This document shows, one piece after another, positions 1 through 64,000 of a stretch of DNA of 64,000 bases. The position numbers and the translations under genes are program-made. How positions within the stretch are numbered: the stretch's first letter is position 1; every line of letters begins with the position of its first letter. The notes under the pieces were generated by a model. It was not told where the DNA came from. It saw only the letters and a list, made by a program, of their open reading frames with translations, and did not search any database. Source of the stretch: an uncultured bacterium (lineage in GTDB: Bacteria > Hydrothermota > Tepidihabitantia > Tepidihabitantales > Tepidihabitantaceae); assembly GCA_964590395.1 (NCBI GenBank), contig CAZPVT010000005.1:116387-180386 (forward strand), read 5' to 3'.

Positions 1-2
1 CC

Positions 3-1418
3 GGCCTACCCGGGGCGCTTGTTGACAATTCGGTGCGAGTACGGGCAGAGGGTTTGAAACTTGGTGAGGTGCAGATAAAAAGGGGTTATTTGGCTGAACC
101 GACCCCAGAGGTCAAACGGCTGGAGCAAAGGGTGAGGATGCTTGAGGACAGTAGCCGGATGCTGGAGGATGAGGCAGTGGTGCTTAAAGCCAAGGAGGAG
201 TTTTTAAATTCAATAAAACTCGGCGCACCGGAGGTCATCGCCAAGGAACTACAGCAGGGTAAGGTTGCGCCAGAATCCTGGCGCGGTGCGCTTTCATTCA
301 TTGGCGAAGAGTTGAGTCGAGTAAAAGCAAGGCAATTGGGGTTGAAAAGAGCGCAGGAGGAGCTAAAGAAACGTTTAGATGCGGCAAGACAGGAACTGGA
401 GGAAATGAGGGCATTGGTGGAAAACCGTAAGGAATTGATGGTAGCGGTTGAAGGAGAGCCGGGTTTACATCAGATTTCATTTTCCTATGCAATACCTGGG
501 GGGGCGGATTGGCAGCCGTATTACGAACTGCGTGCCGAGCCAGGGAGAAGGATGGTTAATCTCGCTTATTTTGCCCGGGTCAGTCAGCGGACCGGTGAGG
601 ACTGGGAGGATGTTAAGTTGATACTTTCTACTGGTGAGCCGACACCAGCGATAGCACCACCCGAGCCATTTCCCTGGTATCTTGATATAATTGAGGAGAC
701 ATTTCGGGTAAAAAGATTGCCGACACCCGGAGCGATGGCTGAAACGCAGGTGGTATTAGAGGGGTTGTCAGAAGATGCGGTTACACCAGTTGAAACCGGG
801 ATTTCACTACTGTATGTGATTCCAGGGAAAATTAGTTTAAAATCAGGGGAGGGTGCGAAAAAACTGCCTTTGGTCCAGGTTTCATTACCTACCGAGTTTG
901 AGTTTTATACATTACCCCGTTCCAGAGAAAATGCCTTTCTGACCGGCAGGATGGTTAACACCAGTCAGTTTCTCTTTATTGGTGGTGAGGCAAATACCTA
1001 TGTTGGTGAGGAGTTCACGGGTACAACCGCACTGGCAAGTATTGCGCCGCAGGATTCACTGGTGATTGGGTTTGGTATTGATGAGAGGGTGAAGGTAAAG
1101 AGGGAGCTGGTGAAGACTTTTAAGTCAACGAGCGGTCTTTTGGGCAAAACCGAGCGGATCAATTTTGTTTATCGTACAACGGTAGAAAACTACCACCCCC
1201 AGAAGGTCAAAATTAAAATAATTGAGCAGGTGCCGGTATCGCGCCAGAAAGAGATTAAGGTAACGGTTACCATGATTGAGCCGAGATATCAGGAGTATAA
1301 TGAGAACGATGGTACTTATACCTATCTGGTAGATTTGAGAAACGGGGAGAAATTGGAAGTCAATCTGGAGTTTAATGTTGAATATCCCAAAGGGAAGAAA
1401 ATAAGCGGGTTGTATTAA
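3..1418 (+). CDS. Conserved hypothetical protein, DUF4139-like, N-terminal coiled-coil. The ORF is open to the window edge (first in-frame start is GTG at 33), so it is probably 5'-truncated.
   Basis: 461-aa ORF. Coiled-coil N-terminal part, then a beta-rich C-terminal part. Motifs TGEDWEDVKLILSTGEP and PGKISL resemble the DUF4139/DUF4140 family as I recall it. Confidence 0.4.
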   Translation, partial: GLPGALVDNSVRVRAEGLKLGEVQIKRGYLAEPTPEVKRLEQRVRMLEDSSRMLEDEAVVLKAKEEFLNSIKLGAPEVIAKELQQGKVAPESWRGALSFIGEELSRVKARQLGLKRAQEELKKRLDAARQELEEMRALVENRKELMVAVEGEPGLHQISFSYAIPGGADWQPYYELRAEPGRRMVNLAYFARVSQRTGEDWEDVKLILSTGEPTPAIAPPEPFPWYLDIIEETFRVKRLPTPGAMAETQVVLEGLSEDAVTPVETGISLLYVIPGKISLKSGEGAKKLPLVQVSLPTEFEFYTLPRSRENAFLTGRMVNTSQFLFIGGEANTYVGEEFTGTTALASIAPQDSLVIGFGIDERVKVKRELVKTFKSTSGLLGKTERINFVYRTTVENYHPQKVKIKIIEQVPVSRQKEIKVTVTMIEPRYQEYNENDGTYTYLVDLRNGEKLEVNLEFNVEYPKGKKISGLY

Positions 1419-1444
1419 ACGGAAAATCTGAAATTTAATTCCGT

Positions 1445-2734
1445 ATGATTACGGTGATCGGTGCGGGGTTGTCGGGTTGCGAAGCCGCATTGCAGTGTGC
1501 CCGTGCCGGGCTACGGGTAAGAGTTTATGAGATGCGGCCGGGAAAGATGACCCCGGCACACCGGACCGATAATGTCGCGGAACTGGTCTGTTCTAATTCG
1601 TTGAAATCCGAAGAATTGACCAATGCCCACGGCTTATTGAAAGCGGAGTTAAAAATTTTTGGTTCAGTTTTGCTGGGTTGTGCTGAGAAGGCACGTATTC
1701 CCGGGGGCAAGGCGTTAGTAGTTGACCGGGTGATATTTTCTCAAATGGTTGAACAGAAGTTGCAGGAGTTCGGTGTGGAGCTCGTGCGCGAGGAGATAAC
1801 CGAAATACCGGCAGGGATGGTAATAATCGCTACCGGTCCATTGACATCAGATGGTTTGGTTCAGCAACTAATAACTCTGGTGGGAGCACGCCGACTATTC
1901 TTCTATGATGCGATTGCACCGATCGTTGATGCTGAGTCTTTGAATATGGAGCGAATCTTTACCGGCTCCCGGTACGGTAAGGGTGATGACTATTTGAACT
2001 GTCCACTCACCGAGAATGAATATAACCTTCTGGTAAGTGAACTTGCCAGTGCCGAGGTTTATCCCGGGCACAGTTTTGAACAGATTCCTTTCTTTGAAGG
2101 CTGTCTGCCGGTGGAGGAACTTGCGCGCCGAGAAAGGCTTGCTTTAGCGTTTGGTCCACTGAAACCGGTGGGACTTGTGGATCCGCATACTGGCAGGATG
2201 CCATTTGCGGTGGTCCAGTTGCGTCGGGAAAATAGTGCCGGGACGATGTTCAATATGGTTGGTTTTCAGACCCGGCTCAAATGGGCAGAGCAGGAAAGGA
2301 TATTCCGTTTGATACCGGGGTTGGAGCGGGTAGAATTCCTTCGTTACGGTAGTATTCATCGGAATACTTTCCTTTATAGCCCGGAGATCCTTTTACCAAC
2401 ACTGCAGACAAAGATTCGTCCGGATCTGTTTATTGCCGGTCAGCTGTGCGGGGTGGAGGGGTATGTGGAGGCGATCGCGACCGGCATGATCGCTGGCATC
2501 AACGCTAGCCGTTTTCAACTGGGCAAACCGCCGGTTATTCCTTCTGAACAGACAATTTTAGGGGCGCTTCTTAAATATATCACTACCCCAAGGGCTGACT
2601 TTCAGCCGATGAACGCTAACTTTGGTCTTATCACACCTCCGAAAAACCGTTTGCGTGGAATTAAAAAACGGTTTGTGCTTGCCCACAGCGCAATAGCGGA
2701 GGCGGAGAGGTTTCTTCAGAAAATAATCGGTTAA
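1445..2734 (+). CDS. trmFO: Methylenetetrahydrofolate--tRNA-(uracil54-C5)-methyltransferase TrmFO (Gid)
   Basis: N-terminal FAD-binding GxGxxG (VIGAGLSGCEAA). Full-length similarity to TrmFO, including the C-terminal GQLxGVEGYVEA region. 429 aa. Confidence 0.85.
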   Translation: MITVIGAGLSGCEAALQCARAGLRVRVYEMRPGKMTPAHRTDNVAELVCSNSLKSEELTNAHGLLKAELKIFGSVLLGCAEKARIPGGKALVVDRVIFSQMVEQKLQEFGVELVREEITEIPAGMVIIATGPLTSDGLVQQLITLVGARRLFFYDAIAPIVDAESLNMERIFTGSRYGKGDDYLNCPLTENEYNLLVSELASAEVYPGHSFEQIPFFEGCLPVEELARRERLALAFGPLKPVGLVDPHTGRMPFAVVQLRRENSAGTMFNMVGFQTRLKWAEQERIFRLIPGLERVEFLRYGSIHRNTFLYSPEILLPTLQTKIRPDLFIAGQLCGVEGYVEAIATGMIAGINASRFQLGKPPVIPSEQTILGALLKYITTPRADFQPMNANFGLITPPKNRLRGIKKRFVLAHSAIAEAERFLQKIIG

Positions 2735-2737
2735 GGC

Positions 2738-5713
2738 TTATCTTTTCTTAAAATTCAACCTATTAGACCCGATAATCGTTACCGTATTGGAGTTATAGTT
2801 GGCGATATAGACCTTGTTATCACTGGTGTTGGTGCATATAGCAGAGGGATTTTCGCCAACAGGGATCGTTTTTTCAACATAGTTACTCGCGCCGTCGATC
2901 ATAGTAACGTTTCCGTTGTCATAGTTGGCAGCATAGACCTTGTTCACCCATCCTGCCCAGACAACACTGCGGGGATGGATGCCGGTATTGATATAGGTAT
3001 AGACGGTATAATTGTTAACATCAATAACCGTTAGGTCATTGGTAGCAGAATTGGCACAGTACAGACGGCTATCCGTCGGGTTTACTGCCAAGGCATAGGG
3101 TTCGTTACCAACCGTAATTGTGGTGATGACGTTCTGATTGGCACCGTTGATGATTGTGATCCGTCCCGCGGTGCCGCTGGCACGGTTTGCGACAGCAACA
3201 TTATGACGGTTGTCAACGATCAGTGTACAGGGCTGGAGATAGGCATTGACGGTACCGATTACATTATTGGTTGCGCCATCAATTACCGTTACATTATTAC
3301 GGGCGAAGTTAGCGCAGTAGATTTTATTGTACTCCGGGCTATAGACCAAGGCGACAGGGTTAGTGTCGACAGGAACAGTAGTTATGACTTGATTGTTGTT
3401 GCCATCGATAACTGTTACTGAAGCGGAACGGTAGTTACTTACATAAACCCGATTGTTGTTGGAGTTAAAGCAGACTGCCCTTGGATTTGTTCCGACCGGA
3501 ACGGTAGCGACTACCTCATTGCTTGCTCCGTCAATTATCGTAACCGAGTTACTGCCATAATTAGTGACATAAACCTTGCCGTTGTTGGTGTTGAGACACA
3601 GATTATACGGGAATCGACCAACGCGGATAGTGGTGATAACCTGGTTGGATGTACCATCAATAACCGTAACACTGGAGTCGTTGTAATTGGCAACGAATAT
3701 TTTGTTGTGGATGCTGTCCCAGAGCAGTGCTCGTGGTTTTGCTCCTACAGTGACGGTTGCGATTACAGTATCAGGCGGACCGCTGGATTGCGCGACAGTA
3801 AATAACTCGCTAAGCCCTTGGGTCATATGTTCACCACACCAAGCCCTGATTGCGATCCTTGCCTGATTGGTCGGTGGTGACGGAACTGCCCAGGCAAACT
3901 GTCCGGGCTGGGTTGTCATACCTTGACGTTGCCAGTCAACACCACCGTTGGTGGAGTAATAAATTACCGTTGATTCCATTCCGGCAAAGGTGCCACCGGT
4001 CCAGGTTATCTGCTGAATTGAACCGACGAGCCAGCGGCTCTCCGCGGTGGGTGAGGTTACGGTAATTGGTGAAGGCGGTAACGAGTCGTAGATTACATAG
4101 CGCGCACTGATTCCAGCAGTAGATAGGGTGTCAAGATAGGCGCGGACCTGAACGCGCGCCATTTCGGTAGCCGGACTTGGTACACGCCAGTTGTAACTCT
4201 GGGGTTGGGTTGCTCTGCCATGCCGTAGCCAGTTGTTCCCGTCATCGGTAGAGTAAAAGACGACAACCGAGTCCGGGGTCCTTGGACCACCGGTCCAAGT
4301 GATTGTCTGAACAGAACCTTCACGCCAGCGCGTCTGGGCATTGGGCTGGGTAATGGTGATCGGCGGTAGTCCTTCAATAATTTTGAATGTCGCACTGAGC
4401 CCGGTTGTCGAGGAGTCAAGACAGAATGCGGTAACCCTTATCCTTGCCTGATTGGTCGGTGGTGATGGAACTGTCCAGCGGAACCTATCACCCGGACGGG
4501 TGATTTTACCGATTTTCTGCCAGGTTGTGCCGTTGTTGGTTGAGTAATAAAGAACCGAGGAGTCCATTCCTAATAGTGTTCCACCGGTCCAGGTAATCTC
4601 ATAGTTAGAGCCGATTAACCATTCTGAGGTGGAGTCAGGAGATGTTATTGTGATCGGTGAAGGTTTATTCTGGTCATAGATTTCGTAAGCAGTGGAAGTG
4701 CCAGTAGCGGTATCGCCGGATAAAAACATCCGCACCTCAATGCGGGCGGTTGGTGTAGCGGGTTCCGGGACATTCCAGGTGTAACTGCCGGATTGGATGG
4801 CAATTCCATGCCTGAGCCAGTTAGCACCACTGTCGGTTGAATAGTAGATTACAACCGAGTCAGCGGCAAGCGATTGCTGGGTTTTGCCGAGTGAACTTGA
4901 TAATAGTTGATACTCGCTCCTTTTTTTAATAAATCTCTGGTCAACTCCACCTGTCCAGAGGATTGTTTGTTGGGAGTTTACCCGCCAGCGGGTTGTGTCG
5001 TTTGGTTCGAGAACTCTGATTGCCGGACAAGTTTTAAACTGCCAGAGTGGTCCGGCTGTGGTTGTACCGTGTTGGTCCCGGGCGACTACCTGCCAGTAAT
5101 AGGTTGAGTCATATTCTAATCTGGCTGTTGTATAACTGGTTTGATTATGTCCAGAAATTAATAATGGTGGTGGCGAGGTTGTGCCTAAATAGATATCATA
5201 ATAAACAGTGTCATTAGTGTCAGGGTCACCACCTGTCCAAGATAAGGTCAGACGGATAAATAACCCGGATGCACCGGACTCGGGCGTAGGATTAGACGGG
5301 GTAAAGGGTGGGTTATTTGCTTGGGCGATGGTCGTGAACGACCAGATCGGACTGGCTGCGGTTTCGCCGCAGCGGTCTTGAGCAACAATTCGCCAGTAGT
5401 ATCGGGCAAGGAGATTAAGGTTTCTGGGGCGGTAAAATGTGTCGACTATGCCCGAATCCCGGACCGGTGGAGGCGAGCTGGTGCCGAGGTAGATGTAGTA
5501 TTTCAGACTGTCCAGGCTGTCCGGATCCGAGCAGGTCCAACGCAAAACCACACTGGTGTCAATACTCACGGCGGAACTATCCGGGAAAACTAGGCGAGGA
5601 CGGTTGGGTGGATGGTTATTAGCCGGGTCAAACGGGTTATTCCACTTCCGACACAGTATGAACAAAAGTCCAGCTGTAATAATTATAAAAATGATGGATA
5701 ACGGTTTTTTCAT
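2738..5713 (-). CDS. Large secreted/surface protein with tandem Fn3/Ig-like beta-sandwich repeats and about 9 YVTN-type beta-propeller repeats
   Basis: 991 aa. N-terminal signal/TM (IIFIIITAGLLFILC). Repeated units WSFTT / WQFKT / YYSTDxGxxW. Many copies of the N-x-VYVxNYxSNxVTVIDGxxNxVxxTIPVG motif (YVTN family). Confidence 0.7.
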   Translation of the reverse strand: MKKPLSIIFIIITAGLLFILCRKWNNPFDPANNHPPNRPRLVFPDSSAVSIDTSVVLRWTCSDPDSLDSLKYYIYLGTSSPPPVRDSGIVDTFYRPRNLNLLARYYWRIVAQDRCGETAASPIWSFTTIAQANNPPFTPSNPTPESGASGLFIRLTLSWTGGDPDTNDTVYYDIYLGTTSPPPLLISGHNQTSYTTARLEYDSTYYWQVVARDQHGTTTAGPLWQFKTCPAIRVLEPNDTTRWRVNSQQTILWTGGVDQRFIKKRSEYQLLSSSLGKTQQSLAADSVVIYYSTDSGANWLRHGIAIQSGSYTWNVPEPATPTARIEVRMFLSGDTATGTSTAYEIYDQNKPSPITITSPDSTSEWLIGSNYEITWTGGTLLGMDSSVLYYSTNNGTTWQKIGKITRPGDRFRWTVPSPPTNQARIRVTAFCLDSSTTGLSATFKIIEGLPPITITQPNAQTRWREGSVQTITWTGGPRTPDSVVVFYSTDDGNNWLRHGRATQPQSYNWRVPSPATEMARVQVRAYLDTLSTAGISARYVIYDSLPPSPITVTSPTAESRWLVGSIQQITWTGGTFAGMESTVIYYSTNGGVDWQRQGMTTQPGQFAWAVPSPPTNQARIAIRAWCGEHMTQGLSELFTVAQSSGPPDTVIATVTVGAKPRALLWDSIHNKIFVANYNDSSVTVIDGTSNQVITTIRVGRFPYNLCLNTNNGKVYVTNYGSNSVTIIDGASNEVVATVPVGTNPRAVCFNSNNNRVYVSNYRSASVTVIDGNNNQVITTVPVDTNPVALVYSPEYNKIYCANFARNNVTVIDGATNNVIGTVNAYLQPCTLIVDNRHNVAVANRASGTAGRITIINGANQNVITTITVGNEPYALAVNPTDSRLYCANSATNDLTVIDVNNYTVYTYINTGIHPRSVVWAGWVNKVYAANYDNGNVTMIDGASNYVEKTIPVGENPSAICTNTSDNKVYIANYNSNTVTIIGSNRLNFKKR

Positions 5714-5716
5714 TTT

Positions 5717-6751
5717 TTACCTGATGATAAAATAAAGTCCAATGCCTACTGTTCCAATACCGAAACCGATGTTACGGATCATATCCCAGCGTTGAGTCTG
5801 ACTGCGGAACTTTGAGGCATCTTGGGAAGTGGTTGCCTGCTTGTACTGCTGATAACTGTTTTCTGCGATGAGCGCGGAAATAGCACTGATGGTAAATGAT
5901 GATAAGCCGATTATTAGCATTGGCAGTGGTCTTTTGGGAACACGGGAAAGGGTTTCGCTCACATAGGTGGTTTCGTTGGGAGAGATTTGGATGTAATTTG
6001 TCCAGTCGCGATAATTTTTTTTACTAATTACTAAGGAATAACGGTTGGGTGGTAATTCAATAAACAGTGGAGTGGTACCGATTTGTTGTTCGTTGGCATA
6101 GGCAAGTGCGCCGTCAGGTTCGGTTAGCACACTGAGAAATCCACTGGCAGGCGCCAATTTTAAATTGAGTTCCACTGGATTTGGATCCTGGAGATTGACC
6201 GTTTTGCTAACCTCGTGGTAACCGGATAGCCGAGCGCTAACCGAGTACTGGCCAAATTTTAGGCGCGAAATAGTCAGCCCTTTTTCTGTGGTTTTGCCTT
6301 TAAATGTGCCATTGAGGTAGATGTCGGCGCCGACTGGTTCAGATGTTACAATTATTGATGAATGGCGCTCGGTAATGGTAAAATTGCCATAATAGGTTTG
6401 ATAGCCGGCGAGTTTGACTTCAAGTTCGTGACGGCCCGGACTGAGATCGGTTAATTCGAGCGGTGTTTTGCCGACTTCCAGATTGTTGACGAGCACAGTT
6501 GCGCCCGCGGGTGTTGAGGTAATGGCAACCGAGTTGCCAAAAACATTGACATCCGCCCGTAAACGAGGTAATGTTGTCGGTTTGACAGCCGGTGCCGGTA
6601 ACTTTGCCCCGCAATTCTTACAGAACTTGGCGTCGTCCCGGTTGGCCGCCCCACAATTGGGACAGGTTTTTTCTGCCCAAGCAACCGAAAGCATTACCAA
6701 AATGAGGAGCAAAATTTTTAGCGCTGATTTTAGGTATCCCAGGTTATGCAT
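5717..6751 (-). CDS. Zinc-ribbon + PEGA-domain membrane protein with a C-terminal TM anchor
   Basis: Hydrophobic N-terminal segment, then a CPNCG...CKNCG zinc-ribbon, then repeated PEGA-like units (PEGAxVxLNG-like: GATVLVNN..VGKTP, GADIYLNG..KGKT). C-terminal TM helix. An alternative internal Met start would place the zinc ribbon at the extreme N-terminus. Confidence 0.6.
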   Translation of the reverse strand: MHNLGYLKSALKILLLILVMLSVAWAEKTCPNCGAANRDDAKFCKNCGAKLPAPAVKPTTLPRLRADVNVFGNSVAITSTPAGATVLVNNLEVGKTPLELTDLSPGRHELEVKLAGYQTYYGNFTITERHSSIIVTSEPVGADIYLNGTFKGKTTEKGLTISRLKFGQYSVSARLSGYHEVSKTVNLQDPNPVELNLKLAPASGFLSVLTEPDGALAYANEQQIGTTPLFIELPPNRYSLVISKKNYRDWTNYIQISPNETTYVSETLSRVPKRPLPMLIIGLSSFTISAISALIAENSYQQYKQATTSQDASKFRSQTQRWDMIRNIGFGIGTVGIGLYFIIR

Positions 6752-6762
6752 AACTATCTCCC

Positions 6763-8034
6763 TTATTCAACGAACCGAAACCCGCAGACGGTACAGAATT
6801 GTGCCCCGATTTCCCTTCTTGTGCCACATTGGGGGCAGGTGGCTCTGCCGGCAGCAATTTTTATCCTTATCGGCGTCCGGGTTTTGATTTTGGTACCTGG
6901 TTTCGGTTCCGAATTAATGGCATTACCGATGGCAATTTCGTCATTATACTCATTGATAAAAATTATGCTATCTAGTCCTTGTTCCCGCAAGATTTTAGTC
7001 ACCTCCAACTTCGGTAGATTGGTAATTGATGGCACCACGACCATACCCGTGCTTAACCTTACCTGCACCTTGGCACCCTTTTTTATCCTTTGGCCGGGTT
7101 TCGGGTTCTGTTCCACCACCTTACCCATTGTCGCGGTATCATCCTTGTCTGGACCAAGTCCATAAACAAAACCTGCTCGTTCTAAAGTTTGTTGAGCCTC
7201 AGTATAGTAAAGTCCGACGACATTGGGAGTGGGCTTTTTATTAAAACTTATCAACACAAACGTCACCGCCGCACCTAAAACACTCAAGATCACCGCTGTC
7301 AGCCAGATGCCGGTTTTTTTCCCCGTTTTCGCAGCAACTGCCACAGGTACTGCTGGAGTTTGGACGGGTGCAGTTTGAGCCCGGGTCGGTGCTGGCTTTG
7401 GTGGTGGCGGTTTGACCGGTGGTTGTTTAGGTGGTTCTTTTATCGGCTTCGGCTGAGCAGGGACCTGAACTGAAGATGGAGGGGGCGTGGGTTGTTTAGG
7501 CGGAGACTCTTTGGGTGTCGGTTTTGGTAACAGTTCGGTAAGTGCGGAACGGAACTCGCGGGCGTTCTGAAAGCGCTGAGCAGGGTCTTTAGCCAGCGCC
7601 CGCATAATGATCTGTTCCAGTTCCTTGGGGATGTCGGGCTTGAAGGTGCTGGGCTTGGGCGGTGGCTGGCTGATGTGCGCCTGAATCAATTCGGCGCCGA
7701 TTTCCGCATCAAATGGTGGACGGCCAGCAACTGCTTCGTAAAGGACAACACCGAGCGAATAGAGGTCAGCCCGGGCGTCGATATCCCGACGTTGCGCCCT
7801 TTCCGGCGCGATATAGCGCGCGGTGCTGATTTTCGAGATACCGTAGTCAGCGAGGCGCCATACCTTATCTTCCACCTGGATGATTTTTTTAGGTTTGATG
7901 TCGCCATGGAGTTTTCCTTGGTTGTGTGCCTGGTGCAGGTCATCAAGCACTGAAGAGAATATGTTGATCAGTTCGGGCAGGGGTAGGACCCGGCGCTCAC
8001 TCAGCAGATCCGCAAGCGTTAATTCCCGCGCCAT
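6763..8034 (-). CDS. Ser/Thr-kinase-like (C-lobe only) PASTA-domain membrane protein with a C-terminal zinc ribbon. Probably a pseudokinase.
   Basis: Begins at the kinase hinge/alphaD (LHQAHNQGKLHGDIKPKKI, DYG, APE, DxYSLG motifs). No Gly-loop or VAIK lysine. An in-frame stop lies 13 codons upstream of the ATG. Then a Pro-rich linker, a TM helix, two PASTA-like repeats, and CPQCG..CTVCG at the C-terminus. Confidence 0.7.
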   Translation of the reverse strand: MARELTLADLLSERRVLPLPELINIFSSVLDDLHQAHNQGKLHGDIKPKKIIQVEDKVWRLADYGISKISTARYIAPERAQRRDIDARADLYSLGVVLYEAVAGRPPFDAEIGAELIQAHISQPPPKPSTFKPDIPKELEQIIMRALAKDPAQRFQNAREFRSALTELLPKPTPKESPPKQPTPPPSSVQVPAQPKPIKEPPKQPPVKPPPPKPAPTRAQTAPVQTPAVPVAVAAKTGKKTGIWLTAVILSVLGAAVTFVLISFNKKPTPNVVGLYYTEAQQTLERAGFVYGLGPDKDDTATMGKVVEQNPKPGQRIKKGAKVQVRLSTGMVVVPSITNLPKLEVTKILREQGLDSIIFINEYNDEIAIGNAINSEPKPGTKIKTRTPIRIKIAAGRATCPQCGTRREIGAQFCTVCGFRFVE

Positions 8035-8174
8035 ACCATTTTAGAATACAGAATTTAATAACAGATGTCAACTATTTTGCGCGGATTATGGAAAATCGTA
8101 GAGTAAACGGAGTCGGCTTGTTAGAGGTTTTTCTATTTTGTCGTAACAAGAAGGAAATCCGAAGGGGGATGGAT

Positions 8175-9812
8175 TTAATGTAGGTCTTCCGGTCGGGACA
8201 CGCCGGTGGTTTTCAGGAGGTTACGGGCAATTGGTGCGTAAGGTGAGCCAGGAAATGTCCAGAGTAACTGTTTAAGGAGCTGGACCGCTCGGTTGTGGTC
8301 TTTGAGGTATTTTTGATAGATTTCTGCCTGGTTGAGTAGGGCTTTGGGTGCCAGTTCGGTACCGGGAAAACTTTGGAGGATGCTTTCCAGGGTGCTAACC
8401 GCCTCCCGATACTTGCCAGTTTCAACGAGCGCCTGGCTTAAAAGCAGTAATACGTTCTGGGTGAGGATGGTGTCTGAGGTGGAAATTTGCCGGCAGTTTT
8501 TTATACAGTTTTCATAGTCACCCGCATCATAGGCAATTAATGCGGGGATAAGTTTTTTTGCCTCTTTGCTGTTAATTGTCAATAGGCTGAGTGCGAGCGC
8601 CTCATTGAGCAGTGGGCTATCCGGAAATTGCATGGTCAATTGTTCAACTGCCGAATAGACCGAGTCAAACTTTTCCTGATAAAAGAGGAGTTTTGCCCTT
8701 AAGTAGAGGACACGGTCGTCAGGCCGATTGATGCGTGAGATAACAGAGTAAGCGCTGTCAATTTTTTGTAGTCCGAGCAGGGCAAGGGCAAGTCCGGTCA
8801 ATGCTGGGATGTTGTTGGGGCGATGGCGGAGAAACCGCTGGTAGGCAGTGACTGCTCGGGCGAAGTCGCGTAATTTTAGCCGGGCAAGTTCTGCCAGTTC
8901 GAAACTACCGGCTGGGGTCGTGTCAGTCTCCAGTAGTTTTAAAGCCTCGGTAACCTGGTCAAGTTGCCGTAATATCCGGGCGATATCGCTCGTGAGTTTC
9001 AGGTGTTGATAGATGGCTAATGCCGCTTTTAGTGCGTTCCGTTCCTCACAGTTTCGGGCAAAGAGGTAGAGTTCCTGCTGGGAGTAGTGATTTTTGAGCA
9101 GTGCGACCGCGGTTAATTCCTCGCCCGCACCGAGATATAGTTCAGCCTGGGCGCGGGCACGCAATCGGCTGTCCTTTATCCGGTTCAGGCTGTTAATGAT
9201 TTTACTCGCATCAGCCATCTTGCCATAGTTGTTAAGCCGGTCAAAAAACAGTTCGGCACGCCGGCTGTTATGGTTGATAATTTCGCTAATAACCTCTGCG
9301 GCAGCGCTGAATTTTTTACTATGTTCGTAGAGTTCTATCAGCTGTTCTGCGTAGTCCACCCGGAAAGGTGGGGTGTTTAGGGTGGGTCTGAGATAGCGGA
9401 TGGCAAGGTCGTATTCGCCCCAACGCTTGAGGAGTTCAGTCAGTTCCAGTAACCGGTCCGGGTAGTGGCGAGCAAACTCGTTTGTCCGGGTAGCCGCTTC
9501 CGCGCGGCGCTTTAGTCCGAAGAGGGCTTCGATGAAGCCCAGTTCCAGGCTCACCGCATTGGCTGGGGTCTTTTTCAATCGGTTGAGTGCCGTATAGAGG
9601 GTGTCGTACCGTTCGATCTGCCGACAGATCCGAATTAGTCCGGCAATTGCCGATAGGTCCTGCGGATTTTTTTCAACCGCCTGTTGGTAAATTTTAAGTG
9701 CAGGTTCATACTGGCCTGCCTGTTCCAGAAGTTGTGCCCGATAGAGGTCCTGGGCAAAGATGGTAATTGCCAACGTCCAGATAGTGATAATTACCGTTGT
9801 TTTATGTCCCAT
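8175..9812 (-). CDS. Tetratricopeptide-repeat (TPR) protein, secreted/periplasmic
   Basis: 545 aa. N-terminal signal peptide. Repeated 34-residue A/L/Y-rich helical hairpins throughout (AxxxYxxAL-type). Confidence 0.7.
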   Translation of the reverse strand: MGHKTTVIITIWTLAITIFAQDLYRAQLLEQAGQYEPALKIYQQAVEKNPQDLSAIAGLIRICRQIERYDTLYTALNRLKKTPANAVSLELGFIEALFGLKRRAEAATRTNEFARHYPDRLLELTELLKRWGEYDLAIRYLRPTLNTPPFRVDYAEQLIELYEHSKKFSAAAEVISEIINHNSRRAELFFDRLNNYGKMADASKIINSLNRIKDSRLRARAQAELYLGAGEELTAVALLKNHYSQQELYLFARNCEERNALKAALAIYQHLKLTSDIARILRQLDQVTEALKLLETDTTPAGSFELAELARLKLRDFARAVTAYQRFLRHRPNNIPALTGLALALLGLQKIDSAYSVISRINRPDDRVLYLRAKLLFYQEKFDSVYSAVEQLTMQFPDSPLLNEALALSLLTINSKEAKKLIPALIAYDAGDYENCIKNCRQISTSDTILTQNVLLLLSQALVETGKYREAVSTLESILQSFPGTELAPKALLNQAEIYQKYLKDHNRAVQLLKQLLWTFPGSPYAPIARNLLKTTGVSRPEDLH

Positions 9813-9815
9813 ACT

Positions 9816-12800
9816 TCATTTATTCAACAGAAGTTCAAAATACGCCCGGATCAGTTTTTCATACTCAACCGGATAGCGCTGTTGCTGGAGGGCACGCAGG
9901 AGTTCGGACCGCAGTAGACGGTTTCTTTCCCCTTGGTCCTCGGGCAACTCGGGCGGATTTTCCAGACGGTAGGGACGTGCGGTTTCTGCCTGGCGTTCCT
10001 CTTTAAATCCCTGCTGACGGAGGCTGCGCTGGGCGTCAAGCAGGCGGGCGACGATGTCTTCCTGACGTTCAATCAGTTTGCGGTCAATTTGCAGTTCTGC
10101 CAGGCCTCTTTCCACCTGTCTCATCTCTTCCAGCATTCGGTCTAATGCACCGGTCAGACCGGGTCTTTCTCCACCCATCTGTTGCAGGAGTTGTTCCAGT
10201 TGCTGACGGAGTGCCTGCTGTTGAGAAAGTAGTCTGGATAACTGCGCCAGTTGCTGAGAGGTAAGACCGGTACTGGGAATTGGAATCGGCAAACTGGCAG
10301 TGCCGGCATTGATGCTCATCTGCTCGGATGCCATTTTCGCCAGTTGGTCAAGCAGGTTTTGCAACCCACCAGATAAACCACCTCCCTCCATTTTTGCTGC
10401 GGCACCGATTAACATTCCTGCGGCACGGTTCAGGCGCTGTCGTGCCTGGCGCATATTCTCTTTTGTACCACTGCCACTGCCCTCCATTGCCATTTTTGCG
10501 GCACTGCTCATCAGGTTGAGCGCATTGCCCAGTTCCTGATGGAGTGGCGGCGGGATTGCCAGTGTTCTGGTGCTCAGACTGGCGAGACTCTCCGCTGCCA
10601 TTTTGGTTGCTTCACCCAGCGCGGACTGTTCGTTGGCAATCTCCACCAGCCGGTCGCTGGTGGTCATTTTTTCCTCCAGTTTTTCCTGGTACTGAGAGAT
10701 GGTCAAGAGTTGATCAGCATTGGCAAGCAACTGTTTCATTACTTCCCGCGCGCGGTTTTTCTTTAACTGCTCACTCAGACATCGCAACCGATCGGCAAGT
10801 TGTCTAATGGATCCGGCGAGTTCTCGGGAGGGCAGTTGCGCGGACAATTTATCACCCGAGTTAAACAGTTGTTTTAAGGCGTCAGCCTGTTTCGGCAATT
10901 CCCGGATAGCCATCTCCTGGTTCAGTGCGGCGAGCGATTCGGTAAGTGCGGGTTCGGTGCATTGACGGGCAAGTTGCTCGATACCGTTCAAAAGACTGTC
11001 GAGATTGGTTTTTATCTCCTCCTGCTGTTGGATAAGTTGGGATTCATTTGCGGTTGGAATGTTGCCGGTTAGCTCATTTTGTTTTTGCGCCAGTTTTTCT
11101 GCCTGTCGTGCGAGTGCTTCCAGTTGGATCTCATCCATTATCCGTTTCAGGAGTTCTAAAGCGCGGTCAATGTCCGCCTTCAGGGCAGACTGCTGTTCCT
11201 GCAGACGTTCAAGTAGCGCTTTTAATTCATCGGGTCGGGCGGTCAGTTTACTACCCAGTTCGTTTAGTGCCTTCTGAAGTTCCTGCGGTAAAAGCCGAGA
11301 AAGCAGTTCCTGTAACTGGGACAGACGTTCCAGTGTTTCCTGATCCCAACTCATCCCTTGGAGCAGTTCCGCAGTGGTCTGGGCGACTTCGTTCTGCAGA
11401 CGGTCAATCTGGTTGAGCAGGTTTATCTGTTCATTCACGATCTGTTCCAGTTTTTTGCGTTCCTCCCAGCTGAGTTCCCGCTGTTTTTTTAACTCCTCAC
11501 TGATGCGCGCCAGCGCACTTCCGAGTTCTGCCTGTTCATTCTGGAGCGGTGCCAGTTGCTCCTGGGTGGTGGTGGTCTGGTTTACCGCCTGAGCGTAAAT
11601 CTGTTCCATACTGGGAAACCGCACCGTATAGATTTCACTGCGGGTACTTTTCGGACCGCTGATCGCATCATTGTCAACCACCCGCACAAAATACCGGACG
11701 GCTTCACCGGGCAGAAGGTTTGTTTTGCTCAGATCCCAGAGATAGAAGGTGGTGTCCTCCCGGTGGTTGTTGACCGTCTTCAGCCGGCGAGAGTTATTGA
11801 TGCTGTCCTTGCCGTAATGGAGCCAGATCTCGGTGATGCCAAAGTCGTCAATAGAGTTAATGCCCAGCGGAACCTGCATATTCATCGGCAGGTTGACATC
11901 ACGGCCGGGTAGAAACACTTTGACCAGTGGTGATTCATCCGGTATTGCCCGGATGTTGAATCGGTAAACCGTCTGCTGTCTATTTGGGAGCGTGGCGAGT
12001 TCAATTCTTGCCTCTCCATCCTGCCGGATGGTAAAACCGCCGCTGAGTTCTCCGGGTTGATCTCTGCTGAGCGCTAATGGCAGGGTCTCTGCTGGCAGAA
12101 TGAGAAAACCATTTTCCGCTGTGCCGGTAACTTGGGCGGTGAGATTTACCTTTGTTCCTTTCAGAAGTGCCAGATCACCGCCACTTTGACGGATGGGCTT
12201 CATTCCGGTATAAGCGGGTGGTGTGCAGTTAAAGGCAATGCTTTTAAGAGCCAGGGGCGCGATGATATTTACCCTATACCAGTCGGTTTTTTTGTTTAAA
12301 AGTCGGAACCGATAATAAAATGTTTCACCGGTGGTTAATGTAAAGATGCAGGAGTCAGCGGAAAGCCGGAGAGGGATTTTTTTTATCCGTGGTGAATTGG
12401 GGATGGCTGTTGTTTGCAACTGGATAGATTTGAATACGCCTGCAGGCTGGACTGAACAGACCAGTTTAGCAGTTTCGCCCGCAAGCAGGGTGGTATCACC
12501 AGGGACAACCTTTAGATAGATAGGCAGGTGGTCAGGTTTAAAAGCGTTCAGTAGACCAAATTTTACCCTTTCGCCTCCCTGGTTAAGCGTCAGGACAAGC
12601 AATACCAGCGCCAGAAGGCTAAAAACACCGGAAATCAGCAGGCGTCTGAAGGGCAGGATAAGTTTGAGCGGTAGCGGTCTTATCATTTCCTGCACCTGTT
12701 GAATTGCGGCATCGCGCAACTCCAGTGAGTAACCACGGCGATCAGGCTGGTAGTTTATCAGGTCCAGAGCAGAGACAACCTTTCCTTTTAACCCTGGGAA

Positions 12801-13049
12801 GGTGTGTTCAATTCTGTAACCGATATTTTTTAAGCCGGTTCTTTTTAGCCATAAGAATGATAAAATACCCAGCGGGATTAGTGAGAAGAGGAGTATCCAG
12901 CCGGAAAGGAAAAGACCAATGGCGAGCAGGGTTAATAAGATGTTGATACCGATAAAAATAAGTAAAAGCGAGAGTGTATTGATGAGGATTGCCCGGTAAC
13001 GGAGTTGCCGGATCTGCCTAACAAACTGCTCGTTAATTAACTCCCGCAC
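9816..13049 (-). CDS. Large membrane-anchored protein: N-terminal double-TM, beta-rich domain, then ~500-aa Q/L/E-rich coiled coil. Function unknown.
   Basis: 1077-aa ORF with GTG start. Two N-terminal TM helices plus a third hydrophobic segment. Long heptad-like low-complexity region. First gene of a minus-strand operon with the TPR, kinase-like and PEGA genes. Confidence 0.6.
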   Translation of the reverse strand: MRELINEQFVRQIRQLRYRAILINTLSLLLIFIGINILLTLLAIGLFLSGWILLFSLIPLGILSFLWLKRTGLKNIGYRIEHTFPGLKGKVVSALDLINYQPDRRGYSLELRDAAIQQVQEMIRPLPLKLILPFRRLLISGVFSLLALVLLVLTLNQGGERVKFGLLNAFKPDHLPIYLKVVPGDTTLLAGETAKLVCSVQPAGVFKSIQLQTTAIPNSPRIKKIPLRLSADSCIFTLTTGETFYYRFRLLNKKTDWYRVNIIAPLALKSIAFNCTPPAYTGMKPIRQSGGDLALLKGTKVNLTAQVTGTAENGFLILPAETLPLALSRDQPGELSGGFTIRQDGEARIELATLPNRQQTVYRFNIRAIPDESPLVKVFLPGRDVNLPMNMQVPLGINSIDDFGITEIWLHYGKDSINNSRRLKTVNNHREDTTFYLWDLSKTNLLPGEAVRYFVRVVDNDAISGPKSTRSEIYTVRFPSMEQIYAQAVNQTTTTQEQLAPLQNEQAELGSALARISEELKKQRELSWEERKKLEQIVNEQINLLNQIDRLQNEVAQTTAELLQGMSWDQETLERLSQLQELLSRLLPQELQKALNELGSKLTARPDELKALLERLQEQQSALKADIDRALELLKRIMDEIQLEALARQAEKLAQKQNELTGNIPTANESQLIQQQEEIKTNLDSLLNGIEQLARQCTEPALTESLAALNQEMAIRELPKQADALKQLFNSGDKLSAQLPSRELAGSIRQLADRLRCLSEQLKKNRAREVMKQLLANADQLLTISQYQEKLEEKMTTSDRLVEIANEQSALGEATKMAAESLASLSTRTLAIPPPLHQELGNALNLMSSAAKMAMEGSGSGTKENMRQARQRLNRAAGMLIGAAAKMEGGGLSGGLQNLLDQLAKMASEQMSINAGTASLPIPIPSTGLTSQQLAQLSRLLSQQQALRQQLEQLLQQMGGERPGLTGALDRMLEEMRQVERGLAELQIDRKLIERQEDIVARLLDAQRSLRQQGFKEERQAETARPYRLENPPELPEDQGERNRLLRSELLRALQQQRYPVEYEKLIRAYFELLLNK

Positions 13050-13139
13050 AGTAAAATACTATCTGTTTAATAGCCACAAGGCAAATTTGTGCCAGTAGGA
13101 AAAGATTAGGCTGGTCCGAAAGAAAAAAGCGGCGCGGTC

Positions 13140-13300
13140 ATTGCGCGGTCCTCCTCCTTTTGTCATTACGAGGAGCGTTAGCGACGAAGCAATCTATAAG
13201 CGGATAAATTGGCATCACACGCAAAGAGATTGCTTCGGGTTTTGCCCTCGCAATGAGCGGGAGGGCGAGAGTCATTGCGTTCTACCGTAGGCAGGTGGCA
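13140..13300. repeat. Structured intergenic repeat element, copy A of a dispersed family sharing a 28-nt core with 45150-45200
   Basis: Core AGCGACGAAGCAATCTATAAGCGGATAA matches 45168-45195 exactly. Internal inverted repeats: GAAGCAATCT/AGATTGCTTC and CGCAATGA/TCATTGCG. Confidence 0.55.
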
Positions 13301-13796
13301 ATCTACAACTTTGGATTAACCCGTGTTTTTAACTTAAGGGTTAAATTAGATTAACTGTTTGAATTGTCTTATTTTATATTATGGACGATATTTGAAAACC
13401 TGCCCAGGGGGCAGTATCGGGGAGGGTATCTGTAATGGTCTTGAACCGGGTTATGTGGCGGGTATCTTTCAGGGTTATAACGGTGGTAAAAGGTTTGGTT
13501 TTGTAGCCGGTTCTTGCCTGGCTCGGTGTTCTGGTACTTTCTACAGTTTTAATTATGACTTTCTCAATTCTGGGTATGATGGTTCTGTTCAAAGTTATGG
13601 TGAGGCTGTATCTGGTGGTAATAGGGTTGGTTCTGTTCTGGGTGGGTGGTGTGCTTTTCGGACGCAGGGTTTGCGTGATACGAGTGGAGCAGAGTGGGTG
13701 GAGGTTGCCGGCTGTAACTTAGTGGTGTGAAGTGTGTTGGATGTTTTAACTTTATTCTCCGGTTGAAAAGTTTTTCTAACTGGCTAATATTAAACG

Positions 13797-14702
13797 GTGC
13801 AAACTGTTGAGCATCAGTTAACCGTGGAGCGGCGGGTGACCCTGGTGGGAATGCTCATCAATATTCTGCTGGCGGTTGCCAAGTTGGTGGCAGGTGTTTT
13901 AGGCAGGTCATCCGCAATTATCGCTGACGGGTTGCACAGTTTTTCAGATCTGGCAAGTGATATTCCGGTGCTGTGGTGTGTGCGGGCTTCAAAGTCACTG
14001 CCGGATGAGGACCATCATTATGGCCATTACCGATATGAGGTGCTGATTGCACTTTTCGTCGGTGCGTTGCTGGTTTTTGTTGCGCTGTTTATTGCGGGGC
14101 AGGCGATTTTTACCATCAGTCAACAGCATGGTGGTGTGCGTAACTGGCTGCCGTTTTATATGGCGCTTGTTTCCATCGGGTTAAAGGAGATGCTCTTTTG
14201 GTGGACCAGGGCGGTGGGCAGGAGGTTTCAGAATCGGGCGCTTCTTGCCAATGCCTGGCATCACCGTTCTGATGCCTTTTCCTCAGTTGCGGTGGCGGCT
14301 GGTATTGGTGGTGCTTTGCTTGGTGGCGAACGCTGGGCGTTTCTTGACCCTCTGACCGCGGTGCTGTTGTCCGCATTTCTGGTTTATGTTGGAGTCCGGA
14401 TTGTGCGCGACGCTTTGCATAAACTTGCGGATCGGGCGCCTGAGACGGATGCGTTACTCCGGCTGAAAAAAGCGATTCTGGCGATTCCCGGGGTGAGGGG
14501 TTTTCATTCGCTTCGTGCCCGGCATTCTGGAGCGGGTAATCGGATTGAGATGGATGTCCATATTCAAGTTAGCCCGGATATTTCAGTTAAGGAGGGGCAT
14601 AATATTGCCACCAGGGTTGAGGAGGAGATCCGGCGAGTAAATTCTGATGTCAATGGAATTGTTGTGCATATTGAGCCGGATTCCGAGGAGAGATCGGTGT
14701 AA
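13797..14702 (+). CDS. Cation diffusion facilitator (CDF) family divalent-metal efflux transporter
   Basis: 301 aa. Six TM helices. HSFSDLASD and HHYGHYRYE metal-site motifs. C-terminal cytoplasmic domain typical of CzcD/FieF. Confidence 0.85.
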   Translation: MQTVEHQLTVERRVTLVGMLINILLAVAKLVAGVLGRSSAIIADGLHSFSDLASDIPVLWCVRASKSLPDEDHHYGHYRYEVLIALFVGALLVFVALFIAGQAIFTISQQHGGVRNWLPFYMALVSIGLKEMLFWWTRAVGRRFQNRALLANAWHHRSDAFSSVAVAAGIGGALLGGERWAFLDPLTAVLLSAFLVYVGVRIVRDALHKLADRAPETDALLRLKKAILAIPGVRGFHSLRARHSGAGNRIEMDVHIQVSPDISVKEGHNIATRVEEEIRRVNSDVNGIVVHIEPDSEERSV

Positions 14703-14749
14703 GTTAGTCGTTGTTGACCGTCAAAAGTTTGGGCATAAACTTTTTTATT

Positions 14750-15310
14750 ATGGAGCAGACGCCTTTTTTAACCCTGTGTCAGCAGCGGAGGTCGGTGCGT
14801 CGGTTCAGCAGCCGGCCGGTGGAAAGGGAGAAGTTGCTTTTGTGTCTGGAGGCGGCAAGGTTGGCACCTTCTGCAGACAACGGTCAGCCCTGGCGGTTTG
14901 TCGTTTTCGATGAGCCGGCAAAGAAACAGGCGCTGTGTGCTGCGGTTTTTCAGGGGGTGTTTATGGCATCCCGGCACTTTGCCCAGGCACCGGTGATCGT
15001 TGCGCTGTTGATCAAGGAGAGTTTTCTGATCAATAAACTGGCAGGAGGTGCGGTTGGAAATCAGTTTCAGTTGATTGATGCCGGGATCGCGGGTGAGCAT
15101 TTTGTGCTTGCCTGTGCTGAGCAGGAACTTGGGACCTGCTGGATCGGCTGGTTTGACGCCCGCGCACTTTTGCGTCATCTGGGTTTGAAACGGGGCTATC
15201 GGGCGGTGGCGCTTTTTGCGGTCGGTTACCCGGCAGAGGAGAGGCAGAACCGTATTCCCAAACGCAAGCCGCTGGAGGAGATTGTTTTCTGGAATCGTGC
15301 TCCGGAATGA
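14750..15310 (+). CDS. Nitroreductase-family NAD(P)H:FMN oxidoreductase
   Basis: The RRSVRRFS motif near the N-terminus is typical of nitroreductase folds. The longest ORF begins at 14711, but the MEQTPF start at 14750 is more plausible. Confidence 0.7.
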   Translation: MEQTPFLTLCQQRRSVRRFSSRPVEREKLLLCLEAARLAPSADNGQPWRFVVFDEPAKKQALCAAVFQGVFMASRHFAQAPVIVALLIKESFLINKLAGGAVGNQFQLIDAGIAGEHFVLACAEQELGTCWIGWFDARALLRHLGLKRGYRAVALFAVGYPAEERQNRIPKRKPLEEIVFWNRAPE

Positions 15311-15326
15311 GTAATAAAAAGGAGGT

Positions 15327-15905
15327 TTGATGAGGGCGAAAAAGAGGGTTTTGGTTCTGGAGGGTAGTCCACGGATTGGTAATACTGCGATAGTTACTGA
15401 CTGGGTGCTAAAAGGTCTGGGCAGAAGGGATGTTCTGGTCAAGCGGGTCCGGGTGAGTGAGTTGAATATTGCGGGTTGCCGGGAGTGTTTCGGGTGTAGC
15501 ACAGAAAAGCAGGAGGCGGGTTGTGAGCAGGAGGATGATATGCTGGAACTGTACGACCTGCTTGTGGACAGTGAGCTGACCATCTGGACCAGCCCGATTT
15601 TCTGCTGGGGTGTTACAAGTCAGTTGAAGGCGGTGGTTGATCGCTGTTTTGCCCTGCTGAATGGGGAGAATTTGTTGAAGGGGACGAAATGGGCGGTGGT
15701 TCTTACCGCGGGTGGTGATCATTATGATGGAGCGGATCTGGCGGTGGCGATGTTTAAACGGCTGGCAGAGTTTGGTAAGGTTGAGTATCTGGGGCAGTTG
15801 GTGGTTGCCAACTGTCCAGAGCCGCGCATCTTGAAGCGGAACGAGCAGCGCGCCGAGGAGGCAAGAGAGTTCGGTAGAGAGTTACGCCGGCAGATTCTCA
15901 GCTGA
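15327..15905 (+). CDS. Flavodoxin-fold NADPH-dependent FMN reductase / iron-sulfur flavoprotein (Isf-like)
   Basis: VLVLEGSPRIGNT N-terminus of the NADPH-dependent FMN-reductase fold. Compact Cys motif CRECFGCSTEKQEAGC (CX2CX2CX8C), as in Isf proteins. Confidence 0.55.
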   Translation: MMRAKKRVLVLEGSPRIGNTAIVTDWVLKGLGRRDVLVKRVRVSELNIAGCRECFGCSTEKQEAGCEQEDDMLELYDLLVDSELTIWTSPIFCWGVTSQLKAVVDRCFALLNGENLLKGTKWAVVLTAGGDHYDGADLAVAMFKRLAEFGKVEYLGQLVVANCPEPRILKRNEQRAEEAREFGRELRRQILS

Positions 15906-15908
15906 TCC

Positions 15909-18137
15909 GTGTTTTTGTTCCGATTAGCAGTAGTTTTACTTTTGCTGGCAGGTGGTGTTAATGCGGGTATTGTCTGCGGGTTTGTGCGTGATGCCGGTGA
16001 TGGTGAACCGCTTGCCTATGCCAATGTGGAGTTGAAGGGTACCGGATTAGGTACCACCACCGGTCAGAAAGGTTATTTCTGTCTGCGGGATGTGCCTGCC
16101 GGCTCTTACGAACTGGAGGTTTCCTATATCGGGTATCAGCCCTATCGGCAGGGGATTTCTGTTGCGGATGCCGGGGTTGTAAATGTAAATGTGGAGTTGC
16201 GGACCGAGCCGGTGAGGATTGATGAGGTAAAGGTTACCGCGGAGCGGGCAAGGTTTGAGCGGGAGGTGCAGATTTCCACCCAGCGGATTGACACCCGGCA
16301 GTTGGTACTGGTACCGAAACTGGGTGGTGAGGTTGATATCCTGCGCAGTGTTGCAATGATGCCCGGGGTCATTACCGTTTCCGATTTTTCCAATAAACTT
16401 TATATTCGTGGTGGTTCGCCGGACCAGAATCTGATTCTTCTGGATGGAATTACCGTTTACAATCCTGCCCATCTGTTCGGGATCTTTTCACCTTTTATTG
16501 CAGAGGCGGTGAGTGATGTTACGCTTTACGCCGGTGGTTTTCCCGCTCAATACGGGTCCAGGTTGAGTTCGGTGCTGGAGGTAAATACCCGGCAGGGCAA
16601 TACTAAGCGGTACACCGGTGAAGGTTCGGTTTCCATTATTGCGGCGAAAGGAATTGTTGAGGGTCCGATTCCGCGCGGTTCGTTTCTGTTTGCAGGCAGA
16701 CGGACCTACCTGCCGGATGTGATATTAAAACTTTTCGGTGTTGCTGGTCTGAACTACTATTTTTATGACCTGATGGGTAAGGTAAATTACGGGATAAATG
16801 ATAATCAGCAGTTGAGTTTTGCCCTGCTCGGTTCTGAGGATGTGTTGAGTTTCTGGGATCCGGGTAATCCGGATGCGTTTAAGACCCGGCTTTCCTGGGG
16901 AAACCGTGGGGTATCTTTAAGGTTGAACAGTGTTTTTAATCCGGTTCTGTATGGTGAGGTGATCACTGCCTGGAGCAACTTTTTTTCCGGGTTCAAGGTG
17001 CGTTTTTCCGAGGTTGAGGATTTAACGATGAAGGGGGAGCTGAATAACTGGAGTCTGAGGGCGAATTTTACCTGGTATCCGCTTGACCGTCATACGGTCG
17101 GATTCGGCCTGGATGGACAGATAAACCGGATGGGTTTAAGGGTGGATTTTGATACCACCCGTTTTAATGCCCGGGAGAGTCTTTTCCCGGTGGCGATCTA
17201 TGTTGACGATAAATATGAGGTGATTAAAAAGAAACTCTTTGTTAGACCCGGGATTCGTTTTGCCTATTACTCCAAAGGTAACCGGCTGGAGCCAGAGCCC
17301 AGATTAGGGCTAAAGTACCTGCCCGAGAGAAATATGGCGCTTAATCTTTCTTTGGGCAGATTTACCCAGCCTTTGGTCACGCTGAACTCTACAGAGGCGA
17401 TATTTTCAATTTATGATGTCTGGGTACCGGTGCCTGAAAATAGAAGGTTGCCCAGCGCCTGGCATTATATTCTGGGTGTTGAGAGGTGGTTAAGGGAGGA
17501 TTTTACGGTTCAGGTTGAGGGGTATTACAAGGATTATTCCCACCTGCTTGAGACCAGATACGGTGATTTTTTCACCCCGCCAGACTCACTGCTTGATGCC
17601 GATGGTTACTCCTTAGGTACGGAACTACTGGTGCGGAAGAATTCGGGCAGGATTAATGGCTGGCTTGCCTATTCTTATATGTGGACAGTCCGTCAGATTG
17701 AAACCGAGGTTTATCATCCTCATTACGACCGCCGGCACAATTTGAATCTGGTTTTGAACTTTCCGTCGCTGATATTAAATTTTGATCTTTCCTTGCATCT
17801 GACAGTTGGTTCTGGATTACCTTATTCTGGAGCGATAGGTTATTATCAACGAGTGATCGAACGGCCGGGAGGTAAATCTGAGGCGATTTGGTGGGTGATC
17901 GGTAGCGAACGGGACGGGTTAAGGTATCCGGTATATCATCGTGTGGATTTGGGTCTGTCCCGTACCGGCAGGATCGGCAGGATGGAGGTAGGGCTGTTTT
18001 TGGATATCATCAATCTCTATAATGCCCGTAATGTCCTTTTGTATTACTGGGATGTTAATCCGGAGGGCATACCGGAACGACACCAGATCAATATGATTCC
18101 GATTCTACCCACGTTGGGAATAAGAGCGAGGTTCTGA
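15909..18137 (+). CDS. TonB-dependent-receptor-type outer-membrane protein with an N-terminal CarbopepD_reg domain
   Basis: Signal peptide. Carboxypeptidase-regulatory-like domain (GxVxDxxxGEPLxxAN...G.Y.L). Plug-like region. ~600-aa beta-barrel ending in an aromatic residue (RARF). Confidence 0.7.
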   Translation: MFLFRLAVVLLLLAGGVNAGIVCGFVRDAGDGEPLAYANVELKGTGLGTTTGQKGYFCLRDVPAGSYELEVSYIGYQPYRQGISVADAGVVNVNVELRTEPVRIDEVKVTAERARFEREVQISTQRIDTRQLVLVPKLGGEVDILRSVAMMPGVITVSDFSNKLYIRGGSPDQNLILLDGITVYNPAHLFGIFSPFIAEAVSDVTLYAGGFPAQYGSRLSSVLEVNTRQGNTKRYTGEGSVSIIAAKGIVEGPIPRGSFLFAGRRTYLPDVILKLFGVAGLNYYFYDLMGKVNYGINDNQQLSFALLGSEDVLSFWDPGNPDAFKTRLSWGNRGVSLRLNSVFNPVLYGEVITAWSNFFSGFKVRFSEVEDLTMKGELNNWSLRANFTWYPLDRHTVGFGLDGQINRMGLRVDFDTTRFNARESLFPVAIYVDDKYEVIKKKLFVRPGIRFAYYSKGNRLEPEPRLGLKYLPERNMALNLSLGRFTQPLVTLNSTEAIFSIYDVWVPVPENRRLPSAWHYILGVERWLREDFTVQVEGYYKDYSHLLETRYGDFFTPPDSLLDADGYSLGTELLVRKNSGRINGWLAYSYMWTVRQIETEVYHPHYDRRHNLNLVLNFPSLILNFDLSLHLTVGSGLPYSGAIGYYQRVIERPGGKSEAIWWVIGSERDGLRYPVYHRVDLGLSRTGRIGRMEVGLFLDIINLYNARNVLLYYWDVNPEGIPERHQINMIPILPTLGIRARF

Positions 18138-18913
18138 TGCGTGGTAGATTTCTGGTGCTTATGCTTTTCTTCGCTCTGCTTGCCTGTGAGTCGCCACCAC
18201 CAGCCCGATTTTCGCCTCAACTGGTTGTGCACTGTCTGCTAAGAGCAGGAGAGGCAGTGGTTTTTGCCCGCGTTAACCGTACTTATGATCTGAAGGAAAG
18301 GTTTAATCCGGTGTTTCCTGATGCCCGGGTGAGAATTTTTTGCCACGAGGATTATCTTTTGCGTTACGGTGCAGGAGACACCTATTATACTGACCAACCG
18401 GTTCCGGTTAACACCGGAGACACCTGGCAGATTCAGGTGGTAAAATCCGGGTTTGATACGGTTTGGGGACGGACAGTGGTGCCCGCTGGTTTTGATATTG
18501 GGTTTCCCCGAAATGGTGATACAGTTTCGATTGCGGACTCAATAGTGTGGAGTCGGAGTAGAAACGCGTGTGGCTATTATCTGTCTTTCCGTCAGATAAT
18601 AGAAGGAGACACCTCTTATCTTGACGCCCTGATACCCAATGACTCGTTCGGCATTAACTATGACCCACTTTTTGTCCGGATTCCAAGGATGCTGTTTCTT
18701 ACCTTGGTTGCGCCGCCGCCGGATTCGCCACCGAGACCTTGCACCCTCTGGGTCTGGGCGCTTGATACTAACTACTATCACTGGGTGCGCGGTGGTTTCG
18801 GATTGGGGGATTCGTCAAGAGTTACCGGTGGACTGGGAGTTTTGGGTTCGGCAGTTGAGCGGTGGCGGGTGGTTTTTGTGCGGGGTGATACCACCGTGAA
18901 TCTCAGGCGGTAG
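18137..18913 (+). CDS. Lipoprotein of unknown function (possibly DUF4249-like partner of the preceding receptor)
   Basis: Lipobox LLAC. Start overlaps the stop of the receptor gene. Confidence 0.4.
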   Translation: MRGRFLVLMLFFALLACESPPPARFSPQLVVHCLLRAGEAVVFARVNRTYDLKERFNPVFPDARVRIFCHEDYLLRYGAGDTYYTDQPVPVNTGDTWQIQVVKSGFDTVWGRTVVPAGFDIGFPRNGDTVSIADSIVWSRSRNACGYYLSFRQIIEGDTSYLDALIPNDSFGINYDPLFVRIPRMLFLTLVAPPPDSPPRPCTLWVWALDTNYYHWVRGGFGLGDSSRVTGGLGVLGSAVERWRVVFVRGDTTVNLRR

Positions 18914-18953
18914 TCTGATTGACTTGCTGGACAGGGTTAATTAAAATGGAACT

Positions 18954-21116
18954 ATGATGTCGGTGGTGTTAACCGAAAATGCACTTGAGGTGTTGCGTCG
19001 ACGATATCTGCGTCGGGATGAGGAAGGGAAAATAATTGAAACTCCAGAGCAGATGTTTGAGCGGGTGGCAAAGGCGATAGCCCAGGTGGAAGTAAATTAC
19101 GGGGCAAAACAAGGGGAGGTCGACGCACTGACTGAGGAATTCTACCAGCTGCTTGCCAACCTGCGGTTTCTCCCTAACTCACCAACACTGATGAATGCGG
19201 GAACAGAACTTGGACAGTTGAGCGCCTGTTTCGTTTTGCCGGTCGGCGATTCAATGGAGGAGATCTTTGATGCGGTTAAAAATGCGGCGCTAATTCATAA
19301 ATCGGGTGGCGGAACCGGCTTCAGTTTCTCTCGGTTAAGACCGAAGGGAGATGTGGTTGGTTCAACAAAGGGTATCAGTTCTGGACCGATCTCATTTATG
19401 GAGGTGTTTGATGCGGCTACCGAAGCGGTGAAGCAAGGTGGAAGGCGCCGCGGTGCCAATATGGGGTTGTTGCGCGTTGATCATCCCGATATTCTGGAGT
19501 TTATCACCTGCAAGGATGATGTTAACCGTTTCACCAATTTTAACATTTCCGTGGGTGTAACCGAGGAGTTTATCAGGTCCGCACTTAACGATGGGGATTA
19601 TGGGTTGATAAATCCGCGTAACAATCAGGAGGTAAGAAGGCTGAAGGCAAGAACGGTACTGAATATGATCGTGCATCAGGCATGGGAAAACGGTGAACCG
19701 GGTTTAGTTTTTCTCGACCGAGTAAATGCTGACAATCCAACACCCGCACTGGGAAATATTGAGGCGACAAACCCCTGTGGTGAGCAACCGCTCCTGCCGT
19801 ATGAATCCTGTAATCTCGGTTCAATAAATCTAGCACGGATGTTAGGGGAAAAGGGAATTGACTGGGAGCTTTTGCACACGACGGTCAGGCAGGCGGTGCA
19901 TTTTCTTGATAATGTTATCGATGCTAATCATTATCCGCTCCCGGTGATTAAAGAACAGACCAATGGTAACCGTAAAATTGGGCTGGGAGTGATGGGTTGG
20001 GCAGATCTTCTGGTTCAGTTGAAAATCCCCTATAACTCCTCTGAGGCGTTAGAGTTGGCTCAGAGGGTAATTGGTTTTATTGCTGAGGAGGGCAAGCGAG
20101 CATCGAGCAAACTGGCAGAAGAGCGCGGGGTATTCCCTAATTTTAGGCAGAGCGTATACTATCCCCATTTGCCGTTGCGCAACGCCACAATTACCACTAT
20201 CGCTCCAACCGGTAGTATAAGCATCATCGCCGGGTGTAGTAGTGGAATTGAGCCTTATTTTGCCCTGGCTTACGAACGGAATGTGCTGAATGGGACAAAA
20301 TTAAAGGAGGTTAATCCCTATCTGAGAGAGGAGTTGATAAGGCGGGGGCTGTGGTGCGATTCATTGGTTGATGAATTAATTAACCGGGGGAAAATCGGTG
20401 AGCTACCGGGTATCCCTGAGGATTTAAAACGGCTGTTCCTTACCGCTTTGGAGTTAACGCCAGAGGAGCACGTGAGAATACAGGCGGCATTTCAGCGTTC
20501 CACCCACAACGCGGTGAGTAAAACCGTGAATTTGCCGAATACCGCGACCGAAGATGACGTATGGCAGGTATTTACTTTAGCTTATGAACTGGGGTGTAAG
20601 GGGGTAACCGTATACCGAGACGGTTCAAGAAGCGGGCAGGTGCTGGCAGTAAAGAGAAAAGAAAGCACGGTTAACCCTAAAGTAAGGCCATTGACACTAT
20701 CCGGAGTAACCAGGAAAATGACCACCGGCTGTGGTAATCTGTATGTTACCATCAATCGAGATGAAGCACAGAGGATTTTTGAAGTGTTTACCAATATTGG
20801 CAAAGCCGGGGTTTGTGCTCAGGTACAGGCACAAGCGATCGGCAGGCTGGTTTCGCTGGCGCTGCGTGCCGGGGTTATGCCGGAGCAGATCGTCAGGCAG
20901 TTGAAGGGGCTGAACTGTCAGTCTCCAGCTTGGACGAAGAATGAGAGGATCAGCAGTTGTGCGGATGCGATTGCCAAGGCGCTGGAACAGGAGCTGGGGA
21001 TAGTTATCGAAAATAAGGAGGGTTTGGAAGGAGCCTGTCCTGATTGTGGAGGGAGGGTGGAGTTTCAGGAGGGGTGCTTAGTCTGTGTTGCCTGCGGATT
21101 TAGTAAGTGTCCTTAA
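18954..21116 (+). CDS. nrdJ: Adenosylcobalamin-dependent (class II) ribonucleotide reductase NrdJ
   Basis: 720 aa. NPCGEQPL active-site motif. Class II-type catalytic core. C-terminal CPDCGG..CVACG zinc ribbon. Confidence 0.85.
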   Translation: MMSVVLTENALEVLRRRYLRRDEEGKIIETPEQMFERVAKAIAQVEVNYGAKQGEVDALTEEFYQLLANLRFLPNSPTLMNAGTELGQLSACFVLPVGDSMEEIFDAVKNAALIHKSGGGTGFSFSRLRPKGDVVGSTKGISSGPISFMEVFDAATEAVKQGGRRRGANMGLLRVDHPDILEFITCKDDVNRFTNFNISVGVTEEFIRSALNDGDYGLINPRNNQEVRRLKARTVLNMIVHQAWENGEPGLVFLDRVNADNPTPALGNIEATNPCGEQPLLPYESCNLGSINLARMLGEKGIDWELLHTTVRQAVHFLDNVIDANHYPLPVIKEQTNGNRKIGLGVMGWADLLVQLKIPYNSSEALELAQRVIGFIAEEGKRASSKLAEERGVFPNFRQSVYYPHLPLRNATITTIAPTGSISIIAGCSSGIEPYFALAYERNVLNGTKLKEVNPYLREELIRRGLWCDSLVDELINRGKIGELPGIPEDLKRLFLTALELTPEEHVRIQAAFQRSTHNAVSKTVNLPNTATEDDVWQVFTLAYELGCKGVTVYRDGSRSGQVLAVKRKESTVNPKVRPLTLSGVTRKMTTGCGNLYVTINRDEAQRIFEVFTNIGKAGVCAQVQAQAIGRLVSLALRAGVMPEQIVRQLKGLNCQSPAWTKNERISSCADAIAKALEQELGIVIENKEGLEGACPDCGGRVEFQEGCLVCVACGFSKCP

Positions 21117-21130
21117 ATTTAATTTTAAGG
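21111..21130 (+). terminator. Weak AT-rich hairpin overlapping the nrdJ stop (possible terminator)
   Basis: CCTTAAA-tttaat-TTTAAGG 7-bp stem. No clear U-tract. Confidence 0.2.
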
Positions 21131-21218
21131 ACTGCCGTTAGTTACTGATTAATACCCGGGGATGACACGATCGGGTAAGTTCTTGACTTGCTTAAAATTG
21201 TGGTTATGCTGAAGATAT

Positions 21219-22247
21219 ATGCCGAAAACATACACGGCAATTGAAAGTTGGATAGTCACCAATTTGCAGTTAACGCCGTCAAATAGTATTGAGCAGACCT
21301 ATGAAAGGCTGGAGCGACAGGGAGATAACCTACCGTTGCTTAATGCCCCGCAGGATTTAACTAATCCGGCGCATTTTATCGAGGAGGCGGTAATCTGGGA
21401 TTTTGCTTTACATCTGGCGGGGTGTGAGAAGGTGCTGGATGTTGGTTGTGGTGATGGCTGGCCCAGCCTGCGGCTTGCTAACCATTTTCCCATCTTGGTG
21501 GCGGTTGACGCTTCAGCCCGCCGTGTTGCTACTGCACAAGCCAATGCCCGGCGTTTAGGATTAAAGAATGTGAGTATTAAACAGATGTCAGCGCTGGAAA
21601 TGGATTTTCCCGATAGTTCGTTTGATGGTGTGGTCGCAGCGAGTGTTATTGAGCAGACAACCAATCCTTATCAGGCACTACGAGAGATTTTCCGGGTGCT
21701 TAAACCAGGGGGAAAATTGCGGCTGTTTTTTGAACCGGGCGATAACAGCACCAAGGGAGTTAGCGAGCGGGTTTTTATTTCGGAGACCGAGGATTCCCCC
21801 GGGTATCATTATGTCTTGAAACACAGTCGCCCTCCGTGGGAACGTAACTATCTGGTCAAATTTCCCCCAACTCCAGAGGTTAAAGATGCTTTCCGGCGGT
21901 TGCACAGTCTGATCGAAAGGCTGGGCTCAAATCCGAGACAGGCGCCAGAAATTGGCCTGAATTTTTTAACAGAAAACCAGACTCAAATCCTGGGGGTAAG
22001 CTGGTATGAAATAGAACTTTTTACCAGTGAGACGATGAAGGAGACTTTGGAAGAGGTTGGTTTTGAGGAAGTGGATGTCATTTATTCGGCTGGCACTTTT
22101 GCGCGCCGGTTTTTCCCTTTGATACAGGAGCAAGGGCTTTCCAGTATTCAACTGGCGGCTTGCTGTCGTGCTCTGGCAGAAATTAGTAAGGACATTTCAG
22201 CACCACATATTTCCGGCGAACCGATTGTTGCAGTAAGACCAAAATGA
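21219..22247 (+). CDS. Class I SAM-dependent methyltransferase
   Basis: Motif I VLDVGCGDGW. Post-I acidic residue. Motif VLKPGGKL. Confidence 0.7.
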   Translation: MPKTYTAIESWIVTNLQLTPSNSIEQTYERLERQGDNLPLLNAPQDLTNPAHFIEEAVIWDFALHLAGCEKVLDVGCGDGWPSLRLANHFPILVAVDASARRVATAQANARRLGLKNVSIKQMSALEMDFPDSSFDGVVAASVIEQTTNPYQALREIFRVLKPGGKLRLFFEPGDNSTKGVSERVFISETEDSPGYHYVLKHSRPPWERNYLVKFPPTPEVKDAFRRLHSLIERLGSNPRQAPEIGLNFLTENQTQILGVSWYEIELFTSETMKETLEEVGFEEVDVIYSAGTFARRFFPLIQEQGLSSIQLAACCRALAEISKDISAPHISGEPIVAVRPK

Positions 22248-22265
22248 TATAATAAGGAGGGGGTT

Positions 22266-23546
22266 ATGGGTAGTTATCTGGATAAAAGACGGAGGTGGAC
22301 GGTACTCGGTAAAATGGTCTTATTTCTGGCAGTGGTTCTTAGCTACTGTCAGCGCCCACCCGAAGGCAAGCGAATCGGTAGTAGTTATCAGGAACTGTCA
22401 AAGGCAGAGGTTTGGAAAGTGCCATCCCGTAGTCAGGCACAAATTATCGGTTTGCGACCCGGGGATTTAATAATCGCCTATAATGACGAGGTCATTAAAA
22501 ATTTTGGGGATTATCTTGCCGCAGAAAAGCATCTGGTGGGAACCCGGGAAGCAGTGAAGTTAACCGTTTTGCGCGATGAGCAGGAGATAAATCTTGAGAC
22601 AAAACCGGTACCGCTCAGCTTCATTCCCAGGACGAAAATGTACAGTGCCAGTCTTGCTAAAGCCTTGGATGATATCCTGCAACATTTCGGACAGCAAGGC
22701 TTTTATGACTGGCTGGCAGCGATGACTGGCGAGTCTTTTGCATTGACACTGCTGGACCAGGACTGTCAATCGTGGGGTGGAGATGGATTGGCGGATAACT
22801 ATCTTACCAATGTTGGCAAATTCACCGGGTTGTCTTTTCGGACGATCTATCAGAGTTCAGCAGGAGATACGGAGGAGCAATATAGGGCACGTGCGGCATT
22901 GGCACAGGGATTAGCAGAGAACAAATTTGTCCTCGTTTACGGTGGTTGGGAAAAGGTTTCAGGTAATGGTTGGGGGATTGTGGTGCGTTTTGATTCCAAA
23001 GATTCGGTTTTTTATGGCTATGCGATTGAGGATGGAGAGGAGCAGGCGTTGAAGAGGGGGCTTGTCCGTGCCTATGAGGTTAAATTTCGAGGCAAGGTTA
23101 ATATTGAGTTGCCTATATTGGTAACCACAGTATTGGAACAGGCGCTGGAGATGGGCCTGGCGGCCAGTGATTCTGGTTGGCACTCCGGGCTGGAGGCTTA
23201 CGATGTCATTCTGAAACAACTAGAGCGGTTCCCACTCTGTCCAGAAGGAGTTGATGTCAGTAATCTGTGCTTTTACAATATGGTCTGGCGTCTGATCAGC
23301 AAGAAAGAAAGTGCCAATCGGTTCCTTTATGAGATGAGAGAAGTTCTACCAGAGGGAGCAGAAATGTTTGAAGAGGTTATCGGCCGAAATCGGGCGATTA
23401 TTGGCCGACTGGAAGGGGTTGCGGCTGCTGGGGTAAGTTTCAATTCTTTAGATGAGCAAAGAAAGGTCGCCAAGGTTATTTACGAAATCCAGCAGATTGA
23501 AAACGATATTCTTGGGATTTATGAAGAGATAATCGGCGAGTTGTAA
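22266..23546 (+). CDS. Hypothetical protein with N-terminal TM/signal and a PDZ-like segment
   Basis: 426-aa ORF with an RBS. IIGLRPGDLIIAYNDEVI resembles a PDZ ligand-binding strand. Confidence 0.4.
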   Translation: MGSYLDKRRRWTVLGKMVLFLAVVLSYCQRPPEGKRIGSSYQELSKAEVWKVPSRSQAQIIGLRPGDLIIAYNDEVIKNFGDYLAAEKHLVGTREAVKLTVLRDEQEINLETKPVPLSFIPRTKMYSASLAKALDDILQHFGQQGFYDWLAAMTGESFALTLLDQDCQSWGGDGLADNYLTNVGKFTGLSFRTIYQSSAGDTEEQYRARAALAQGLAENKFVLVYGGWEKVSGNGWGIVVRFDSKDSVFYGYAIEDGEEQALKRGLVRAYEVKFRGKVNIELPILVTTVLEQALEMGLAASDSGWHSGLEAYDVILKQLERFPLCPEGVDVSNLCFYNMVWRLISKKESANRFLYEMREVLPEGAEMFEEVIGRNRAIIGRLEGVAAAGVSFNSLDEQRKVAKVIYEIQQIENDILGIYEEIIGEL

Positions 23547-23563
23547 TTTGTAGGCAAAAGGAC

Positions 23564-24367
23564 TTACCAGGTTTTCCCGGTCGAATCAAAAGTCCATTTC
23601 TGTTTTGAAATTTTTAAATAGAGTTCAATTCCCCGGCGCCGGCCAATCATTTTTAAGCCGAACGAAGAGCGGGGTTTGATGTCAATCGCGGTGCGGGCAA
23701 AGGAGCCGAATATCCGAATCTGCCCGAATTCCAAGTAATAAGGAACGGTTTTAGGTATCCGCTTACTGATATCGGTGTTTCCCGGTAGCCAGACCACCGG
23801 TCGGTTGCAGGAAATGGAGGTTGTTTCTCGGTTGATCATCGGTAGCAGTGCATACAAGGTCTCGGACAGGTCGAGTTTGTTAATCCTGAGTAGTTTTCTG
23901 GTTGTGGGTGAGAGAATATGTTCCAGCGCGACATCGGCGAGTTCGAACATTGAAAGTGTATCCCGGCTGCCGTACTGAAATGTTTGATCAAGGATATTGG
24001 AGAGCCAGACCAGTTGCCAGCCCGAGTCGGTAAAAAGCCAGTTCCCATAAATGTACTCGTAATCCTGTTTTCCTTGAAAGGTAACGTAGGTCGAAATATG
24101 TCCACCGCGTCCGCGGATCTCGATTAACCGGGTATTAATCTGGGCGATACGTCGATTTTTCACCCAAGCCTTCAGCGCGGAGTCGAAACGGAAAAACTCA
24201 ATTTCCTGCCGGAAAGCCGGGACAAACAGTTCATAAATTGTCCGGCTGTCGTTGTTTAAGATTGCCGAACTGACCTTTTGTGCCTTATGGTTGAGTTGGT
24301 ATTCGGTTTTAGGTTCGGCTGCGAGGATAATGGTATGGATAAGTAGGGGGGGGAAAATAAACTTCAC
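23564..24367 (-). CDS. Hypothetical secreted protein
   Basis: 267-aa ORF with an N-terminal signal-like segment. No recognisable motifs. Confidence 0.35.
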   Translation of the reverse strand: MKFIFPPLLIHTIILAAEPKTEYQLNHKAQKVSSAILNNDSRTIYELFVPAFRQEIEFFRFDSALKAWVKNRRIAQINTRLIEIRGRGGHISTYVTFQGKQDYEYIYGNWLFTDSGWQLVWLSNILDQTFQYGSRDTLSMFELADVALEHILSPTTRKLLRINKLDLSETLYALLPMINRETTSISCNRPVVWLPGNTDISKRIPKTVPYYLEFGQIRIFGSFARTAIDIKPRSSFGLKMIGRRRGIELYLKISKQKWTFDSTGKTW

Positions 24368-24370
24368 AAA

Positions 24371-24445
24371 CGGGCCCGACCAGATTTGAACTGGCGATCT
24401 TCGCCGTGACAGGGCGACGTGTTAACCATGCTACACTACGGGCCC
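24371..24445 (-). tRNA. tRNA-Asp (anticodon GTC)
   Basis: The reverse complement folds as a 75-nt cloverleaf: 7-bp acceptor GGGCCCG/CGGGCCC, anticodon loop CTGTCAC, T-loop GTTCAAATC. Confidence 0.85.
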
Positions 24446-24663
24446 TGATTAAATACTATAATTCTGGTGGCGGATGTCAAATCAGGACGTAATGGATGGG
24501 CGACAGTTGCCGCGACTTTTGACGGCATTCCATAGCCTGAGATAAGTTGTGGGGAAAATAAGAGGGTTATTCTATTTGTTTTCTGGTTAATATCCAGGGA
24601 GTTGTGCTATTATGTTGACCATATATTAAATTTAAAATTTATACAAGTGAAAGGAGGTACTTT

Positions 24664-26023
24664 ATGATTCGTTTGATAATGTTTTTTGCTTCTCTTGTTG
24701 CTGTTATCTTCGCCTAGGAGGTTATATGGTCGAGGCAGTAGGATTTCGGTCCGATGAGGCGTTAATCGGCATTACCAGTAAGGGGGGGATGATAATTGGC
24801 GTAGGGGGTTATGTTGATTCAGTTAATTACGATGCCGAGGGACTGATTGTAGTTTTTAATCAATCGGGTGAAACGCTGAACATCGGGACAATAGATCTGG
24901 GCGGTGATGAGCTGTTGATTGATGTCTGCCTGGACAATGAGTTGAACTGCTACATTGCCGGTAATGGCTCACCAGTTGGATTTAACCGTTGGCGACCTAA
25001 GGATTTTATCCGCAACCCATCATTTCAGGCACCCTACTGTATTATCGCCAACTTTGATTCGCTGGGTAATATGAAATGGGGAATAGTTGAATCGCCCTAT
25101 GTTGCTACAGGAGTTGCTGTTGACACTCGGGGCGACTGTTATTCTACCGGGGGCTATGGCGAAGGTTTTTATGATTTCTGCGTTGTGAAGATTCGGCCAT
25201 CCGGTGATACCGCATGGACCAGAATTTTCGATTATAGTTTGATGGATATACTATATCGGCCGGCTAATGACCGTGCGGGCAATCTGATTGCCCCGGGTTT
25301 TACATTTGACTTTTCGACGATGCGCGGAGTTGTTATGAAGGTATAGCCTGCGGGTGAAACGGGGTGGGCGAGGGTTGATAACTCAATGCCTTTGTGGCGT
25401 TTGTCAGTGCGGATGTGGACGAAATGGAGAGAATCTTTGTTACCGGTTTTTACCGGGGACACAGTTAACATTGATTTACCGGTGATCGGGCTGGACAGTT
25501 TTGGAAACGAGCTCTGGGGTCAGAGTTATGATTTCTCCTATGACGACGAGGGTTGGGTATTGTCAGCGCTCAGGACGGCTACATCTATGTTACCGGCTAT
25601 AATAGTGATGGGATGCGGCGTTCTTAAAACTTCTGGCTGATGACGGTAGTTTGGTCTGGGCTGAGCGGTATGACTTTGGTGGCTACGAGTACTTTCAGGA
25701 TGTAATGGTGGGTGAGGATGGTAATCCAATCGCTGGCGGTTTTACTGACTACTCAAGCGCTACCCCTTATGACCTGCTTCTCACCAAATTTGTCCCCAGC
25801 ATAGGGATTACCCAGTTAGAAAAATTTCGGGGATATGGGAAGAGAATTGTTGGATTCAAAACGGGGAACTTTGTTTAATGCTTACCTCAGGGGAAACTAC
25901 GATTTAGAGATATTTGATCTTTCGGGAAGGGGTGTAGCGAGATTTTACCGGCAGTTTTTAGTCAGGGGCAGAATCGATTACATCTCGGTAAGGTTGCCAG
26001 TAGTATTTATATTGTCCCGCTAA
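24664..26023 (+). pseudogene. Decayed gene for an SBBP beta-propeller-repeat protein with a T9SS C-terminal sorting domain. It shows in-frame TAG codons and at least 3 frameshifts.
   Basis: RBS + MIRLIMFFASLVAVIFA signal peptide ends at TAG (24715). The body continues in another frame from 24726. There is an in-frame TAG at 25344-25346. Frame shifts occur near 25550 and 25640. Repeated xGxxxWxxxYDF units continue across the breaks. The tail has a T9SS-CTD-like YDLEIFDLSGRGV segment. Confidence 0.5.
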
Positions 26024-26183
26024 CCGAGCCGAGTGGCAGAATAAACACTCAAAAGGCAGTGATGGTAAAGTGATTATTGGCGACCGGAAGTAACATAGGG
26101 AGTTCTAGCCAATATTAGCGATAATTTATACATTTGACTTTTGGAAAAGTTGGGATAAATTAATGAAGGCAGTTCTCTATTTG

Positions 26184-26271
26184 GGAGGGCTAGCCTAATC
26201 TGGTAAGGCAGCAGACTTGAAATCTGCCGATCCGGCGACGGGTCTTGCGGGTTCGAATCCTGCGCCCTCCG
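26184..26271 (+). tRNA. tRNA-Ser (anticodon TGA)
   Basis: 7-bp acceptor GGAGGGC/GCCCTCC + discriminator G. Anticodon loop CTTGAAA. Long variable arm. T-loop TTCGAAT. Confidence 0.8.
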
Positions 26272-26334
26272 TTTTAAAAACCGGTTTTGGATTGATTTTT
26301 TGTATTATAGATGTTTTTGTTTATAAAATAAAAA

Positions 26335-26423
26335 GGAGAGGTGGCCGAGAGGCTGAAGGCAACCGCTTGCTAAGCGGTTATACCCCTAACCGGGTATCAA
26401 GGGTTCGAATCCCTTCCTCTCCG
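26335..26423 (+). tRNA. tRNA-Ser (anticodon GCT)
   Basis: Acceptor GGAGAGG/CCTCTCC + G. Anticodon loop TTGCTAA. Long variable arm. T-loop TTCGAAT. Confidence 0.8.
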
Positions 26424-26453
26424 CTGGTAATTAATTCTGGCTATTAACCGCCA

Positions 26454-28034
26454 ATGGGCGATAAAACCGTCCGTGTGAGGATTGCCCCTTCCCCAACCGG
26501 TGCTTTGCATCTGGGTTTAGCAAGGACCGCTCTTTATAATTACCTGTTTGCACGGAGAAATAAAGGTATTTTTATTCTGCGGATTGATGATACCGATGAA
26601 AATCGCAATCAGCCTGAAATGCTGAAACCAATTCTTGCTGGTCTGCGTTGGTTAGGGCTTAACTGGGATGAGGGGCCGCTGGTCGGCGGTCCTTATGAGC
26701 CATATTTTCAGTCTCAACGCAAGGAGATATATCAGGCAGCAGTTAGCAAACTTTTGGAAGTCGGTGCTGCTTATAAGGACTACGCTACACCGGAAGAGGT
26801 GTCGGCGGAGCGGGAGCAGGCAAGGAGAGAAGGAAAAACTTTTCGTTACAGCCGGCGGTGGTGCGCAGAAACCACAGCCGATTGTGCCCGATTCGAAGCC
26901 CAGGGCAGAAAACCGGTGATCCGCTTGAAGATGCCGATGGAGGGTAAGATCGTTATTAACGATTTAATTAGAGGTAGGGTTGAATTTGATCTGAGTTTGG
27001 AGCAGGATCATGTAATTCAACGTCAGGATGGGAGTTTTCTTTATCATTTAACCAGCGCGGTCGACGACGGGGAGATGGGTATTACACACATCATCCGGGC
27101 TGAAGAGCACCTTTCCAACACACCGCGCCAGATATTTATACTCCAAAACTTGGGGTATAGTTTACCGGAATTTGCTCATCTTCCCTATGTTGCAGAACCA
27201 GGGAGTAAAAATAAACTGAGTAAACGGAAATTAAAAGAGTACATAAAGAAAAAGGATTTTGCCGAACTCTTGGCAAGGGGGGGAAAGATCGCCCGCCGGC
27301 TTAACTGGCAGTTGTCTCCGGAGATTTTTAATCCGGTGGTAATCGATTTCTATCAGCGGACCGGTTTTTTGCCTGAGGCGTTGATTAACTATCTGGCGCT
27401 GCTTGGCTGGTCTTATGACGACCGTACCGAATTTTTTTCGCTGGCAGAACTTACTCAGGTATTTTCGCTGGATAAGGTGGTTCGTTCACCGGCAAGTTTT
27501 GACCCGCAAAAACTTATTGCCTTTCAGGTGCATTATTTGATGGAATTACCGGTAGAAAAGCGAACAGAACTGGTGCTCCCTTATCTACTTCAGGCCGGAG
27601 TTATTACCTCGCCGGTGGAACTTTCGGTAAAAGAAATGGTCAAAAAAATAGCCCAAGCGGCCGGTGATCGAATCAAAATTGCCGGTGATATACTCGATTA
27701 TAAGTATTTCTTTGTTCCGGATGAGCAACTAAACTATGATGAGAAGGCGGTCAAGCGCTGGCTTGCTGATAGTCGGCAAAAGCAGATTCTCAGTGCGGTA
27801 CGGGAGACCCTTGCTCAAATCGACTCTTTTGAGGTGGACAGGTTGCATACCGAGCTGGAGTTATTCATTAAACAGCAGGGCGTCAAAGGTATGGAGTTGA
27901 GCCAGATTTTGCGTGTGGCGGTTACAGGTCGTGATTATGGATTTGGTATCAATGAGGTGTTGGCGATATTAGGTAAGAACAGAGTAATTAACCGGATTGA
28001 CCGGATTCTGTCCAAAGCGGTTCTCCCATTTTGA
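26454..28034 (+). CDS. gltX: Glutamyl-tRNA synthetase
   Basis: Class I HIGH-type motif (SPTGALHLG). KLSKRK (KMSKS-type) motif. 526 aa with a C-terminal anticodon-binding extension. Confidence 0.85.
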   Translation: MGDKTVRVRIAPSPTGALHLGLARTALYNYLFARRNKGIFILRIDDTDENRNQPEMLKPILAGLRWLGLNWDEGPLVGGPYEPYFQSQRKEIYQAAVSKLLEVGAAYKDYATPEEVSAEREQARREGKTFRYSRRWCAETTADCARFEAQGRKPVIRLKMPMEGKIVINDLIRGRVEFDLSLEQDHVIQRQDGSFLYHLTSAVDDGEMGITHIIRAEEHLSNTPRQIFILQNLGYSLPEFAHLPYVAEPGSKNKLSKRKLKEYIKKKDFAELLARGGKIARRLNWQLSPEIFNPVVIDFYQRTGFLPEALINYLALLGWSYDDRTEFFSLAELTQVFSLDKVVRSPASFDPQKLIAFQVHYLMELPVEKRTELVLPYLLQAGVITSPVELSVKEMVKKIAQAAGDRIKIAGDILDYKYFFVPDEQLNYDEKAVKRWLADSRQKQILSAVRETLAQIDSFEVDRLHTELELFIKQQGVKGMELSQILRVAVTGRDYGFGINEVLAILGKNRVINRIDRILSKAVLPF

Positions 28035-28070
28035 CATCAGAGGAGCAGTTTGATATGATAAATAATTTCT

Positions 28071-29786
28071 ATGAGTTGGGATAACGAGAAAAAGTCGGGT
28101 CCTGATTTCATCAGGCGCATAATTAACGAGGACTTGGCGTCGGGTAGATTTCAGCCACCGATTGTTACCCGTTTTCCACCCGAACCTAATGGCTATCTCC
28201 ACATTGGTCATGCCAAGTCGATCTGTCTGAACTTCGGGATTGCTCAGGAGTATGGTGGCAGGTGTCATCTGCGTTTCGATGACACCAATCCAGAAAAGGA
28301 AGAGGAGGAATTTGTCCGGTCAATAATTGAGGATGTCCGATGGCTAGGATTCGACTGGAGGGATTATTTGTATTACGCTTCGGATTACTATGAGCAGTTG
28401 TATCAGTGGGCGGTAGAGTTGATTAAAAACGGTAAGGCTTATGTGTGTGATCTTTCTCCAGAACAGGTGCGAGAGTATCGGGGAACATTGACCGAGCCGG
28501 GTCGAGAAAGTCCGTATCGGAATCGCTCGGTGGAGGAAAATCTGAAGTTGTTTGATCAGATGCGCAGAGGTGAATTCCCTGATGGTGCCAAAACCCTGCG
28601 TGCCAAGATTGATATGGCGTCCCCTAATCTGAATATGCGCGATCCGGTGATGTACCGAATTATGCGTGTTCCCCATCACCGCACAGGCGACAAATGGTGC
28701 ATCTATCCGACATACGACTGGGCACACGGTCAGTCCGATGCCATTGAAGGTGTCACCCATTCAATCTGCACGCTGGAGTTTGAAGACCACCGGCCGCTCT
28801 ATGACTGGTTTATTGAACAACTTGGAATTCACCACCCACGTCAAGTGGAGTTTGCGCGGTTGAATCTGACCTACACCGTACTAAGCAAGCGTCGGTTGAT
28901 GGAGTTGGTACAAGGGGGTTATGTTTCAGGTTGGGATGATCCACGCATGCCGACGATCGCTGGATTACGGCGGCGTGGGTATACCCCGGAGTCAATAAGA
29001 AACTTCTGTGAGATAATCGGAGTCGCCAAAGCAGAGACAGTTGTTTCGATCGACCTTTTGGAGCACTGTGTGCGAGAAGATCTGAACCGACGGGCAGAAC
29101 GTCGGATGGCGGTATTGAAGCCATTAAAGGTGGTGATTGAAAACTACCCCGAAGGGCAGGTTGAGGAGCTGGTGGCACTCAACAATCCCGAAGATTCCAA
29201 TGCCGGCACCCGACTTGTACCTTTTTCCCGGGAGATTTACATTGAACAAGATGATTTCCGTGAGGAGCCACCGCCCAAATACTACCGTTTAGCTCCGGGA
29301 AGAGAAGTACGGTTGCGTTATGCCTATTTCGTCAAATGTGTCGGGGTGACTAAAGATGAGCAGGGGCGTATTAAGGAACTCCGCTGTACCTATGATCCCC
29401 AGACTCGCGGCGGTAACGCGCCGGATAAAGGGAGAGCTAAGGCAACCATTCACTGGGTATCTGTGCCCCACGCTGTTAATGCCGAAGTTCGGCTTTACGA
29501 TCGGTTATTTACTATGCCGGACCCGGATGAAGTGCTACCGGGGAAGGACTGGAGGGCAAATATTAACCCCGATTCACTGGTGGTATTAGCGGAGTGTAAA
29601 TTAGAACCGAGTTTTAATGATGTCAAGCCCGGTGAGATATTTCAGTTTGAACGGCTGGGCTATTTCTGCGCGGATTTGAAAGACTGTCAGCCAGGCCGGC
29701 TGGTTTTCAATCGTACCGTTACGCTCAAGGATACCTGGGTGAAGATCGAACAGAAAATGAAAGAAACACGAAAGGAGGAAAGGTGA
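28071..29786 (+). CDS. glnS: Glutaminyl-tRNA synthetase
   Basis: N-terminal [23 protein letters not shown] motif. VLSKR motif. GlnRS-specific C-terminal beta-barrel anticodon-binding domains. 571 aa. Confidence 0.85.
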
Positions 29787-30391
29787 GTTTTCTTTGGCAA
29801 CTGGAAAAAGGAAAAGGCGTGCAATTTTTAGCCGGAGTCGCGGCTAAGGTAGCAAAACAAGGCGATGGTAAATGGAAATACCGTGTCCAAATAACGGGTA
29901 AACCTGACAAGTATGTCCTTTTAGGACTGCAATTCGGTAGCCACATCCTTGCCCGTTTTCCCAAAAATGAATCGAGGGGGTATGAACTGGCAACGACACT
30001 TGAGCGGATGGTGAACCTAATCGTCAACGAGGGGATCTGGCCTAATTCGGACCTGATTCGCTATGCGGATGCATCCGAGGTAATGAAATTGAGTGGTCCC
30101 GCAGACGAAATTGGCGGTGAGATGCTCGAAGCCGGGCTTATCATCGCCCCCGGTAGTGAGGCACCAACCTTGATTTTTGCGGAGCCATTTAAGGTCCCTG
30201 ATGAAGCACTGATGTATTCGGTAATTGCGGTATGGCAAACGCTGATTGGTGTTCTGGATAACACTGGTGTGGAGAAGTTTGATCGGGCACTGCGTTATTT
30301 TAATTCTTATTTAGATGAAGGGCTCAACTGTTCGGATTCGATGATTGCTGCCAATCTTGCCAACCGCGCATACCGTGCGGCTCTTGAGTAG
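29783..30391 (+). CDS. Hypothetical protein
   Basis: 202-aa ORF. GTG start overlaps the glnS stop (GTGA). No motifs recognised. Confidence 0.35.
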
Positions 30392-33300
30392 TTACTCCTT
30401 CAACTCTACCGGTTTGTTTTTTCGTTCTGATCTTAGTTCAAATATGGTGTAAAGCACCGGGATGAGTACCAGTGGTAGAAATGTTGAAACCAACATACCG
30501 CCAACAATTGCTCGGCCTAAAGGTGACCACAGTTCTGCGCCCTCACCGATCTGAAACGCCAAGGGTAGCATACCGAAAATTGTCGTCAACGAGGTCATCA
30601 GGATCGGTCGCAGTCGAACTCGTCCCGCTTCTTTAACTGCTGCCAGCAGTGCTAATCCTTGTTTACGCCGTAACTGGTTAGTGTAGTCAATGTAAACAAT
30701 GCCGTTGTTGACCACAATTCCGACCAGTATTAGAACACCCAGCAGTGAGATAACAGAGATAGTGGTGCGGGTTATAAATAGTGTCCACAGTACCCCAATT
30801 ATCGCGAAGGGCATCGTGAACATTATGATGAAAGGGTCGCGTAACGATTCAAACTGGGAAGCCATTACGACAAACACGAGTGTCACCGCGATCAAAAGTA
30901 CTAGGGCAAAATCGCGGAAGGTGGTGGTCATCTCCTGATATGAACCGGAGAGTTGAATATTAAAGCCAGCTGGCACCGGTATTGTCTTTATCGCCCGGGT
31001 AATTTTCTGGGCAAGTTGGCCAGCAGAGATGCCCTCGGTCCTACCGGTAATTTTGACCACGCGCTGATTGTTCTTGCGTTCCAACTCTATCGGTCCTGTA
31101 CCGGTGCTTACCGTAACCAGATTTTTCAATGGTACCGGACCGGTTGGACTGTTGATACTCATACCAAGAATGTCAATCAGTTCGTTCCGCTGTTCTTCTG
31201 GCAACCGGAGGAGAATATCATATTCCCTACCCATTAACCGGAAGGTGCTGACCGTATTGCCTTGAATCTGGGTGCGCAGGGCAGAGCCAATCTGATAGGG
31301 CGTTAAGCCGTAAATGGCCGCCTTCTGACGGTCGATTATCAGTTGCAGTTCTGGTTTCCCAGGTTCTCTACCGGATTTTAGATCCACTAACCCTGGTATT
31401 GTCTCTATTATTGCGATCACCTGTCGAGTTAACGAGTCTGCAGTTGCCAGATCGTATCCGGTGATATTCAATTCGATGCCGGTGCTAACACCAGCCATCG
31501 CGGTGAAACTCCGTTCGGTCACTCGCACTCTTAAACCGGGGATTTTTGCTGCGAAGGCACGGATCGTCCTGTCAATCTCGGCTACGGAATGCCGGCGCTC
31601 TCGTTTTGGTTTCAGAATCATGTTGACTGAGCCGGTATGACTGCCAGTTACCCCGCCGAAGATTGCCTGAAATCCCGTCCCAGAACCTAGCTGAACAGTT
31701 ACCCCTTGAATGTCATTGCGCCAATTTTGCAGGATGTAGTTTTCCAATTTGCTTACCGCCCAATCAGTAGTTTTTAAATCGGTGCCGACCGGCATCTCAA
31801 CAGAGAAGGTATGAAACTGGCTCTCCTGGGAAGGGAAGAACTCCCTACCAATAAACGGTGTGAGCCCGATACTGAGTAACAGGAGGATCACCGCTCCGAA
31901 TACAACCAGTCGGCGATGGCTGAGTGCCCAGCCAACAAGCCTTTCATACCTATCTTCCAGACGACGATAAAACCGTTCACTCCACCCCCTAATACCCTTT
32001 TCTGTTCCTCCCTTCGGTGGCGGTAGATATCTGCTGGTAAGAGTAGGAATTAAGGTCAGGGCGATAACCAGCGAAGCACCGAGCGCTCCGACCACTGCCC
32101 ATACCAGTTCCCGAAAAAATACCTGCATCAATCCTCGGACTAAGAGCAGGGGCAGAAAGACCACTACCGTTGTCAAGGTCGAGGCGGTAATTGCCATTCC
32201 TACTTCACTTGTGCCAATGCTGGCAGCACGAACTCGTTCCTCGTTTCTCTCCCGGTAGCGGAAGATCGCTTCAAAGACTACGATACCATTGTCTACGACC
32301 ATTCCTACCGCTATTGCCAGTCCAGCCATAGAGAGGATGTTAATTGAAAATTCCAGCAGGAACATAAAGAAAAGCGCAAAGAATACTGAAAGGGGTATTG
32401 CAAAGGCAACAAACGCGGTGGCGCGAATGCGACGGAGAAAAAGGAATAGTACCATAACCGCGAGAATACTACCTAAAAGCAAGTTGATAAATACATTGTT
32501 TATTGAACGGGCAATCTCTCGGGAACTGTCGTAGAAGATAGTTGCGCTGATACCGGTTGGTAATGTTCTCTTCAATTCTTCAAACGTCTGACGCGCCGCC
32601 GCCGCAACCCGCACAGTATTAGCGTCGGGACGACGTTGAACGACAACGAAAAGGCAGTTTTCGCCATTATAACGCGTCACCGTGAGTTGCTCTTCAGCAC
32701 CCCAGGTGACTCCAGCCACATCTTTTAACAAGATCGGACTCATTCCCTTCATTCCGACCGGAGTATTTTTTACCGCTTCCGGACTGTGATATTCGCCGAT
32801 CAAACGAATCAGATATTCTTTGCCATTACCGACCACCGTTCCTGCCGGATAGTTCAAATTCTGTGCCTTCAGTGTCTGATTTAGCAGGTCGATGGAGATG
32901 CCCGCCGCGGTCAGTTTCTGAATATCGACTTTCACCTGTAACTGCCGTTTAGTTCCGCCGGCGACTATTGCCGAAGCAACTCCTGGTACCCTTTGGAGTG
33001 CATCTGCGAGGTCATCAGCGGCGTCTCGCAGGGTCAAAGGGTCAACATCACCATATAACCCGATTTGGAGAATCGGCATCATCGAGGCGTCAAGTTTCAA
33101 GACAAAGGGGCGCGTGGCTGCATCCGGTAGTTGGGCAATCGCCATATCCAGCCGGTCCCGAACATCAGCCGCCACGGCATCAAGGTTGGTGCCCCAGGCG
33201 AACTGGAGCTGAATGATTGAGATGTTTTCGAGTGAGCGTGAGGTGATCTCTTTGAGATTGGAGATCGTTCCCACCCGTTGTTCCAGAGTTTTGGTGACTT

Positions 33301-33484
33301 CTGCTTCAACCTCTAATGGTCCAGCACCGGGATAGGTAGTAACAATTATCACTGAAGGCAGAGTAACTTGGGGAAATATATCTACTGGCATTCGTGAGAT
33401 GCTGACCGCGCCAAAGAGAACCAGTACCAGCGATACCAGGATGGTGGTAATGGGGCGGCGAATTGATATGTCGGTGATTTTCAC
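30392..33484 (-). CDS. RND (HAE1/AcrB-type) efflux transporter permease
   Basis: 1030 aa, 12 TM. AcrB-type architecture with two large periplasmic loops. Conserved TM4/TM10 regions. Confidence 0.85.
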   Translation of the reverse strand: MKITDISIRRPITTILVSLVLVLFGAVSISRMPVDIFPQVTLPSVIIVTTYPGAGPLEVEAEVTKTLEQRVGTISNLKEITSRSLENISIIQLQFAWGTNLDAVAADVRDRLDMAIAQLPDAATRPFVLKLDASMMPILQIGLYGDVDPLTLRDAADDLADALQRVPGVASAIVAGGTKRQLQVKVDIQKLTAAGISIDLLNQTLKAQNLNYPAGTVVGNGKEYLIRLIGEYHSPEAVKNTPVGMKGMSPILLKDVAGVTWGAEEQLTVTRYNGENCLFVVVQRRPDANTVRVAAAARQTFEELKRTLPTGISATIFYDSSREIARSINNVFINLLLGSILAVMVLFLFLRRIRATAFVAFAIPLSVFFALFFMFLLEFSINILSMAGLAIAVGMVVDNGIVVFEAIFRYRERNEERVRAASIGTSEVGMAITASTLTTVVVFLPLLLVRGLMQVFFRELVWAVVGALGASLVIALTLIPTLTSRYLPPPKGGTEKGIRGWSERFYRRLEDRYERLVGWALSHRRLVVFGAVILLLLSIGLTPFIGREFFPSQESQFHTFSVEMPVGTDLKTTDWAVSKLENYILQNWRNDIQGVTVQLGSGTGFQAIFGGVTGSHTGSVNMILKPKRERRHSVAEIDRTIRAFAAKIPGLRVRVTERSFTAMAGVSTGIELNITGYDLATADSLTRQVIAIIETIPGLVDLKSGREPGKPELQLIIDRQKAAIYGLTPYQIGSALRTQIQGNTVSTFRLMGREYDILLRLPEEQRNELIDILGMSINSPTGPVPLKNLVTVSTGTGPIELERKNNQRVVKITGRTEGISAGQLAQKITRAIKTIPVPAGFNIQLSGSYQEMTTTFRDFALVLLIAVTLVFVVMASQFESLRDPFIIMFTMPFAIIGVLWTLFITRTTISVISLLGVLILVGIVVNNGIVYIDYTNQLRRKQGLALLAAVKEAGRVRLRPILMTSLTTIFGMLPLAFQIGEGAELWSPLGRAIVGGMLVSTFLPLVLIPVLYTIFELRSERKNKPVELKE

Positions 33485-34362
33485 TTTTCCTCCGCCTCAG
33501 CCACGGCTACCTGCTGACCATCTTTGGTCAACTCCTTGCCGAGCGTAGCAACCAGTTCACTAGGCTGCAATCCGCTGATGACTTCCACCCATTCATCGCC
33601 GTGCAAACCGATAGTAATCCAGCGGAAACGGGCAATACCTTTTTCGACCACGACGACCTTGTTTTCGTCAGTAGTAAATAGGGCGCTAACCGGTATACTC
33701 AGAACATTCCGTTTTTCCTCAACCGTTATCCGTGCCATTCCTGCCATTCCAGGAACCAGTTTACTTCTGGGGTTGGGTATGGTGATTTCTACGGTTGCGG
33801 AGCGGGATTGAGGATCAAGCATCGGTGAGACCTGAGTCACGGTGCCGATGAAACTGGTTTCGGGAAATGCGGAAAAGGAGACTGTTGCCTTGGCGCCACG
33901 CCGGATATAAGGGAGATCTGCATCGCTAACCGCGGCTTTCATTTTGATTCGCTCCGAAAACCGGGCGATCGCAGCAAAAGGTATTGTCGGGGAAACCACT
34001 TGACCAACCTCAACATAAACTTTTCCCACAACCCCGGCGATCGGCGAACACACTGGTCCGGGTTTATAGTCGATTCCGGGGATGTCATTGACCACATAGG
34101 CAATCGGTTCGTCAACGCCGATAAAACTGCCCTCTGGTTTGACGATCTCGGTAACGCGGCCGGTAATCTTGGATGTTACGATAACCTGTTGTTCTCCCTG
34201 TAAAATACCCAGTAGTTGTATTGACCGGGTTACGGTTCTTATCTCACAGGGGATGACCTGAACCGCGGGAAGGGACGCAGTTTTTTCCTTTTTTCCTCCG
34301 CCACAGCCGTAAAGGAGTGCGGTAATAATAACAAAAAGTAATCCGGTATTTTTTCTGCTCAT
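33481..34362 (-). CDS. RND efflux periplasmic adaptor (membrane fusion protein)
   Basis: Lipoprotein signal LLYGCGG. Beta-barrel/lipoyl MFP layout. Translationally coupled to the RND pump. Confidence 0.75.
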   Translation of the reverse strand: MSRKNTGLLFVIITALLYGCGGGKKEKTASLPAVQVIPCEIRTVTRSIQLLGILQGEQQVIVTSKITGRVTEIVKPEGSFIGVDEPIAYVVNDIPGIDYKPGPVCSPIAGVVGKVYVEVGQVVSPTIPFAAIARFSERIKMKAAVSDADLPYIRRGAKATVSFSAFPETSFIGTVTQVSPMLDPQSRSATVEITIPNPRSKLVPGMAGMARITVEEKRNVLSIPVSALFTTDENKVVVVEKGIARFRWITIGLHGDEWVEVISGLQPSELVATLGKELTKDGQQVAVAEAEEK

Positions 34363-34374
34363 TATCTATCCTCC

Positions 34375-35766
34375 TTAAATCTTACCGATTGCTCGTAGCA
34401 ACCGGGCACGGGCGATGGTATAGCCTGCCAACGCTCTTAAATGAGCCACTCGGCTCTGGGTAAGTTGTAATTGGATGTCTAAGAATTCCAGGTTGCTCAA
34501 TAGACCGTTATTGTAACGCTGTTCTGCGAGTTGAAATGCTTCTTGTGCCACCGCGACATTTTCCTTTTGAAAGGCAATATTTTGTTGTTCTTGATGCAGA
34601 TTAGCCAGGGCGGCTTGCACCTCAAGTTTTATCCCCTCTTCTACCATTTTTACCGCCAGTGCCGCCTGTCGGTAGCGAGATTGTGCCTGCTTGAGTTTGT
34701 GGTAATTGGCAAGTCCGGTGAAAATCGGCATACTCACCCCAATGGTCGCATTCCAATCTTTACCCCAGCGGTCATTGAAGCCGACCGGTTTCTTATAGTC
34801 GTAATTGAACTGAGTAAATATCGTCGGCAGATTAGCCGTCCGCGCAATTTGCACCCCAAGATTAGCAATTCTTAATGTCTGGCGTAACTGATTAAGTTCG
34901 GGTCGGTTGCTCAAAGCCGAGTCGAATACCGAGCTAAGATCGATATCCAGCGATTCCACATTAAACTCACTCCTCAACACCAGTACCGTCTTTTCCGAAA
35001 CGCCAATTAGGTTATATAATGCTGCATAGGCAAGAGTTATACCATTTTCTACCTGTATTACCTGATTTGCCATACTAGTCAGACTGAGTTTTGCACGCAT
35101 TACATCCAAGCGACTGGCAAGTCCAGACTCATAAAGCCTCTCTACCTGCTGGACATGGCGCTTAAGTTGTTCGTAAGATTCTTTAATTAGTTCCTTAGTT
35201 TTTTCGGTGAGCAGTGTCTGATAAAATGCCTCAATCGTTTGGACTTTGGTTTGCTGGCGTGCCACTTCGTACGCCGCCTTTTGTGCGGCAAGCGTCAACC
35301 CCGCAATCCGGTAGGCGTTAATCAATTTGCCCCAGGTAAAAACCGTCTGTTGGACCGAGGTGCGCAAAATATAATTATCCTGGGAACCAAGGGGCATCGT
35401 TAGGGTATCAGCTCCAACTGGCATTGGCACCGAATCGGTAAATCCGATGAGCTGCCCGGTCTGTGGATCGTAAACCCGCAAAGGCAGTTGCCGATAAACC
35501 GGGGTAACCAACTGAAATTCATTAAGCGTTCCCAGCCGGGTATAACTACCTGAGGCGGAGATCTGGGGAAAAAAACTCCCCAATGCTACCGCCTTGCCAG
35601 CCGCTGCCTCCAGTACCCTTTCCTGGTTCTGCTGCAGCTGATAGTTATTCTTCAACGCCAGTTCTATCGCCAGATTTTCATCCAGCACCAGTGTATCTGC
35701 CCATAGCGCGGGTGCACTCAGCGCACTGATGGCAAATAGTATCAATGTAAATCCGAATTGGCTCAT
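34375..35766 (-). CDS. TolC-family outer-membrane efflux channel
   Basis: Signal peptide. Two tandem TolC-type repeats with coiled-coil segments. 463 aa. Confidence 0.75.
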   Translation of the reverse strand: MSQFGFTLILFAISALSAPALWADTLVLDENLAIELALKNNYQLQQNQERVLEAAAGKAVALGSFFPQISASGSYTRLGTLNEFQLVTPVYRQLPLRVYDPQTGQLIGFTDSVPMPVGADTLTMPLGSQDNYILRTSVQQTVFTWGKLINAYRIAGLTLAAQKAAYEVARQQTKVQTIEAFYQTLLTEKTKELIKESYEQLKRHVQQVERLYESGLASRLDVMRAKLSLTSMANQVIQVENGITLAYAALYNLIGVSEKTVLVLRSEFNVESLDIDLSSVFDSALSNRPELNQLRQTLRIANLGVQIARTANLPTIFTQFNYDYKKPVGFNDRWGKDWNATIGVSMPIFTGLANYHKLKQAQSRYRQAALAVKMVEEGIKLEVQAALANLHQEQQNIAFQKENVAVAQEAFQLAEQRYNNGLLSNLEFLDIQLQLTQSRVAHLRALAGYTIARARLLRAIGKI

Positions 35767-36365
35767 TTGCCTCCTTTTGTTTTAACCGCAATACCATAAA
35801 AAAATAGATCCAGTGCCCGTGCCGGCGTGCCTTTGATTTTCAACTCCTTAGACATCAGCAGTAACCCGGCGCGGAAGGCGTTAAGGAAGGAAAGCGCCGC
35901 CAGCCTTGGCTCCACCGGTCTAAATTCGCCAGTGCGGACCCCTTCCTCAATTATCTCCGCTAGGGCGTCAACCATACTCTTGACTTCAGGCAGGACCTGC
36001 CGATGAAATCGCTGGGCGATATTGCACCGTTCCTTTTTCATTTCCGGAAAGACCAGGTCAATTGCCGCAGGATGCTGGAGCAACTTTTCGGTCCAGAGAT
36101 TAAAGATCAGGCTGATTTTCTCTTTAGCGGCAAGCGACTTACTTGCGACCTCTTTTAGATAAGCAGTCGCCTGACCGATGAGCCACTGGATAATGCCGAC
36201 ATAAAGGTCAGGTTTATCTTTGAAGTAGAGGTAGACTGTGCCCTTAGCAACACCGGCTGCCCGGGCAACATCATCAACCTTCATCTCGTAATAGCCTTTA
36301 CTACAGACGACACCGAATGCCGCTTGCAGTAGGGCTTCGCGCTTGGTAAGTGATTTTCCTTTCAT
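35763..36365 (-). CDS. TetR/AcrR-family transcriptional regulator
   Basis: N-terminal HTH (LLQAAFGVVCSKGYYEMKVDDVARAAGVAKGTVYLYF). 200 aa. First gene of the efflux operon. Confidence 0.8.
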   Translation of the reverse strand: MKGKSLTKREALLQAAFGVVCSKGYYEMKVDDVARAAGVAKGTVYLYFKDKPDLYVGIIQWLIGQATAYLKEVASKSLAAKEKISLIFNLWTEKLLQHPAAIDLVFPEMKKERCNIAQRFHRQVLPEVKSMVDALAEIIEEGVRTGEFRPVEPRLAALSFLNAFRAGLLLMSKELKIKGTPARALDLFFYGIAVKTKGGK

Positions 36366-36368
36366 AAA

Positions 36369-36382
36369 ACTGACCAGTCAGT
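36369..36382. promoter_or_regulatory. Candidate TetR operator palindrome immediately upstream of the tetR start
   Basis: ACTGAC-ca-GTCAGT is a perfect 6-bp inverted repeat beginning 4 nt 5' of the tetR start codon. Confidence 0.35.
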
Positions 36383-36428
36383 CATTATACCTAACATCTA
36401 ATCTTATGTCAATCTTTTCTTTTAGACC

Positions 36429-37274
36429 TCAGTATTCGGGGGGCAGATTTAGCAATTGGTCGTAGGAGAAGACCGGACCGTCTTTGCAGACATATTTCGG
36501 TCCGATGTTACAATGGCCACATTTGCCGATACCGCACTTCATTCGGTTTTCCAGGGATAGAAATACCCGGTCCGGGCTAAAACCCAGTTCGGCTAACACC
36601 GGATGGGTATACTTAATCATTATCGGAGGTCCACACACCAGTGCCACCGCATTCTCCGCCTTCGGTGCTACCGATTTCAGGACGTTAGGTACCAGTCCCT
36701 CCCTTTTAGGCCAATCAGCACCGTTTAATCGATCGACGCACAGAATTAAATCCAGGTCCGGATTTTGCTCCCAGGCGCGCAATTCCTCTTTGTAAAGCAG
36801 TTCTCCTGGGGAACGGGCGCCGTAGATGGCGGTGATCTTGCCGAAGTTTAGTCGATTTTTTGGTGGAAGTAGATGGGCGATCGTGGCGCGCAGAGTGGTG
36901 AAGGAAAAGCCACCGGAAACGATCACCACATCCTTCCCAATCATTAACTCAAAAGGATAAGAGTTTCCCCAGGGGCCGCGCATGCCGATAATTTTTCCTT
37001 CGGTCATTTCGTGCAATGCGGTAGTGAACACTCCAACCCGTTTTACGGTGAATTTAACCAGCGGTTCGTGCGGGGCAGAGGCAATGCCGAACGGTGCTTC
37101 GCCGGTGCCGGCAATTGATAGAAAGGCAAACTGGCCTGGTATGAACTGAAACTGTTGCCGGTCAGATTCGTTAACAAAAGCCAGATCAAATGTTTTTAGG
37201 TCCCGAGCATCGTTTTCGATCGTTACCTTTTCGATCCGCATCGACAGGGGCAGATAAGGGTTAGACATCATCAT
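36429..37274 (-). CDS. Sulfhydrogenase gamma-subunit-like (HydG/AsrB-type) FAD/NAD(P)H oxidoreductase with a [2Fe-2S] cluster
   Basis: Strong similarity to P. furiosus HydG, including the C-terminal RMKCGIGKCGHCNIG and CKDGPVFSY motifs. Confidence 0.75.
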   Translation of the reverse strand: MMMSNPYLPLSMRIEKVTIENDARDLKTFDLAFVNESDRQQFQFIPGQFAFLSIAGTGEAPFGIASAPHEPLVKFTVKRVGVFTTALHEMTEGKIIGMRGPWGNSYPFELMIGKDVVIVSGGFSFTTLRATIAHLLPPKNRLNFGKITAIYGARSPGELLYKEELRAWEQNPDLDLILCVDRLNGADWPKREGLVPNVLKSVAPKAENAVALVCGPPIMIKYTHPVLAELGFSPDRVFLSLENRMKCGIGKCGHCNIGPKYVCKDGPVFSYDQLLNLPPEY

Positions 37275-38290
37275 TTTCCCATCCCATCAATGATCCGTAG
37301 CAGTTTCGCTACTGTTTGGCGGATGTCAATTCCGGCGGGACAGGCGCTGATGCATCTGCCGCAACCGACGCAGGAGATTAAGCCTACCTGCTCGGTGGTG
37401 TAGTAAAATTTATCCATCATCCGGTTACGATAGCGGGAACTCGAGTCAAAACGGGGGTTGTGTCCTGAGGCATGCCGGGAATAGAGTGTAAACTGGCACG
37501 AATCCCAAACCCGGTAGCGGGCAGATTTACCCCGCATCGTTTCGTCGGTGACATCAAAGCAATGGCAGGTTGGACAGAGAAAGGTGCAGGCGCCGCAGTT
37601 GACACAGGAGAGACTCAGAACCTCCCAGACCTCATGCTTGAACAGTTGAGGCAATTTTCCCTGCAACTTCTTGACATCAAATCGTTCGTTTATTTCGCTT
37701 TCCACCTTTGACTTCAACGCCGCCCTCTTTCTTAAAACCGTCTCATCCGCCGGGGAGAGGTCCGCGAGGAGTTTCTCCCCTTTTTCGGTAACCGCTTCGG
37801 CAAGAAACACCCCCTCCACTTCAGTTAGAAGTAAATCCAGGCCTTCAGTATCGTGAGGGCTGTTACCCAGCGCAAAACAAAAACAGGTAGGGGCGGTGCG
37901 ATTGCAAGCCATACCGATCAGGGTGGTTTTTTCAACTCTTCTCTGGACATAAGGGTCGCTTTTTCCATCCTGGACAAAAAACCGTTCAAGCACCTTAAGG
38001 GCACGGGCATCACAGGGGCGAATGCCAAAGAGTATCTGTTCTTGGATGGGTGCCGGTACAATCGGGTTGCCATTTTTGTCAAAGCGCATAAGCAGTTCGC
38101 AACGGGGAAAGATAAAGCCCTTTGCCGGCTCACGGCTATTGACCGCTTCAAGGTAGACCTCATCTACGGAACTGATTTTTGCCCAGTTGGCAGTGCCTTT
38201 TTCTCGTACCGGGGCATAGACATCAACATGGGATATTAACCGGTCGAGCAATTGGGTAAGTTCGTTTCGGGTAACGATACAGGCTTTCAT
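37271..38290 (-). CDS. Sulfhydrogenase beta-subunit-like (HydB/AsrA-type) iron-sulfur protein
   Basis: VYAPV, LFGIRPCDARALKVLE, CVNCGACTFLCPTCHCFDV, VWDSCQF and CVGCGRCISACPAGI motifs align with HydB/AsrA. Confidence 0.75.
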   Translation of the reverse strand: MKACIVTRNELTQLLDRLISHVDVYAPVREKGTANWAKISSVDEVYLEAVNSREPAKGFIFPRCELLMRFDKNGNPIVPAPIQEQILFGIRPCDARALKVLERFFVQDGKSDPYVQRRVEKTTLIGMACNRTAPTCFCFALGNSPHDTEGLDLLLTEVEGVFLAEAVTEKGEKLLADLSPADETVLRKRAALKSKVESEINERFDVKKLQGKLPQLFKHEVWEVLSLSCVNCGACTFLCPTCHCFDVTDETMRGKSARYRVWDSCQFTLYSRHASGHNPRFDSSSRYRNRMMDKFYYTTEQVGLISCVGCGRCISACPAGIDIRQTVAKLLRIIDGMGK

Positions 38291-39135
38291 TTAATAAACT
38301 CCTGGGAGTCTTCGGGTAAAAAACGGGTAAGGGCGGGGGGACTGTTGATATCAACACCGGGCGAGGTGTCAAACCGTTCGCGGACGATCTTAGTGATCCG
38401 ACGGTTAAAGCGCATCAGATCAATCCCCATCGGGCAGGCACGGTGACAGGCACCGCATTCCACACACCTGCCCGCCATATGTAGGAGACGGATGATGTGA
38501 AAGACCATATTGTCGGAAATGTTATGGGTTTTGCCGAGAAGTTGGGGTGTTGAGGCATCAACAAAACAGACTGGACAGTAGCAGTTCGGGCAGGCCTGAC
38601 GGCAGGCATAACAGCGAATACAGCGGGCAACATCCGCACTTAAAACCTGCCACCTTTGGTCTGGTGTCAACCGGTCAAAATCATCATCTGCCTTTAGCAC
38701 CTGTGGGCCCGGTGTTGTTTTTTCTACCGGTGCATCGACCATTTCATCGTAAATTACCGGATTCGGATACTGACAGGCCTTGCAGGTAACCGACTTTTCT
38801 CCGTTGTGCACCACGCCTTCACAGCCTACACCGAGGATATAGAGGTTTTCCCGGACAATTTGCTTTTCCTGGAGGAGAACAACGATGGAACGGGAATCAC
38901 AGCCCTTAGCGATTACCGCCACCCTGCCAATATTCTTTACCTTCAGAAGATAATTAGCGATGTTAGGAGAACAGGTGGAGTCAAAGATCAGCTCTGCTGT
39001 CTGGTCTGGTGTGGTGGCGAAAAATGGCTGGGCAACGTTATCTTGGGCACCAGCACGATAACCTAATACTAATTTCACCACACCTTGGCTCAAAAGTTCG
39101 TTTGCCCGTTTGCGTAGTAGTTCGGTTCGACTCAT
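38287..39135 (-). CDS. Iron-sulfur oxidoreductase subunit with two 4Fe-4S ferredoxin motifs (possibly FrhB/FdhB-like)
   Basis: CIRCYACRQACPNCYC and CVECGACHRACP motifs. The N-terminal domain contains a GCDSRS segment. Confidence 0.55.
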   Translation of the reverse strand: MSRTELLRKRANELLSQGVVKLVLGYRAGAQDNVAQPFFATTPDQTAELIFDSTCSPNIANYLLKVKNIGRVAVIAKGCDSRSIVVLLQEKQIVRENLYILGVGCEGVVHNGEKSVTCKACQYPNPVIYDEMVDAPVEKTTPGPQVLKADDDFDRLTPDQRWQVLSADVARCIRCYACRQACPNCYCPVCFVDASTPQLLGKTHNISDNMVFHIIRLLHMAGRCVECGACHRACPMGIDLMRFNRRITKIVRERFDTSPGVDINSPPALTRFLPEDSQEFIK

Positions 39136-39566
39136 TGCGGTATTTCCTTAATCAGTTTTTTATTTGGCCCGAGTTGCCGGACCTTCTCAGTTACTTCCTT
39201 AACCAGTTGGGCAAAACGTTCTCCTTCGGATGCAGAAACCCAGGCAAATGTTACCCTACCTGGTTCAATACCGCAGAAGGCCAAGAGGTCGTTTAAGACA
39301 GCAAACCGGCGCCGGGCAACAAAATTGCCGGTGAGATAATGGCAGTCACCAGGATGGCACCCGGAAACTAAAACGCCGTCCGCCCCCTGCTGTAAAGCCT
39401 GTAAAATAAAAAAAGGGTCAACCCTGCCCGAGCAGGGAACTCGGATTACCCGGATTGATGGAGGATAGTGGATGCGAGAGATTCCTGCGAGGTCAGCTCC
39501 GGCATAAGAACACCAGTTACACAGAAAGGCGACGATTTTGGGTTGAAAATCGCTGTTATCCGCCAT
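39132..39566 (-). CDS. MvhD/FlpD-like (methyl-viologen-reducing hydrogenase delta-subunit domain) electron-transfer protein
   Basis: KIVAFLCNWCSYAGADLAG...RVPCSGRVD...GCHPGDCHY is the classic MvhD Cys pattern. The longest ORF extends to 39683, but the MADNSDF start at 39566 gives a typical ~144-aa MvhD. Confidence 0.65.
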   Translation of the reverse strand: MADNSDFQPKIVAFLCNWCSYAGADLAGISRIHYPPSIRVIRVPCSGRVDPFFILQALQQGADGVLVSGCHPGDCHYLTGNFVARRRFAVLNDLLAFCGIEPGRVTFAWVSASEGERFAQLVKEVTEKVRQLGPNKKLIKEIPQ

Positions 39567-39892
39567 TTGAATAGTTATTATAACCTTAATTGATTCCTGT
39601 GTCCAGTTTGGCGGTAATTGATGGTTAAAAAATAAACCCATGCCGATAATCACTGTTCCGCAGAGGGCAAAATTAATGCGCAAAGTGCTTTTGGGGTTAA
39701 ATTATTTCAGGATAATGGAGTTAGTACTGAGAACGGTTCTTTTTAAGGTAGTGTTAGTATGGCGGTTTTTCAATGGTAATTGGAATTGGAGAGGAGGGAC
39801 GGGTTAAAAACAAATTGTATGACAGTAGAGATTGATTACTGGCTTTCCTTTTTTATTGACAGGAGTTTTTTGTATTTTAAAATTGAGTAAAA

Positions 39893-39965
39893 GCCGGGAT
39901 AGCTCAGTTGGTAGAGCACAGGACTGAAAATCCTGGTGTCCACAGTTCGATTCTGTGTCCCGGCA
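39893..39965 (+). tRNA. tRNA-Phe (anticodon GAA)
   Basis: GCCGGGA acceptor. D-loop AGCTCAGTTGGTAGAGC. Anticodon loop CTGAAAA. T-loop GTTCGATTC. 73 nt. Confidence 0.85.
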
Positions 39966-39992
39966 TCGTAGTTCTTAAAATACGGAGGATTT

Positions 39993-40247
39993 TTGGCAAA
40001 GCGTAGCATTTCGGTTTTAAGACAGGCGAGAAAGAATGAGCGCCGCCGGGAGCGTAACCGGTTAAGGCGGTTGGCAATGAAAAAGGCGATAAAGGCGGTG
40101 CGCAACGCCCAAACAAAGGAGGAGGCGTTAAAGGCATTCGTTACTGCCCAGTCGGTGATTGACCGTTCGGTAAAGTATAGAATTATTCACCGCAATACCG
40201 CCAGCCGACTCAAATCCCGTCTGATGAAGGCAATCGCTTATCTATAA
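39993..40247 (+). CDS. rpsT: 30S ribosomal protein S20
   Basis: 84-aa basic helical protein with an S20-like N-terminus (AKRSISVLRQARKNERRRERNR). TTG start with a GGAGG RBS. Confidence 0.8.
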   Translation: MAKRSISVLRQARKNERRRERNRLRRLAMKKAIKAVRNAQTKEEALKAFVTAQSVIDRSVKYRIIHRNTASRLKSRLMKAIAYL

Positions 40248-40290
40248 AAAACCGGCAAAACCCGCGGGGTGTACACCGCGCTGATCGCCA

Positions 40291-41487
40291 ATGAAGGTTC
40301 TTTATATCACCACTGCCTATCCCCGCTCAGAAAAAGATATCATCACGCCCTGGTTAGTTGAAACCGTTCAGCTTCTGCAGGGCAAAGCCATTGACATCAC
40401 GGTGTTTACTTCTGCCTATCAGGGGCTGGGCGACCAGACGGTGATGGGAACAAGGGTCAAACGGTTTCGATATTTTTTTGCCCGCTGGGAGAAATTAACC
40501 CATGATGAAACCGCAATCGATCGGGTGCAGAAGGGATTTTTAAACAAAATTCTGGCGTTCTGTTATCTGCTTTTGGGCACGATGGCAGTCTGGCGGTTAT
40601 GCAGGAAAGAGCATTTTGACATAATCCATGTTCACTGGCCATTGCCCCACTTCCTGTTTGGTTATGTGGCAGGGCGGGTCTGTGCCGCGCCGATTGTAAT
40701 CAGTTTTCACGGTGCGGAGTTGATGGCGGTGCGCAAGAAATTTCGGCTCCTGCGGCCGTTTCTGCGCTGGGCGATTGCCCGCGCAGACCGGGTAACTGCC
40801 AATTCCACCCACACGGTTCGGGCAATTCAAGAGATTTTTAATCGGTCCGTGGATATTGTTCCGTTTGGGGCAGCGGTTTCTACAAAGGGGGGGCAGGTAC
40901 GGGTGGAAATGGCTGCAGAGAAATCTATTCTTTTTGTTGGCAGGCTGGTTGAGCGGAAAGGGGTAAGGTATCTGATTGAGGCAGCCGCGCAGATCGCTTC
41001 CCGGTATAACATTCGGGTTGATATTGTGGGTGATGGTCCGGAGTTGCCGAAACTGATGCGGTTGACCGCTGAGAAGGGGCTTGGCGCGGTGGTCAGATTC
41101 CACGGCCGGGTTTCAGCTGAGGAACTGCCCCGGTTCTATGAGAACTGTGATATATTTGTTCTGCCCGCGGTTATCGACAGTAAGGGTGATACCGAAGGGT
41201 TAGGAGTGGTGTTGATTGAGGCGATGACCTATAAGAAACCGGTGATAGCATCAGCAGTTGGTGGGATTACCGATCTGGTGATAGATGGTCAGACTGGACT
41301 TGCAGTTCCTCCCGGTGATGGAGATGCACTTGTCCGGGCGATCGTTCAATTAATTGAAAAGCCAGAACTGGCGCAGCGGCTCAGCCAGCAGGGTTATGAG
41401 CATATCTTAGCCAATTACTCCTGGGGGGTAATAATTGACCGGCTTATAACTCTATATCAGGAAGTTTATTCCAGCCATTCAGAATAA
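40291..41487 (+). CDS. Glycosyltransferase family 1 (GT4-type, GT-B fold)
   Basis: The C-terminal half carries the EGLGVVLIEAM...KPVIAS...GGI..LV motif characteristic of GT4 enzymes. Confidence 0.8.
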   Translation: MKVLYITTAYPRSEKDIITPWLVETVQLLQGKAIDITVFTSAYQGLGDQTVMGTRVKRFRYFFARWEKLTHDETAIDRVQKGFLNKILAFCYLLLGTMAVWRLCRKEHFDIIHVHWPLPHFLFGYVAGRVCAAPIVISFHGAELMAVRKKFRLLRPFLRWAIARADRVTANSTHTVRAIQEIFNRSVDIVPFGAAVSTKGGQVRVEMAAEKSILFVGRLVERKGVRYLIEAAAQIASRYNIRVDIVGDGPELPKLMRLTAEKGLGAVVRFHGRVSAEELPRFYENCDIFVLPAVIDSKGDTEGLGVVLIEAMTYKKPVIASAVGGITDLVIDGQTGLAVPPGDGDALVRAIVQLIEKPELAQRLSQQGYEHILANYSWGVIIDRLITLYQEVYSSHSE

Positions 41488-42443
41488 TGACCGAGCAGAC
41501 GGTTAGTCCGAGAAAGAAACTGAGCTGGCTCCGTTATACCGTGGGCACGGTCGTCGTTGTTGTTTCATTTTATTTTCTGCTCAGCCGGCTCTGGCGAGAC
41601 TGGCACCAGATTCCGTTTTTCCAACTGCGTTTTACTCCCCATTGGCTGGTGCTGTCCTATCTGGTGCTGTTATTGTTTCATCTTCCACTCGGGGCTTACG
41701 GCTGGAAGTTGATCCTTTGGGGATTGGGCGAAAGGATAAGTTTTTCGCGGGCGCTGGGGATTATCACCGTTACCCAATTGGGTAAGTACGTACCGGGAAA
41801 AATCTGGTTTACTGTGGGACGGATGTCGTTTGCTCAACAGGACGGGGTTGCCGAAGCGAAAAGTCTGGTGAGCGTAATTATCGAGACCGGATTACTCCTA
41901 TTGTCAGCGATCTTTCTTTTTGCGGTTGCGGTATTTCTCCTGCCTCGGGCAATAGTGCCCAAAGGTCTGTATTATTTATTCCTATTAGCACCTTTTACCC
42001 TGTTTGTCATCTATCCACCCGTCCTTAACCGGATTTTAAAACCAACTTTGCGGTTTTTTAAACAGCCCGAGTTTACACTCAACCTTTCTTATTCTCGTCT
42101 GCTGGGAATTTTTTCATTATACATTACTGACTGGCTGGTTCAGAGTATCGGTTGTTTTTTGCTGATCAACTCTTTTTATCCCTTGGGCATTGCCCGGCTG
42201 CCGATGCTCGTCGGTGGTTATTCCATCTCTTGGATTTTGGGGTTCATCGTGCTAATCGCGCCGGCTGGTTTGGGCATCCGGGAAGGGATATATACCTATA
42301 TTTTAAAACTGGTAATGCCGGAGTCAGTTGCTATTATATCAGCGTTGCTCACAAGAATCTGGATGAGCAGCGCGGAACTGGTAATGGCACTTTTCTGCCT
42401 GCCGCTTTTGCGGCGGAGTAAACCTGAGATTATCAGGAGGTAA
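41487..42443 (+). CDS. Flippase-like / lysylphosphatidylglycerol-synthase TM-region family membrane protein (UPF0104)
   Basis: 318 aa, ~8 TM. GKYVPGKIW and PAGLGIREG motifs. Confidence 0.55.
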   Translation: MTEQTVSPRKKLSWLRYTVGTVVVVVSFYFLLSRLWRDWHQIPFFQLRFTPHWLVLSYLVLLLFHLPLGAYGWKLILWGLGERISFSRALGIITVTQLGKYVPGKIWFTVGRMSFAQQDGVAEAKSLVSVIIETGLLLLSAIFLFAVAVFLLPRAIVPKGLYYLFLLAPFTLFVIYPPVLNRILKPTLRFFKQPEFTLNLSYSRLLGIFSLYITDWLVQSIGCFLLINSFYPLGIARLPMLVGGYSISWILGFIVLIAPAGLGIREGIYTYILKLVMPESVAIISALLTRIWMSSAELVMALFCLPLLRRSKPEIIRR

Positions 42444-42445
42444 TT

Positions 42446-44893
42446 ATGGCAAAGAAGCGAGCAGCACCCCGGGCAAAAACGCCGGCAGTAAAAAGACCGG
42501 AGCAGGTGATACCAGAGGAGAAACTGCACCGTTATGCGGTAGCCGGTTTTTTTGTTCTGCCCCTGATTTTTTGGGGTAGGTTACTGTTTGGGCCTGTGAT
42601 GACGTATGGGACCGATTTTCTCGGTGCTGGGGGGTATGCGGCGCGTCAATTTATGGCTGAGTACATCCGCAACCATTTAACCATTGCGCTATGGCAGCCC
42701 CAGATACTGTGTGGTCAACCGACGGTAGCGGCATTTTTTGGCGATCTTTTTTATCCAACGATATTTTTACGTCTCTTTTTGCCCGTTCATATCGTTTGGG
42801 CGTGGACATTCTATATTCATACGGTACTGGCCGGGCTCGGTACCTATCTTTTTATCAGGGAACTGAAAGTTTCGACACTTGCAGGCGTTGTGGCTGGTGT
42901 TGCCTATATGTTTTCCGGTTCGCTGATGACCCTTGCCTTTGCCGGCCACGATGGCCGGTTAATCGGTTCCGCTTTGATGCCCTGGACGGTTTTTCTTTTG
43001 ATCCGGGGGTTAAATCGGCGACAACTGTTCTGGTTTGTGCTTACAGGTTTAGTGCTCGGTCTACAACTTCTGTCCGGACATATCCAGAAGGTATATTATA
43101 CCGTCTTGATACTGGTCGCCTGGTTTATCTTTAACTGGGTTCGGATGCTCAGGCAGGAGAAGGAGATAAAATCATCAGCAGTTAAATTGATAGGTTACTT
43201 TGGGCTTAGCGGACTCTTTGCGATTGGTATCGCGGCAATTCAGTATCTACCGATTTACGCCAATCTGCCTTACAGTGCCCGGGGCGCAGAGCGGGGTTAT
43301 GAGTTTGCTACCTCCTGGTCGATGCCGATCGCTGAGATATTTGATCTATTAACGCCGAAGTTCTCTGGTGGACTGGAGAACTACTGGAGTAAGAATCCGT
43401 TCAAACTGCACAGCGAGTATTTAGGGATTCTGCCTCTGCTTTTTGCCTTCATTGCCTTAATCCGATGCCACAAGACCCCCATCGTTAGATTTTTCTCTTT
43501 CACGGTGCTTTTTGCTGTATTAATGGCCTGGGGTGGAAACACACCTTTTTATCGTCTGCCTTATTACCTGCTGCCCGGAATCAGCAAGTTTCGCGGTCCA
43601 GGGATGATATTCTTTGTTGCCGGTTTTGCGCTTGCGGTACTGGCAGGCTATGGGGTTAATTACTGTTTTGACCGTTCAAACACCGATGGGTTGAAGAAAA
43701 CATTGCGGGCGCTACTTTACGCCGGGGCCGGGCTTTTTCTGTTACTACTGTTCTTTCTTGTTGCCCGTGATGCAGCGAGCTCGATTTTTAATCCGGGCAC
43801 GCGTCTTGTCCAGTTTGAAGCCAACTATCCCTCATTGACCTCAGGAATGGTATTTGCGGTATTCCTCTGGCTGATTGGCATCGGCATCGTCTATCTACCG
43901 CGTGCCGGTGTTAGTCCACAACTTGTGGTGGTGACAACCGTGCTGATAATGACGCTTGATGTTGGTTTAGCATTGAAACTCTGGGACAATCAGCGTGGTT
44001 ATATCCGTTCGGTTCCGCCACCGCAGGAGTATTTTGCTCCGGATGAAGTGGTGCGTTTTTTAAGGCCGGATAGTTCCTTTTATCGGGTTCTACCCTTAAA
44101 TTATGAACGCTCGGATCAGGGAATATTGTGGTTACACGGTATCTATTCTACCGGTGGGCAGATACCGAATCCTTTGCAGAGTTATCAGGATTTCATCGGT
44201 GCGGGGAAAAGCGTGCTCTTTCAGGCAAACAATCTGCTAAATTCCAATTTTATGAATTTACTGAATGTGAAATATGTTATTACCTACAACCTGCCAAGCG
44301 ACATCTCCCGGTTTGACCCCCAGAGCCAGCAGGTGATCAATCAGTTACGACTCTACTTCAGTCAGCCCCAGTTTGAGCAGGTATTTGCCGGAACTTACTA
44401 CGCGGTGTATTACAACCGGCAGTTTCTACCTCGTGCCTTTATTGTCCATAATTACGAGGTCGTTAGAGATAAGGATGAACTTTTGTCCCGATTGATGCAA
44501 CCGGATTTTGATCCCAGCCAGACCGCACTACTTTACACTAAACCAGAGTTTGAACCCGGTATGCTGGTGGATACGGTTGCCCGGTGTTCGATTGTATATT
44601 ATGATGCCAATCGGATTAAACTGTCTGCCCGGCTGTTAGCACCCGGACTGTTGATTCTTAGTGAGAACTATCATCCGGACTGGCAGGTTAAGATCAATGG
44701 CAAAAGTGCGCAGCTGTTACCCGCATTTCACACCCTGCGGGCAGTTGTTCTGGAGGTGGGCGAACATCAGGTGGAGTTTACTTATTATCCTAAATACTAC
44801 CGGCTGGGTATGCTTTTGACCCTGCTTACCGCATTGGCGATCCCCCTTTTGTCATTGCGAGGCACAAAGTACCATGGCAATCTCACAGCGTAA
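42446..44893 (+). CDS. YfhO-family polytopic membrane protein (surface polymer glycosylation)
   Basis: 815 aa. Many N-terminal TM helices plus a C-terminal extracytoplasmic domain. Sits in a GT1 + flippase-like cluster. Confidence 0.65.
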   Translation: MAKKRAAPRAKTPAVKRPEQVIPEEKLHRYAVAGFFVLPLIFWGRLLFGPVMTYGTDFLGAGGYAARQFMAEYIRNHLTIALWQPQILCGQPTVAAFFGDLFYPTIFLRLFLPVHIVWAWTFYIHTVLAGLGTYLFIRELKVSTLAGVVAGVAYMFSGSLMTLAFAGHDGRLIGSALMPWTVFLLIRGLNRRQLFWFVLTGLVLGLQLLSGHIQKVYYTVLILVAWFIFNWVRMLRQEKEIKSSAVKLIGYFGLSGLFAIGIAAIQYLPIYANLPYSARGAERGYEFATSWSMPIAEIFDLLTPKFSGGLENYWSKNPFKLHSEYLGILPLLFAFIALIRCHKTPIVRFFSFTVLFAVLMAWGGNTPFYRLPYYLLPGISKFRGPGMIFFVAGFALAVLAGYGVNYCFDRSNTDGLKKTLRALLYAGAGLFLLLLFFLVARDAASSIFNPGTRLVQFEANYPSLTSGMVFAVFLWLIGIGIVYLPRAGVSPQLVVVTTVLIMTLDVGLALKLWDNQRGYIRSVPPPQEYFAPDEVVRFLRPDSSFYRVLPLNYERSDQGILWLHGIYSTGGQIPNPLQSYQDFIGAGKSVLFQANNLLNSNFMNLLNVKYVITYNLPSDISRFDPQSQQVINQLRLYFSQPQFEQVFAGTYYAVYYNRQFLPRAFIVHNYEVVRDKDELLSRLMQPDFDPSQTALLYTKPEFEPGMLVDTVARCSIVYYDANRIKLSARLLAPGLLILSENYHPDWQVKINGKSAQLLPAFHTLRAVVLEVGEHQVEFTYYPKYYRLGMLLTLLTALAIPLLSLRGTKYHGNLTA

Positions 44894-45215
44894 AACCCGG
44901 GCTACCCGCAAAGGGATTGCTTCCTGCCTGCGGCAGTTCGCAATGACGAAGGAAGGAATGTCATTGCGAGGACGCTCCATCCCCCTTGTTATTGCAAGGA
45001 GCGATAGTGATGAAGCAATCTCACGTAAAGGGATTCCTTCGCCCTTCGGGCTCGGAATGACGAAAAAGGATAGGCTCGGAATGAAGAAAAAAGAATAGAC
45101 TTGGAATGACAAAGAAACGACGGGTGCGAAATGACAGAAAGGGGGAGACTGTCATTGATAGGAGTGATAGCGACGAAGCAATCTATAAGCGGATAAGACA
45201 GGATACACGCAAAAG
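44851..45215. repeat. Structured intergenic repeat region, copy B of the dispersed family, with a degenerate ~24-nt tandem array
   Basis: GTCATTGCGAGG occurs twice. Hairpin CGCAATGAC-12nt-GTCATTGCG. Four tandem units ..GGAATGACgAAAaag.. at 45048-45145. 28-nt core identical to 13182-13209. Confidence 0.55.
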
Positions 45216-45242
45216 TAATTGCGCCGATTTCCGGGATACTGT

Positions 45243-45270
45243 TTGACAGCCGAGCCGATTTTGTTAAAAT
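45243..45270 (+). promoter_or_regulatory. Sigma-70-like promoter for the lipoprotein-receptor-T9SS-cargo operon
   Basis: TTGACA-16 nt-TAAAAT. Downstream GTG start with AAGGAGG. Confidence 0.45.
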
Positions 45271-45327
45271 TCCTAAAAGAAAATATGAAAATTGGGTTCA
45301 GGAAGAGCAAATAAAAGGAGGCAAGCT

Positions 45328-46335
45328 GTGCAGGTAATAATTAAAAGGTACCGACTGTTAGGAGTCGGCCTATTACTGGCAGTGGTGATGTTCACCGGCT
45401 GCGGTCGAATGCCGCCACAAGAAATCTGGCAGCCGAATGCGCAAGATTCCACCGCGCTCGATTCTATCGTTCTTGCCAACAAGGATTTGCTTACCGTGAA
45501 TTTCGCTGAGACGGAGATGCAGTATCTCGAATGGGTGGTTCCGGATACAATTCTCAAAAAGGCAATCAAGGATAATCCCTTCAAACAGCGCTATATCTGC
45601 GACTCAATGCAACGTATTTTTAATGACTCACTACGCAAATGGCATCACCGGTTTATTGCCACGGTTGACACCGGAGTAGGGGATACAACCGCAACAATTT
45701 TTGTCACAGAGACGATACCGGGCAGATTAATAATGCACGCCAGAAGGTATACAAGATATCTGCGCGATTCAATTATCATCACGCCATCCGATACCATCCG
45801 GTTACACTTCTACGATACCCTCTGGACCGACACCTCCCTGATTGTTGAGAAGCCAATTAACGCAATTGCTTATGACGGGTGTGTTTTACGCAAGGAACAG
45901 GGGGCCTGGCGGTTCTGGAAATTGGCTGGTGGCCAGCGGTTTTATGCACCAACCTTTGAGGATGCACCGTATTTAGTTAACGTCTATCTCACCAATGGAA
46001 CCCGAAGCGATACTTTTGCCTGGCGTCCTGACACCCTACATTTTGGCACCCAGCGGTTTTACGAATATCCGGACAGTCTATTAACATATCCAGAGAACGA
46101 CAGTTTGTGGATTACTTCTTTTTACAATCCCACCGGAACCGACTTTTTTAATTTCTTTATCTTCCAGGGGGTGCGGTACCGAGTCATCGCCACTAACCGA
46201 ATAAGATTGACTCAATCAGGTGTGCATCGGCTTTATGTGGAACAGGTGCCGTATGCGGTGTTTTATGATTCGGGCGGCGAGTTAACAGCTACTGTCTGGG
46301 GAATTCCTATTTATATTAAAGGAGGCGGACAATGA
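45328..46335 (+). CDS. Lipoprotein of unknown function
   Basis: GTG start at 45328 preceded by AAGGAGG (the ATG at 45292 lacks an RBS). Lipoprotein signal LLLAVVMFTGC. Stop overlaps the next start. Confidence 0.45.
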   Translation: MQVIIKRYRLLGVGLLLAVVMFTGCGRMPPQEIWQPNAQDSTALDSIVLANKDLLTVNFAETEMQYLEWVVPDTILKKAIKDNPFKQRYICDSMQRIFNDSLRKWHHRFIATVDTGVGDTTATIFVTETIPGRLIMHARRYTRYLRDSIIITPSDTIRLHFYDTLWTDTSLIVEKPINAIAYDGCVLRKEQGAWRFWKLAGGQRFYAPTFEDAPYLVNVYLTNGTRSDTFAWRPDTLHFGTQRFYEYPDSLLTYPENDSLWITSFYNPTGTDFFNFFIFQGVRYRVIATNRIRLTQSGVHRLYVEQVPYAVFYDSGGELTATVWGIPIYIKGGGQ

Positions 46336-49163
46336 GAAGGTGTGCATTTTTTATTATCGCTTTGCTTTTAATCGCGGGGAGCGCATTTGCGGGCGTTGTC
46401 GGTCGGATTAAAGGCAAGGTGATCGATAAGAAGACCAGAGAGCCCTTAGTTGGTGCCAATGTGATTGTGGTCGGCACCGAACTGGGTGCAGCGACCGATG
46501 CGAACGGTGAATATGAGATTAACAATGTCCCGCCGGGCAGGTATAAACTTACCGCTTCCTACATCAGTTATAACGAGATGAGCGTTACTGATGTGCTGGT
46601 AGTTCAGGACCAGGTGGCGATTATTGACTTTCAGTTAAGCCCGACAGTGATTGAGGTTGGTCCGGTTGAGGTGAAGGCAGAACGGCCATTGGTGAACCGG
46701 GGAACGGTGACGGTGGAGCGGGTGATCACTGATGAGGAGTTCAAGCGGTTGCCGGTTGTGCAACTGTCTGAACTGGTCGGTTTGCAGGCGGGCGTTACGC
46801 AAACCACGGGTCGGGGCTGGACCCACATCCGTGGCGGTAGATACGATGATGTCGCCTATCTGGTGGACGGTGTCGCGGCGCAGGATGCAGTGGTAGGAAC
46901 GCTGTGGTCAAGCCCGAAGCCCACGAGTGATGCGCTGGCATCGGTGGTGGTGGTGACCGGTGGTTTTGATGCGGAGTATGGCTCAGCGATGTCCGGTATT
47001 ATCAAGGCAGTGACCAAAGAGGGTGGTTCACGAACCAGCGGGAAGATCGGGTATCTGACTGATGAGGTTTTCCCGAAACCGGACCTGAATTTCGGTTATA
47101 ACCGGGTTACCTTTTCGCTGGGCGGACCCACATTCTATAACCGCCTGCGTTATTTTATCTCCACCGAATACTTCAAGACCGATGATGACCGAAACTGCCT
47201 GTATAAGGTTAATTCGCCCAGAGGTGAGTATGCGGCAGAAGGTAAATTGACACTTCAGTTTCCGAAGGAGTTTTTCCTGACCCGGGAGGGTTTGAAGTTA
47301 ACCGTCGACGGCTATCACTCCAATTACCAGTGGCAGGCATGGGCGAACAGTTACAAGTTTTATCAAAAGGCACTTTATGCCAATAGGGTACGTAGTTATA
47401 AAGGTAATGTGACGCTGAACCATATGCTTTCGCCGACCACGGTTTATGAGGCGAAGTTGGGCGTTTTCTCCACCTCGTTAATCAGGACGGTGCGGAATTT
47501 TGATGCTGAGGCAGCAGATACCACCGGATTCTGGGGTTTTCTGCGCAAGAACGGAATCTGGGACCGATATTTCTTCCGGGCTGAGGACTGGGTGTTTAAC
47601 AATCCGGAAGGGCTATCGAAGAAAGAGGCGGTTTTGCAGTTGTGGCGTTCTTACTGGCTATCCCCGAGCGGGGACACCGTTTATGCCCATAAGGCGCAGA
47701 AGAAGAATTTTATGACCGCGTATGCTTTGATCGATAATCCCTATGGTGTGGCTGGTCTGTTTGTTACCGAAGGTGATAACCGGACCTGGCATTACCGGCA
47801 AACCGATCATATGCTTTTCAAGTTTGATCTGACCAAGACCATCTCCAAGGTACACGAGATCAAGACTGGTGTTGATATCACTCAGTATTCGGTTTCAATG
47901 TATGACAACTCCCTACCATGGGACCAGAATCCGTTCTGGGATGCGTTTAATTATAAACCGCTGGTGGCTGCTGCTTATATCCAGGACCGGGCAGATTTTG
48001 AGGACCTGGTGGTGCGTGCTGGTGTTCGGTTTGATTATCTTGATGCAAAGGCAAAGGTGCGGGTTTTTCCTGAGTCGCTCGGTTCAACACCAGAAATTGC
48101 CGACAGTTTTATACCGGTGCCGCCAAAGTACCGTCTTTCACCTCGACTGGGTATCTCTTATCCGATTACTGAGCGGATTAAGTTCCGCTTTTCTTATGGC
48201 CATTTCTTCAAAAATCCGGTTTTTGCCAATCTGTATGAGTACGGTGAGCGACCAGCAGCCGAATTGCGGGGGCGGGGTAATGTCATTGTGGGTAATCCGG
48301 ATATGAGCGCGGAAAAGACCATCGCCTATGAGTTAGGGTTTGATGCCCAGTTAAGTGATGTATTTGCCTTTGACCTGACTGCATTTTACAAGGATGTGTT
48401 TGACCTTTCCGGTGTGCGTGTAGTTTCCGCACTGCCTCAGCCCTACACGATGTATTACAATGTCGAGTATGCCCGTATTCAGGGTTTTGAAGCAACGATG
48501 ACCAAGGCGCTTGCCAATTACTGGAATACCCAATTGGGTTACACCTTCCAGGTCGCGAAAGGCACCGCCTCCACTGCGACTGACCAGTATCAGCGGGAAA
48601 AACCACTGCAGATTGATTTCTATCTGGATCAAGATCAGCGCCATTCACTGCACGGCAGTTTAGGATTTTACTTTCCGTCGGACTTTGGATTTACTCCACT
48701 GCGCGACTTCAATGCCTCCGCGGTTGCCAATTATGGCTCTGGTATGCCCTACACACCGACCGACATTAGAGGTAACCGAACCGGTGCGGAAAATTCGGCA
48801 AGAATGCCTTCAAGTTTCACGATGGATATGCGGTTTGGCAAGGACATCAGACTGGGTGGTCTTAACCTAGTGCTTTCCTGCGATATTACCAACCTTCTGA
48901 ATGCCCGGGTGGCAACCAATGTTTATGCTACGACCGGTAAGCCGGATAATGATGGGCGGGTATTCACACCACAGGAGTTTGTGCCTGGTATCAGGTTCGG
49001 GGATCTGTATTACCATCCGGCACGGGATTTCAATCATGATGGTTATCTGACGCGGATGGAGATGTATCAGTCCTATATTCGGGCGCGCGAGGATTATGTG
49101 AAGGCACCGACCTATTACGGTTCGTCAAGGAAAGTTCGTTTTGGCATCAGCCTGTCTTTCTAA
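46332..49163 (+). CDS. TonB-dependent-receptor-type outer-membrane protein with an N-terminal CarbopepD_reg domain
   Basis: Signal peptide. GVVGRIKGKVIDKKTREPLVGANV..GEYEINNVPPGRYKL. Plug. Large beta-barrel ending in F. Confidence 0.7.
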   Translation: MRRCAFFIIALLLIAGSAFAGVVGRIKGKVIDKKTREPLVGANVIVVGTELGAATDANGEYEINNVPPGRYKLTASYISYNEMSVTDVLVVQDQVAIIDFQLSPTVIEVGPVEVKAERPLVNRGTVTVERVITDEEFKRLPVVQLSELVGLQAGVTQTTGRGWTHIRGGRYDDVAYLVDGVAAQDAVVGTLWSSPKPTSDALASVVVVTGGFDAEYGSAMSGIIKAVTKEGGSRTSGKIGYLTDEVFPKPDLNFGYNRVTFSLGGPTFYNRLRYFISTEYFKTDDDRNCLYKVNSPRGEYAAEGKLTLQFPKEFFLTREGLKLTVDGYHSNYQWQAWANSYKFYQKALYANRVRSYKGNVTLNHMLSPTTVYEAKLGVFSTSLIRTVRNFDAEAADTTGFWGFLRKNGIWDRYFFRAEDWVFNNPEGLSKKEAVLQLWRSYWLSPSGDTVYAHKAQKKNFMTAYALIDNPYGVAGLFVTEGDNRTWHYRQTDHMLFKFDLTKTISKVHEIKTGVDITQYSVSMYDNSLPWDQNPFWDAFNYKPLVAAAYIQDRADFEDLVVRAGVRFDYLDAKAKVRVFPESLGSTPEIADSFIPVPPKYRLSPRLGISYPITERIKFRFSYGHFFKNPVFANLYEYGERPAAELRGRGNVIVGNPDMSAEKTIAYELGFDAQLSDVFAFDLTAFYKDVFDLSGVRVVSALPQPYTMYYNVEYARIQGFEATMTKALANYWNTQLGYTFQVAKGTASTATDQYQREKPLQIDFYLDQDQRHSLHGSLGFYFPSDFGFTPLRDFNASAVANYGSGMPYTPTDIRGNRTGAENSARMPSSFTMDMRFGKDIRLGGLNLVLSCDITNLLNARVATNVYATTGKPDNDGRVFTPQEFVPGIRFGDLYYHPARDFNHDGYLTRMEMYQSYIRAREDYVKAPTYYGSSRKVRFGISLSF

Positions 49164-49176
49164 GGGGGAGGATAAG

Positions 49177-52122
49177 GTGAATAGAGCGCTTAAAATTTCT
49201 TTAGTTATCATTATTCTACTGGCGGTCTTTGCGCCAGTGTTTGCCAAAACCGCCACGCCCGTTTCCCGGGGAAAGCGGATTTATGATATGAAGTGGCTGA
49301 ATATCAACCGCTGGAAATGTCCGTTTTACAACGATGGCAGATACGGGATTGATGTTACGGTTGGCACTGGTCAGGCAGGAGGCAGCTGGCCCCAGCCTTT
49401 GCATAACTGCTATATCTTTGGTGCGGGGATGTGGTTTGGCTCGTTGAAGCCGCGTGAGGATGGTAAGACCGATACTCTGGTCTCTTTCGGATACAACCCG
49501 AATTCCGGTGGCACCGAGATGACGCCGACGACAGTTGCCCGCGCACCAGAAGGTGCGGGAAGTTCGGATGACCGGATTTTTGTTTATCCTAATGACTGGC
49601 CACCAAGCCCCAGGGACCGCTGGACTACCGGAAATTCTAAGATCGACAGCATGCTGATTCCTTATGAGGCTTTCTCTTTACAGGATATGTGGTGTGTCTA
49701 TTCGGATGCGGCACCGGAAAATCATATCGCACCAGGCAAACCGCAGAATATTGATGTTTACCAGGTGATTTACGCCTGGAACTATCCATCGAATCAGGAT
49801 ATCTTCTTTATCATCTATAATGTGCGCAATTCTGGGGACGATACCCTGAAGCGATGCTTTATCGGCGCGGTGAATGATCCGGATATCGGCAATGCCCCAG
49901 ATGATATGGTCGGGTTTATTCTCAAAGACTACATTCCGGGTGCCGATACAGTGGAAAATGTTGGGTATGCGGGTGATGTTGATAATCAGGAAACCCCAGG
50001 AAGCACCTGGGAGTCAGGAACACCGGGCGTTTTCGCATATAAGTTTCTGGACAGTCCGAAACGGGATTCAATCACTGCGAGCGGTGATACAGTGAAGGTG
50101 CCATTGGGGATGACCGCATTTAAAAAGTTCACAATTGACATTGACCCGGTTACTGACCCGGCTCAGTATCTGACGATGGCTGGTTATGATTATCGAACTG
50201 GTGTTTATTCGGCTTATGATTCGGTTGATGTAACTGCTGCGGATAAACGTTTTATTATGTGCTCAGGACCATTTGATCTTGCCCCGGGGCAGGTTGAGCG
50301 GTTGGTAGTAGCAGCAATCGGTGCACCATTTGGTGGGCCAAATCAACCATGGGCAGACCGGCCAAAGGACTCGTTAGTTCATCTGGCGCGGGTCGCCAAT
50401 GCCGCGCAATTTATCTATAACCAGGGATGGCTCCTACCAGGACCACCGGTTGCACCGAATATAATACTTTTGCCAGGAGATAAACAGGTGCGGCTCGTCT
50501 GGGATGACCTGCCGCAAAGGACGCCAGACCGTTACTGGGAAAAGGTAGCGAGTCAGCCTGGTCCAGGATATGACCCGATGTATCGTGGTTATGACTTTCA
50601 GGGGTATGTTATCTATAAATCACGCGACGGTGCCAACTGGAAGATCATCGGTCAGTGTGATCTGGCTGACACTCTGCCCAAGTCAGGAACCGACACCCTC
50701 TGGCCATACAAAGTGGAGATATCCGAGAACAAACGGGATACAACTTACCTCTGGCCACTGGGTAGAGATGAGACCCAGCCGGACAGTCTCTGGGTCAGGA
50801 TGAATAATCGCGGGGTATACTATACACTGCTCGATAAAGATGTGATCAACGGTTTCACCTATTACTACTGTGTGACCGCGTACGACTGGAACTATATCAC
50901 TAAAACGAAGGACAGTCTCGGTAATCCGGTCACCTGGGATACTTTGATTCTGCGTTCGGGTATTGTTGCTAACTTCTTAACAACACCGAGATGGGAGCCG
51001 GTGAATTACATCTGGCCTGAGGTACGGGTTGTGCGGGTGGCGGGTGATTCGTTAAACAGTGCGTTAATCTGTTCCACAACGGTGACGGTACCTTTTAATG
51101 TTACGGGTGATGTTTATGAGATCAGGTTTTTAGGACCCGAGTGGAGTGGTTCTTTTGAAAAACCGATCTACTCCTACTATGCGGTGAACACCACTAAAAA
51201 TGAGTCACTGGTGATTGATACTACCTCCTTTACCTACGAGATCGCATCACCGGCAAAGAAGTTGAGTTTTGATCTACCGATAATTAACGGCATCGCGACC
51301 AAGATGGTGCTGGGTATGAAGATTCCGGATGTACCGTTTACCGCGGTAAGCGTGGAACAGGGTAATTATCCGGCTGATTCCTTAAAGATTGGCGTGGCAC
51401 CGCGTCAGGCTTACTGGGCATTCCGGGGTTCGGATTACCGGATTGAGTGGCAGAACCGGAATGGCTATCTCACGGCCAGGGTTTACGATGTTACTAACGG
51501 CGGAATTGAAGTGCCATTCTCCAAGTTTACCAGTGCAGGAACTGGGCCACAGAATGCGAATGGCTGGTGCTTTGTGGACAGAGGTTTGCGCTCGCCCACC
51601 GATACCTTAAAAGGCACAATCGCTCACATTTACATCTGCGGCGGTTATTTAGGTTTCAAACAGTCCGGGGACAGTTTGCAGAGCTTAATCAACTCAATTC
51701 AGGACGGCAATGTCTGGTTGCTCACCGGTTACCGGTCAGGTGGTGCGGCACCATCCTATAATATCCTGAGACTGGTGCCGACCGTGGGATATGCGGATAC
51801 CAGTACCAAGCAGAAGTTGCAGGTTAAGGTGGTGCCTAATCCTTACATCGTGTTTAACCCGTGGGAAAAGACAACTGAGGAGCGGAAGGTCAAGTTCACC
51901 CATCTGCCGAATCGTTGCAAGATCCGGATCTTCACTACTTCTGGAGACCTGGTTAAGGTAATTGAGCATAACGATTCCAAGCGACAGCCAATGGATCTGG
52001 GTGGCACTGCGGACTGGGATCTGGTTAACGATTATCAACAGTTGATCGCGTCCGGAGTTTATATCTTCCATGTGGAATCACCGGTTGGTGAGTTCACTGG
52101 GAAGTTGATGGTCATCCATTAA
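49177..52122 (+). CDS. Large secreted protein with a T9SS C-terminal sorting domain (cargo of unknown function)
   Basis: GTG start with a GGGGGAGG RBS. Signal peptide. The C-terminal ~90 aa (VVPNPYIVFNP...KIRIFTTSGDLV...ASGVYIFHV..GKLMVIH) match the Por-secretion CTD pattern. Confidence 0.6.
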   Translation: MNRALKISLVIIILLAVFAPVFAKTATPVSRGKRIYDMKWLNINRWKCPFYNDGRYGIDVTVGTGQAGGSWPQPLHNCYIFGAGMWFGSLKPREDGKTDTLVSFGYNPNSGGTEMTPTTVARAPEGAGSSDDRIFVYPNDWPPSPRDRWTTGNSKIDSMLIPYEAFSLQDMWCVYSDAAPENHIAPGKPQNIDVYQVIYAWNYPSNQDIFFIIYNVRNSGDDTLKRCFIGAVNDPDIGNAPDDMVGFILKDYIPGADTVENVGYAGDVDNQETPGSTWESGTPGVFAYKFLDSPKRDSITASGDTVKVPLGMTAFKKFTIDIDPVTDPAQYLTMAGYDYRTGVYSAYDSVDVTAADKRFIMCSGPFDLAPGQVERLVVAAIGAPFGGPNQPWADRPKDSLVHLARVANAAQFIYNQGWLLPGPPVAPNIILLPGDKQVRLVWDDLPQRTPDRYWEKVASQPGPGYDPMYRGYDFQGYVIYKSRDGANWKIIGQCDLADTLPKSGTDTLWPYKVEISENKRDTTYLWPLGRDETQPDSLWVRMNNRGVYYTLLDKDVINGFTYYYCVTAYDWNYITKTKDSLGNPVTWDTLILRSGIVANFLTTPRWEPVNYIWPEVRVVRVAGDSLNSALICSTTVTVPFNVTGDVYEIRFLGPEWSGSFEKPIYSYYAVNTTKNESLVIDTTSFTYEIASPAKKLSFDLPIINGIATKMVLGMKIPDVPFTAVSVEQGNYPADSLKIGVAPRQAYWAFRGSDYRIEWQNRNGYLTARVYDVTNGGIEVPFSKFTSAGTGPQNANGWCFVDRGLRSPTDTLKGTIAHIYICGGYLGFKQSGDSLQSLINSIQDGNVWLLTGYRSGGAAPSYNILRLVPTVGYADTSTKQKLQVKVVPNPYIVFNPWEKTTEERKVKFTHLPNRCKIRIFTTSGDLVKVIEHNDSKRQPMDLGGTADWDLVNDYQQLIASGVYIFHVESPVGEFTGKLMVIH

Positions 52123-52133
52123 AGGAGGCAAGA

Positions 52134-53171
52134 ATGAAAATAGCGTTGAAAATCTTATTGCTCGGTTTGGTGGTTTGTTCCTTTTCCTATGGTGCGTTCA
52201 GCAAGGTGGCGACAACCGGGGCGAATTTTCTGAAAATCGGCGTGGGCAGGGCGTCAGGAATGGGCGATGCGTTTACCGCGCTGGCTGATGATGCCTCGGC
52301 TGCCTATTTTAACCCGGCAGGTCTGGCGAATGTCAATCGGCAGGCACAGGTCAATCATGCGAAATGGTTTGCGGATATCAACCACGACTTCATGGTGGTT
52401 GTGTTACCGGTAACCAATTTCGGCACGGTCGCATTTACTGCTACTGCGCTGACGATGGGTGACATTGAGGTAACAACGGTTGATGACCCGAAGACGCCGG
52501 CGCGCGAGGATGAGGGAACCGGGCTGAAGATCGGTGCTAATGATCTGGCATTCGGTATCAGTTACGCCCGGATTATCACGGACAAGTTGTCATTCGGGCT
52601 TTCGGTCAAGGCGGTTCAACAGACCATCTGGGATATGGGGGCTTCTGCAGTGGGTTTTGATATGGGGCTTTTCTACAACACCGGGTTCAAGTCGCTAAGG
52701 CTGGGCGCTGCTGTCACCAACTACGGAACTCAACTGGCTTTTTCCGGGCCGCATCTGGATTACAACTTTAACTGGTCCGATTCCGGACCGAAGCAACTGC
52801 AGGGCTCTTACAAAACCACACCCTCACCACTACCGACCGCATTCCGTTTCGGGGTGGCGATGGATTTGGTGAACACCGGCGCCAATCGGCTTACCACCGC
52901 AGTTGACATTGTGCATCCTTCAGACATCAATGAGACGGTCAATATCGGCCTGGAATACGGTTTAGCCAATATGTTCTTTTTGCGCGGGGGCTATATCCTG
53001 AATGTTGACCAGAACTACCACCAGAAACTCGGCGATCTCACCGGACTCTGTGCCGGACTGGGCATAAAAGGCAAACCGACTCCTGTGCTGGAGATAGGGC
53101 TTGATTATGCGTTCCGGTATTATCAATACTTGAAACCCACACACCGGTTGATGTTGACCGTTGGCTTTTAA
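52134..53171 (+). CDS. PorV/PorQ-family (FadL-like) outer-membrane beta-barrel protein
   Basis: Signal peptide, then GANFLKIGVGRASGMGDAFTALADDASAAYFNPAGLA, the hallmark N-terminal motif of PorV/FadL-like barrels. Ends in aromatic GF. Flanked by two CTD-bearing genes. Confidence 0.55.
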   Translation: MKIALKILLLGLVVCSFSYGAFSKVATTGANFLKIGVGRASGMGDAFTALADDASAAYFNPAGLANVNRQAQVNHAKWFADINHDFMVVVLPVTNFGTVAFTATALTMGDIEVTTVDDPKTPAREDEGTGLKIGANDLAFGISYARIITDKLSFGLSVKAVQQTIWDMGASAVGFDMGLFYNTGFKSLRLGAAVTNYGTQLAFSGPHLDYNFNWSDSGPKQLQGSYKTTPSPLPTAFRFGVAMDLVNTGANRLTTAVDIVHPSDINETVNIGLEYGLANMFFLRGGYILNVDQNYHQKLGDLTGLCAGLGIKGKPTPVLEIGLDYAFRYYQYLKPTHRLMLTVGF

Positions 53172-55335
53172 GGACAAGGGGTTCGCTCTTAGAGCGGTTA
53201 AACTGACAGGGGGATGGTTAACCATCCCCCTGTTGCTATTATCTGCCAGGGCTATAGGTGCTAAATGGACTGTGGGTATTTACATCGGCGCGGATAACGG
53301 AATGAGCGAACAGGCTTATGTTGACATTGCGGAGATGATGAAAGTTGGCTCAAGTAGCGAGGTCAATATCGTGGTGCAGGTTGATAATGCCAGCCGGGAC
53401 ACCAATCCGAACTGCCGGCGTTATTTAATCCTTAAAGATCAGCGGGAACTGCTTGCAGACCTTGGTGAACTGGATATGGCAGACACCGCGGTGCTTGCGG
53501 ATTTCATTGCGTTTCTGGGTAGAAATTTTCCTGCCCGTAACTACTTTCTTATCATCTGGGACCACGGCAACGGCTGGCGTGCAGGTTATGGTCCACAGCG
53601 GGCGGTGGTGATTGATGAGTCCCATAGTCATATGATGGGGGTGGCAGGTGGCGAGTTAAACCGGGCACTGGCAAACGGAGTTAAACGGCTGGGCAAGAAA
53701 CTGAAGATTTTAGGTTTTGATGCCTGTTTGATGGGGTGCATTGAGGTGGCAACTGAGGTGATGGACTACTGTGAATACCTCCTTGCCTCGGAGGCGATGG
53801 TGGAGTGGAATGGGTTACCCTATGATGCCATATTCAGAAGGTTAACCACCCAGCCTGACATACCGGTTGAACAGTTACTTTCCGGTATCTGTGAGGACTA
53901 TGTTAACGCATATCCGGACCGGGCGGTCTGTCTTTCGGCGATCAGCACCGCACAACTGAAACAGGTGATAAAAACCCTCTCTGTTGTGCTTAAAGACAGT
54001 ATTGGTTCAGATGATAGACGTGTTCAAACTGCCCGTCTTGGTGTGCAGACATTTCCGCAGGATCTGGTTAGCCAGCCCAAAGTCAACGATGAGATGATCG
54101 ATCTTATTCATTTCTGGCAGCTGGTAGGGGGTAATGGCACCGAGAAACTCTGTCAGGCTCTTGAAGGGTTGGTTGTGGCAAATGCGGTGGGGGGGGCGGA
54201 TTTTAACAATGCGCAGGGTCTTGCGGTCTGGTTTCCTTTTCGGTACCTTGGTTTCAAATCCAAGGCAAAGGAGTATCAGCAACTGGTTTTCTCAGACAGT
54301 GTGCCCTGGCTTAGTTTCTTAAACAACTATTTCGGTTTAGACGATGCCAAACCTGAAACACCCCGGATTATCAAACACCAGACCGGAAACCGGGGAGATG
54401 TCCGGCTCTGGTGGCACCGGGTTAAGGACTGGTCACCGGTTACCTACCATCTTTATCAGGCGACCGCGCCCGCATCGATTTTACAGGACCACTGCGACAG
54501 TTTTGCCTCTTGGCAGTCACAGGGCTGGGCCGTTTCAACCCGGTATAGCCGTTCACCCGGGAGTTCGTTTTTCTCGGGTTCAGCGAGCAACTTAACTCAC
54601 CTCCTGACACTAAAATCCGGAGTATCACTGCCTGCAGGTGGTTTGCTTGCCTTTTATGCCTATTACTCAACCCAGGAGACCGAAGACTCCTTGGGTAACA
54701 TTACCCGTGATGCCTGCTATATTGAAACCTCAACTGATCGCCAAAACTGGCAGATACTGGACTCAATTTACGGTTCTGGTGAATCCTGGCAGGAGTTTTC
54801 CTATCTTCTGGTTCCAGCCGAGAATGTTTATATCCGGTTCAGATACACCACCGACCAGACCATAAACCGGCTCGGTGTTTTTATTGACGACATCCGGATT
54901 GAACGGTTTTTGACCCTGCGCAAGGCGCTGGTTACCACCGACACCACATCCTACCTCTTCAACCTTGCCCGGGAGACCACCGGTTATTACTTTTTCCTTA
55001 TGGCGCAGGATGCATCTGGCAACTACTCCAATCTCAGCTCCTATTACCCGGTAAAGATCAAAACCCTTGCCGAACCCTACACCCGACCCGCGCCATTTTC
55101 CGGGCAATGTCAACTTATCCTGGACTTTCCGGCAGGTGAAACTCCGGATGTCTACATCTACACATTGAGCGGCGCCCTGGTCAAAAAATTCTCAAAGGTC
55201 ACTAACCGGATGATTGACTGGGACGGCAAAAACGAATATGGTAGAGACCTGGCTGATGGGGTCTATTTAGTTTTAGTCCGGGGTAAAAACTTCAAAAAAA
55301 TCGGCAAAATCGCCCGGGTGGGGGTAAAAGGATAA
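53161..55335 (+). CDS. Clostripain-family (C11) cysteine peptidase with a T9SS C-terminal sorting domain
   Basis: IYIGADNG..., IIWDHGNGW (His) and GFDACLMG (Cys) catalytic-dyad motifs. C-terminal CTD (DVYIYTLSGALV...DGVYLVLV...KIGKIARV). Confidence 0.7.
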   Translation: MAFKDKGFALRAVKLTGGWLTIPLLLLSARAIGAKWTVGIYIGADNGMSEQAYVDIAEMMKVGSSSEVNIVVQVDNASRDTNPNCRRYLILKDQRELLADLGELDMADTAVLADFIAFLGRNFPARNYFLIIWDHGNGWRAGYGPQRAVVIDESHSHMMGVAGGELNRALANGVKRLGKKLKILGFDACLMGCIEVATEVMDYCEYLLASEAMVEWNGLPYDAIFRRLTTQPDIPVEQLLSGICEDYVNAYPDRAVCLSAISTAQLKQVIKTLSVVLKDSIGSDDRRVQTARLGVQTFPQDLVSQPKVNDEMIDLIHFWQLVGGNGTEKLCQALEGLVVANAVGGADFNNAQGLAVWFPFRYLGFKSKAKEYQQLVFSDSVPWLSFLNNYFGLDDAKPETPRIIKHQTGNRGDVRLWWHRVKDWSPVTYHLYQATAPASILQDHCDSFASWQSQGWAVSTRYSRSPGSSFFSGSASNLTHLLTLKSGVSLPAGGLLAFYAYYSTQETEDSLGNITRDACYIETSTDRQNWQILDSIYGSGESWQEFSYLLVPAENVYIRFRYTTDQTINRLGVFIDDIRIERFLTLRKALVTTDTTSYLFNLARETTGYYFFLMAQDASGNYSNLSSYYPVKIKTLAEPYTRPAPFSGQCQLILDFPAGETPDVYIYTLSGALVKKFSKVTNRMIDWDGKNEYGRDLADGVYLVLVRGKNFKKIGKIARVGVKG

Positions 55336-55406
55336 AGGCCTCTAATTCCTCGGGAAGTCTGCTGAATAATCACAATCAACTACTTAGTTGTGTAACTAAT
55401 ATATAA

Positions 55407-56672
55407 CTATGCTTCTGCCGCACATAAAAATTGAATTACATCGGCTAGATATTCAACTTTATTTTTCCCGGGCGGTAATAACCTGTTTTCAAATATATAA
55501 ATATATTTGTCAAGCAAGTAATTTACAATTGTAGTGAGTTCAACTTCTCCGCACTCCGAATTTATTACGGAATCGTACATTAGTCTTAAACTTTTATCTT
55601 CTTTCAATAAGCCTAAAAAACTTATGGTGAAATTCTTTTTATATTTAAGTAACATACTCCTTTCGTCAATAGTTATTAGTTGAGATAACCAAATATCATC
55701 GTATTTCAATAAAAGCAAATCGGATACTGAAAAACTTTTCCTAAAAAGCTTTAATGTAATATCGTTACCGTATAACGCTCCTACTCTTACTATTAATTTA
55801 GAATAAGACAAACCGATCTCCATTTGTAAGTTCTCGGTGTCTTTACTAATTATTTTCATTGTTGGACTTTGTTCTATTATATTTTGTAGGTATTCAAAGC
55901 CTTCCCGGCTTGAAGAGTAAAATCCGTTGGTTTTATCGCCTTGAATTGTCGCGGGATTGTCACCTGTATCAAACAAAACACCGATATATATTTCAAAGTT
56001 TTTAATTCCAAACTTCTCAAGTAATTCTGTTAGAGAAAATTCCTCATGGTTTCTTCTGAATAATTTTATATTGGAGTTAAAATACTCTACGAAAATTCCA
56101 AATTTTTCCGATGTCCAGATTTCTCGTCTGCCAGCAGCCCCGCCGGTATCTACTCTATTTTTAAGTTCAACTAATACAATCGTTTTTTCGTCTTGTATAA
56201 TACTTCCTACATCAGTGGTTACATCCTTGTTACCTAACCAATCCCATTCAATCGTCCTTAAGATTTTCTTTTCTGTGGAGGACAACCCTTGCTGAGTAAA
56301 AATACCCTTCTTCTTGTGGATAGATGGGTATGTTAACCAAAATGGAAGTTTGCTAAGTTCTATATCCAGAGAACAATTTTCAAAGGAGGAGGCTATTTTC
56401 TTTTCAATATACCTTCCACGACCACCCTGACTGTGATGATAATAAGATGTAACACCTAGTAAAGCTTCGTAATATTCTTTGATTTCAGGTGGAGCACTTA
56501 ATAGTCCATCGTAAACTTTGGCTACCGGATCAAAATCCTTTGCATTAATATTCATACAAAGCTCTTTGAAATTTATTAATATGTTTTTATAAGGTTCATA
56601 AAGTAATATTTGTCCAAGATCTAATTTCCCTTTTTCTTTTATACACAGAAGGTTTTTCTTTTTAATAATCAC
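55407..56672 (-). CDS. Hypothetical protein (candidate restriction endonuclease partner of the upstream methyltransferase)
   Basis: 421-aa ORF in ~33% GC DNA. Its start lies 1 nt after the MTase stop. Possible PD-(D/E)xK-like IIQDEK..LVELK segment (weak). Confidence 0.4.
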   Translation of the reverse strand: MIIKKKNLLCIKEKGKLDLGQILLYEPYKNILINFKELCMNINAKDFDPVAKVYDGLLSAPPEIKEYYEALLGVTSYYHHSQGGRGRYIEKKIASSFENCSLDIELSKLPFWLTYPSIHKKKGIFTQQGLSSTEKKILRTIEWDWLGNKDVTTDVGSIIQDEKTIVLVELKNRVDTGGAAGRREIWTSEKFGIFVEYFNSNIKLFRRNHEEFSLTELLEKFGIKNFEIYIGVLFDTGDNPATIQGDKTNGFYSSSREGFEYLQNIIEQSPTMKIISKDTENLQMEIGLSYSKLIVRVGALYGNDITLKLFRKSFSVSDLLLLKYDDIWLSQLITIDERSMLLKYKKNFTISFLGLLKEDKSLRLMYDSVINSECGEVELTTIVNYLLDKYIYIFENRLLPPGKNKVEYLADVIQFLCAAEA

Positions 56673-56673
56673 A

Positions 56674-58005
56674 TTATTTCACTTTCTCGCAAATTATTAT
56701 ACTTTCTCCTCTGATTGCTCTATTCCGAGCACCTAATAGGGGATTAAATATCAATCTTTCAAATTTAAATCCCACTTCTTCACAAAACCTTTTAGTTGTC
56801 AAGGTAGTGGGAATTTTTTTCCCATTTACGGTACTGTCTCCAATTATAATAGCCAGCTTGCCGCCAGGCTTTAATGCCCAGAAGATATTTTTTATTAATT
56901 CTTTCAAGTCTTCATAATACATCGCTACTTTTGGAGGCAGTCCTTTATAAGATATTTCTGATTTCCCATTTTTCATACCCAGATATCTTGACTCGATTTT
57001 TTTCATATCTATGCCCAAATAGTCATAAGCAATTTTGTCTTTCCCAACATAATCTATAGAAAAATAGTAAGGCGGACTTGTAATGCAGGCGTCAAATTTC
57101 CCATCGAACTCCCTCATTTTCTTGAGTTCAAGGACATCGCCTTCAATGATTTTGGCAGGTTTAAAGTTAAGGCGATATTTTTCTTTTATTTCTATCGTTT
57201 TTTTTGAACATTGTTTTATATAGTTTAATTTTTCAATAAAGAGCCCCAATTTTCCTTTTCTATTATACCTTGAAGTTCTCATAAAGGCATCGACTGTATC
57301 AAAATATACTGCGAGCATTAATTTTTGAATTAATGGATCGGGGCATCCCCAGTTTTTATTTTCTATGGCTTGTAAGATATCTTGGAGTTCTTGTTGAGTA
57401 AAATTCAACTTTTGTTCATCGATAAAAAGCAAATCGTTTTTTAATTCTGATAGAACAATTCCCATCGGGGTAACATCTATGCCAGTACTTTTGATTCCCA
57501 TAAGGGAGGCTTCGTGTGTAGTCGTTCCTGAGCCGTTAAAGGGGTCTAAAAGGAGAGAATCGCTGTTTAATTTAAAGGTATTAATTAAAGTCCTAACTAC
57601 TCGTGGATAGAATTTGCCTTTATATGGATATAGATTATGAAACGCATAGGCATTCGTGTCACCAAATTTATCAACAAAATCTGTGTAAAGAGTTTTTTCC
57701 CCTTTTACTATTTCTAGGTGCGCTACTCTTAACCTTATAAATTCTTCATCGCCCTTAAATCTAACCGTTCGGTTTATTGGGTCAATTTTATATTCTTCAG
57801 TTAACCCACGCAGTTCTAAATCCAAAAGTTCCAGATCTGCAAGGGTTTGCATCCAGAAGCCAAATATTGTGTCACCTTTTTGGGCGACATAGTTTGCAAA
57901 TTCTTGGGAGTAAGCCTCGATTATCTCTTGATAAGACGGAAATTCGTAGGTACCAAACATCGTCATTTGTTTTCCCTGTTTTAATGCTCGAACGTCTTTA
58001 CTCAT
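56674..58005 (-). CDS. DNA amino-methyltransferase (N6-adenine or N4-cytosine), type II R-M-like
   Basis: Motif I LLDPFNGSGTT, then, after a TRD-sized gap, motif IV ITSPPYY. AT-rich. Confidence 0.75.
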   Translation of the reverse strand: MSKDVRALKQGKQMTMFGTYEFPSYQEIIEAYSQEFANYVAQKGDTIFGFWMQTLADLELLDLELRGLTEEYKIDPINRTVRFKGDEEFIRLRVAHLEIVKGEKTLYTDFVDKFGDTNAYAFHNLYPYKGKFYPRVVRTLINTFKLNSDSLLLDPFNGSGTTTHEASLMGIKSTGIDVTPMGIVLSELKNDLLFIDEQKLNFTQQELQDILQAIENKNWGCPDPLIQKLMLAVYFDTVDAFMRTSRYNRKGKLGLFIEKLNYIKQCSKKTIEIKEKYRLNFKPAKIIEGDVLELKKMREFDGKFDACITSPPYYFSIDYVGKDKIAYDYLGIDMKKIESRYLGMKNGKSEISYKGLPPKVAMYYEDLKELIKNIFWALKPGGKLAIIIGDSTVNGKKIPTTLTTKRFCEEVGFKFERLIFNPLLGARNRAIRGESIIICEKVK

Positions 58006-58094
58006 TTATAAACTTTCCCCGATTGAGCATATATAGATTAATTTGAGATAAACAGTTGATTCGACGAGAGAGTAAGATCAATAACATTATCTAA

Positions 58095-58215
58095 AATTTA
58101 TAGTTGCACCCCTCCAAGTCAACTTTTTACCGGCGAGTGTTGCGGTTCCGGCACTGCCAGGCGCCGGTATCGGGGATAGGTTTTTTGAAACAGACCAGAG
58201 GGCAATTTGGGCATA
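58095..58215. repeat. Copy 2 of a triplicated palindrome + promoter-like element
   Basis: CCTCCAAGTCAA...CCGGCActgccaggcGCCGG-TATCGGGGATAGGTTTTTTGAAA. Shares the 5' part and core with 62995-63125. ~90 nt upstream of the MTase start. Confidence 0.6.
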
Positions 58216-58734
58216 TGAACTGGCAATGATATTTTCCACATCATTAGTCCCGCTTAGTCCTTTTTTCTCTCTGCTCTTTTATACCATTAATTATCCAGAT
58301 GGTTAGAGCGATAATTATGCAAATAATTACGAAAGCCACAACCAGATAGTAAACTGTAAGTGTTATTAATGGCAGTGTCGCTTAAACTAATATTGCCACC
58401 GGCAGAAGAATAAGTATCGCTAATACTTTAGCAACCAAACGAACTTGATGCTTGTTTCGAAACTTCCATAGTCCAATGGCAGTAAAAATACTAATGATAG
58501 CAATACTTAATAGGCTAATTAACATCCAGGCCTTTATACCTTCGCCATATATAAGCGAGATAAACAGGAGATATAGTGGTATTATTGTCTCCAGTATTAA
58601 AAGCCTAATTATATTACGAATTGATGCCAGCTCTTTCTTAATATTATATACCGCCTTTTATGCTATTTCCGATAACGTCTTGCGGATAAAAGAATTTGCC
58701 GAAGGTAATGTTGGGCGAAGCCTCTTATCCGCTG

Positions 58735-59664
58735 TTAGGCGGAGGAGCACTCTCTTTCCCAGCTTTCCTGTATCGGGCGATAAATTTCTTCTATTCTTTC
58801 CTTCGTTAGCAAATTTTCTTTTATTATAACCTCATATACATGAACCTGAAAATCGCTCCACCTAATCGGATGAGCAATTTGGCGTCTTGGTGTAAGCTCT
58901 TTTAACTCATAGTCTTTTAGTTCCAACCCTTTGGATAAAAATGCTTTTAAGTCCTCTGTGTCAAAATGAATTTCGTTATCAGCAATTAAATACCTTGTAT
59001 TTAGAACCGAAAAGTAGGGATAAATATTTGTAACACTTTTCCTATTTCCACCCTTGCCACATCCTTCTCGCACTTTCACCATATAAGCGACATTTATTCC
59101 GTGTCTAAGAAGAACCTCTTGAAAGAAGTTTATATTTTCAAATAGAAAATAAATCACAGGTTTTTCAATCTTTCCCAACTTGTTTGAGGTTATCTCAATG
59201 TCTAATAAATAAATTTCCGGAGTTTTTGGAGCCTCTTCTTTATCAACAACAGATTCCTCATTAACTTCATATTTTACTAAAGAAGCGTCGATACATAAAG
59301 GATAAATCTTTTTCGCTACTACATTTGTTTTGCCGTCGTTAAACACTTCGCCTTTCTTCAGTTTTACCATTTTTTTATTATAATCTGTATGTATAAAAAG
59401 ATCCGGGGCAGGAATTCCATAGTCTGTTACAATATTGATATTACCCCTGATACCCCTGATATTATTTTCATCTATCTCGGACAATTCCAAAATGTCGCGA
59501 TAGTCATTACCAGCACTTGGATACCATAAGATTTCTGGATTATCGCCGACTGTGCTAAATAAATCGTTGAGTCGTTTTTGTGACGCTTGATTTCTCGCTT
59601 TTAATAGTTGTTTAATAGATCTTACTTCCTTATAGCCTTTCTTCGGATCTTTTCTTGTTGACAT
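58735..59664 (-). CDS. Hypothetical protein (309 aa), AT-rich, flanked by copies of the repeated element
   Basis: Long ORF in low-GC DNA. No recognisable motifs. Confidence 0.4.
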   Translation of the reverse strand: MSTRKDPKKGYKEVRSIKQLLKARNQASQKRLNDLFSTVGDNPEILWYPSAGNDYRDILELSEIDENNIRGIRGNINIVTDYGIPAPDLFIHTDYNKKMVKLKKGEVFNDGKTNVVAKKIYPLCIDASLVKYEVNEESVVDKEEAPKTPEIYLLDIEITSNKLGKIEKPVIYFLFENINFFQEVLLRHGINVAYMVKVREGCGKGGNRKSVTNIYPYFSVLNTRYLIADNEIHFDTEDLKAFLSKGLELKDYELKELTPRRQIAHPIRWSDFQVHVYEVIIKENLLTKERIEEIYRPIQESWERECSSA

Positions 59665-59780
59665 ATTACCTCCTTGTTTTAGAGCGATTTTTTATCTTTT
59701 GTGTGCGGTCAAGGTCCAATAAGGACATCGATAAAATTCATAACAATAACAATAAATCTGTCGAGGTCAAGTTTTTTCTT

Positions 59781-59885
59781 GCAGTTTGTTTTCATCCGGC
59801 AGTGTTAGGTGCCGGTAGCGGGGATAGGTCTTTTCAAATAGTTGGAGAATAGTCCGGGCAAGTTCTGGGTAGGGGACAGGTAAGG
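59781..59885. repeat. Copy 3 of the triplicated element
   Basis: CCGGCAgtgttaggTGCCGG-TAGCGGGGATAGGTCTTTTCAAATAGTTGGAGAATAGTCCGGGCAAGTTC. Shares the core and 3' part with 63040-63110. Confidence 0.6.
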
Positions 59886-60088
59886 GACGGTTTTAAATTC
59901 CAAGGATTATCTGCAGGGGTTCTGTTTTACGCTTTCTTTTTTAAACCTGTGAGAGTTAAATTCTTTTGTTTAAAGGTGTCCAAGAGGTCACCTCGACAGG
60001 TTATCTATATCTATTTTCCCCTCATATTTGCCGGCAAGGATTCAAAAGAAATTTCGTCAATGATGTTTGAGGATAAGTTCGGACATAA

Positions 60089-61579
60089 TTAAGTTAACAT
60101 TAAAAACTTTAATGGGACCTTTATAATAGAGTCATTTATTAATTCCAGTCTGCCACTTCCCAGGACTAATCCATATTTACTTTTGACTTTTCTCATCGTA
60201 TTTTCAACTTGCCTGATTTCCTCTTTATTAAAACCAAGTTCAATGACGACATTGCTCCTGTTCTTCAGGGTTAAAACAAAATCTGCGCCGCACTCGGCAA
60301 TATCATAAGACAGACTGTAAGCCAACGCTTTCTTTAAATCATTCTCAAAAATTAAGGTAAAATAATCTTCCAGTTTTTTGCCTTCGATGCCCGGGGGGAA
60401 ACTGTTGTCTAAAATGGCACCGCGAAGAGACGGGGTTATAAAGAGATACTTTGGAGTTTTTCTGGTGGTGCCATAAGTTCTACCGTAAGCCTTTACCTTA
60501 ATTAAAACACCACTCATAACTAAAACATCCAGCAGGGCTGATAATGTTCTGATATTATCAATTTTTAAGGTCTTTAATAGTTTTTCATAACTGATCAGAT
60601 CAGAGTTAGCCAGCAGGTAAAGCAGGTCGTTGATTTTGCTGATCGTTTCGGTCTTAAACCTTTTCAGGGTTAAAATGTCTTTCGTAATTATTCCGTTGAT
60701 CACATACTTTATCCGTTCTGCGATTTCAACCTGGTTTTGCAAGCCAACCACAAATGGAAATCCGCCGTTTTTGAAGAATTCATCTTCGCAACCGGGTGAT
60801 AAACTCAAAAAAAATCTTTTCACTGCTGATTCTTTATCTTTAAGTTCGTTAAAAACCTCTTTGGCATTCCGGGAGTTGAAAATGATTTCCTTCAGTTCTT
60901 CTGATAGATTTTCAACAGGATAAATATTATGTTTTAAGATTAGATATTCGCTGAATTTCATCGGGAAAAGTTCTTTTACTGTTGCTCTTCTCATTAAATC
61001 TGCGCCTATTTTTATGTTAATTGCTGAAGAACCGGTGGCGATGACCAGTAAATTTTTATGCCCCTTGGTATGGTCAAACAACACTTTTAAAAACAGATTC
61101 CATTTTTCATCAAAGTGGACCTCATCAAGTAAAAGGATGATCTTTTTATCTAAAGTTACAAAATTGAAATTGTTTACCTTCTCGAAAAATTGAAAGAATT
61201 CACTTAAACCGATCTGTTCAAAATGAAACTTGCTGATATCAAAATAAAAACGATAATCAAGTTTGTTTAAATTTTTTAGTAACTCTGCATCCTCAGGATT
61301 ATCGGGATTTAAAAACTTTTCGAGTTTATAAATCTGCATCAACAGAGTTGTTTTACCCACCCCTCTGATGCCGGGTAATAGAATAATTTTTTCAAACTCG
61401 TTTATTTTATCAGTGAGAAACTCGTTTATTTTCTTTTTGAAAAAGGAGAAAATGTGTCTTGTTGGCTTGAGATTTTTATTGTCATCGTAAAGATACCCTT
61501 CGTTTAATTGGGGAAGGATTTTAAGCCAGTTCTTATAAAAATTTTCCAATTTTTCCTCGTTCATCAGTCGGTATTCCAT
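60089..61579 (-). CDS. AAA-family ATPase (AAA_14 + DUF4143-type)
   Basis: Walker A GIRGVGKTT. Walker B ILLLDEVHF. Winged-helix-like C-terminal region. 496 aa. AT-rich. Confidence 0.7.
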   Translation of the reverse strand: MEYRLMNEEKLENFYKNWLKILPQLNEGYLYDDNKNLKPTRHIFSFFKKKINEFLTDKINEFEKIILLPGIRGVGKTTLLMQIYKLEKFLNPDNPEDAELLKNLNKLDYRFYFDISKFHFEQIGLSEFFQFFEKVNNFNFVTLDKKIILLLDEVHFDEKWNLFLKVLFDHTKGHKNLLVIATGSSAINIKIGADLMRRATVKELFPMKFSEYLILKHNIYPVENLSEELKEIIFNSRNAKEVFNELKDKESAVKRFFLSLSPGCEDEFFKNGGFPFVVGLQNQVEIAERIKYVINGIITKDILTLKRFKTETISKINDLLYLLANSDLISYEKLLKTLKIDNIRTLSALLDVLVMSGVLIKVKAYGRTYGTTRKTPKYLFITPSLRGAILDNSFPPGIEGKKLEDYFTLIFENDLKKALAYSLSYDIAECGADFVLTLKNRSNVVIELGFNKEEIRQVENTMRKVKSKYGLVLGSGRLELINDSIIKVPLKFLMLT

Positions 61580-61987
61580 TACAAACTAAACACGCATTCA
61601 GATTGTATCACAATACAAACTGAATGTCAAATAAAGACCCTCTTGTCACCTCTGGTGGTGTAAATAGCAACTGGTTAAAAACAGATAACCCTGGATGAGT
61701 ATTTTGGATAACCATCGTCGCCCGATTTGTCAAAATGCGCCAAATACATAATTTCACCACCAGATTAAAGGTTTTATTATTTTATAATTCACCTCCTTTA
61801 AATTGACCTTTTCGATATCTTTTGCTTTGCTATCTTCGCATTGCTTAAGTTTAAGGCATTTAAAGAAACCACCTCCACCATCAATTATGGCACCGACAAA
61901 TAGAGCATCTAACACGTTATAAAAATTTTCTTCTTATAATTATGATAATAAGTCCCCCTTAAATTCAATCTTTTATCGGCAGGTTTT

Positions 61988-62980
61988 TTATTGGGTTTCG
62001 TGCTGTTCGAAGTATTCAAAGGCGTCGATCAGGTCAAGGTAGATGCCGTCAAAGCCAGCAGTAAGGATTTTTTTGACATAGGAGTTGTCGTTGCCGTAGA
62101 TGATCTTTTGCCATTGCGGGTCCCAGTATTTTACTCGATAGTTGCCGGGCCAGTCCGGGTTTTGTTCAAGGAGCCAGTCGGGCGGGTTTTGTTGCCATTC
62201 AGGACGCCAGTAGTAGCGGTAGTCCTCGGCTTCGCCGATACTGAGGTAGGACAGGATTAGCCGTCTGCCACCGTTTGCCTTGGTTTTTAAGCGGGCAATT
62301 TCGTCCGCGGTTAAAGGGAGTGTGTCATAAAACAGATCGATGATCAGGAGGTCGTAGTTGGTTGCGCTGAGAGCGTTCAGGAAGGCGGTTTTGTCCCTGA
62401 AGGCACCGTGGTTAATCAGACAGAGGAAGTTCTGTGCCTGTTTTAGGGTGGTGATGTCGCTGGCGTTGACCCGGTGGGGTTCGGGGGGATAAGCGGGTAT
62501 GTTGTCCAGTTCCCGGTGGTCAGCCACAAAGGAGATGTAGCCGTGGCGGGTGTTCTGAAGATTGGAGTTGTCAACAAAGGTGCGGGTTGAGCAGTAGTCA
62601 ATGACCAGCACCTCAATGCCGCAACTTTCCGCAAGGTTTAGAAATGGGATAATCCGGTTGCGGACTGATTCCGGCGTTGGGATGTTGTCTCCATCGTATC
62701 CGTAGAATAGGTCCTCTCTGCCCAGTCCGTGAATCGCTTTAATGTAGGCAATTGCCGGTGTGCCGGTATCCGTTCCATCGATTGTGAGCAGTTCCTGGCC
62801 ATTCTGGGGGATGATGAGGAAATCGGGGTTTATTTTTTGGGTGTAGGCGCTGATTTTCTGGACAAACTGGCGCATATCTTCGCGGCAGTCCCTTTGGTTT
62901 GGTTGGAGATGCTGACACCCTGGGGACATTAAGGCGGTTAATGTCAGCGGGATCGTAATTAGAAGGAGGTTTATTTTCAT
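61988..62980 (-). CDS. GH114-like (endo-alpha-1,4-polygalactosaminidase-type) TIM-barrel glycoside hydrolase, secreted lipoprotein
   Basis: Lipoprotein signal (LMSPGC). GFDGIYLDLID motif typical of GH114/PelA-like hydrolases. Confidence 0.5.
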   Translation of the reverse strand: MKINLLLITIPLTLTALMSPGCQHLQPNQRDCREDMRQFVQKISAYTQKINPDFLIIPQNGQELLTIDGTDTGTPAIAYIKAIHGLGREDLFYGYDGDNIPTPESVRNRIIPFLNLAESCGIEVLVIDYCSTRTFVDNSNLQNTRHGYISFVADHRELDNIPAYPPEPHRVNASDITTLKQAQNFLCLINHGAFRDKTAFLNALSATNYDLLIIDLFYDTLPLTADEIARLKTKANGGRRLILSYLSIGEAEDYRYYWRPEWQQNPPDWLLEQNPDWPGNYRVKYWDPQWQKIIYGNDNSYVKKILTAGFDGIYLDLIDAFEYFEQHETQ

Positions 62981-62994
62981 AACCAGTTTTGTAA

Positions 62995-63125
62995 CTTAAT
63001 ACTCCTCCAAGTCAAGCTTTGTTCTCGGGCTGTGCTTTGTCCGGCACTGCCATATGCCGGTATCGGGGATAGGTTTTTTCAAAGAGTTGGAGGATGGTGC
63101 GGGCAAGTTCCGGATAGGGGGCAGT
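62995..63125. repeat. Copy 1 (most complete) of the triplicated element; it overlaps the 3' end of the HTH gene
   Basis: CTCCTCCAAGTCAAG...CCGGCActgccataTGCCGG-TATCGGGGATAGGTTTTTTCAAAGAGTTGGAGGATGGTGCGGGCAAGTTCCGG. Confidence 0.6.
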
Positions 63126-64000
63126 TGAAAGGAGGCGGTTTAACTCCGGTTTTTGTTTTTCCGGGTCAGATTCAAGTTGTAAGGCGGTATTGGTTAGTTG
63201 ATGGAGAAGTTCAATTGCCCAGAGTCTTATCTGTGGGTCAAGGTTTTCGGTTTTTAGTTCCCGGTTGATCTCTCCGAAGATCACCGCGGCGGTGCCGGCA
63301 ATCCGTTTTTTCTTTTCAGTTTCTGCCCGGTGTTTTTCCAGTATCAGCCTTTTTTCTGCCCGGATAGGTGCGGGTAAGGGGCGGTTTTTTAGTTCCGAGA
63401 TTATCCAGAGGAGGTCCTGGTCCGGGTTGAGGAGTCCCTGTTTTTCAATCTCTGCGTAAAGGTTTTTGATCTCCTGTTCAATTGTCTCGATGCCGGCTGA
63501 AGGCAGGTTGAGTTCTTTTATTCGGTCGCGCTGTTTTAGGAGGAGTCGGGTGCGGCGGTTCTGGTCGTCGCGGGTGGAGAGGTAGGTTTGGAAGATTTTT
63601 CTGCCGTAGTGGCAGAGTTGGGTGAGTTTTTCCTGGTCAATCTGTTCTGCCTCAGGTGCGGTGATTATCCGGTAAAGGGTGTCTTCAAGGATGGTGCGGA
63701 GGATGCGGTTCTGGAGGAGTTGTTTTATGCGGCCAGGTCGCCGGTTTAAACTCTTTTTGGGCAGGGTTTCGGTTGGTTGTGTAAGATCCGGAGGAGTTTC
63801 GGTTTTCGGGGTGATGGTGGCAGAGCGGTTTAAGAGCTCAATTATTTCGTTGAAGGTGGCATTGCACGCGGTGAGGTAGTTGGTAATGGTGATGATTGAT
63901 GGGTTTTTGATTTTACCGGTTTCAAGGCGGTGAAGCAAAACATAGTATCCCGGTGCCTCGGGCGTAATTTTTTGTGCCAGTTGTTTTAATGTGAGGTTTG
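63012..64000 (-). CDS. Helix-turn-helix-domain protein, 5'-truncated by the window edge
   Basis: The N-terminal region (LKQLAQKI....LLHRLETGKIKNPSIITITNYLTACN) resembles an XRE-type HTH. The ORF stays open to position 64000. Confidence 0.4.
   Translation of the reverse strand, partial: NLTLKQLAQKITPEAPGYYVLLHRLETGKIKNPSIITITNYLTACNATFNEIIELLNRSATITPKTETPPDLTQPTETLPKKSLNRRPGRIKQLLQNRILRTILEDTLYRIITAPEAEQIDQEKLTQLCHYGRKIFQTYLSTRDDQNRRTRLLLKQRDRIKELNLPSAGIETIEQEIKNLYAEIEKQGLLNPDQDLLWIISELKNRPLPAPIRAEKRLILEKHRAETEKKKRIAGTAAVIFGEINRELKTENLDPQIRLWAIELLHQLTNTALQLESDPEKQKPELNRLLSTAPYPELARTILQLFEKTYPRYRHMAVPDKAQPENKA

Follow-up and report, generated by a model that had tools for sequence, protein, structure and literature searches.

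The interval between an HTH gene and a C11 peptidase gene in the window (the whole 64,000-nt stretch of DNA from an uncultured bacterium that was analyzed) is most probably a lineage-specific hotspot in which foreign cassettes have been stacked serially, with a type II restriction-modification (R-M) core and independent accessory genes (probability, about 0.72). The proposed hotspot would extend from the 3' end of the HTH gene to the stop codon of the C11 gene, that is, from window position 55,336 to ~63,110. Along the minus strand, the order would be the HTH gene with its present 3' end (tail A), a GH114 gene, an AAA_14 ATPase gene, a displaced HTH 3' end (tail B), a DUF7663 gene, another such end (tail C), a methylase gene, the gene for a 421-aa protein, and the C11 gene.

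A sharply bounded AT-rich block at a variable locus

A sequence-only reading of this DNA had described a sharply AT-rich island, and recalculation of windowed GC and of third-position GC (GC3), both of which were shifted rather than uniform, confirmed that description. In 500-nt windows, the GC content of the block at ~55,300-61,950 is 0.31-0.40, compared with 0.44-0.55 on both sides. The 1-kb bins within it have a mean GC of 0.354 and a maximum of 0.385, ~6 standard deviations under the rest of the 64-kb window, where the bins have a mean of 0.493 (standard deviation, 0.022; minimum, 0.416). In another 1-kb binning of the window, no bin beyond the block was under 0.449. The four genes of the block have an overall GC of 0.33-0.35 and a GC3 of 0.29-0.39, as opposed to a GC3 of 0.54-0.65 in the flanking genes. 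GC falls no more than ~70 nt from the end of the C11 gene (stop codon, 55,335) and recovers at the stop codon of GH114 (61,988). At the right boundary, a 71-nt spacer with a GC of 0.35 (55,336-55,406) separates the converging stops of the C11 peptidase gene (plus strand) and the 421-aa gene (minus strand), and on this side the nucleotide homology to a close relative, L016 (87%), stops at 55,332. Gene calls agreed with the earlier statement that all of the island genes lie on the minus strand, convergent with the C11 peptidase gene. An Rfam search of the window returned four tRNAs only, every one of them far from the AT-rich block.

In L016, whose HTH gene is 91% identical to the one in the window and whose flanks match at 87% and 95% nucleotide identity, the distance from the HTH gene to the C11 gene is 1.09 kb, compared with 7.7 kb in the window, and the interval contains none of the five genes found here (the four AT-rich genes and GH114); a frame-disrupted L016 ORF that we joined by hand gave no significant Pfam match. 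Because the close relative has just 1.09 kb at this position, we read the entire HTH-C11 region as an insertion, the GC-normal GH114 gene included. The island described earlier is absent from L016, and the inserted region exceeds the AT-rich part and takes in GH114. In a more distant relative, L017, the HTH gene is followed directly by two N6_N4 methylase ORFs and a 285-aa ORF of no assigned family. Since L017 holds different methylase genes there, the site appears to be a hotspot with cargo that differs between relatives. Two relatives were informative for this comparison, and a C11 peptidase scan of the genome collection for others returned only a 36% partial match.

The abrupt change in composition at both ends is what an assembly chimera, with the AT-rich block mis-joined to this genome, would produce. 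The junction comparison that bears on this drew on seven contigs encoding the DUF7663 protein; the contigs listed come from three samples (JGI 3300010308, SRR5216256, and SRR10519663) and have the same gene order, and two of them, a JGI contig of 181 kb and a Logan contig of 13.5 kb, cross both ends at 99.98-100% identity. Because contigs from three independent samples show the same order, the junctions of the AT-rich block are no assembly artefact, and we regard a chimera as scarcely credible. It would also be very improbable, if slightly less so, that the region is ancestral, AT-rich, and fast evolving, was lost from L016 by deletion, and marks no acquisition hotspot. A single close relative lacks the region, the host-like GC of GH114 would allow that this gene is ancestral and was lost in L016, and L016 shares with the DUF7663 cassette a leader and 11 opening codons that might be a deletion scar. 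Set against this are the GC3 shift, the presence of different genes at the site in L017, the three diverged copies of the HTH gene end, which indicate repeated insertions, and the methylase pair, whose counterparts in an archaeon and in other phyla are 70-81% identical to it and have the same GC throughout. Horizontal acquisition, as first proposed, is supported by the foreign composition, the absence of the region from L016, and the occurrence of the methylase/421-aa pair in unrelated bacteria and an archaeon; the accompanying idea of a single island gives way to at least three stacked cassettes.

Copies of the HTH gene 3' end

The HTH gene is conserved and of the XRE type, lies on the minus strand at 63,012-64,000 with its start past the window end, and encodes a protein of 353 aa (full length taken from L010) with a weak match to HTH_31 (4e-4); its orthologs are 91%, 57%, and 48% identical. 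The 3' end of this gene is the insertion site. Three copies of a repeat derived from it, all on the minus strand, of host-like GC, and each with a promoter-like -35 box, precede the GH114, DUF7663, and methylase genes. Copy A (63,012-63,110) is the present HTH 3' end (~30 codons) with a TTGACT box upstream of GH114, and across these last ~30 codons (tail A), identity to the L016 HTH gene drops from 0.96-0.98 to 0.84-0.64.

Copy B (59,760-59,880), taken together with its leader (59,632-59,878), is a displaced ancestral HTH 3' end: it is 90% identical to L016 10,951-11,197, which comprises the L016 HTH 3' end and the leader downstream of it, and the translated ends read ...FEKTYPRYRHLTLPDENKLQEKN in copy B and ...RHLAVPDENKLQEKT in L016. 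Within this segment, a promoter-like TTGACC-16-TATTGT is accompanied by the leader, a ribosome-binding site, and the opening 11 codons of DUF7663. Copy C (58,100-58,210), upstream of the methylase gene, is a decayed HTH 3'-end copy with an inverted repeat, CCGGCA..TGCCGG; it has a GC of 0.54 inside the 0.35 island, is 91% identical to the L016 core, and ends in a TTGACT -35-like box 16 nt ahead of TAAATT.

Copies B and C thus have promoter-like hexamers at their distal ends, and the AAA gene is preceded by a strong promoter-like site of its own (TTGACA-17-TACAAT with a TG, at 61,630-61,602); overall, promoter matches are not enriched (22 observed, compared with 22.5 expected in shuffled sequence). 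The claim that a copy of the repeat precedes each transcription unit of the island holds for the methylase and 309-aa (DUF7663) units and fails for the AAA gene, and the third copy precedes GH114, outside the AT-rich part. The C11 end and the surroundings of the AAA gene yielded no copy of the repeat, which serial site-specific insertion in its simple form leaves unexplained.

The 52-nt core of the repeat is 94% identical between orthologs with 57% protein identity, third positions being the same in 10 of 11 codons. We rejected selection on this core at the DNA level: its conservation is unexceptional because other 15-codon windows of the HTH gene reach 12 of 13 (overall, 0.59). Also discarded was a structured element formed by the core hairpin, which has a stem of only 6 bp, z scores of -1.0 to -2.7, and no covariation. 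An exact-pattern scan of metagenome contigs gave 0 matches to the core. Profile scans of the four island genes, GH114, the HTH gene, and two short ORFs matched no recombinase or integrase family, and a crude tblastn search of the window with two integrase queries found no integrase.

The DUF7663, ATPase, and GH114 genes

The 309-aa protein encoded on the minus strand at 58,735-59,664 by a stand-alone gene matches Pfam DUF7663 (PF24699) at 1.4e-53 over 211 of 225 model positions (182 bits; cut-off, 27). Class I methyltransferases combine a Rossmann-type seven-strand fold with a SAM loop that is rich in glycine and follows beta-1 and with an acidic residue that follows beta-2; the protein is predicted to have a Rossmann-type fold that weakly resembles that of the class I SAM enzymes. 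It carries WYPS and ENxN motifs. Homologs of DUF7663 are stand-alone genes in variable regions, where they adjoin an integrase, a type III-like R-M system, ParE, or an AAA_13/23 ATPase; no conserved partner gene was found downstream of them. Downstream of the gene in the window are two putative short ORFs encoding hydrophobic proteins of 31 and 47 aa (58,244-58,525, minus strand), which have no significant family match and no counterparts downstream of DUF7663 homologs elsewhere. The plasmid collection held no DUF7663 relatives, the viral contigs held two at 27% identity, and the literature that we searched did not mention this Pfam family, which has no known function.

The AAA gene (60,089-61,579, minus strand) encodes a 496-aa ATPase with an AAA_14 P-loop domain (PF13173, 3.2e-21), including Walker A (GIRGVGKT, aa 70-77) and Walker B (LLLDEV, aa 149-154) motifs. 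It matches four PADLOC PDC-S01 models at 1.2e-22 to 9e-10, and its plasmid relatives are distant only (at most 30-35% identity). Of the earlier description of this protein as an AAA/DUF4143 ATPase, the AAA_14 part was upheld, and the DUF4143 part was not, with no match to PF13635 in the protein even at an E value of ≤1. The ATPase may carry a divergent version of DUF4143 because the PDC-S01 models align to its residues 135-393.

The GH114-family glycoside hydrolase gene (61,988-62,980, minus strand; PF03537, 4e-14) has a host-like GC of 0.52 and is called from 62,875, giving 295 aa, in public assemblies. As the close relative lacks it, we count it in the variable region.

The methylase and its 421-aa partner

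The methylase gene (56,674-58,005, minus strand) encodes a 443-aa protein that matches Pfam N6_N4_Mtase (PF01555) at 1.8e-11, above the curated cut-off, as well as PADLOC MTase_II (2.4e-33) and a PHROG DNA methyltransferase (1.7e-35). SAM-binding motif I (DPFNGSGTT, aa 154-162) and catalytic motif IV (SPPY, aa 310-313) are both present, as in the methyltransferase of a type II R-M system; motif I comes first, and motif IV follows after ~150 aa. The SPPY form may point to m4C as the methylated product. The 421-aa protein, probably a restriction endonuclease of type II whose family is undescribed, is encoded by the partner of the methylase gene (55,407-56,672, minus strand): 1 nt lies between the methylase TAA stop and the GTG at which the 421-aa gene starts, in keeping with the translational coupling suggested from the sequence. 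The two genes are adjacent in 3 of 3 unrelated genomes, from bacteria and an archaeon (one is an archaeal defence island), and the 421-aa gene is linked to the methylase gene, in the same order, in all 80 metagenome loci, 2 of which have a DUF262-like gene in between. The module has a GC of 0.30-0.35 (~32%) whatever the GC of its flanks (0.23-0.48). Taken together, these distributions identify the methylase/421-aa pair as a tightly linked mobile module. The plasmid collection held no relative of the 421-aa protein and only distant relatives of the methylase (at most 30-35% identity); in viral contigs there were essentially no relatives, apart from one fragment for the 421-aa protein.

We found 353 homologs of the 421-aa protein, the best 120 of which are 69-81% identical to it and spread across phyla; clustering at 50% identity divides the family into ~110 groups. 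The residues proposed for catalysis are D154 (in the region 56,202-56,216) and E169-x-K171 (in the region 56,139-56,171), which together form D-x14-ExK. In a diverse set, K171 is invariant and D154 is >90% conserved, and the D...ExK motif is retained in relatives as distant as 22% identity. PD-(D/E)xK enzymes have an alpha-beta-beta-beta-alpha-beta core bearing D ... (D/E)xK, and in the 421-aa protein the motif is placed on a predicted beta-hairpin with helices on either side, as in such cores. Confidence in the structure model is poor, the pLDDT being 62 and, in the loop after ExK, below 50. The protein itself matched nothing in Pfam, NCBIfam, PADLOC, PHROG, or PDB sequences; a profile search of the PDB with the family and Pfam and PADLOC scans of its members gave no match; and Foldseek searches with the low-confidence model gave no significant match to a nuclease or any other fold. 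With no family or fold match beyond D-x14-ExK, we consider the protein to be a putative restriction nuclease of an undescribed family, a reading that is only probable. The type II R-M-like pair recognized earlier therefore stands on its methylase side (Pfam and PADLOC) and stands in part on its endonuclease side, where it draws on linkage to the methylase and on D...ExK. For the separate stably linked gene of a type II system, the evidence is linkage only.

That the 421-aa protein is not a nuclease but acts, for example, as an effector resembling nucleotidyltransferases, as a subunit for specificity or regulation, or in some other two-gene system is unlikely, although it is the alternative that we take most seriously. 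It would explain why no search found a nuclease family or fold and why strongly conserved blocks (KNRVDTGGxAxRRE and YDD325-326) lie outside the classic nuclease motif, and the best Foldseek matches are to OAS, GLD-2, Pol beta, and RelA-SpoT-like nucleotidyltransferase folds. These matches are nonsignificant (E ≥ 0.18; probability, ≤0.25) and come from a low-confidence model, and a candidate nucleotidyltransferase motif, G..D-x-E, was rejected, its D103 being replaced by N or A in many homologs. The family-wide conservation of D154, E169, and K171 on the expected (predicted) beta-strands and the tight and universal coupling to a methylase, a hallmark of type II R-M, likewise argue for a nuclease. 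Far less probable is the notion that the four AT-rich genes form one multigene defence system acquired in a single event, as their contiguity, shared strand, and similarly low GC (0.33-0.35) might suggest. It is largely refuted by the fact that 85 other loci with the methylase pair, together 0.5 Mb, contain neither a DUF7663 nor an AAA_14 homolog, by the existence of DUF7663 homologs apart from the other genes, and by the 0.4- to 0.7-kb spacers between units, with their displaced copies of the host gene end at host-like GC. We view the region not as one system but as a stack of three or more cassettes, each acquired independently, at a hotspot. The DUF7663 and AAA_14/PDC-S01 ATPase genes are independent stand-alone accessories outside the R-M system, possibly with a role in defence, which association or candidate status suggests.

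A proposed history of the locus

In the history that we propose, each newcomer at the HTH end would bring a replacement HTH 3' end and push the previous 3' end downstream. Carrying its -35 box, the displaced end would then lie immediately ahead of the older cassette, in a position to serve as its promoter. Tail B would then be old and tail C older, and the AAA gene would have entered separately with its own promoter. The methylase would protect host DNA, and the 421-aa protein, as a putative PD-(D/E)xK nuclease (D154, E169, K171), would cut unmodified incoming DNA.

A bolder version, which strikes us as improbable, holds that the HTH 3' end is a recombinase-independent or trans-acting cassette-capture site and portable promoter, that DUF7663 is a new stand-alone defence or nucleic acid-modifying enzyme, and that the 421-aa protein founds a new nuclease family. 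Such capture would have an integron-like logic with no integron integrase, and the DUF7663 fold would be a divergent methyltransferase-like one.

Under the stacked-cassette reading, the type II R-M catalogue gains an undescribed partner family that is spread over uncultivated bacteria and archaea and that, if confirmed, might offer a new restriction specificity. DUF7663 gains its first structural and contextual clues. The locus also provides a clean example of cassettes stacked at a single gene end with a displaced copy of that end between each, which should help in the annotation of defence hotspots in phyla that have received little study. Current understanding is not overturned by any of these findings.

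Comparison with known systems

An integron has an integrase (intI), an attI site, and cassettes with an attC hairpin at the end. We rejected an integron here, no integrase having been found among the scanned ORFs and the repeats deriving from a coding 3' end, in which the one inverted repeat is 6 bp long and folds with weak significance. The locus is closer to integrative-element accretion at gene 3' ends (att duplication, tRNA genes), with which it shares serial, diverged direct repeats and the apparent arrival of a new target 3' end with each insertion, displacing the old one. It differs in having a protein-coding gene (HTH) as its target, in the lack of a recombinase among the scanned ORFs and of a repeat at the distal end, and in an AAA cassette that has no flanking copies.

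The pair resembles type II R-M systems composed of an N6/N4 methylase and a PD-(D/E)xK nuclease in having two coupled genes on the same strand, a methylase with FxGxG and SPPY, a partner with a D-x14-ExK signature, and a module widely transferred between phyla with its own composition; it differs in that the partner belongs to no nuclease family of Pfam, NCBIfam, PADLOC, PHROGs, or the PDB. Like members of the AAA_14/DUF4143-type PADLOC family PDC-S01, the ATPase has AAA_14 and Walker A and B motifs, whereas the DUF4143 Pfam domain was not detected in it; to our knowledge, PDC-S01 has no known defence activity and is a candidate single-gene defence family only. The 309-aa protein is a clear member of the Pfam DUF7663 family, to which it adds a likeness at the fold level to class I SAM methyltransferases.

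Of the features of genomic islands, foreign composition and absence from a close relative are both seen in the region, and no encoded integrase or recombinase was found among the variable-region ORFs scanned. Defence islands and variable hotspots between conserved core genes have been described for E. coli and Pseudomonas pan-genomes. Here too, fixed flanks (an HTH regulator and a C11 peptidase) enclose relative-specific cargo of foreign composition that is rich in R-M and defence-candidate genes; the difference is that no integrase or transposase was found among the scanned ORFs and that displaced 3' ends of the flanking gene, with a promoter-like box, lie between cassettes. The island is in these respects an ordinary bacterial variable or defence island, though one whose putative nuclease belongs to an undescribed family.

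The variable region and its composition

The region lying between the C11 peptidase gene (plus strand, stop at 55,335) and an HTH regulator gene is a variable or defence island of a typical kind, acquired horizontally; its parts are a type II restriction-modification (R-M) module, a PDC-S01-type ATPase, and a DUF protein for which there is now a first clue to the fold. A sequence-only reading had proposed such a defence island at 55380-61950, and the proposal is supported with refinements to its extent, its composite nature (several cassettes), the placement of its repeats, and one domain label. GC windows, 1-kb bins, and GC3 all bore out the sharp AT-rich island. In 500-nt windows, GC was 0.31 to 0.40 across ~55.3 to 61.95 kb and 0.44 to 0.55 in both flanks; this drop was unique in the window, with all other 1-kb bins of the 64 kb at ≥0.449. 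Mean GC per 1 kb was 0.354 inside the island versus 0.493 (standard deviation, 0.022) outside, and GC3 was 0.29 to 0.39 in the four island genes versus 0.54 to 0.65 in neighbouring genes. These four genes, which lie on the minus strand and converge on the C11 peptidase gene as originally described, encode a 421-aa protein (55407-56672), a methylase of 443 aa (56674-58005), a 309-aa DUF7663 protein (58735-59664), and an ATPase of 496 aa (60089-61579). It is very unlikely that the AT-rich block is an assembly chimera, because the identical gene order recurred in the displayed contigs (7 contigs read), which came from three samples (JGI 3300010308, SRR5216256, and SRR10519663); two of these contigs spanned both junctions at 99.98 to 100% identity.

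The ATPase contains an AAA_14 domain (3.2e-21) and matches PADLOC candidate family PDC-S01 (1.2e-22). DUF4143 gave no match even at E ≤ 1, such that only the first half of its earlier AAA/DUF4143 label stands. The gene comes with a strong promoter-like site of its own (TTGACA-17-TACAAT). The AT-rich, 408-nt spacer upstream of it (61,580-61,987) carries a 16-nt inverted repeat (61,651-61,666/61,749-61,764; 88% complementary) and had no match in Rfam.

Stacked cassettes beside the HTH gene

The closest HTH homolog (91% protein identity) lies in the relative L016 (GCA_053497075.1). There the neighbours in both flanks are the same, but only 1.09 kb separates the HTH stop from the C11 stop, and GH114, the ATPase, DUF7663, and the methylase pair are all missing. 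Judged by relatives, the variable region thus extends to ~63,110, past the AT-rich block as originally delimited, taking in the GH114 gene (61,988-62,980, minus strand). In a more distant relative (57% identity), a pair of N6_N4 methylase ORFs comes directly after the HTH gene, together with an unknown 285-aa ORF. The HTH gene itself (63,012-64,000, minus strand) extends beyond the window end and corresponds to 5592-6653 of locus L010; it was a 308-aa TTG-start ORF in the ORF listing and is 353 to 354 aa in public gene calls. Only three homologs of its product were found among 5.8 billion proteins, and the protein is therefore specific to this lineage.

The repeated element noted earlier proved to duplicate the 3′ end of this HTH gene. 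Copy A (63,012-63,110), with which the gene now ends, closes in a TTGACT immediately before GH114; copy B (~59,760-59,880) precedes DUF7663, and copy C (58,100-58,210) precedes the methylase. A repeat had been placed before each transcription unit; this holds for two of the three AT-rich units, the AAA gene having no copy. Copies B and C retain host-like GC (0.47 and 0.54) within the 0.35 island, and their distal ends carry promoter-like hexamers, matches of a kind no commoner than in shuffled sequence. Nucleotide identity between the HTH genes of the window and L016 was 96 to 98% up to the last ~30 codons, where it fell to 0.84 to 0.64, and the L016 tail was matched by copy B. The L016 interval begins with this B-type tail, followed by the leader, ribosome-binding site, and first 11 codons of the window's DUF7663 cassette (window 59,632-59,878 versus L016 10,951-11,197; 90% identity). 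An adjoining AT-rich ORF (L016 11,163-11,890; GC, 0.35 to 0.41) is broken by stops and frameshifts and had no significant Pfam match; its N-terminal winged-helix-like part and PD-ExK-like WGTPDV...SAEIK motif make it a possible nuclease cassette in decay.

Neither DUF7663 nor AAA_14 homologs occurred at any of 85 other loci with the methylase pair (together spanning 0.5 Mb). The island is several independent cassettes stacked at a hotspot, not one system. In the simplest interpretation, newcomers at the site would bring a new 3′ end to replace that of the HTH gene and push the old end downstream, which would yield, in order, copy A, [GH114, AAA], copy B, [DUF7663], copy C, [methylase, 421 aa]; insertion could be site specific, in trans, or homology assisted. 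This stacking model leaves three features unaccounted for: no recombinase was present among the ORFs scanned, no HTH-end copy was found at the C11 end, and GC switches at the GH114 stop codon, showing a separate arrival of the AAA gene.

The DUF7663 protein

The 309-aa protein clearly belongs to Pfam DUF7663 (1.4e-53), a family with no mention in the literature searched. A model built from a diverse alignment was confident (pLDDT, 91; pTM, 0.90) and placed the invariant WYPS(A/S)GxD after β1 and HTD94 after β2, the predicted equivalents of the SAM-binding positions of class I SAM methyltransferases. The protein differs from those enzymes in lacking the canonical GxGxG and in an atypical β-rich insertion (residues 113 to 173). 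A divergent SAM- or nucleotide-binding enzyme is our leading, if tentative, guess.

Homologs stand alone, in variable neighbourhoods, with no conserved partner downstream and essentially no copies in viral contigs. One has a type III-like R-M system, an integrase, and ParE next to it; another lies near an AAA_13/23 ATPase and a second DUF7663 copy. A Ratteibacteria-like contig (L014) has diverged DUF7663 genes at 715-1623 and 7001-7882, 5 kb apart with an AAA_13/AAA_23 ATPase gene between them, which suggests that such genes accumulate in variable regions. Between the window's DUF7663 gene and copy C lie two very hydrophobic short ORFs (31 and 47 aa; 58,244-58,525, minus strand) with no family match and no counterpart beside other DUF7663 genes.

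A mobile module of a methylase and a probable nuclease

A single base separates the methylase stop from the GTG start of the 421-aa gene. The methylase matched Pfam N6_N4_Mtase (1.8e-11), PADLOC MTase_II (2.4e-33), and a PHROG DNA methyltransferase family (1.7e-35), with motif I (DPFNGSGTT) at aa 154 to 162 and SPPY at aa 310 to 313. As a separate observation, four-base palindromes are strongly depleted relative to Markov expectation in host-like sequence (1-55,335 plus 61,988-64,000; CATG, 0.24; CTAG, 0.24; GGCC, 0.30; AGCT, 0.38), which fits past exposure to 4-bp-cutting restriction systems; no link to the island methylase could be made.

The 421-aa protein had zero matches in Pfam, NCBIfam, PADLOC, PHROGs, and PDB sequences. 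D154, E169, and K171 (TDVG...VLVELKNR) are invariant in close homologs, and in relatives down to 22% identity K171 is still invariant and D154 is conserved in >90%. The AF2 model had to be built from close homologs alone and is therefore poor (pLDDT, 62); it predicts these residues on consecutive strands between helices, the order expected of a PD-(D/E)xK core. Foldseek searches with it reached a best E of 0.18, the top matches being nucleotidyltransferase folds; a nucleotidyltransferase motif was rejected because D103 is not conserved. Mainly on linkage and motif, the protein is quite probably a nuclease, of a putative family that none of the searched libraries describes.

When 1.84 billion representatives were searched exhaustively, the family came to only ~110 clusters. 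The best 120 of 353 homologs, at 69 to 81% identity, came from Elusimicrobia, Firestonebacteria, Edwardsbacteria, Thermodesulfovibrionales, and a Methanofastidiosa archaeon. In three unrelated genomes a homolog directly follows a homologous methylase, the archaeal pair being surrounded by a HinfI-type R-M system, TIR proteins, and an integrase. A methylase lay upstream on the same strand at 79 of 80 metagenome loci, almost always ≤41 nt away; at the exceptions, L038 and L050, a 552-aa gene intervenes (4-810 and 2316-3974, respectively). By eye, this gene, which has a DGQQR motif, looks DUF262-like with an HNH-like C terminus (the GmrSD-like type IV restriction family); if so, the R-M module itself hosts another defence gene. 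Module GC was 0.30 to 0.35 irrespective of flank GC (0.23 to 0.48). The stacking architecture and the uncharacterised putative nuclease family are worth following up. The methylase and 421-aa genes are a mobile two-gene module, and their linkage and mobility are the behaviour expected of a type II restriction-modification unit.

Follow-up and report, generated by a model that had tools for sequence, protein, structure and literature searches.

What recurs three times ahead of minus-strand genes near one end of our window (the whole 64,000-nt stretch of DNA analysed here) is the 3' terminus of one XRE-family regulator gene, and most likely the three repeats are insertion scars at an integrase-free gene-swapping hotspot rather than a new regulatory element. 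As for their origin, we favour, at odds of roughly two in three, a serial and homology-anchored insertion of cassettes, mostly of defence genes, each of which came with its own version of the gene end and its own promoter.

Results

A 47-nt block recurs in direct orientation at 58147-58193, 59795-59841 and 63040-63086 with 83-89% identity, and its core CGGGGATAGGTYTTTT has three exact matches in the window against 0.18 expected. Recurrence is thus far beyond chance, as the first-pass annotation had held for its three-copy repeat; a fourth match to the core, with one mismatch (8543), is surrounded by unrelated sequence, and the longest run identical across the three copies is AACCTATCCCCG (12 nt). 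The palindrome CCGGCA-N8-TGCCGG is found at exactly the three copies (0.17 expected). Since perfect 6-8-6 inverted repeats are a common class in the window (24 versus about 16 expected), it is noteworthy solely through being copied. Its spacer, previously put at 8-9 nt, is 8 nt long in all three copies, and its arms, described as conserved, are indeed perfect in two of them while the 58.1-kb copy has one mismatch. Pairwise sharing also had to be reassigned: a total of 85 nt is common to the 59.8-kb and 63.0-kb copies (59795-59879 and 63040-63124, 84%), so that the real pair behind the extra 45 nt once ascribed to copies 1 and 3 is this one, with some 38 nt, and the 58.1-kb and 63.0-kb copies have ACYCCTCCAAGTCAA in common (58108-58127 and 63001-63020) and are also the pair with the TTGACT sequence CCTCCAAGTCAA, formerly given to copies 1 and 2. 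The position of the copies upstream of minus-strand units is confirmed, with a gene start 31-113 nt downstream of each.

Read on the minus strand, the copies share one frame (..APYPELARTILQLFEKTYPRYRHMAVPDKAQPENKA*, ..VPYPELARTILQLFEKTYPRYRHLTLPDENKLQEKT* and ..LFQKTYPRYRRLAVPEPQHSPVKS*) and have their TGA stop in the same register, exactly eight codons past P(D/E), in three out of three cases. The view that two of them had lost the reading frame of the HTH gene, from which selection on DNA or RNA had been deduced, therefore starts from a wrong premise: frame and stop are kept, and the core encodes an invariant peptide motif. In fact, the repeat 'core' GGGGATAGGTTTTTT plus the palindrome is the antisense of the codons LFEKTYPRYRxxxxP(D/E) that make up the C-terminus of the regulator, and the palindrome arms are the codons taC-CGG-CAn and nTG-CCG-Gan for a conserved Tyr-Arg-His and Val/Leu-Pro-Asp. 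LFEKTYPRYR is invariant in regulator orthologues of 46-91% identity; more distant family members end in the looser motif [FY]x[RK][WYF][RK]xxLxP. Every copy thus joins 16-35 terminal codons to a variable tail of 8 codons, to the stop codon and to a promoter-like element, the -35 box of which lies over the stop; three unrelated tail alleles occur among the copies.

Only the 63.0-kb copy (C) is part of a live gene; those at 59.8 kb (B) and 58.1 kb (A) are relic ends. The first-pass annotation, inconsistent in its numbering, had its copy 1 overlap the end of the HTH gene, but the overlapping copy is the one at 62995-63125. On the minus strand, the window holds the 3' 989 nt of the regulator gene (63012-64000; full gene 353 aa, 5' end outside the window) with its TGA at 63012-63014. 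Copy C proper (63040-63124, minus strand) encodes PYPELARTILQLFEKTYPRYRHMAVPD and has its palindrome at 63041-63060. Sequence and translation place a tail and promoter-like element next to it (62988-63039, minus strand), composed of the eight variable codons KAQPENKA (63015-63038), a -35-like TTGACT over the stop codon (63010-63015) and a -10-like TACAAA (62988-62993), with the next gene starting at 62980. Homology with the regulator orthologue of the closest relative (locus L001) spans 64000 to 63040 at 94.7% identity and halts at the 3' edge of the palindrome; the C tail differs from the tail of L001 and copy B at 15 of 27 nt and is more like DKTQPQEKP of the distant L005 lineage.

Copy B (59767-59968, minus strand) has a core at 59795-59879 (VPYPELARTILQLFEKTYPRYRHLTLPD) and a tail, ENKLQEKT plus TGA, at 59767-59794. 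Upstream of it, decayed remains (59880-59968) match the regulator codons QDLLWIISELKNRPLP, with an internal deletion of about 250 nt and an in-frame stop (alignment score 46 against 24 +/- 3 for shuffles). As decayed upstream gene sequence with an internal deletion has been retained, copy B is a pseudogene fragment. It is orthologous to the end of the live L001 gene (59878-59632 corresponds to L001 10951-11197, 90%), such that copy B and 135 nt downstream align to live end, leader and first codons; the two tails differ at 1 of 27 nt. Promoter scan, blastn to L001 and sequence comparison delimit a B-type promoter-like element and leader (59665-59770, minus strand), in which TTGACC over the stop codon (59765-59770) is followed by 16 nt and TATTGT, the leader being common to L001 up to the first 11 or so codons of the next gene. 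Copy A (58095-58193, minus strand) combines the 47-nt block LFQKTYPRYRRLAVPE with the tail PQHSPVKS plus TGA (58119-58146), a third allele that differs from the other tails at 14-16 of 27 nt, and with a promoter-like TTGACT (58117-58122), 16 nt and TAAATT (to 58095); its homology with L001 is exactly 58193-58147. A possible partial fourth copy (D; 61925-61981, minus strand) has a right-arm-like TGCCGA, a short tail, a -35-like TTGAAT (61963-61968) and a -10-like CATAAT ending at 61939, the latter elements matching in the promoter scan. It aligns locally with the tail and promoter of locus L002 (score 46; shuffles 25.7 +/- 4.3) and with copy A (score 40), scores that 0 of 500 shuffles reach in either case, albeit with an nhmmer E-value of just 0.07-0.12, which is statistically modest.

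Four units are piled between regulator and peptidase in this strain, all on the minus strand. Unit 1 is a GH114 family glycoside hydrolase gene (61988-62980; PF03537) of host-like G+C (0.52-0.55), directly past whose stop copy D lies, ahead of unit 2. The latter encodes an AAA_14-type ATPase (60089-61579; PF13173), low in G+C and a candidate defence protein (PADLOC PDC-S01, E = 1e-22). Unit 3 is the gene for a 309-aa DUF7663 protein (58735-59664; PF24699, E = 1e-53), past which the ORF list has small hydrophobic ORFs (58382-58525). Unit 4 (55407-58005; Pfam, PADLOC MTase_II) is a type II restriction-modification pair of an N6/N4 methyltransferase (56674-58005) and a 421-aa partner without a Pfam match (55407-56672), a putative endonuclease; the pair is found in many phyla at about 80% nucleotide identity, with homology confined to 57982-55408. 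A convergent Peptidase_C11 gene (53161-55335, plus strand; Pfam) forms the far border of the slot, with L001 homology resuming at 55332. G+C is 0.31-0.39 across the island (55.4-62.0 kb) versus 0.50 in the flanks.

In L001, the regulator (91% amino acid identity) and a single repeat copy are followed by 1.1 kb and the same convergent peptidase gene, which is also present in L004. Regulator and Peptidase_C11 borders are kept in the window, L001 and L004, and contents differ in every locus. Behind the regulator, five related loci have different restriction-modification or defence genes (slot contents across relatives being type III, type II and type IIG restriction-modification, PLD-SNF2, HepT and AAA_21), and even L005 and L006, whose regulators are 99% identical, differ in what the slot holds. 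The stack of repeats is seen in one strain only (three near-identical contigs). Because the other loci are single-copy, even L005 with several defence systems stacked, duplication is no regular by-product of exchange.

Site patterns over the 85 nt bear on where each end came from. Copy B agrees with L001 and not C at 8 sites, 7 of which are third codon positions (p = 0.003), C agrees with L001 and not B at 6 sites of mixed position, and B agrees with C and not L001 at 1 site. These patterns identify C as a functional allele of foreign origin and B as the resident end, which was displaced and is now in decay. Between the regulator genes of window and L001, mismatch density is 3.75% until it climbs to 10.6% over the 113 nt that precede the tail (Fisher p = 0.003, for interval limits that were set after the data were seen). 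These patterns also speak to insertion in situ with long target duplication, in which a unit inserts into the resident gene end, duplicates a target of 47-85 bp and leaves copies that diverge later. This class is documented for restriction-modification units devoid of mobility genes (PMC2853133), and the single repeat copy of L001 is what it demands, the direct repeats here (47-85 nt) being longer than 30 bp. Yet the copies are not near-identical repeats of one allele, having 83-89% identity, unrelated tails (14-16 of 27 nt differ) and coding-type substitutions; since C-specific changes are almost all synonymous, copy C must have diverged while it was still functioning in a gene elsewhere rather than after a duplication, and B and C have just the one derived site in common. 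Mobility genes are absent, but copies lie on both sides only of GH114 plus ATPase and of DUF7663, and on a single side of the restriction-modification pair. We thus consider duplication in situ quite improbable.

Nor is a source of site-specific recombination apparent. The first-pass annotation had advised an integrase search beyond position 64000; none turned up within 10 kb on the regulator side, where FAD oxidase, thioredoxin, DUF4097 and CysS genes lie upstream of the regulator. There was no recombinase among ten ORFs of integrase size (281-398 aa) tested from the rest of the window and no integrase or recombinase in the related loci. Cassette genes encode GH114, AAA_14 ATPase, DUF7663, methyltransferase and the 421-aa protein, and the regulator itself has an XRE fold and no recombinase fold. 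No tRNA gene was found at the locus, and no intermediate arrangement or circular form was observed. A recombinase encoded elsewhere (e.g. Xer-type) might still insert circular cassettes at the palindrome as an att- or attC-like core, as in integron arrays or dif modules. Core sites of tyrosine recombinases have a geometry similar to 6-8-6. Consistent with such a site, L001 homology of copies C and A halts exactly at the palindrome edge, copy D starts at the right-arm-like TGCCGA, the units are co-oriented with a copy heading each, and synonymous sites around the palindrome are unusually conserved. However, exchange partners must share the overlap, and the spacers of C and B differ at 5 of 8 positions; nor do all copies have an identical crossover core, their longest common run being the 12 nt of AACCTATCCCCG. 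Left limits vary (27 nt in A, at least 65 nt plus gene remains in B, none in D), and the C/B crossover is placed upstream of the palindrome because the 8 sites separating C from B and L001 start 70 nt upstream. Elsewhere, exchange breakpoints lie 135 and 333 nt beyond the stop codon, and one arm is degraded in L005. The earlier suggestion of att-like marks of successive insertions was essentially right as to insertion marks at the 3' end of the HTH gene; a precise att site is not supported (no recombinase found, differing spacers, varying breakpoints) and to our minds is unlikely.

In almost all copies and orthologues, a TTGAC box lies over the stop codon (L001 reads CTGACC), at a fixed 24 nt past the palindrome (8 nt in L002) and with a -10-like hexamer 16-17 nt further; the minus-strand TTGACT noted before as -35-like is thus conserved at a fixed distance across orthologues, although these promoter calls are consensus matches with no enrichment over shuffles. 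Of the 14 invariant residues in the last stretch, 11 are encoded by the same codon across three lineages versus 36% gene-wide (p = 0.0015 before correction), so that synonymous sites of the last codons have a modest additional conservation at the nucleotide level. Given the conserved -35-like box and synonymous sites, a cis function of the gene end (promoter, with or without operator) is conceivable. An XRE-type operator is an inverted repeat to which the cognate HTH dimer binds, and the promoter of the regulator itself usually has one as well. The palindrome may be envisaged as a dimeric HTH operator, possibly the regulator's own, some 60-80 bp upstream of the point where the putative stop-overlapping promoter starts, with copies kept for cassette expression. 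Besides codon identity and the near-constant spacing of box and hexamer, the HTH domain, which is closest to restriction-modification controller proteins, and relic B, with intact arms and 3 spacer changes, would fit in with this. But intactness of the B arms lacks statistical significance, the arms are fully explained by the conserved Tyr-Arg-His and Val/Leu-Pro-Asp codons, and GAA, AAA and ACC are strongly preferred codons here. Also, the regulator's own promoter region has the palindrome TTAACCTATAGGTTAA and not CCGGCA-N8-TGCCGG, and copy D precedes a gene while lacking left arm, spacer and coding block. An operator leaves kept frame, stop position and third-position substitutions unexplained, and the origin clearly is a gene end. 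We hence regard a regulatory module as improbable.

An RNA hairpin, also proposed before, could act as mRNA attenuator, stabiliser or terminator of convergent transcription. A GC-rich 6-bp stem is possible in each window copy, and the plus strand offers a weak second stem and a T run after the GC-rich one. Folding, though, is no better than shuffles (z-scores +0.98 to -2.9, below -2 in one copy on one strand only), the terminator scan made no call at the hairpin, and Rfam has no match to the element even at E <= 1. With neither a stable stem plus U run nor covariation, and no compensatory change among lineages where one arm degrades and leaves a 4-bp stem in L005, an RNA element seems highly improbable.

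Discussion

Our findings that the copies are homologous to one gene end, that copy B is orthologous to the live end of a relative and that slot contents vary among lineages are best accommodated by serial homology-anchored insertion. In this model, each unit would arrive from the equivalent slot of another lineage together with that lineage's gene end and promoter. RecA-type recombination would add it, with the ~47-nt block as anchor; this block is about 90% identical even where the regulator genes of lineages are otherwise about 65% identical. Two routes are conceivable, namely homology-facilitated illegitimate recombination and the entry of a circularised fragment by one crossover. Either way, every event would rebuild an intact regulator gene and push the previous end, promoter and cassette further downstream, with the newest unit beside the gene; the displaced coding part would decay while its promoter might still drive its own cassette. 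Several points go against the model: the stack is confined to one strain, intermediate arrangements or circular forms did not appear, copy D is statistically modest, and promoter matches are no more frequent than in shuffles. Homology of C and A with L001 breaks exactly at the palindrome edge, as a site-specific mechanism predicts too, albeit this is ambiguous because protein constraint ends there as well, and GH114, with its host-like G+C, is no obvious defence gene.

A more far-reaching option, tentative and rather doubtful at present, is that the last ~47 nt of the regulator gene and the stop-overlapping promoter form a portable docking-and-expression adaptor for defence cassettes. If so, cassettes carrying it would move between equivalent slots of distantly related lineages, addable without integrase because the adaptor alone is similar enough for RecA-type pairing, and could loop out again via the resulting direct repeats. 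On arrival, a promoter and perhaps also an operator would already be in place for them, subject to the resident XRE regulator. Such an arrangement would amount to an integron-like capture platform that uses homology in place of a recombinase, and would account for the unusually high conservation of synonymous sites at the gene end. For annotation, this locus teaches that what looks like a palindrome and core conserved ahead of several operons can turn out to be a fossil gene end, and that short ORFs such as 58119-58244 should not be annotated as genes.

Among known systems, integron arrays have co-oriented small cassettes, imperfect palindromic repeats and a fixed promoter-supplying platform. 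Their attC sites are imperfect palindromes with R''/L''-L'/R' boxes (GTTRRRY core), conserved in structure rather than sequence. Our locus is alike in its co-oriented small cassettes, each with an imperfect palindromic repeat, beside a fixed promoter platform. It differs in that intI is missing (neither regulator neighbours nor the ten window ORFs are recombinases), as are R/L boxes, the GTTRRRY core and extrahelical bases, that each cassette has its own promoter copy, and that the repeats are coding-sequence relics conserved in sequence and frame. Tandem islands at the 3' ends of tRNA/tmRNA or protein genes, those at tRNA/tmRNA genes reportedly treated by Williams in 2002, restore the 3' end upon integration and leave the displaced end downstream, which results in direct-repeat arrays between the islands. 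Here, too, the target 3' end would be rebuilt from element DNA with the displaced end downstream, but integrase genes and a common crossover core are both missing, the repeats vary in their limits, and units comprise one or two genes. Downstream of rhs and cdiA genes, displaced 3' ends pile up as orphan C-terminal/immunity modules. Common to both situations are displaced 3' ends with companion genes downstream of a live gene after allele replacement and a short conserved stretch as recombination anchor. In rhs/cdiA, however, the toxin domain is what varies, downstream of the anchor, whereas in the regulator the proposed anchor is the extreme C-terminus and the variable part is cargo past the stop.

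Insertion with long target duplication of restriction-modification units is said to have been described by Nobusato et al. in 2000. Repeats of 46-420 bp, sometimes over gene 3' ends, flank such units without mobility genes, for which a life cycle of release via the repeats and re-invasion was proposed (Furuta et al. 2010, PMC2853133). Similar to our locus are the absence of transposase or integrase, direct repeats above 30 bp with a single copy in a relative, sometimes at a gene 3' end, and low G+C inserts. Different are the diverged alleles with unrelated tails, apparently imported with the cassettes, the three to four units piled at one gene end and the doubly flanked units that are not restriction-modification pairs. 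Finally, against the background of hotspot theory (PMC5635113), core defence hotspots (cDHS) of P. aeruginosa lack recognisable mobile elements, their assembly being stated as an open question (PMC10250203), and the E. coli survey that covers hotspot #37 notes cases without identifiable means of mobilisation (PMC10121019). Our slot resembles them in conserved border genes, strain-variable defence systems, low G+C and no identifiable mobilisation, yet has an XRE regulator as border gene, whose stop codon lies over a promoter-like element reading into the slot, and keeps internal scars, that is, displaced relic ends of this one border gene with different allelic origin. Such scars would document insertions that were added one after another in order, and they direct attention to a short, conserved anchor within the regulator gene as the likely place of exchange, so that the question of hotspot assembly becomes testable at a real locus by way of structural variants, circular forms and recA dependence.

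Repeat copies are in-frame ends of a regulator gene

Our analysis is that the repeats at 58.1, 59.8 and 63.0 kb (copies A, B and C) are best read as a stack of fossil gene ends, each with a promoter-like element, which would mark serial cassette insertions into an integrase-free defence slot behind an XRE-family regulator gene. A 47-nt block occurs in three direct copies within 55.3-64.0 kb (58147-58193, 59795-59841 and 63040-63086; 83-89% identical), its core CGGGGATAGGTYTTTT has three exact occurrences in the window where 0.18 are expected, and the 6-8-6 palindrome is present at these three places only (0.17 expected). With values this far above expectation the repeat is real and non-random, as the first-pass annotation had held, though the annotation misread it in large part. 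Beyond the block, 85 nt are common to copies B and C, and ACYCCTCCAAGTCAA is additionally common to A and C. The annotation's copy numbering is inconsistent, the spacer it gave as a variable 8-9 nt is 8 nt in all copies, and its conserved 6-bp arms hold in general but for one mismatch in one arm of copy A. A core-like sequence at 8543-8558 (1 mismatch) was dismissed as a fourth copy, being unrelated sequence matched by chance. An nhmmer profile of the element found nothing else in the window except a marginal copy D, and exactly one copy per related locus.

Copy C is covered by a single long minus-strand ORF, the regulator gene, that enters from past position 64000 and terminates in a TGA at 63012-63014. 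On this strand the core and the palindrome consist of codons, and the three copies read ..APYPELARTILQLFEKTYPRYRHMAVPDKAQPENKA*, ..VPYPELARTILQLFEKTYPRYRHLTLPDENKLQEKT* and ..LFQKTYPRYRRLAVPEPQHSPVKS* in one frame, with the stop eight codons past P(D/E) every time. This shared frame and fixed stop position show that the premise from which a cis element had been argued, namely that copies other than the gene end do not conserve the frame, is wrong. LFEKTYPRYR is unchanged across the homologues found (91, 57 and 48% identity) and a looser [FY]x[RK][WYF][RK]xxLxP ending is seen in distant members of the regulator family (115 cluster representatives at E < 1e-10). A 41-aa ORF at 58119-58244 on the minus strand (MMWKISLPVHMPKLPSGLFQKTYPRYRRLAVPEPQHSPVKS) exists only because copy A, a relic, retains frame and stop codon, and annotating it as a gene would be a mistake.

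The slot and its contents in related loci

The source contig and two sister contigs represent the same strain (99.97%) and carry the same array. In the closest relative (L001), the regulator is followed by one element copy, 1.1 kb with a frameshifted PD-(D/E)xK-like nuclease gene (L001 11150-11890) and then the same convergent Peptidase_C11 gene that bounds the slot here. By blastn, window 64000-63040 matches the L001 regulator (94.7%) up to the palindrome's 3' edge, 59878-59632 matches the L001 gene end together with intergenic leader and the next gene's first codons (90%), 58193-58147 matches the 47-nt block only, and 55332 onward matches the peptidase side (88.9%). Copy B thus corresponds to the live gene end of L001, and the slot, almost empty in that relative, is filled here by roughly 7.7 kb of mostly low G+C DNA (0.31-0.39 vs 0.50). 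The L001 nuclease gene and the DUF7663 gene of the window, though unrelated, have promoter, leader and first ~11 codons in common, a pattern suggesting a cassette swap with its breakpoint inside the ORF.

Other relatives fill the slot differently: L004 holds a type III Mod/Res, L002 a related system differing only after 1.4 kb, L005 a PLD-SNF2, HepT, an Eco57I-like enzyme, GIY-YIG and NTase/HEPN, and L006 a type III Mod with an AAA_21 ATPase; all these genes share the regulator's orientation. Between L005 and L006 a regulator segment is 98.7% identical with different sequence on both sides. Their slots open with the same 5' type III Mod fragment (L005 11130-11528, L006 2239-2688) and then diverge, and this common fragment looks like a further relic of one cassette replacing another. 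A gene trio (GT4, LPG_synthase_TM and YfhO-like) is found close to the regulator both in the window (40291-44893) and in L005 (36-4590); in L005 the module of regulator and slot has the opposite orientation with respect to these three genes. No relatives were found in viral contigs.

Copies as probable displaced and imported alleles

In the 85 nt before the tail, copy B agrees with L001 and not with C at 8 sites, 7 of them third codon positions (p = 0.003), C agrees with L001 and not with B at 6 sites of mixed codon position, and B agrees with C and not with L001 at 1 site only. The 27-nt tails form three unrelated alleles: B and L001 are 1 nt apart and every other pair differs by 14-16 nt, the tail of C (DKAQPENKA) being similar to that of the distant L005 lineage (DKTQPQEKP). 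Regulator divergence between window and L001 climbs from 3.75% to 10.6% over the final 113 nt ahead of the tail (Fisher p = 0.003, with boundaries chosen post hoc). Copy B, moreover, keeps a decayed stretch that matches regulator codons QDLLWIISELKNRPLP and contains a stop codon; a deletion of ~250 nt at CCTATCC-type microhomology has brought this stretch next to PYPEL. Site patterns, tail alleles, rise in divergence and decay together indicate that copy B is what remains of the resident gene end, pushed aside and reduced to a piece of pseudogene, and that the present gene end (copy C) is a functional allele imported with GH114-side DNA. In copy A a third allele is cut down to the 47-nt block, tail and promoter-like element.

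Right after the GH114 stop comes a partial copy, D (61925-61981), which has TGCCGA, a short tail, TTGAAT and CATAAT. It is closest to the L002 tail-promoter (score 46 vs 25.7 +/- 4.3 for shuffles; 0/500), albeit with a profile E-value of ~0.1 only. If D is accepted, all four units (GH114, ATPase, DUF7663 and restriction-modification pair) are headed by a version of the regulator tail-promoter.

Proposed insertion mechanism

The first-pass annotation had also offered an att-like site marking cassette insertions, with an integrase or recombinase to be sought beyond position 64000. None appears in the precomputed Pfam matches of the 10 kb past the window, and neither integrase nor transposase was found in the cassettes, ten window ORFs (281-398 aa) or the related-locus genes. 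A tRNA or tmRNA target was rejected (no such gene in 45-64 kb), as was the possibility that the regulator is a recombinase in disguise, since its fold is of the XRE type, with a helical C-terminal part and only weak RRNPP-like resemblance. Spacers and left limits vary between copies and cassette-exchange breakpoints range from the tail itself to positions 135 and 333 nt beyond the stop, which argues against a precise att site; this part of the proposal is unlikely, and its idea of successive cassette insertions at the 3' end of the HTH gene is largely upheld.

The 47-nt block alone keeps ~90% identity across lineages in which the rest of the gene has diverged to ~65%, and two copy limits coincide with it. 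On the strength of this conserved block and the variable breakpoints we infer, and favour, homology-anchored additive insertion, either by single crossover of a circular fragment or by homology-facilitated illegitimate recombination. Each insertion would rebuild the regulator gene and displace its old end. No insertion intermediates were seen, and multi-copy arrays occur, among the loci compared, in this strain only.

Promoter-like element and palindrome

Nearly all copies and orthologues have a TTGAC(T/C) box (CTGACC in L001) that overlaps the stop codon or adjoins it, lies 24 nt past the palindrome (8 nt in L002) and is followed 16-17 nt further by a -10-like hexamer; it is plausible that this is a promoter pointing into the slot. 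At invariant residues, codons are identical in three lineages at 46 of 127 positions gene-wide vs 11 of 14 in the terminal stretch (p = 0.0015, uncorrected for scanning), an excess for which preferred codons partly account, as GAA, AAA and ACC dominate codon use. This is suggestive of nucleotide-level constraint on the gene end or of homogenisation through repeated exchange.

As for the palindrome, which had been proposed as an HTH operator, it is accounted for by the codons taC-CGG-CAn / nTG-CCG-Gan. L005 has a degraded form of it, the promoter region of the regulator itself lacks it and carries TTAACCTATAGGTTAA, and inverted repeats of the 6-8-6 type are frequent in the window (24). The alternative of an RNA hairpin finds no backing in folding, for which the two strands of every copy and of two orthologues gave z-scores mostly within 1-2 sd of shuffles; Rfam at E <= 1 returned only a spurious snoRNA match elsewhere and a terminator scan nothing at the repeat copies.

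A perfect 16-bp palindrome, TTAACCTATAGGTTAA, sits just outside the window (source contig L008, 8778-8793), ~10 nt upstream of the regulator ATG and between TTGCAT (-35-like) and TAAATT (-10-like). L001 and L004 conserve it as TTAACCTACAGGTTAA and L005 lacks it; as a candidate operator for the XRE protein it is more conventional than the 3'-end palindrome. Tandem GGGGAT(A/G)nGGTCT motifs lie ~110 nt upstream of the regulator start in four lineages (L008 ~8680-8715 and equivalents in L001, L004 and L005); kinship with the antisense of the core was rejected (12/18, chance level by estimate).

Cassette genes

The methyltransferase and its 421-aa partner (55407-58005), the latter matching no Pfam or PADLOC family, recur at ~80% nucleotide identity on contigs labelled Elusimicrobia, Firestonebacteria, Edwardsbacteria, Methanofastidiosa (an archaeon) and Thermodesulfovibrionales. 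In other genomes this restriction-modification unit does not carry its A-type gene end, homology being confined to the two coding regions. On an unrelated contig (L013, 3349-5709) the same pair has as neighbours a GH114 gene and, after it, a STAND/NB-ARC ATPase; a conserved GH114-ATPase module was rejected, the proteins not being orthologous, and the GH114 recurrence may be coincidence or may hint that GH114 genes are frequent in such islands. A ..SANSFIRKTLSEI.. stretch after the DUF7663 gene (58631-58762, minus strand) recurs in L013 (2579-2749; 86% over 51 nt), where it follows the same restriction-modification pair beside MNT/HepT genes. The stretch, which in the window has small hydrophobic ORFs beside it (58382-58525 and another just downstream), may be a small mobile or relic element. 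Literature on DUF7663 and on XRE regulators of defence islands yielded nothing relevant.

Comparison with known systems

The locus lacks the defining features tested for integrons and integrase-type island arrays and is therefore neither. Among described classes the nearest is insertion with long target duplication, known for restriction-modification units without mobility genes (PMC2853133), but the copies here are diverged alleles rather than fresh duplications, so that the duplication characteristic of this class is missing. How core defence hotspots are built is acknowledged as unknown, and it is their definition that fits the locus described here (PMC10250203, PMC10121019).
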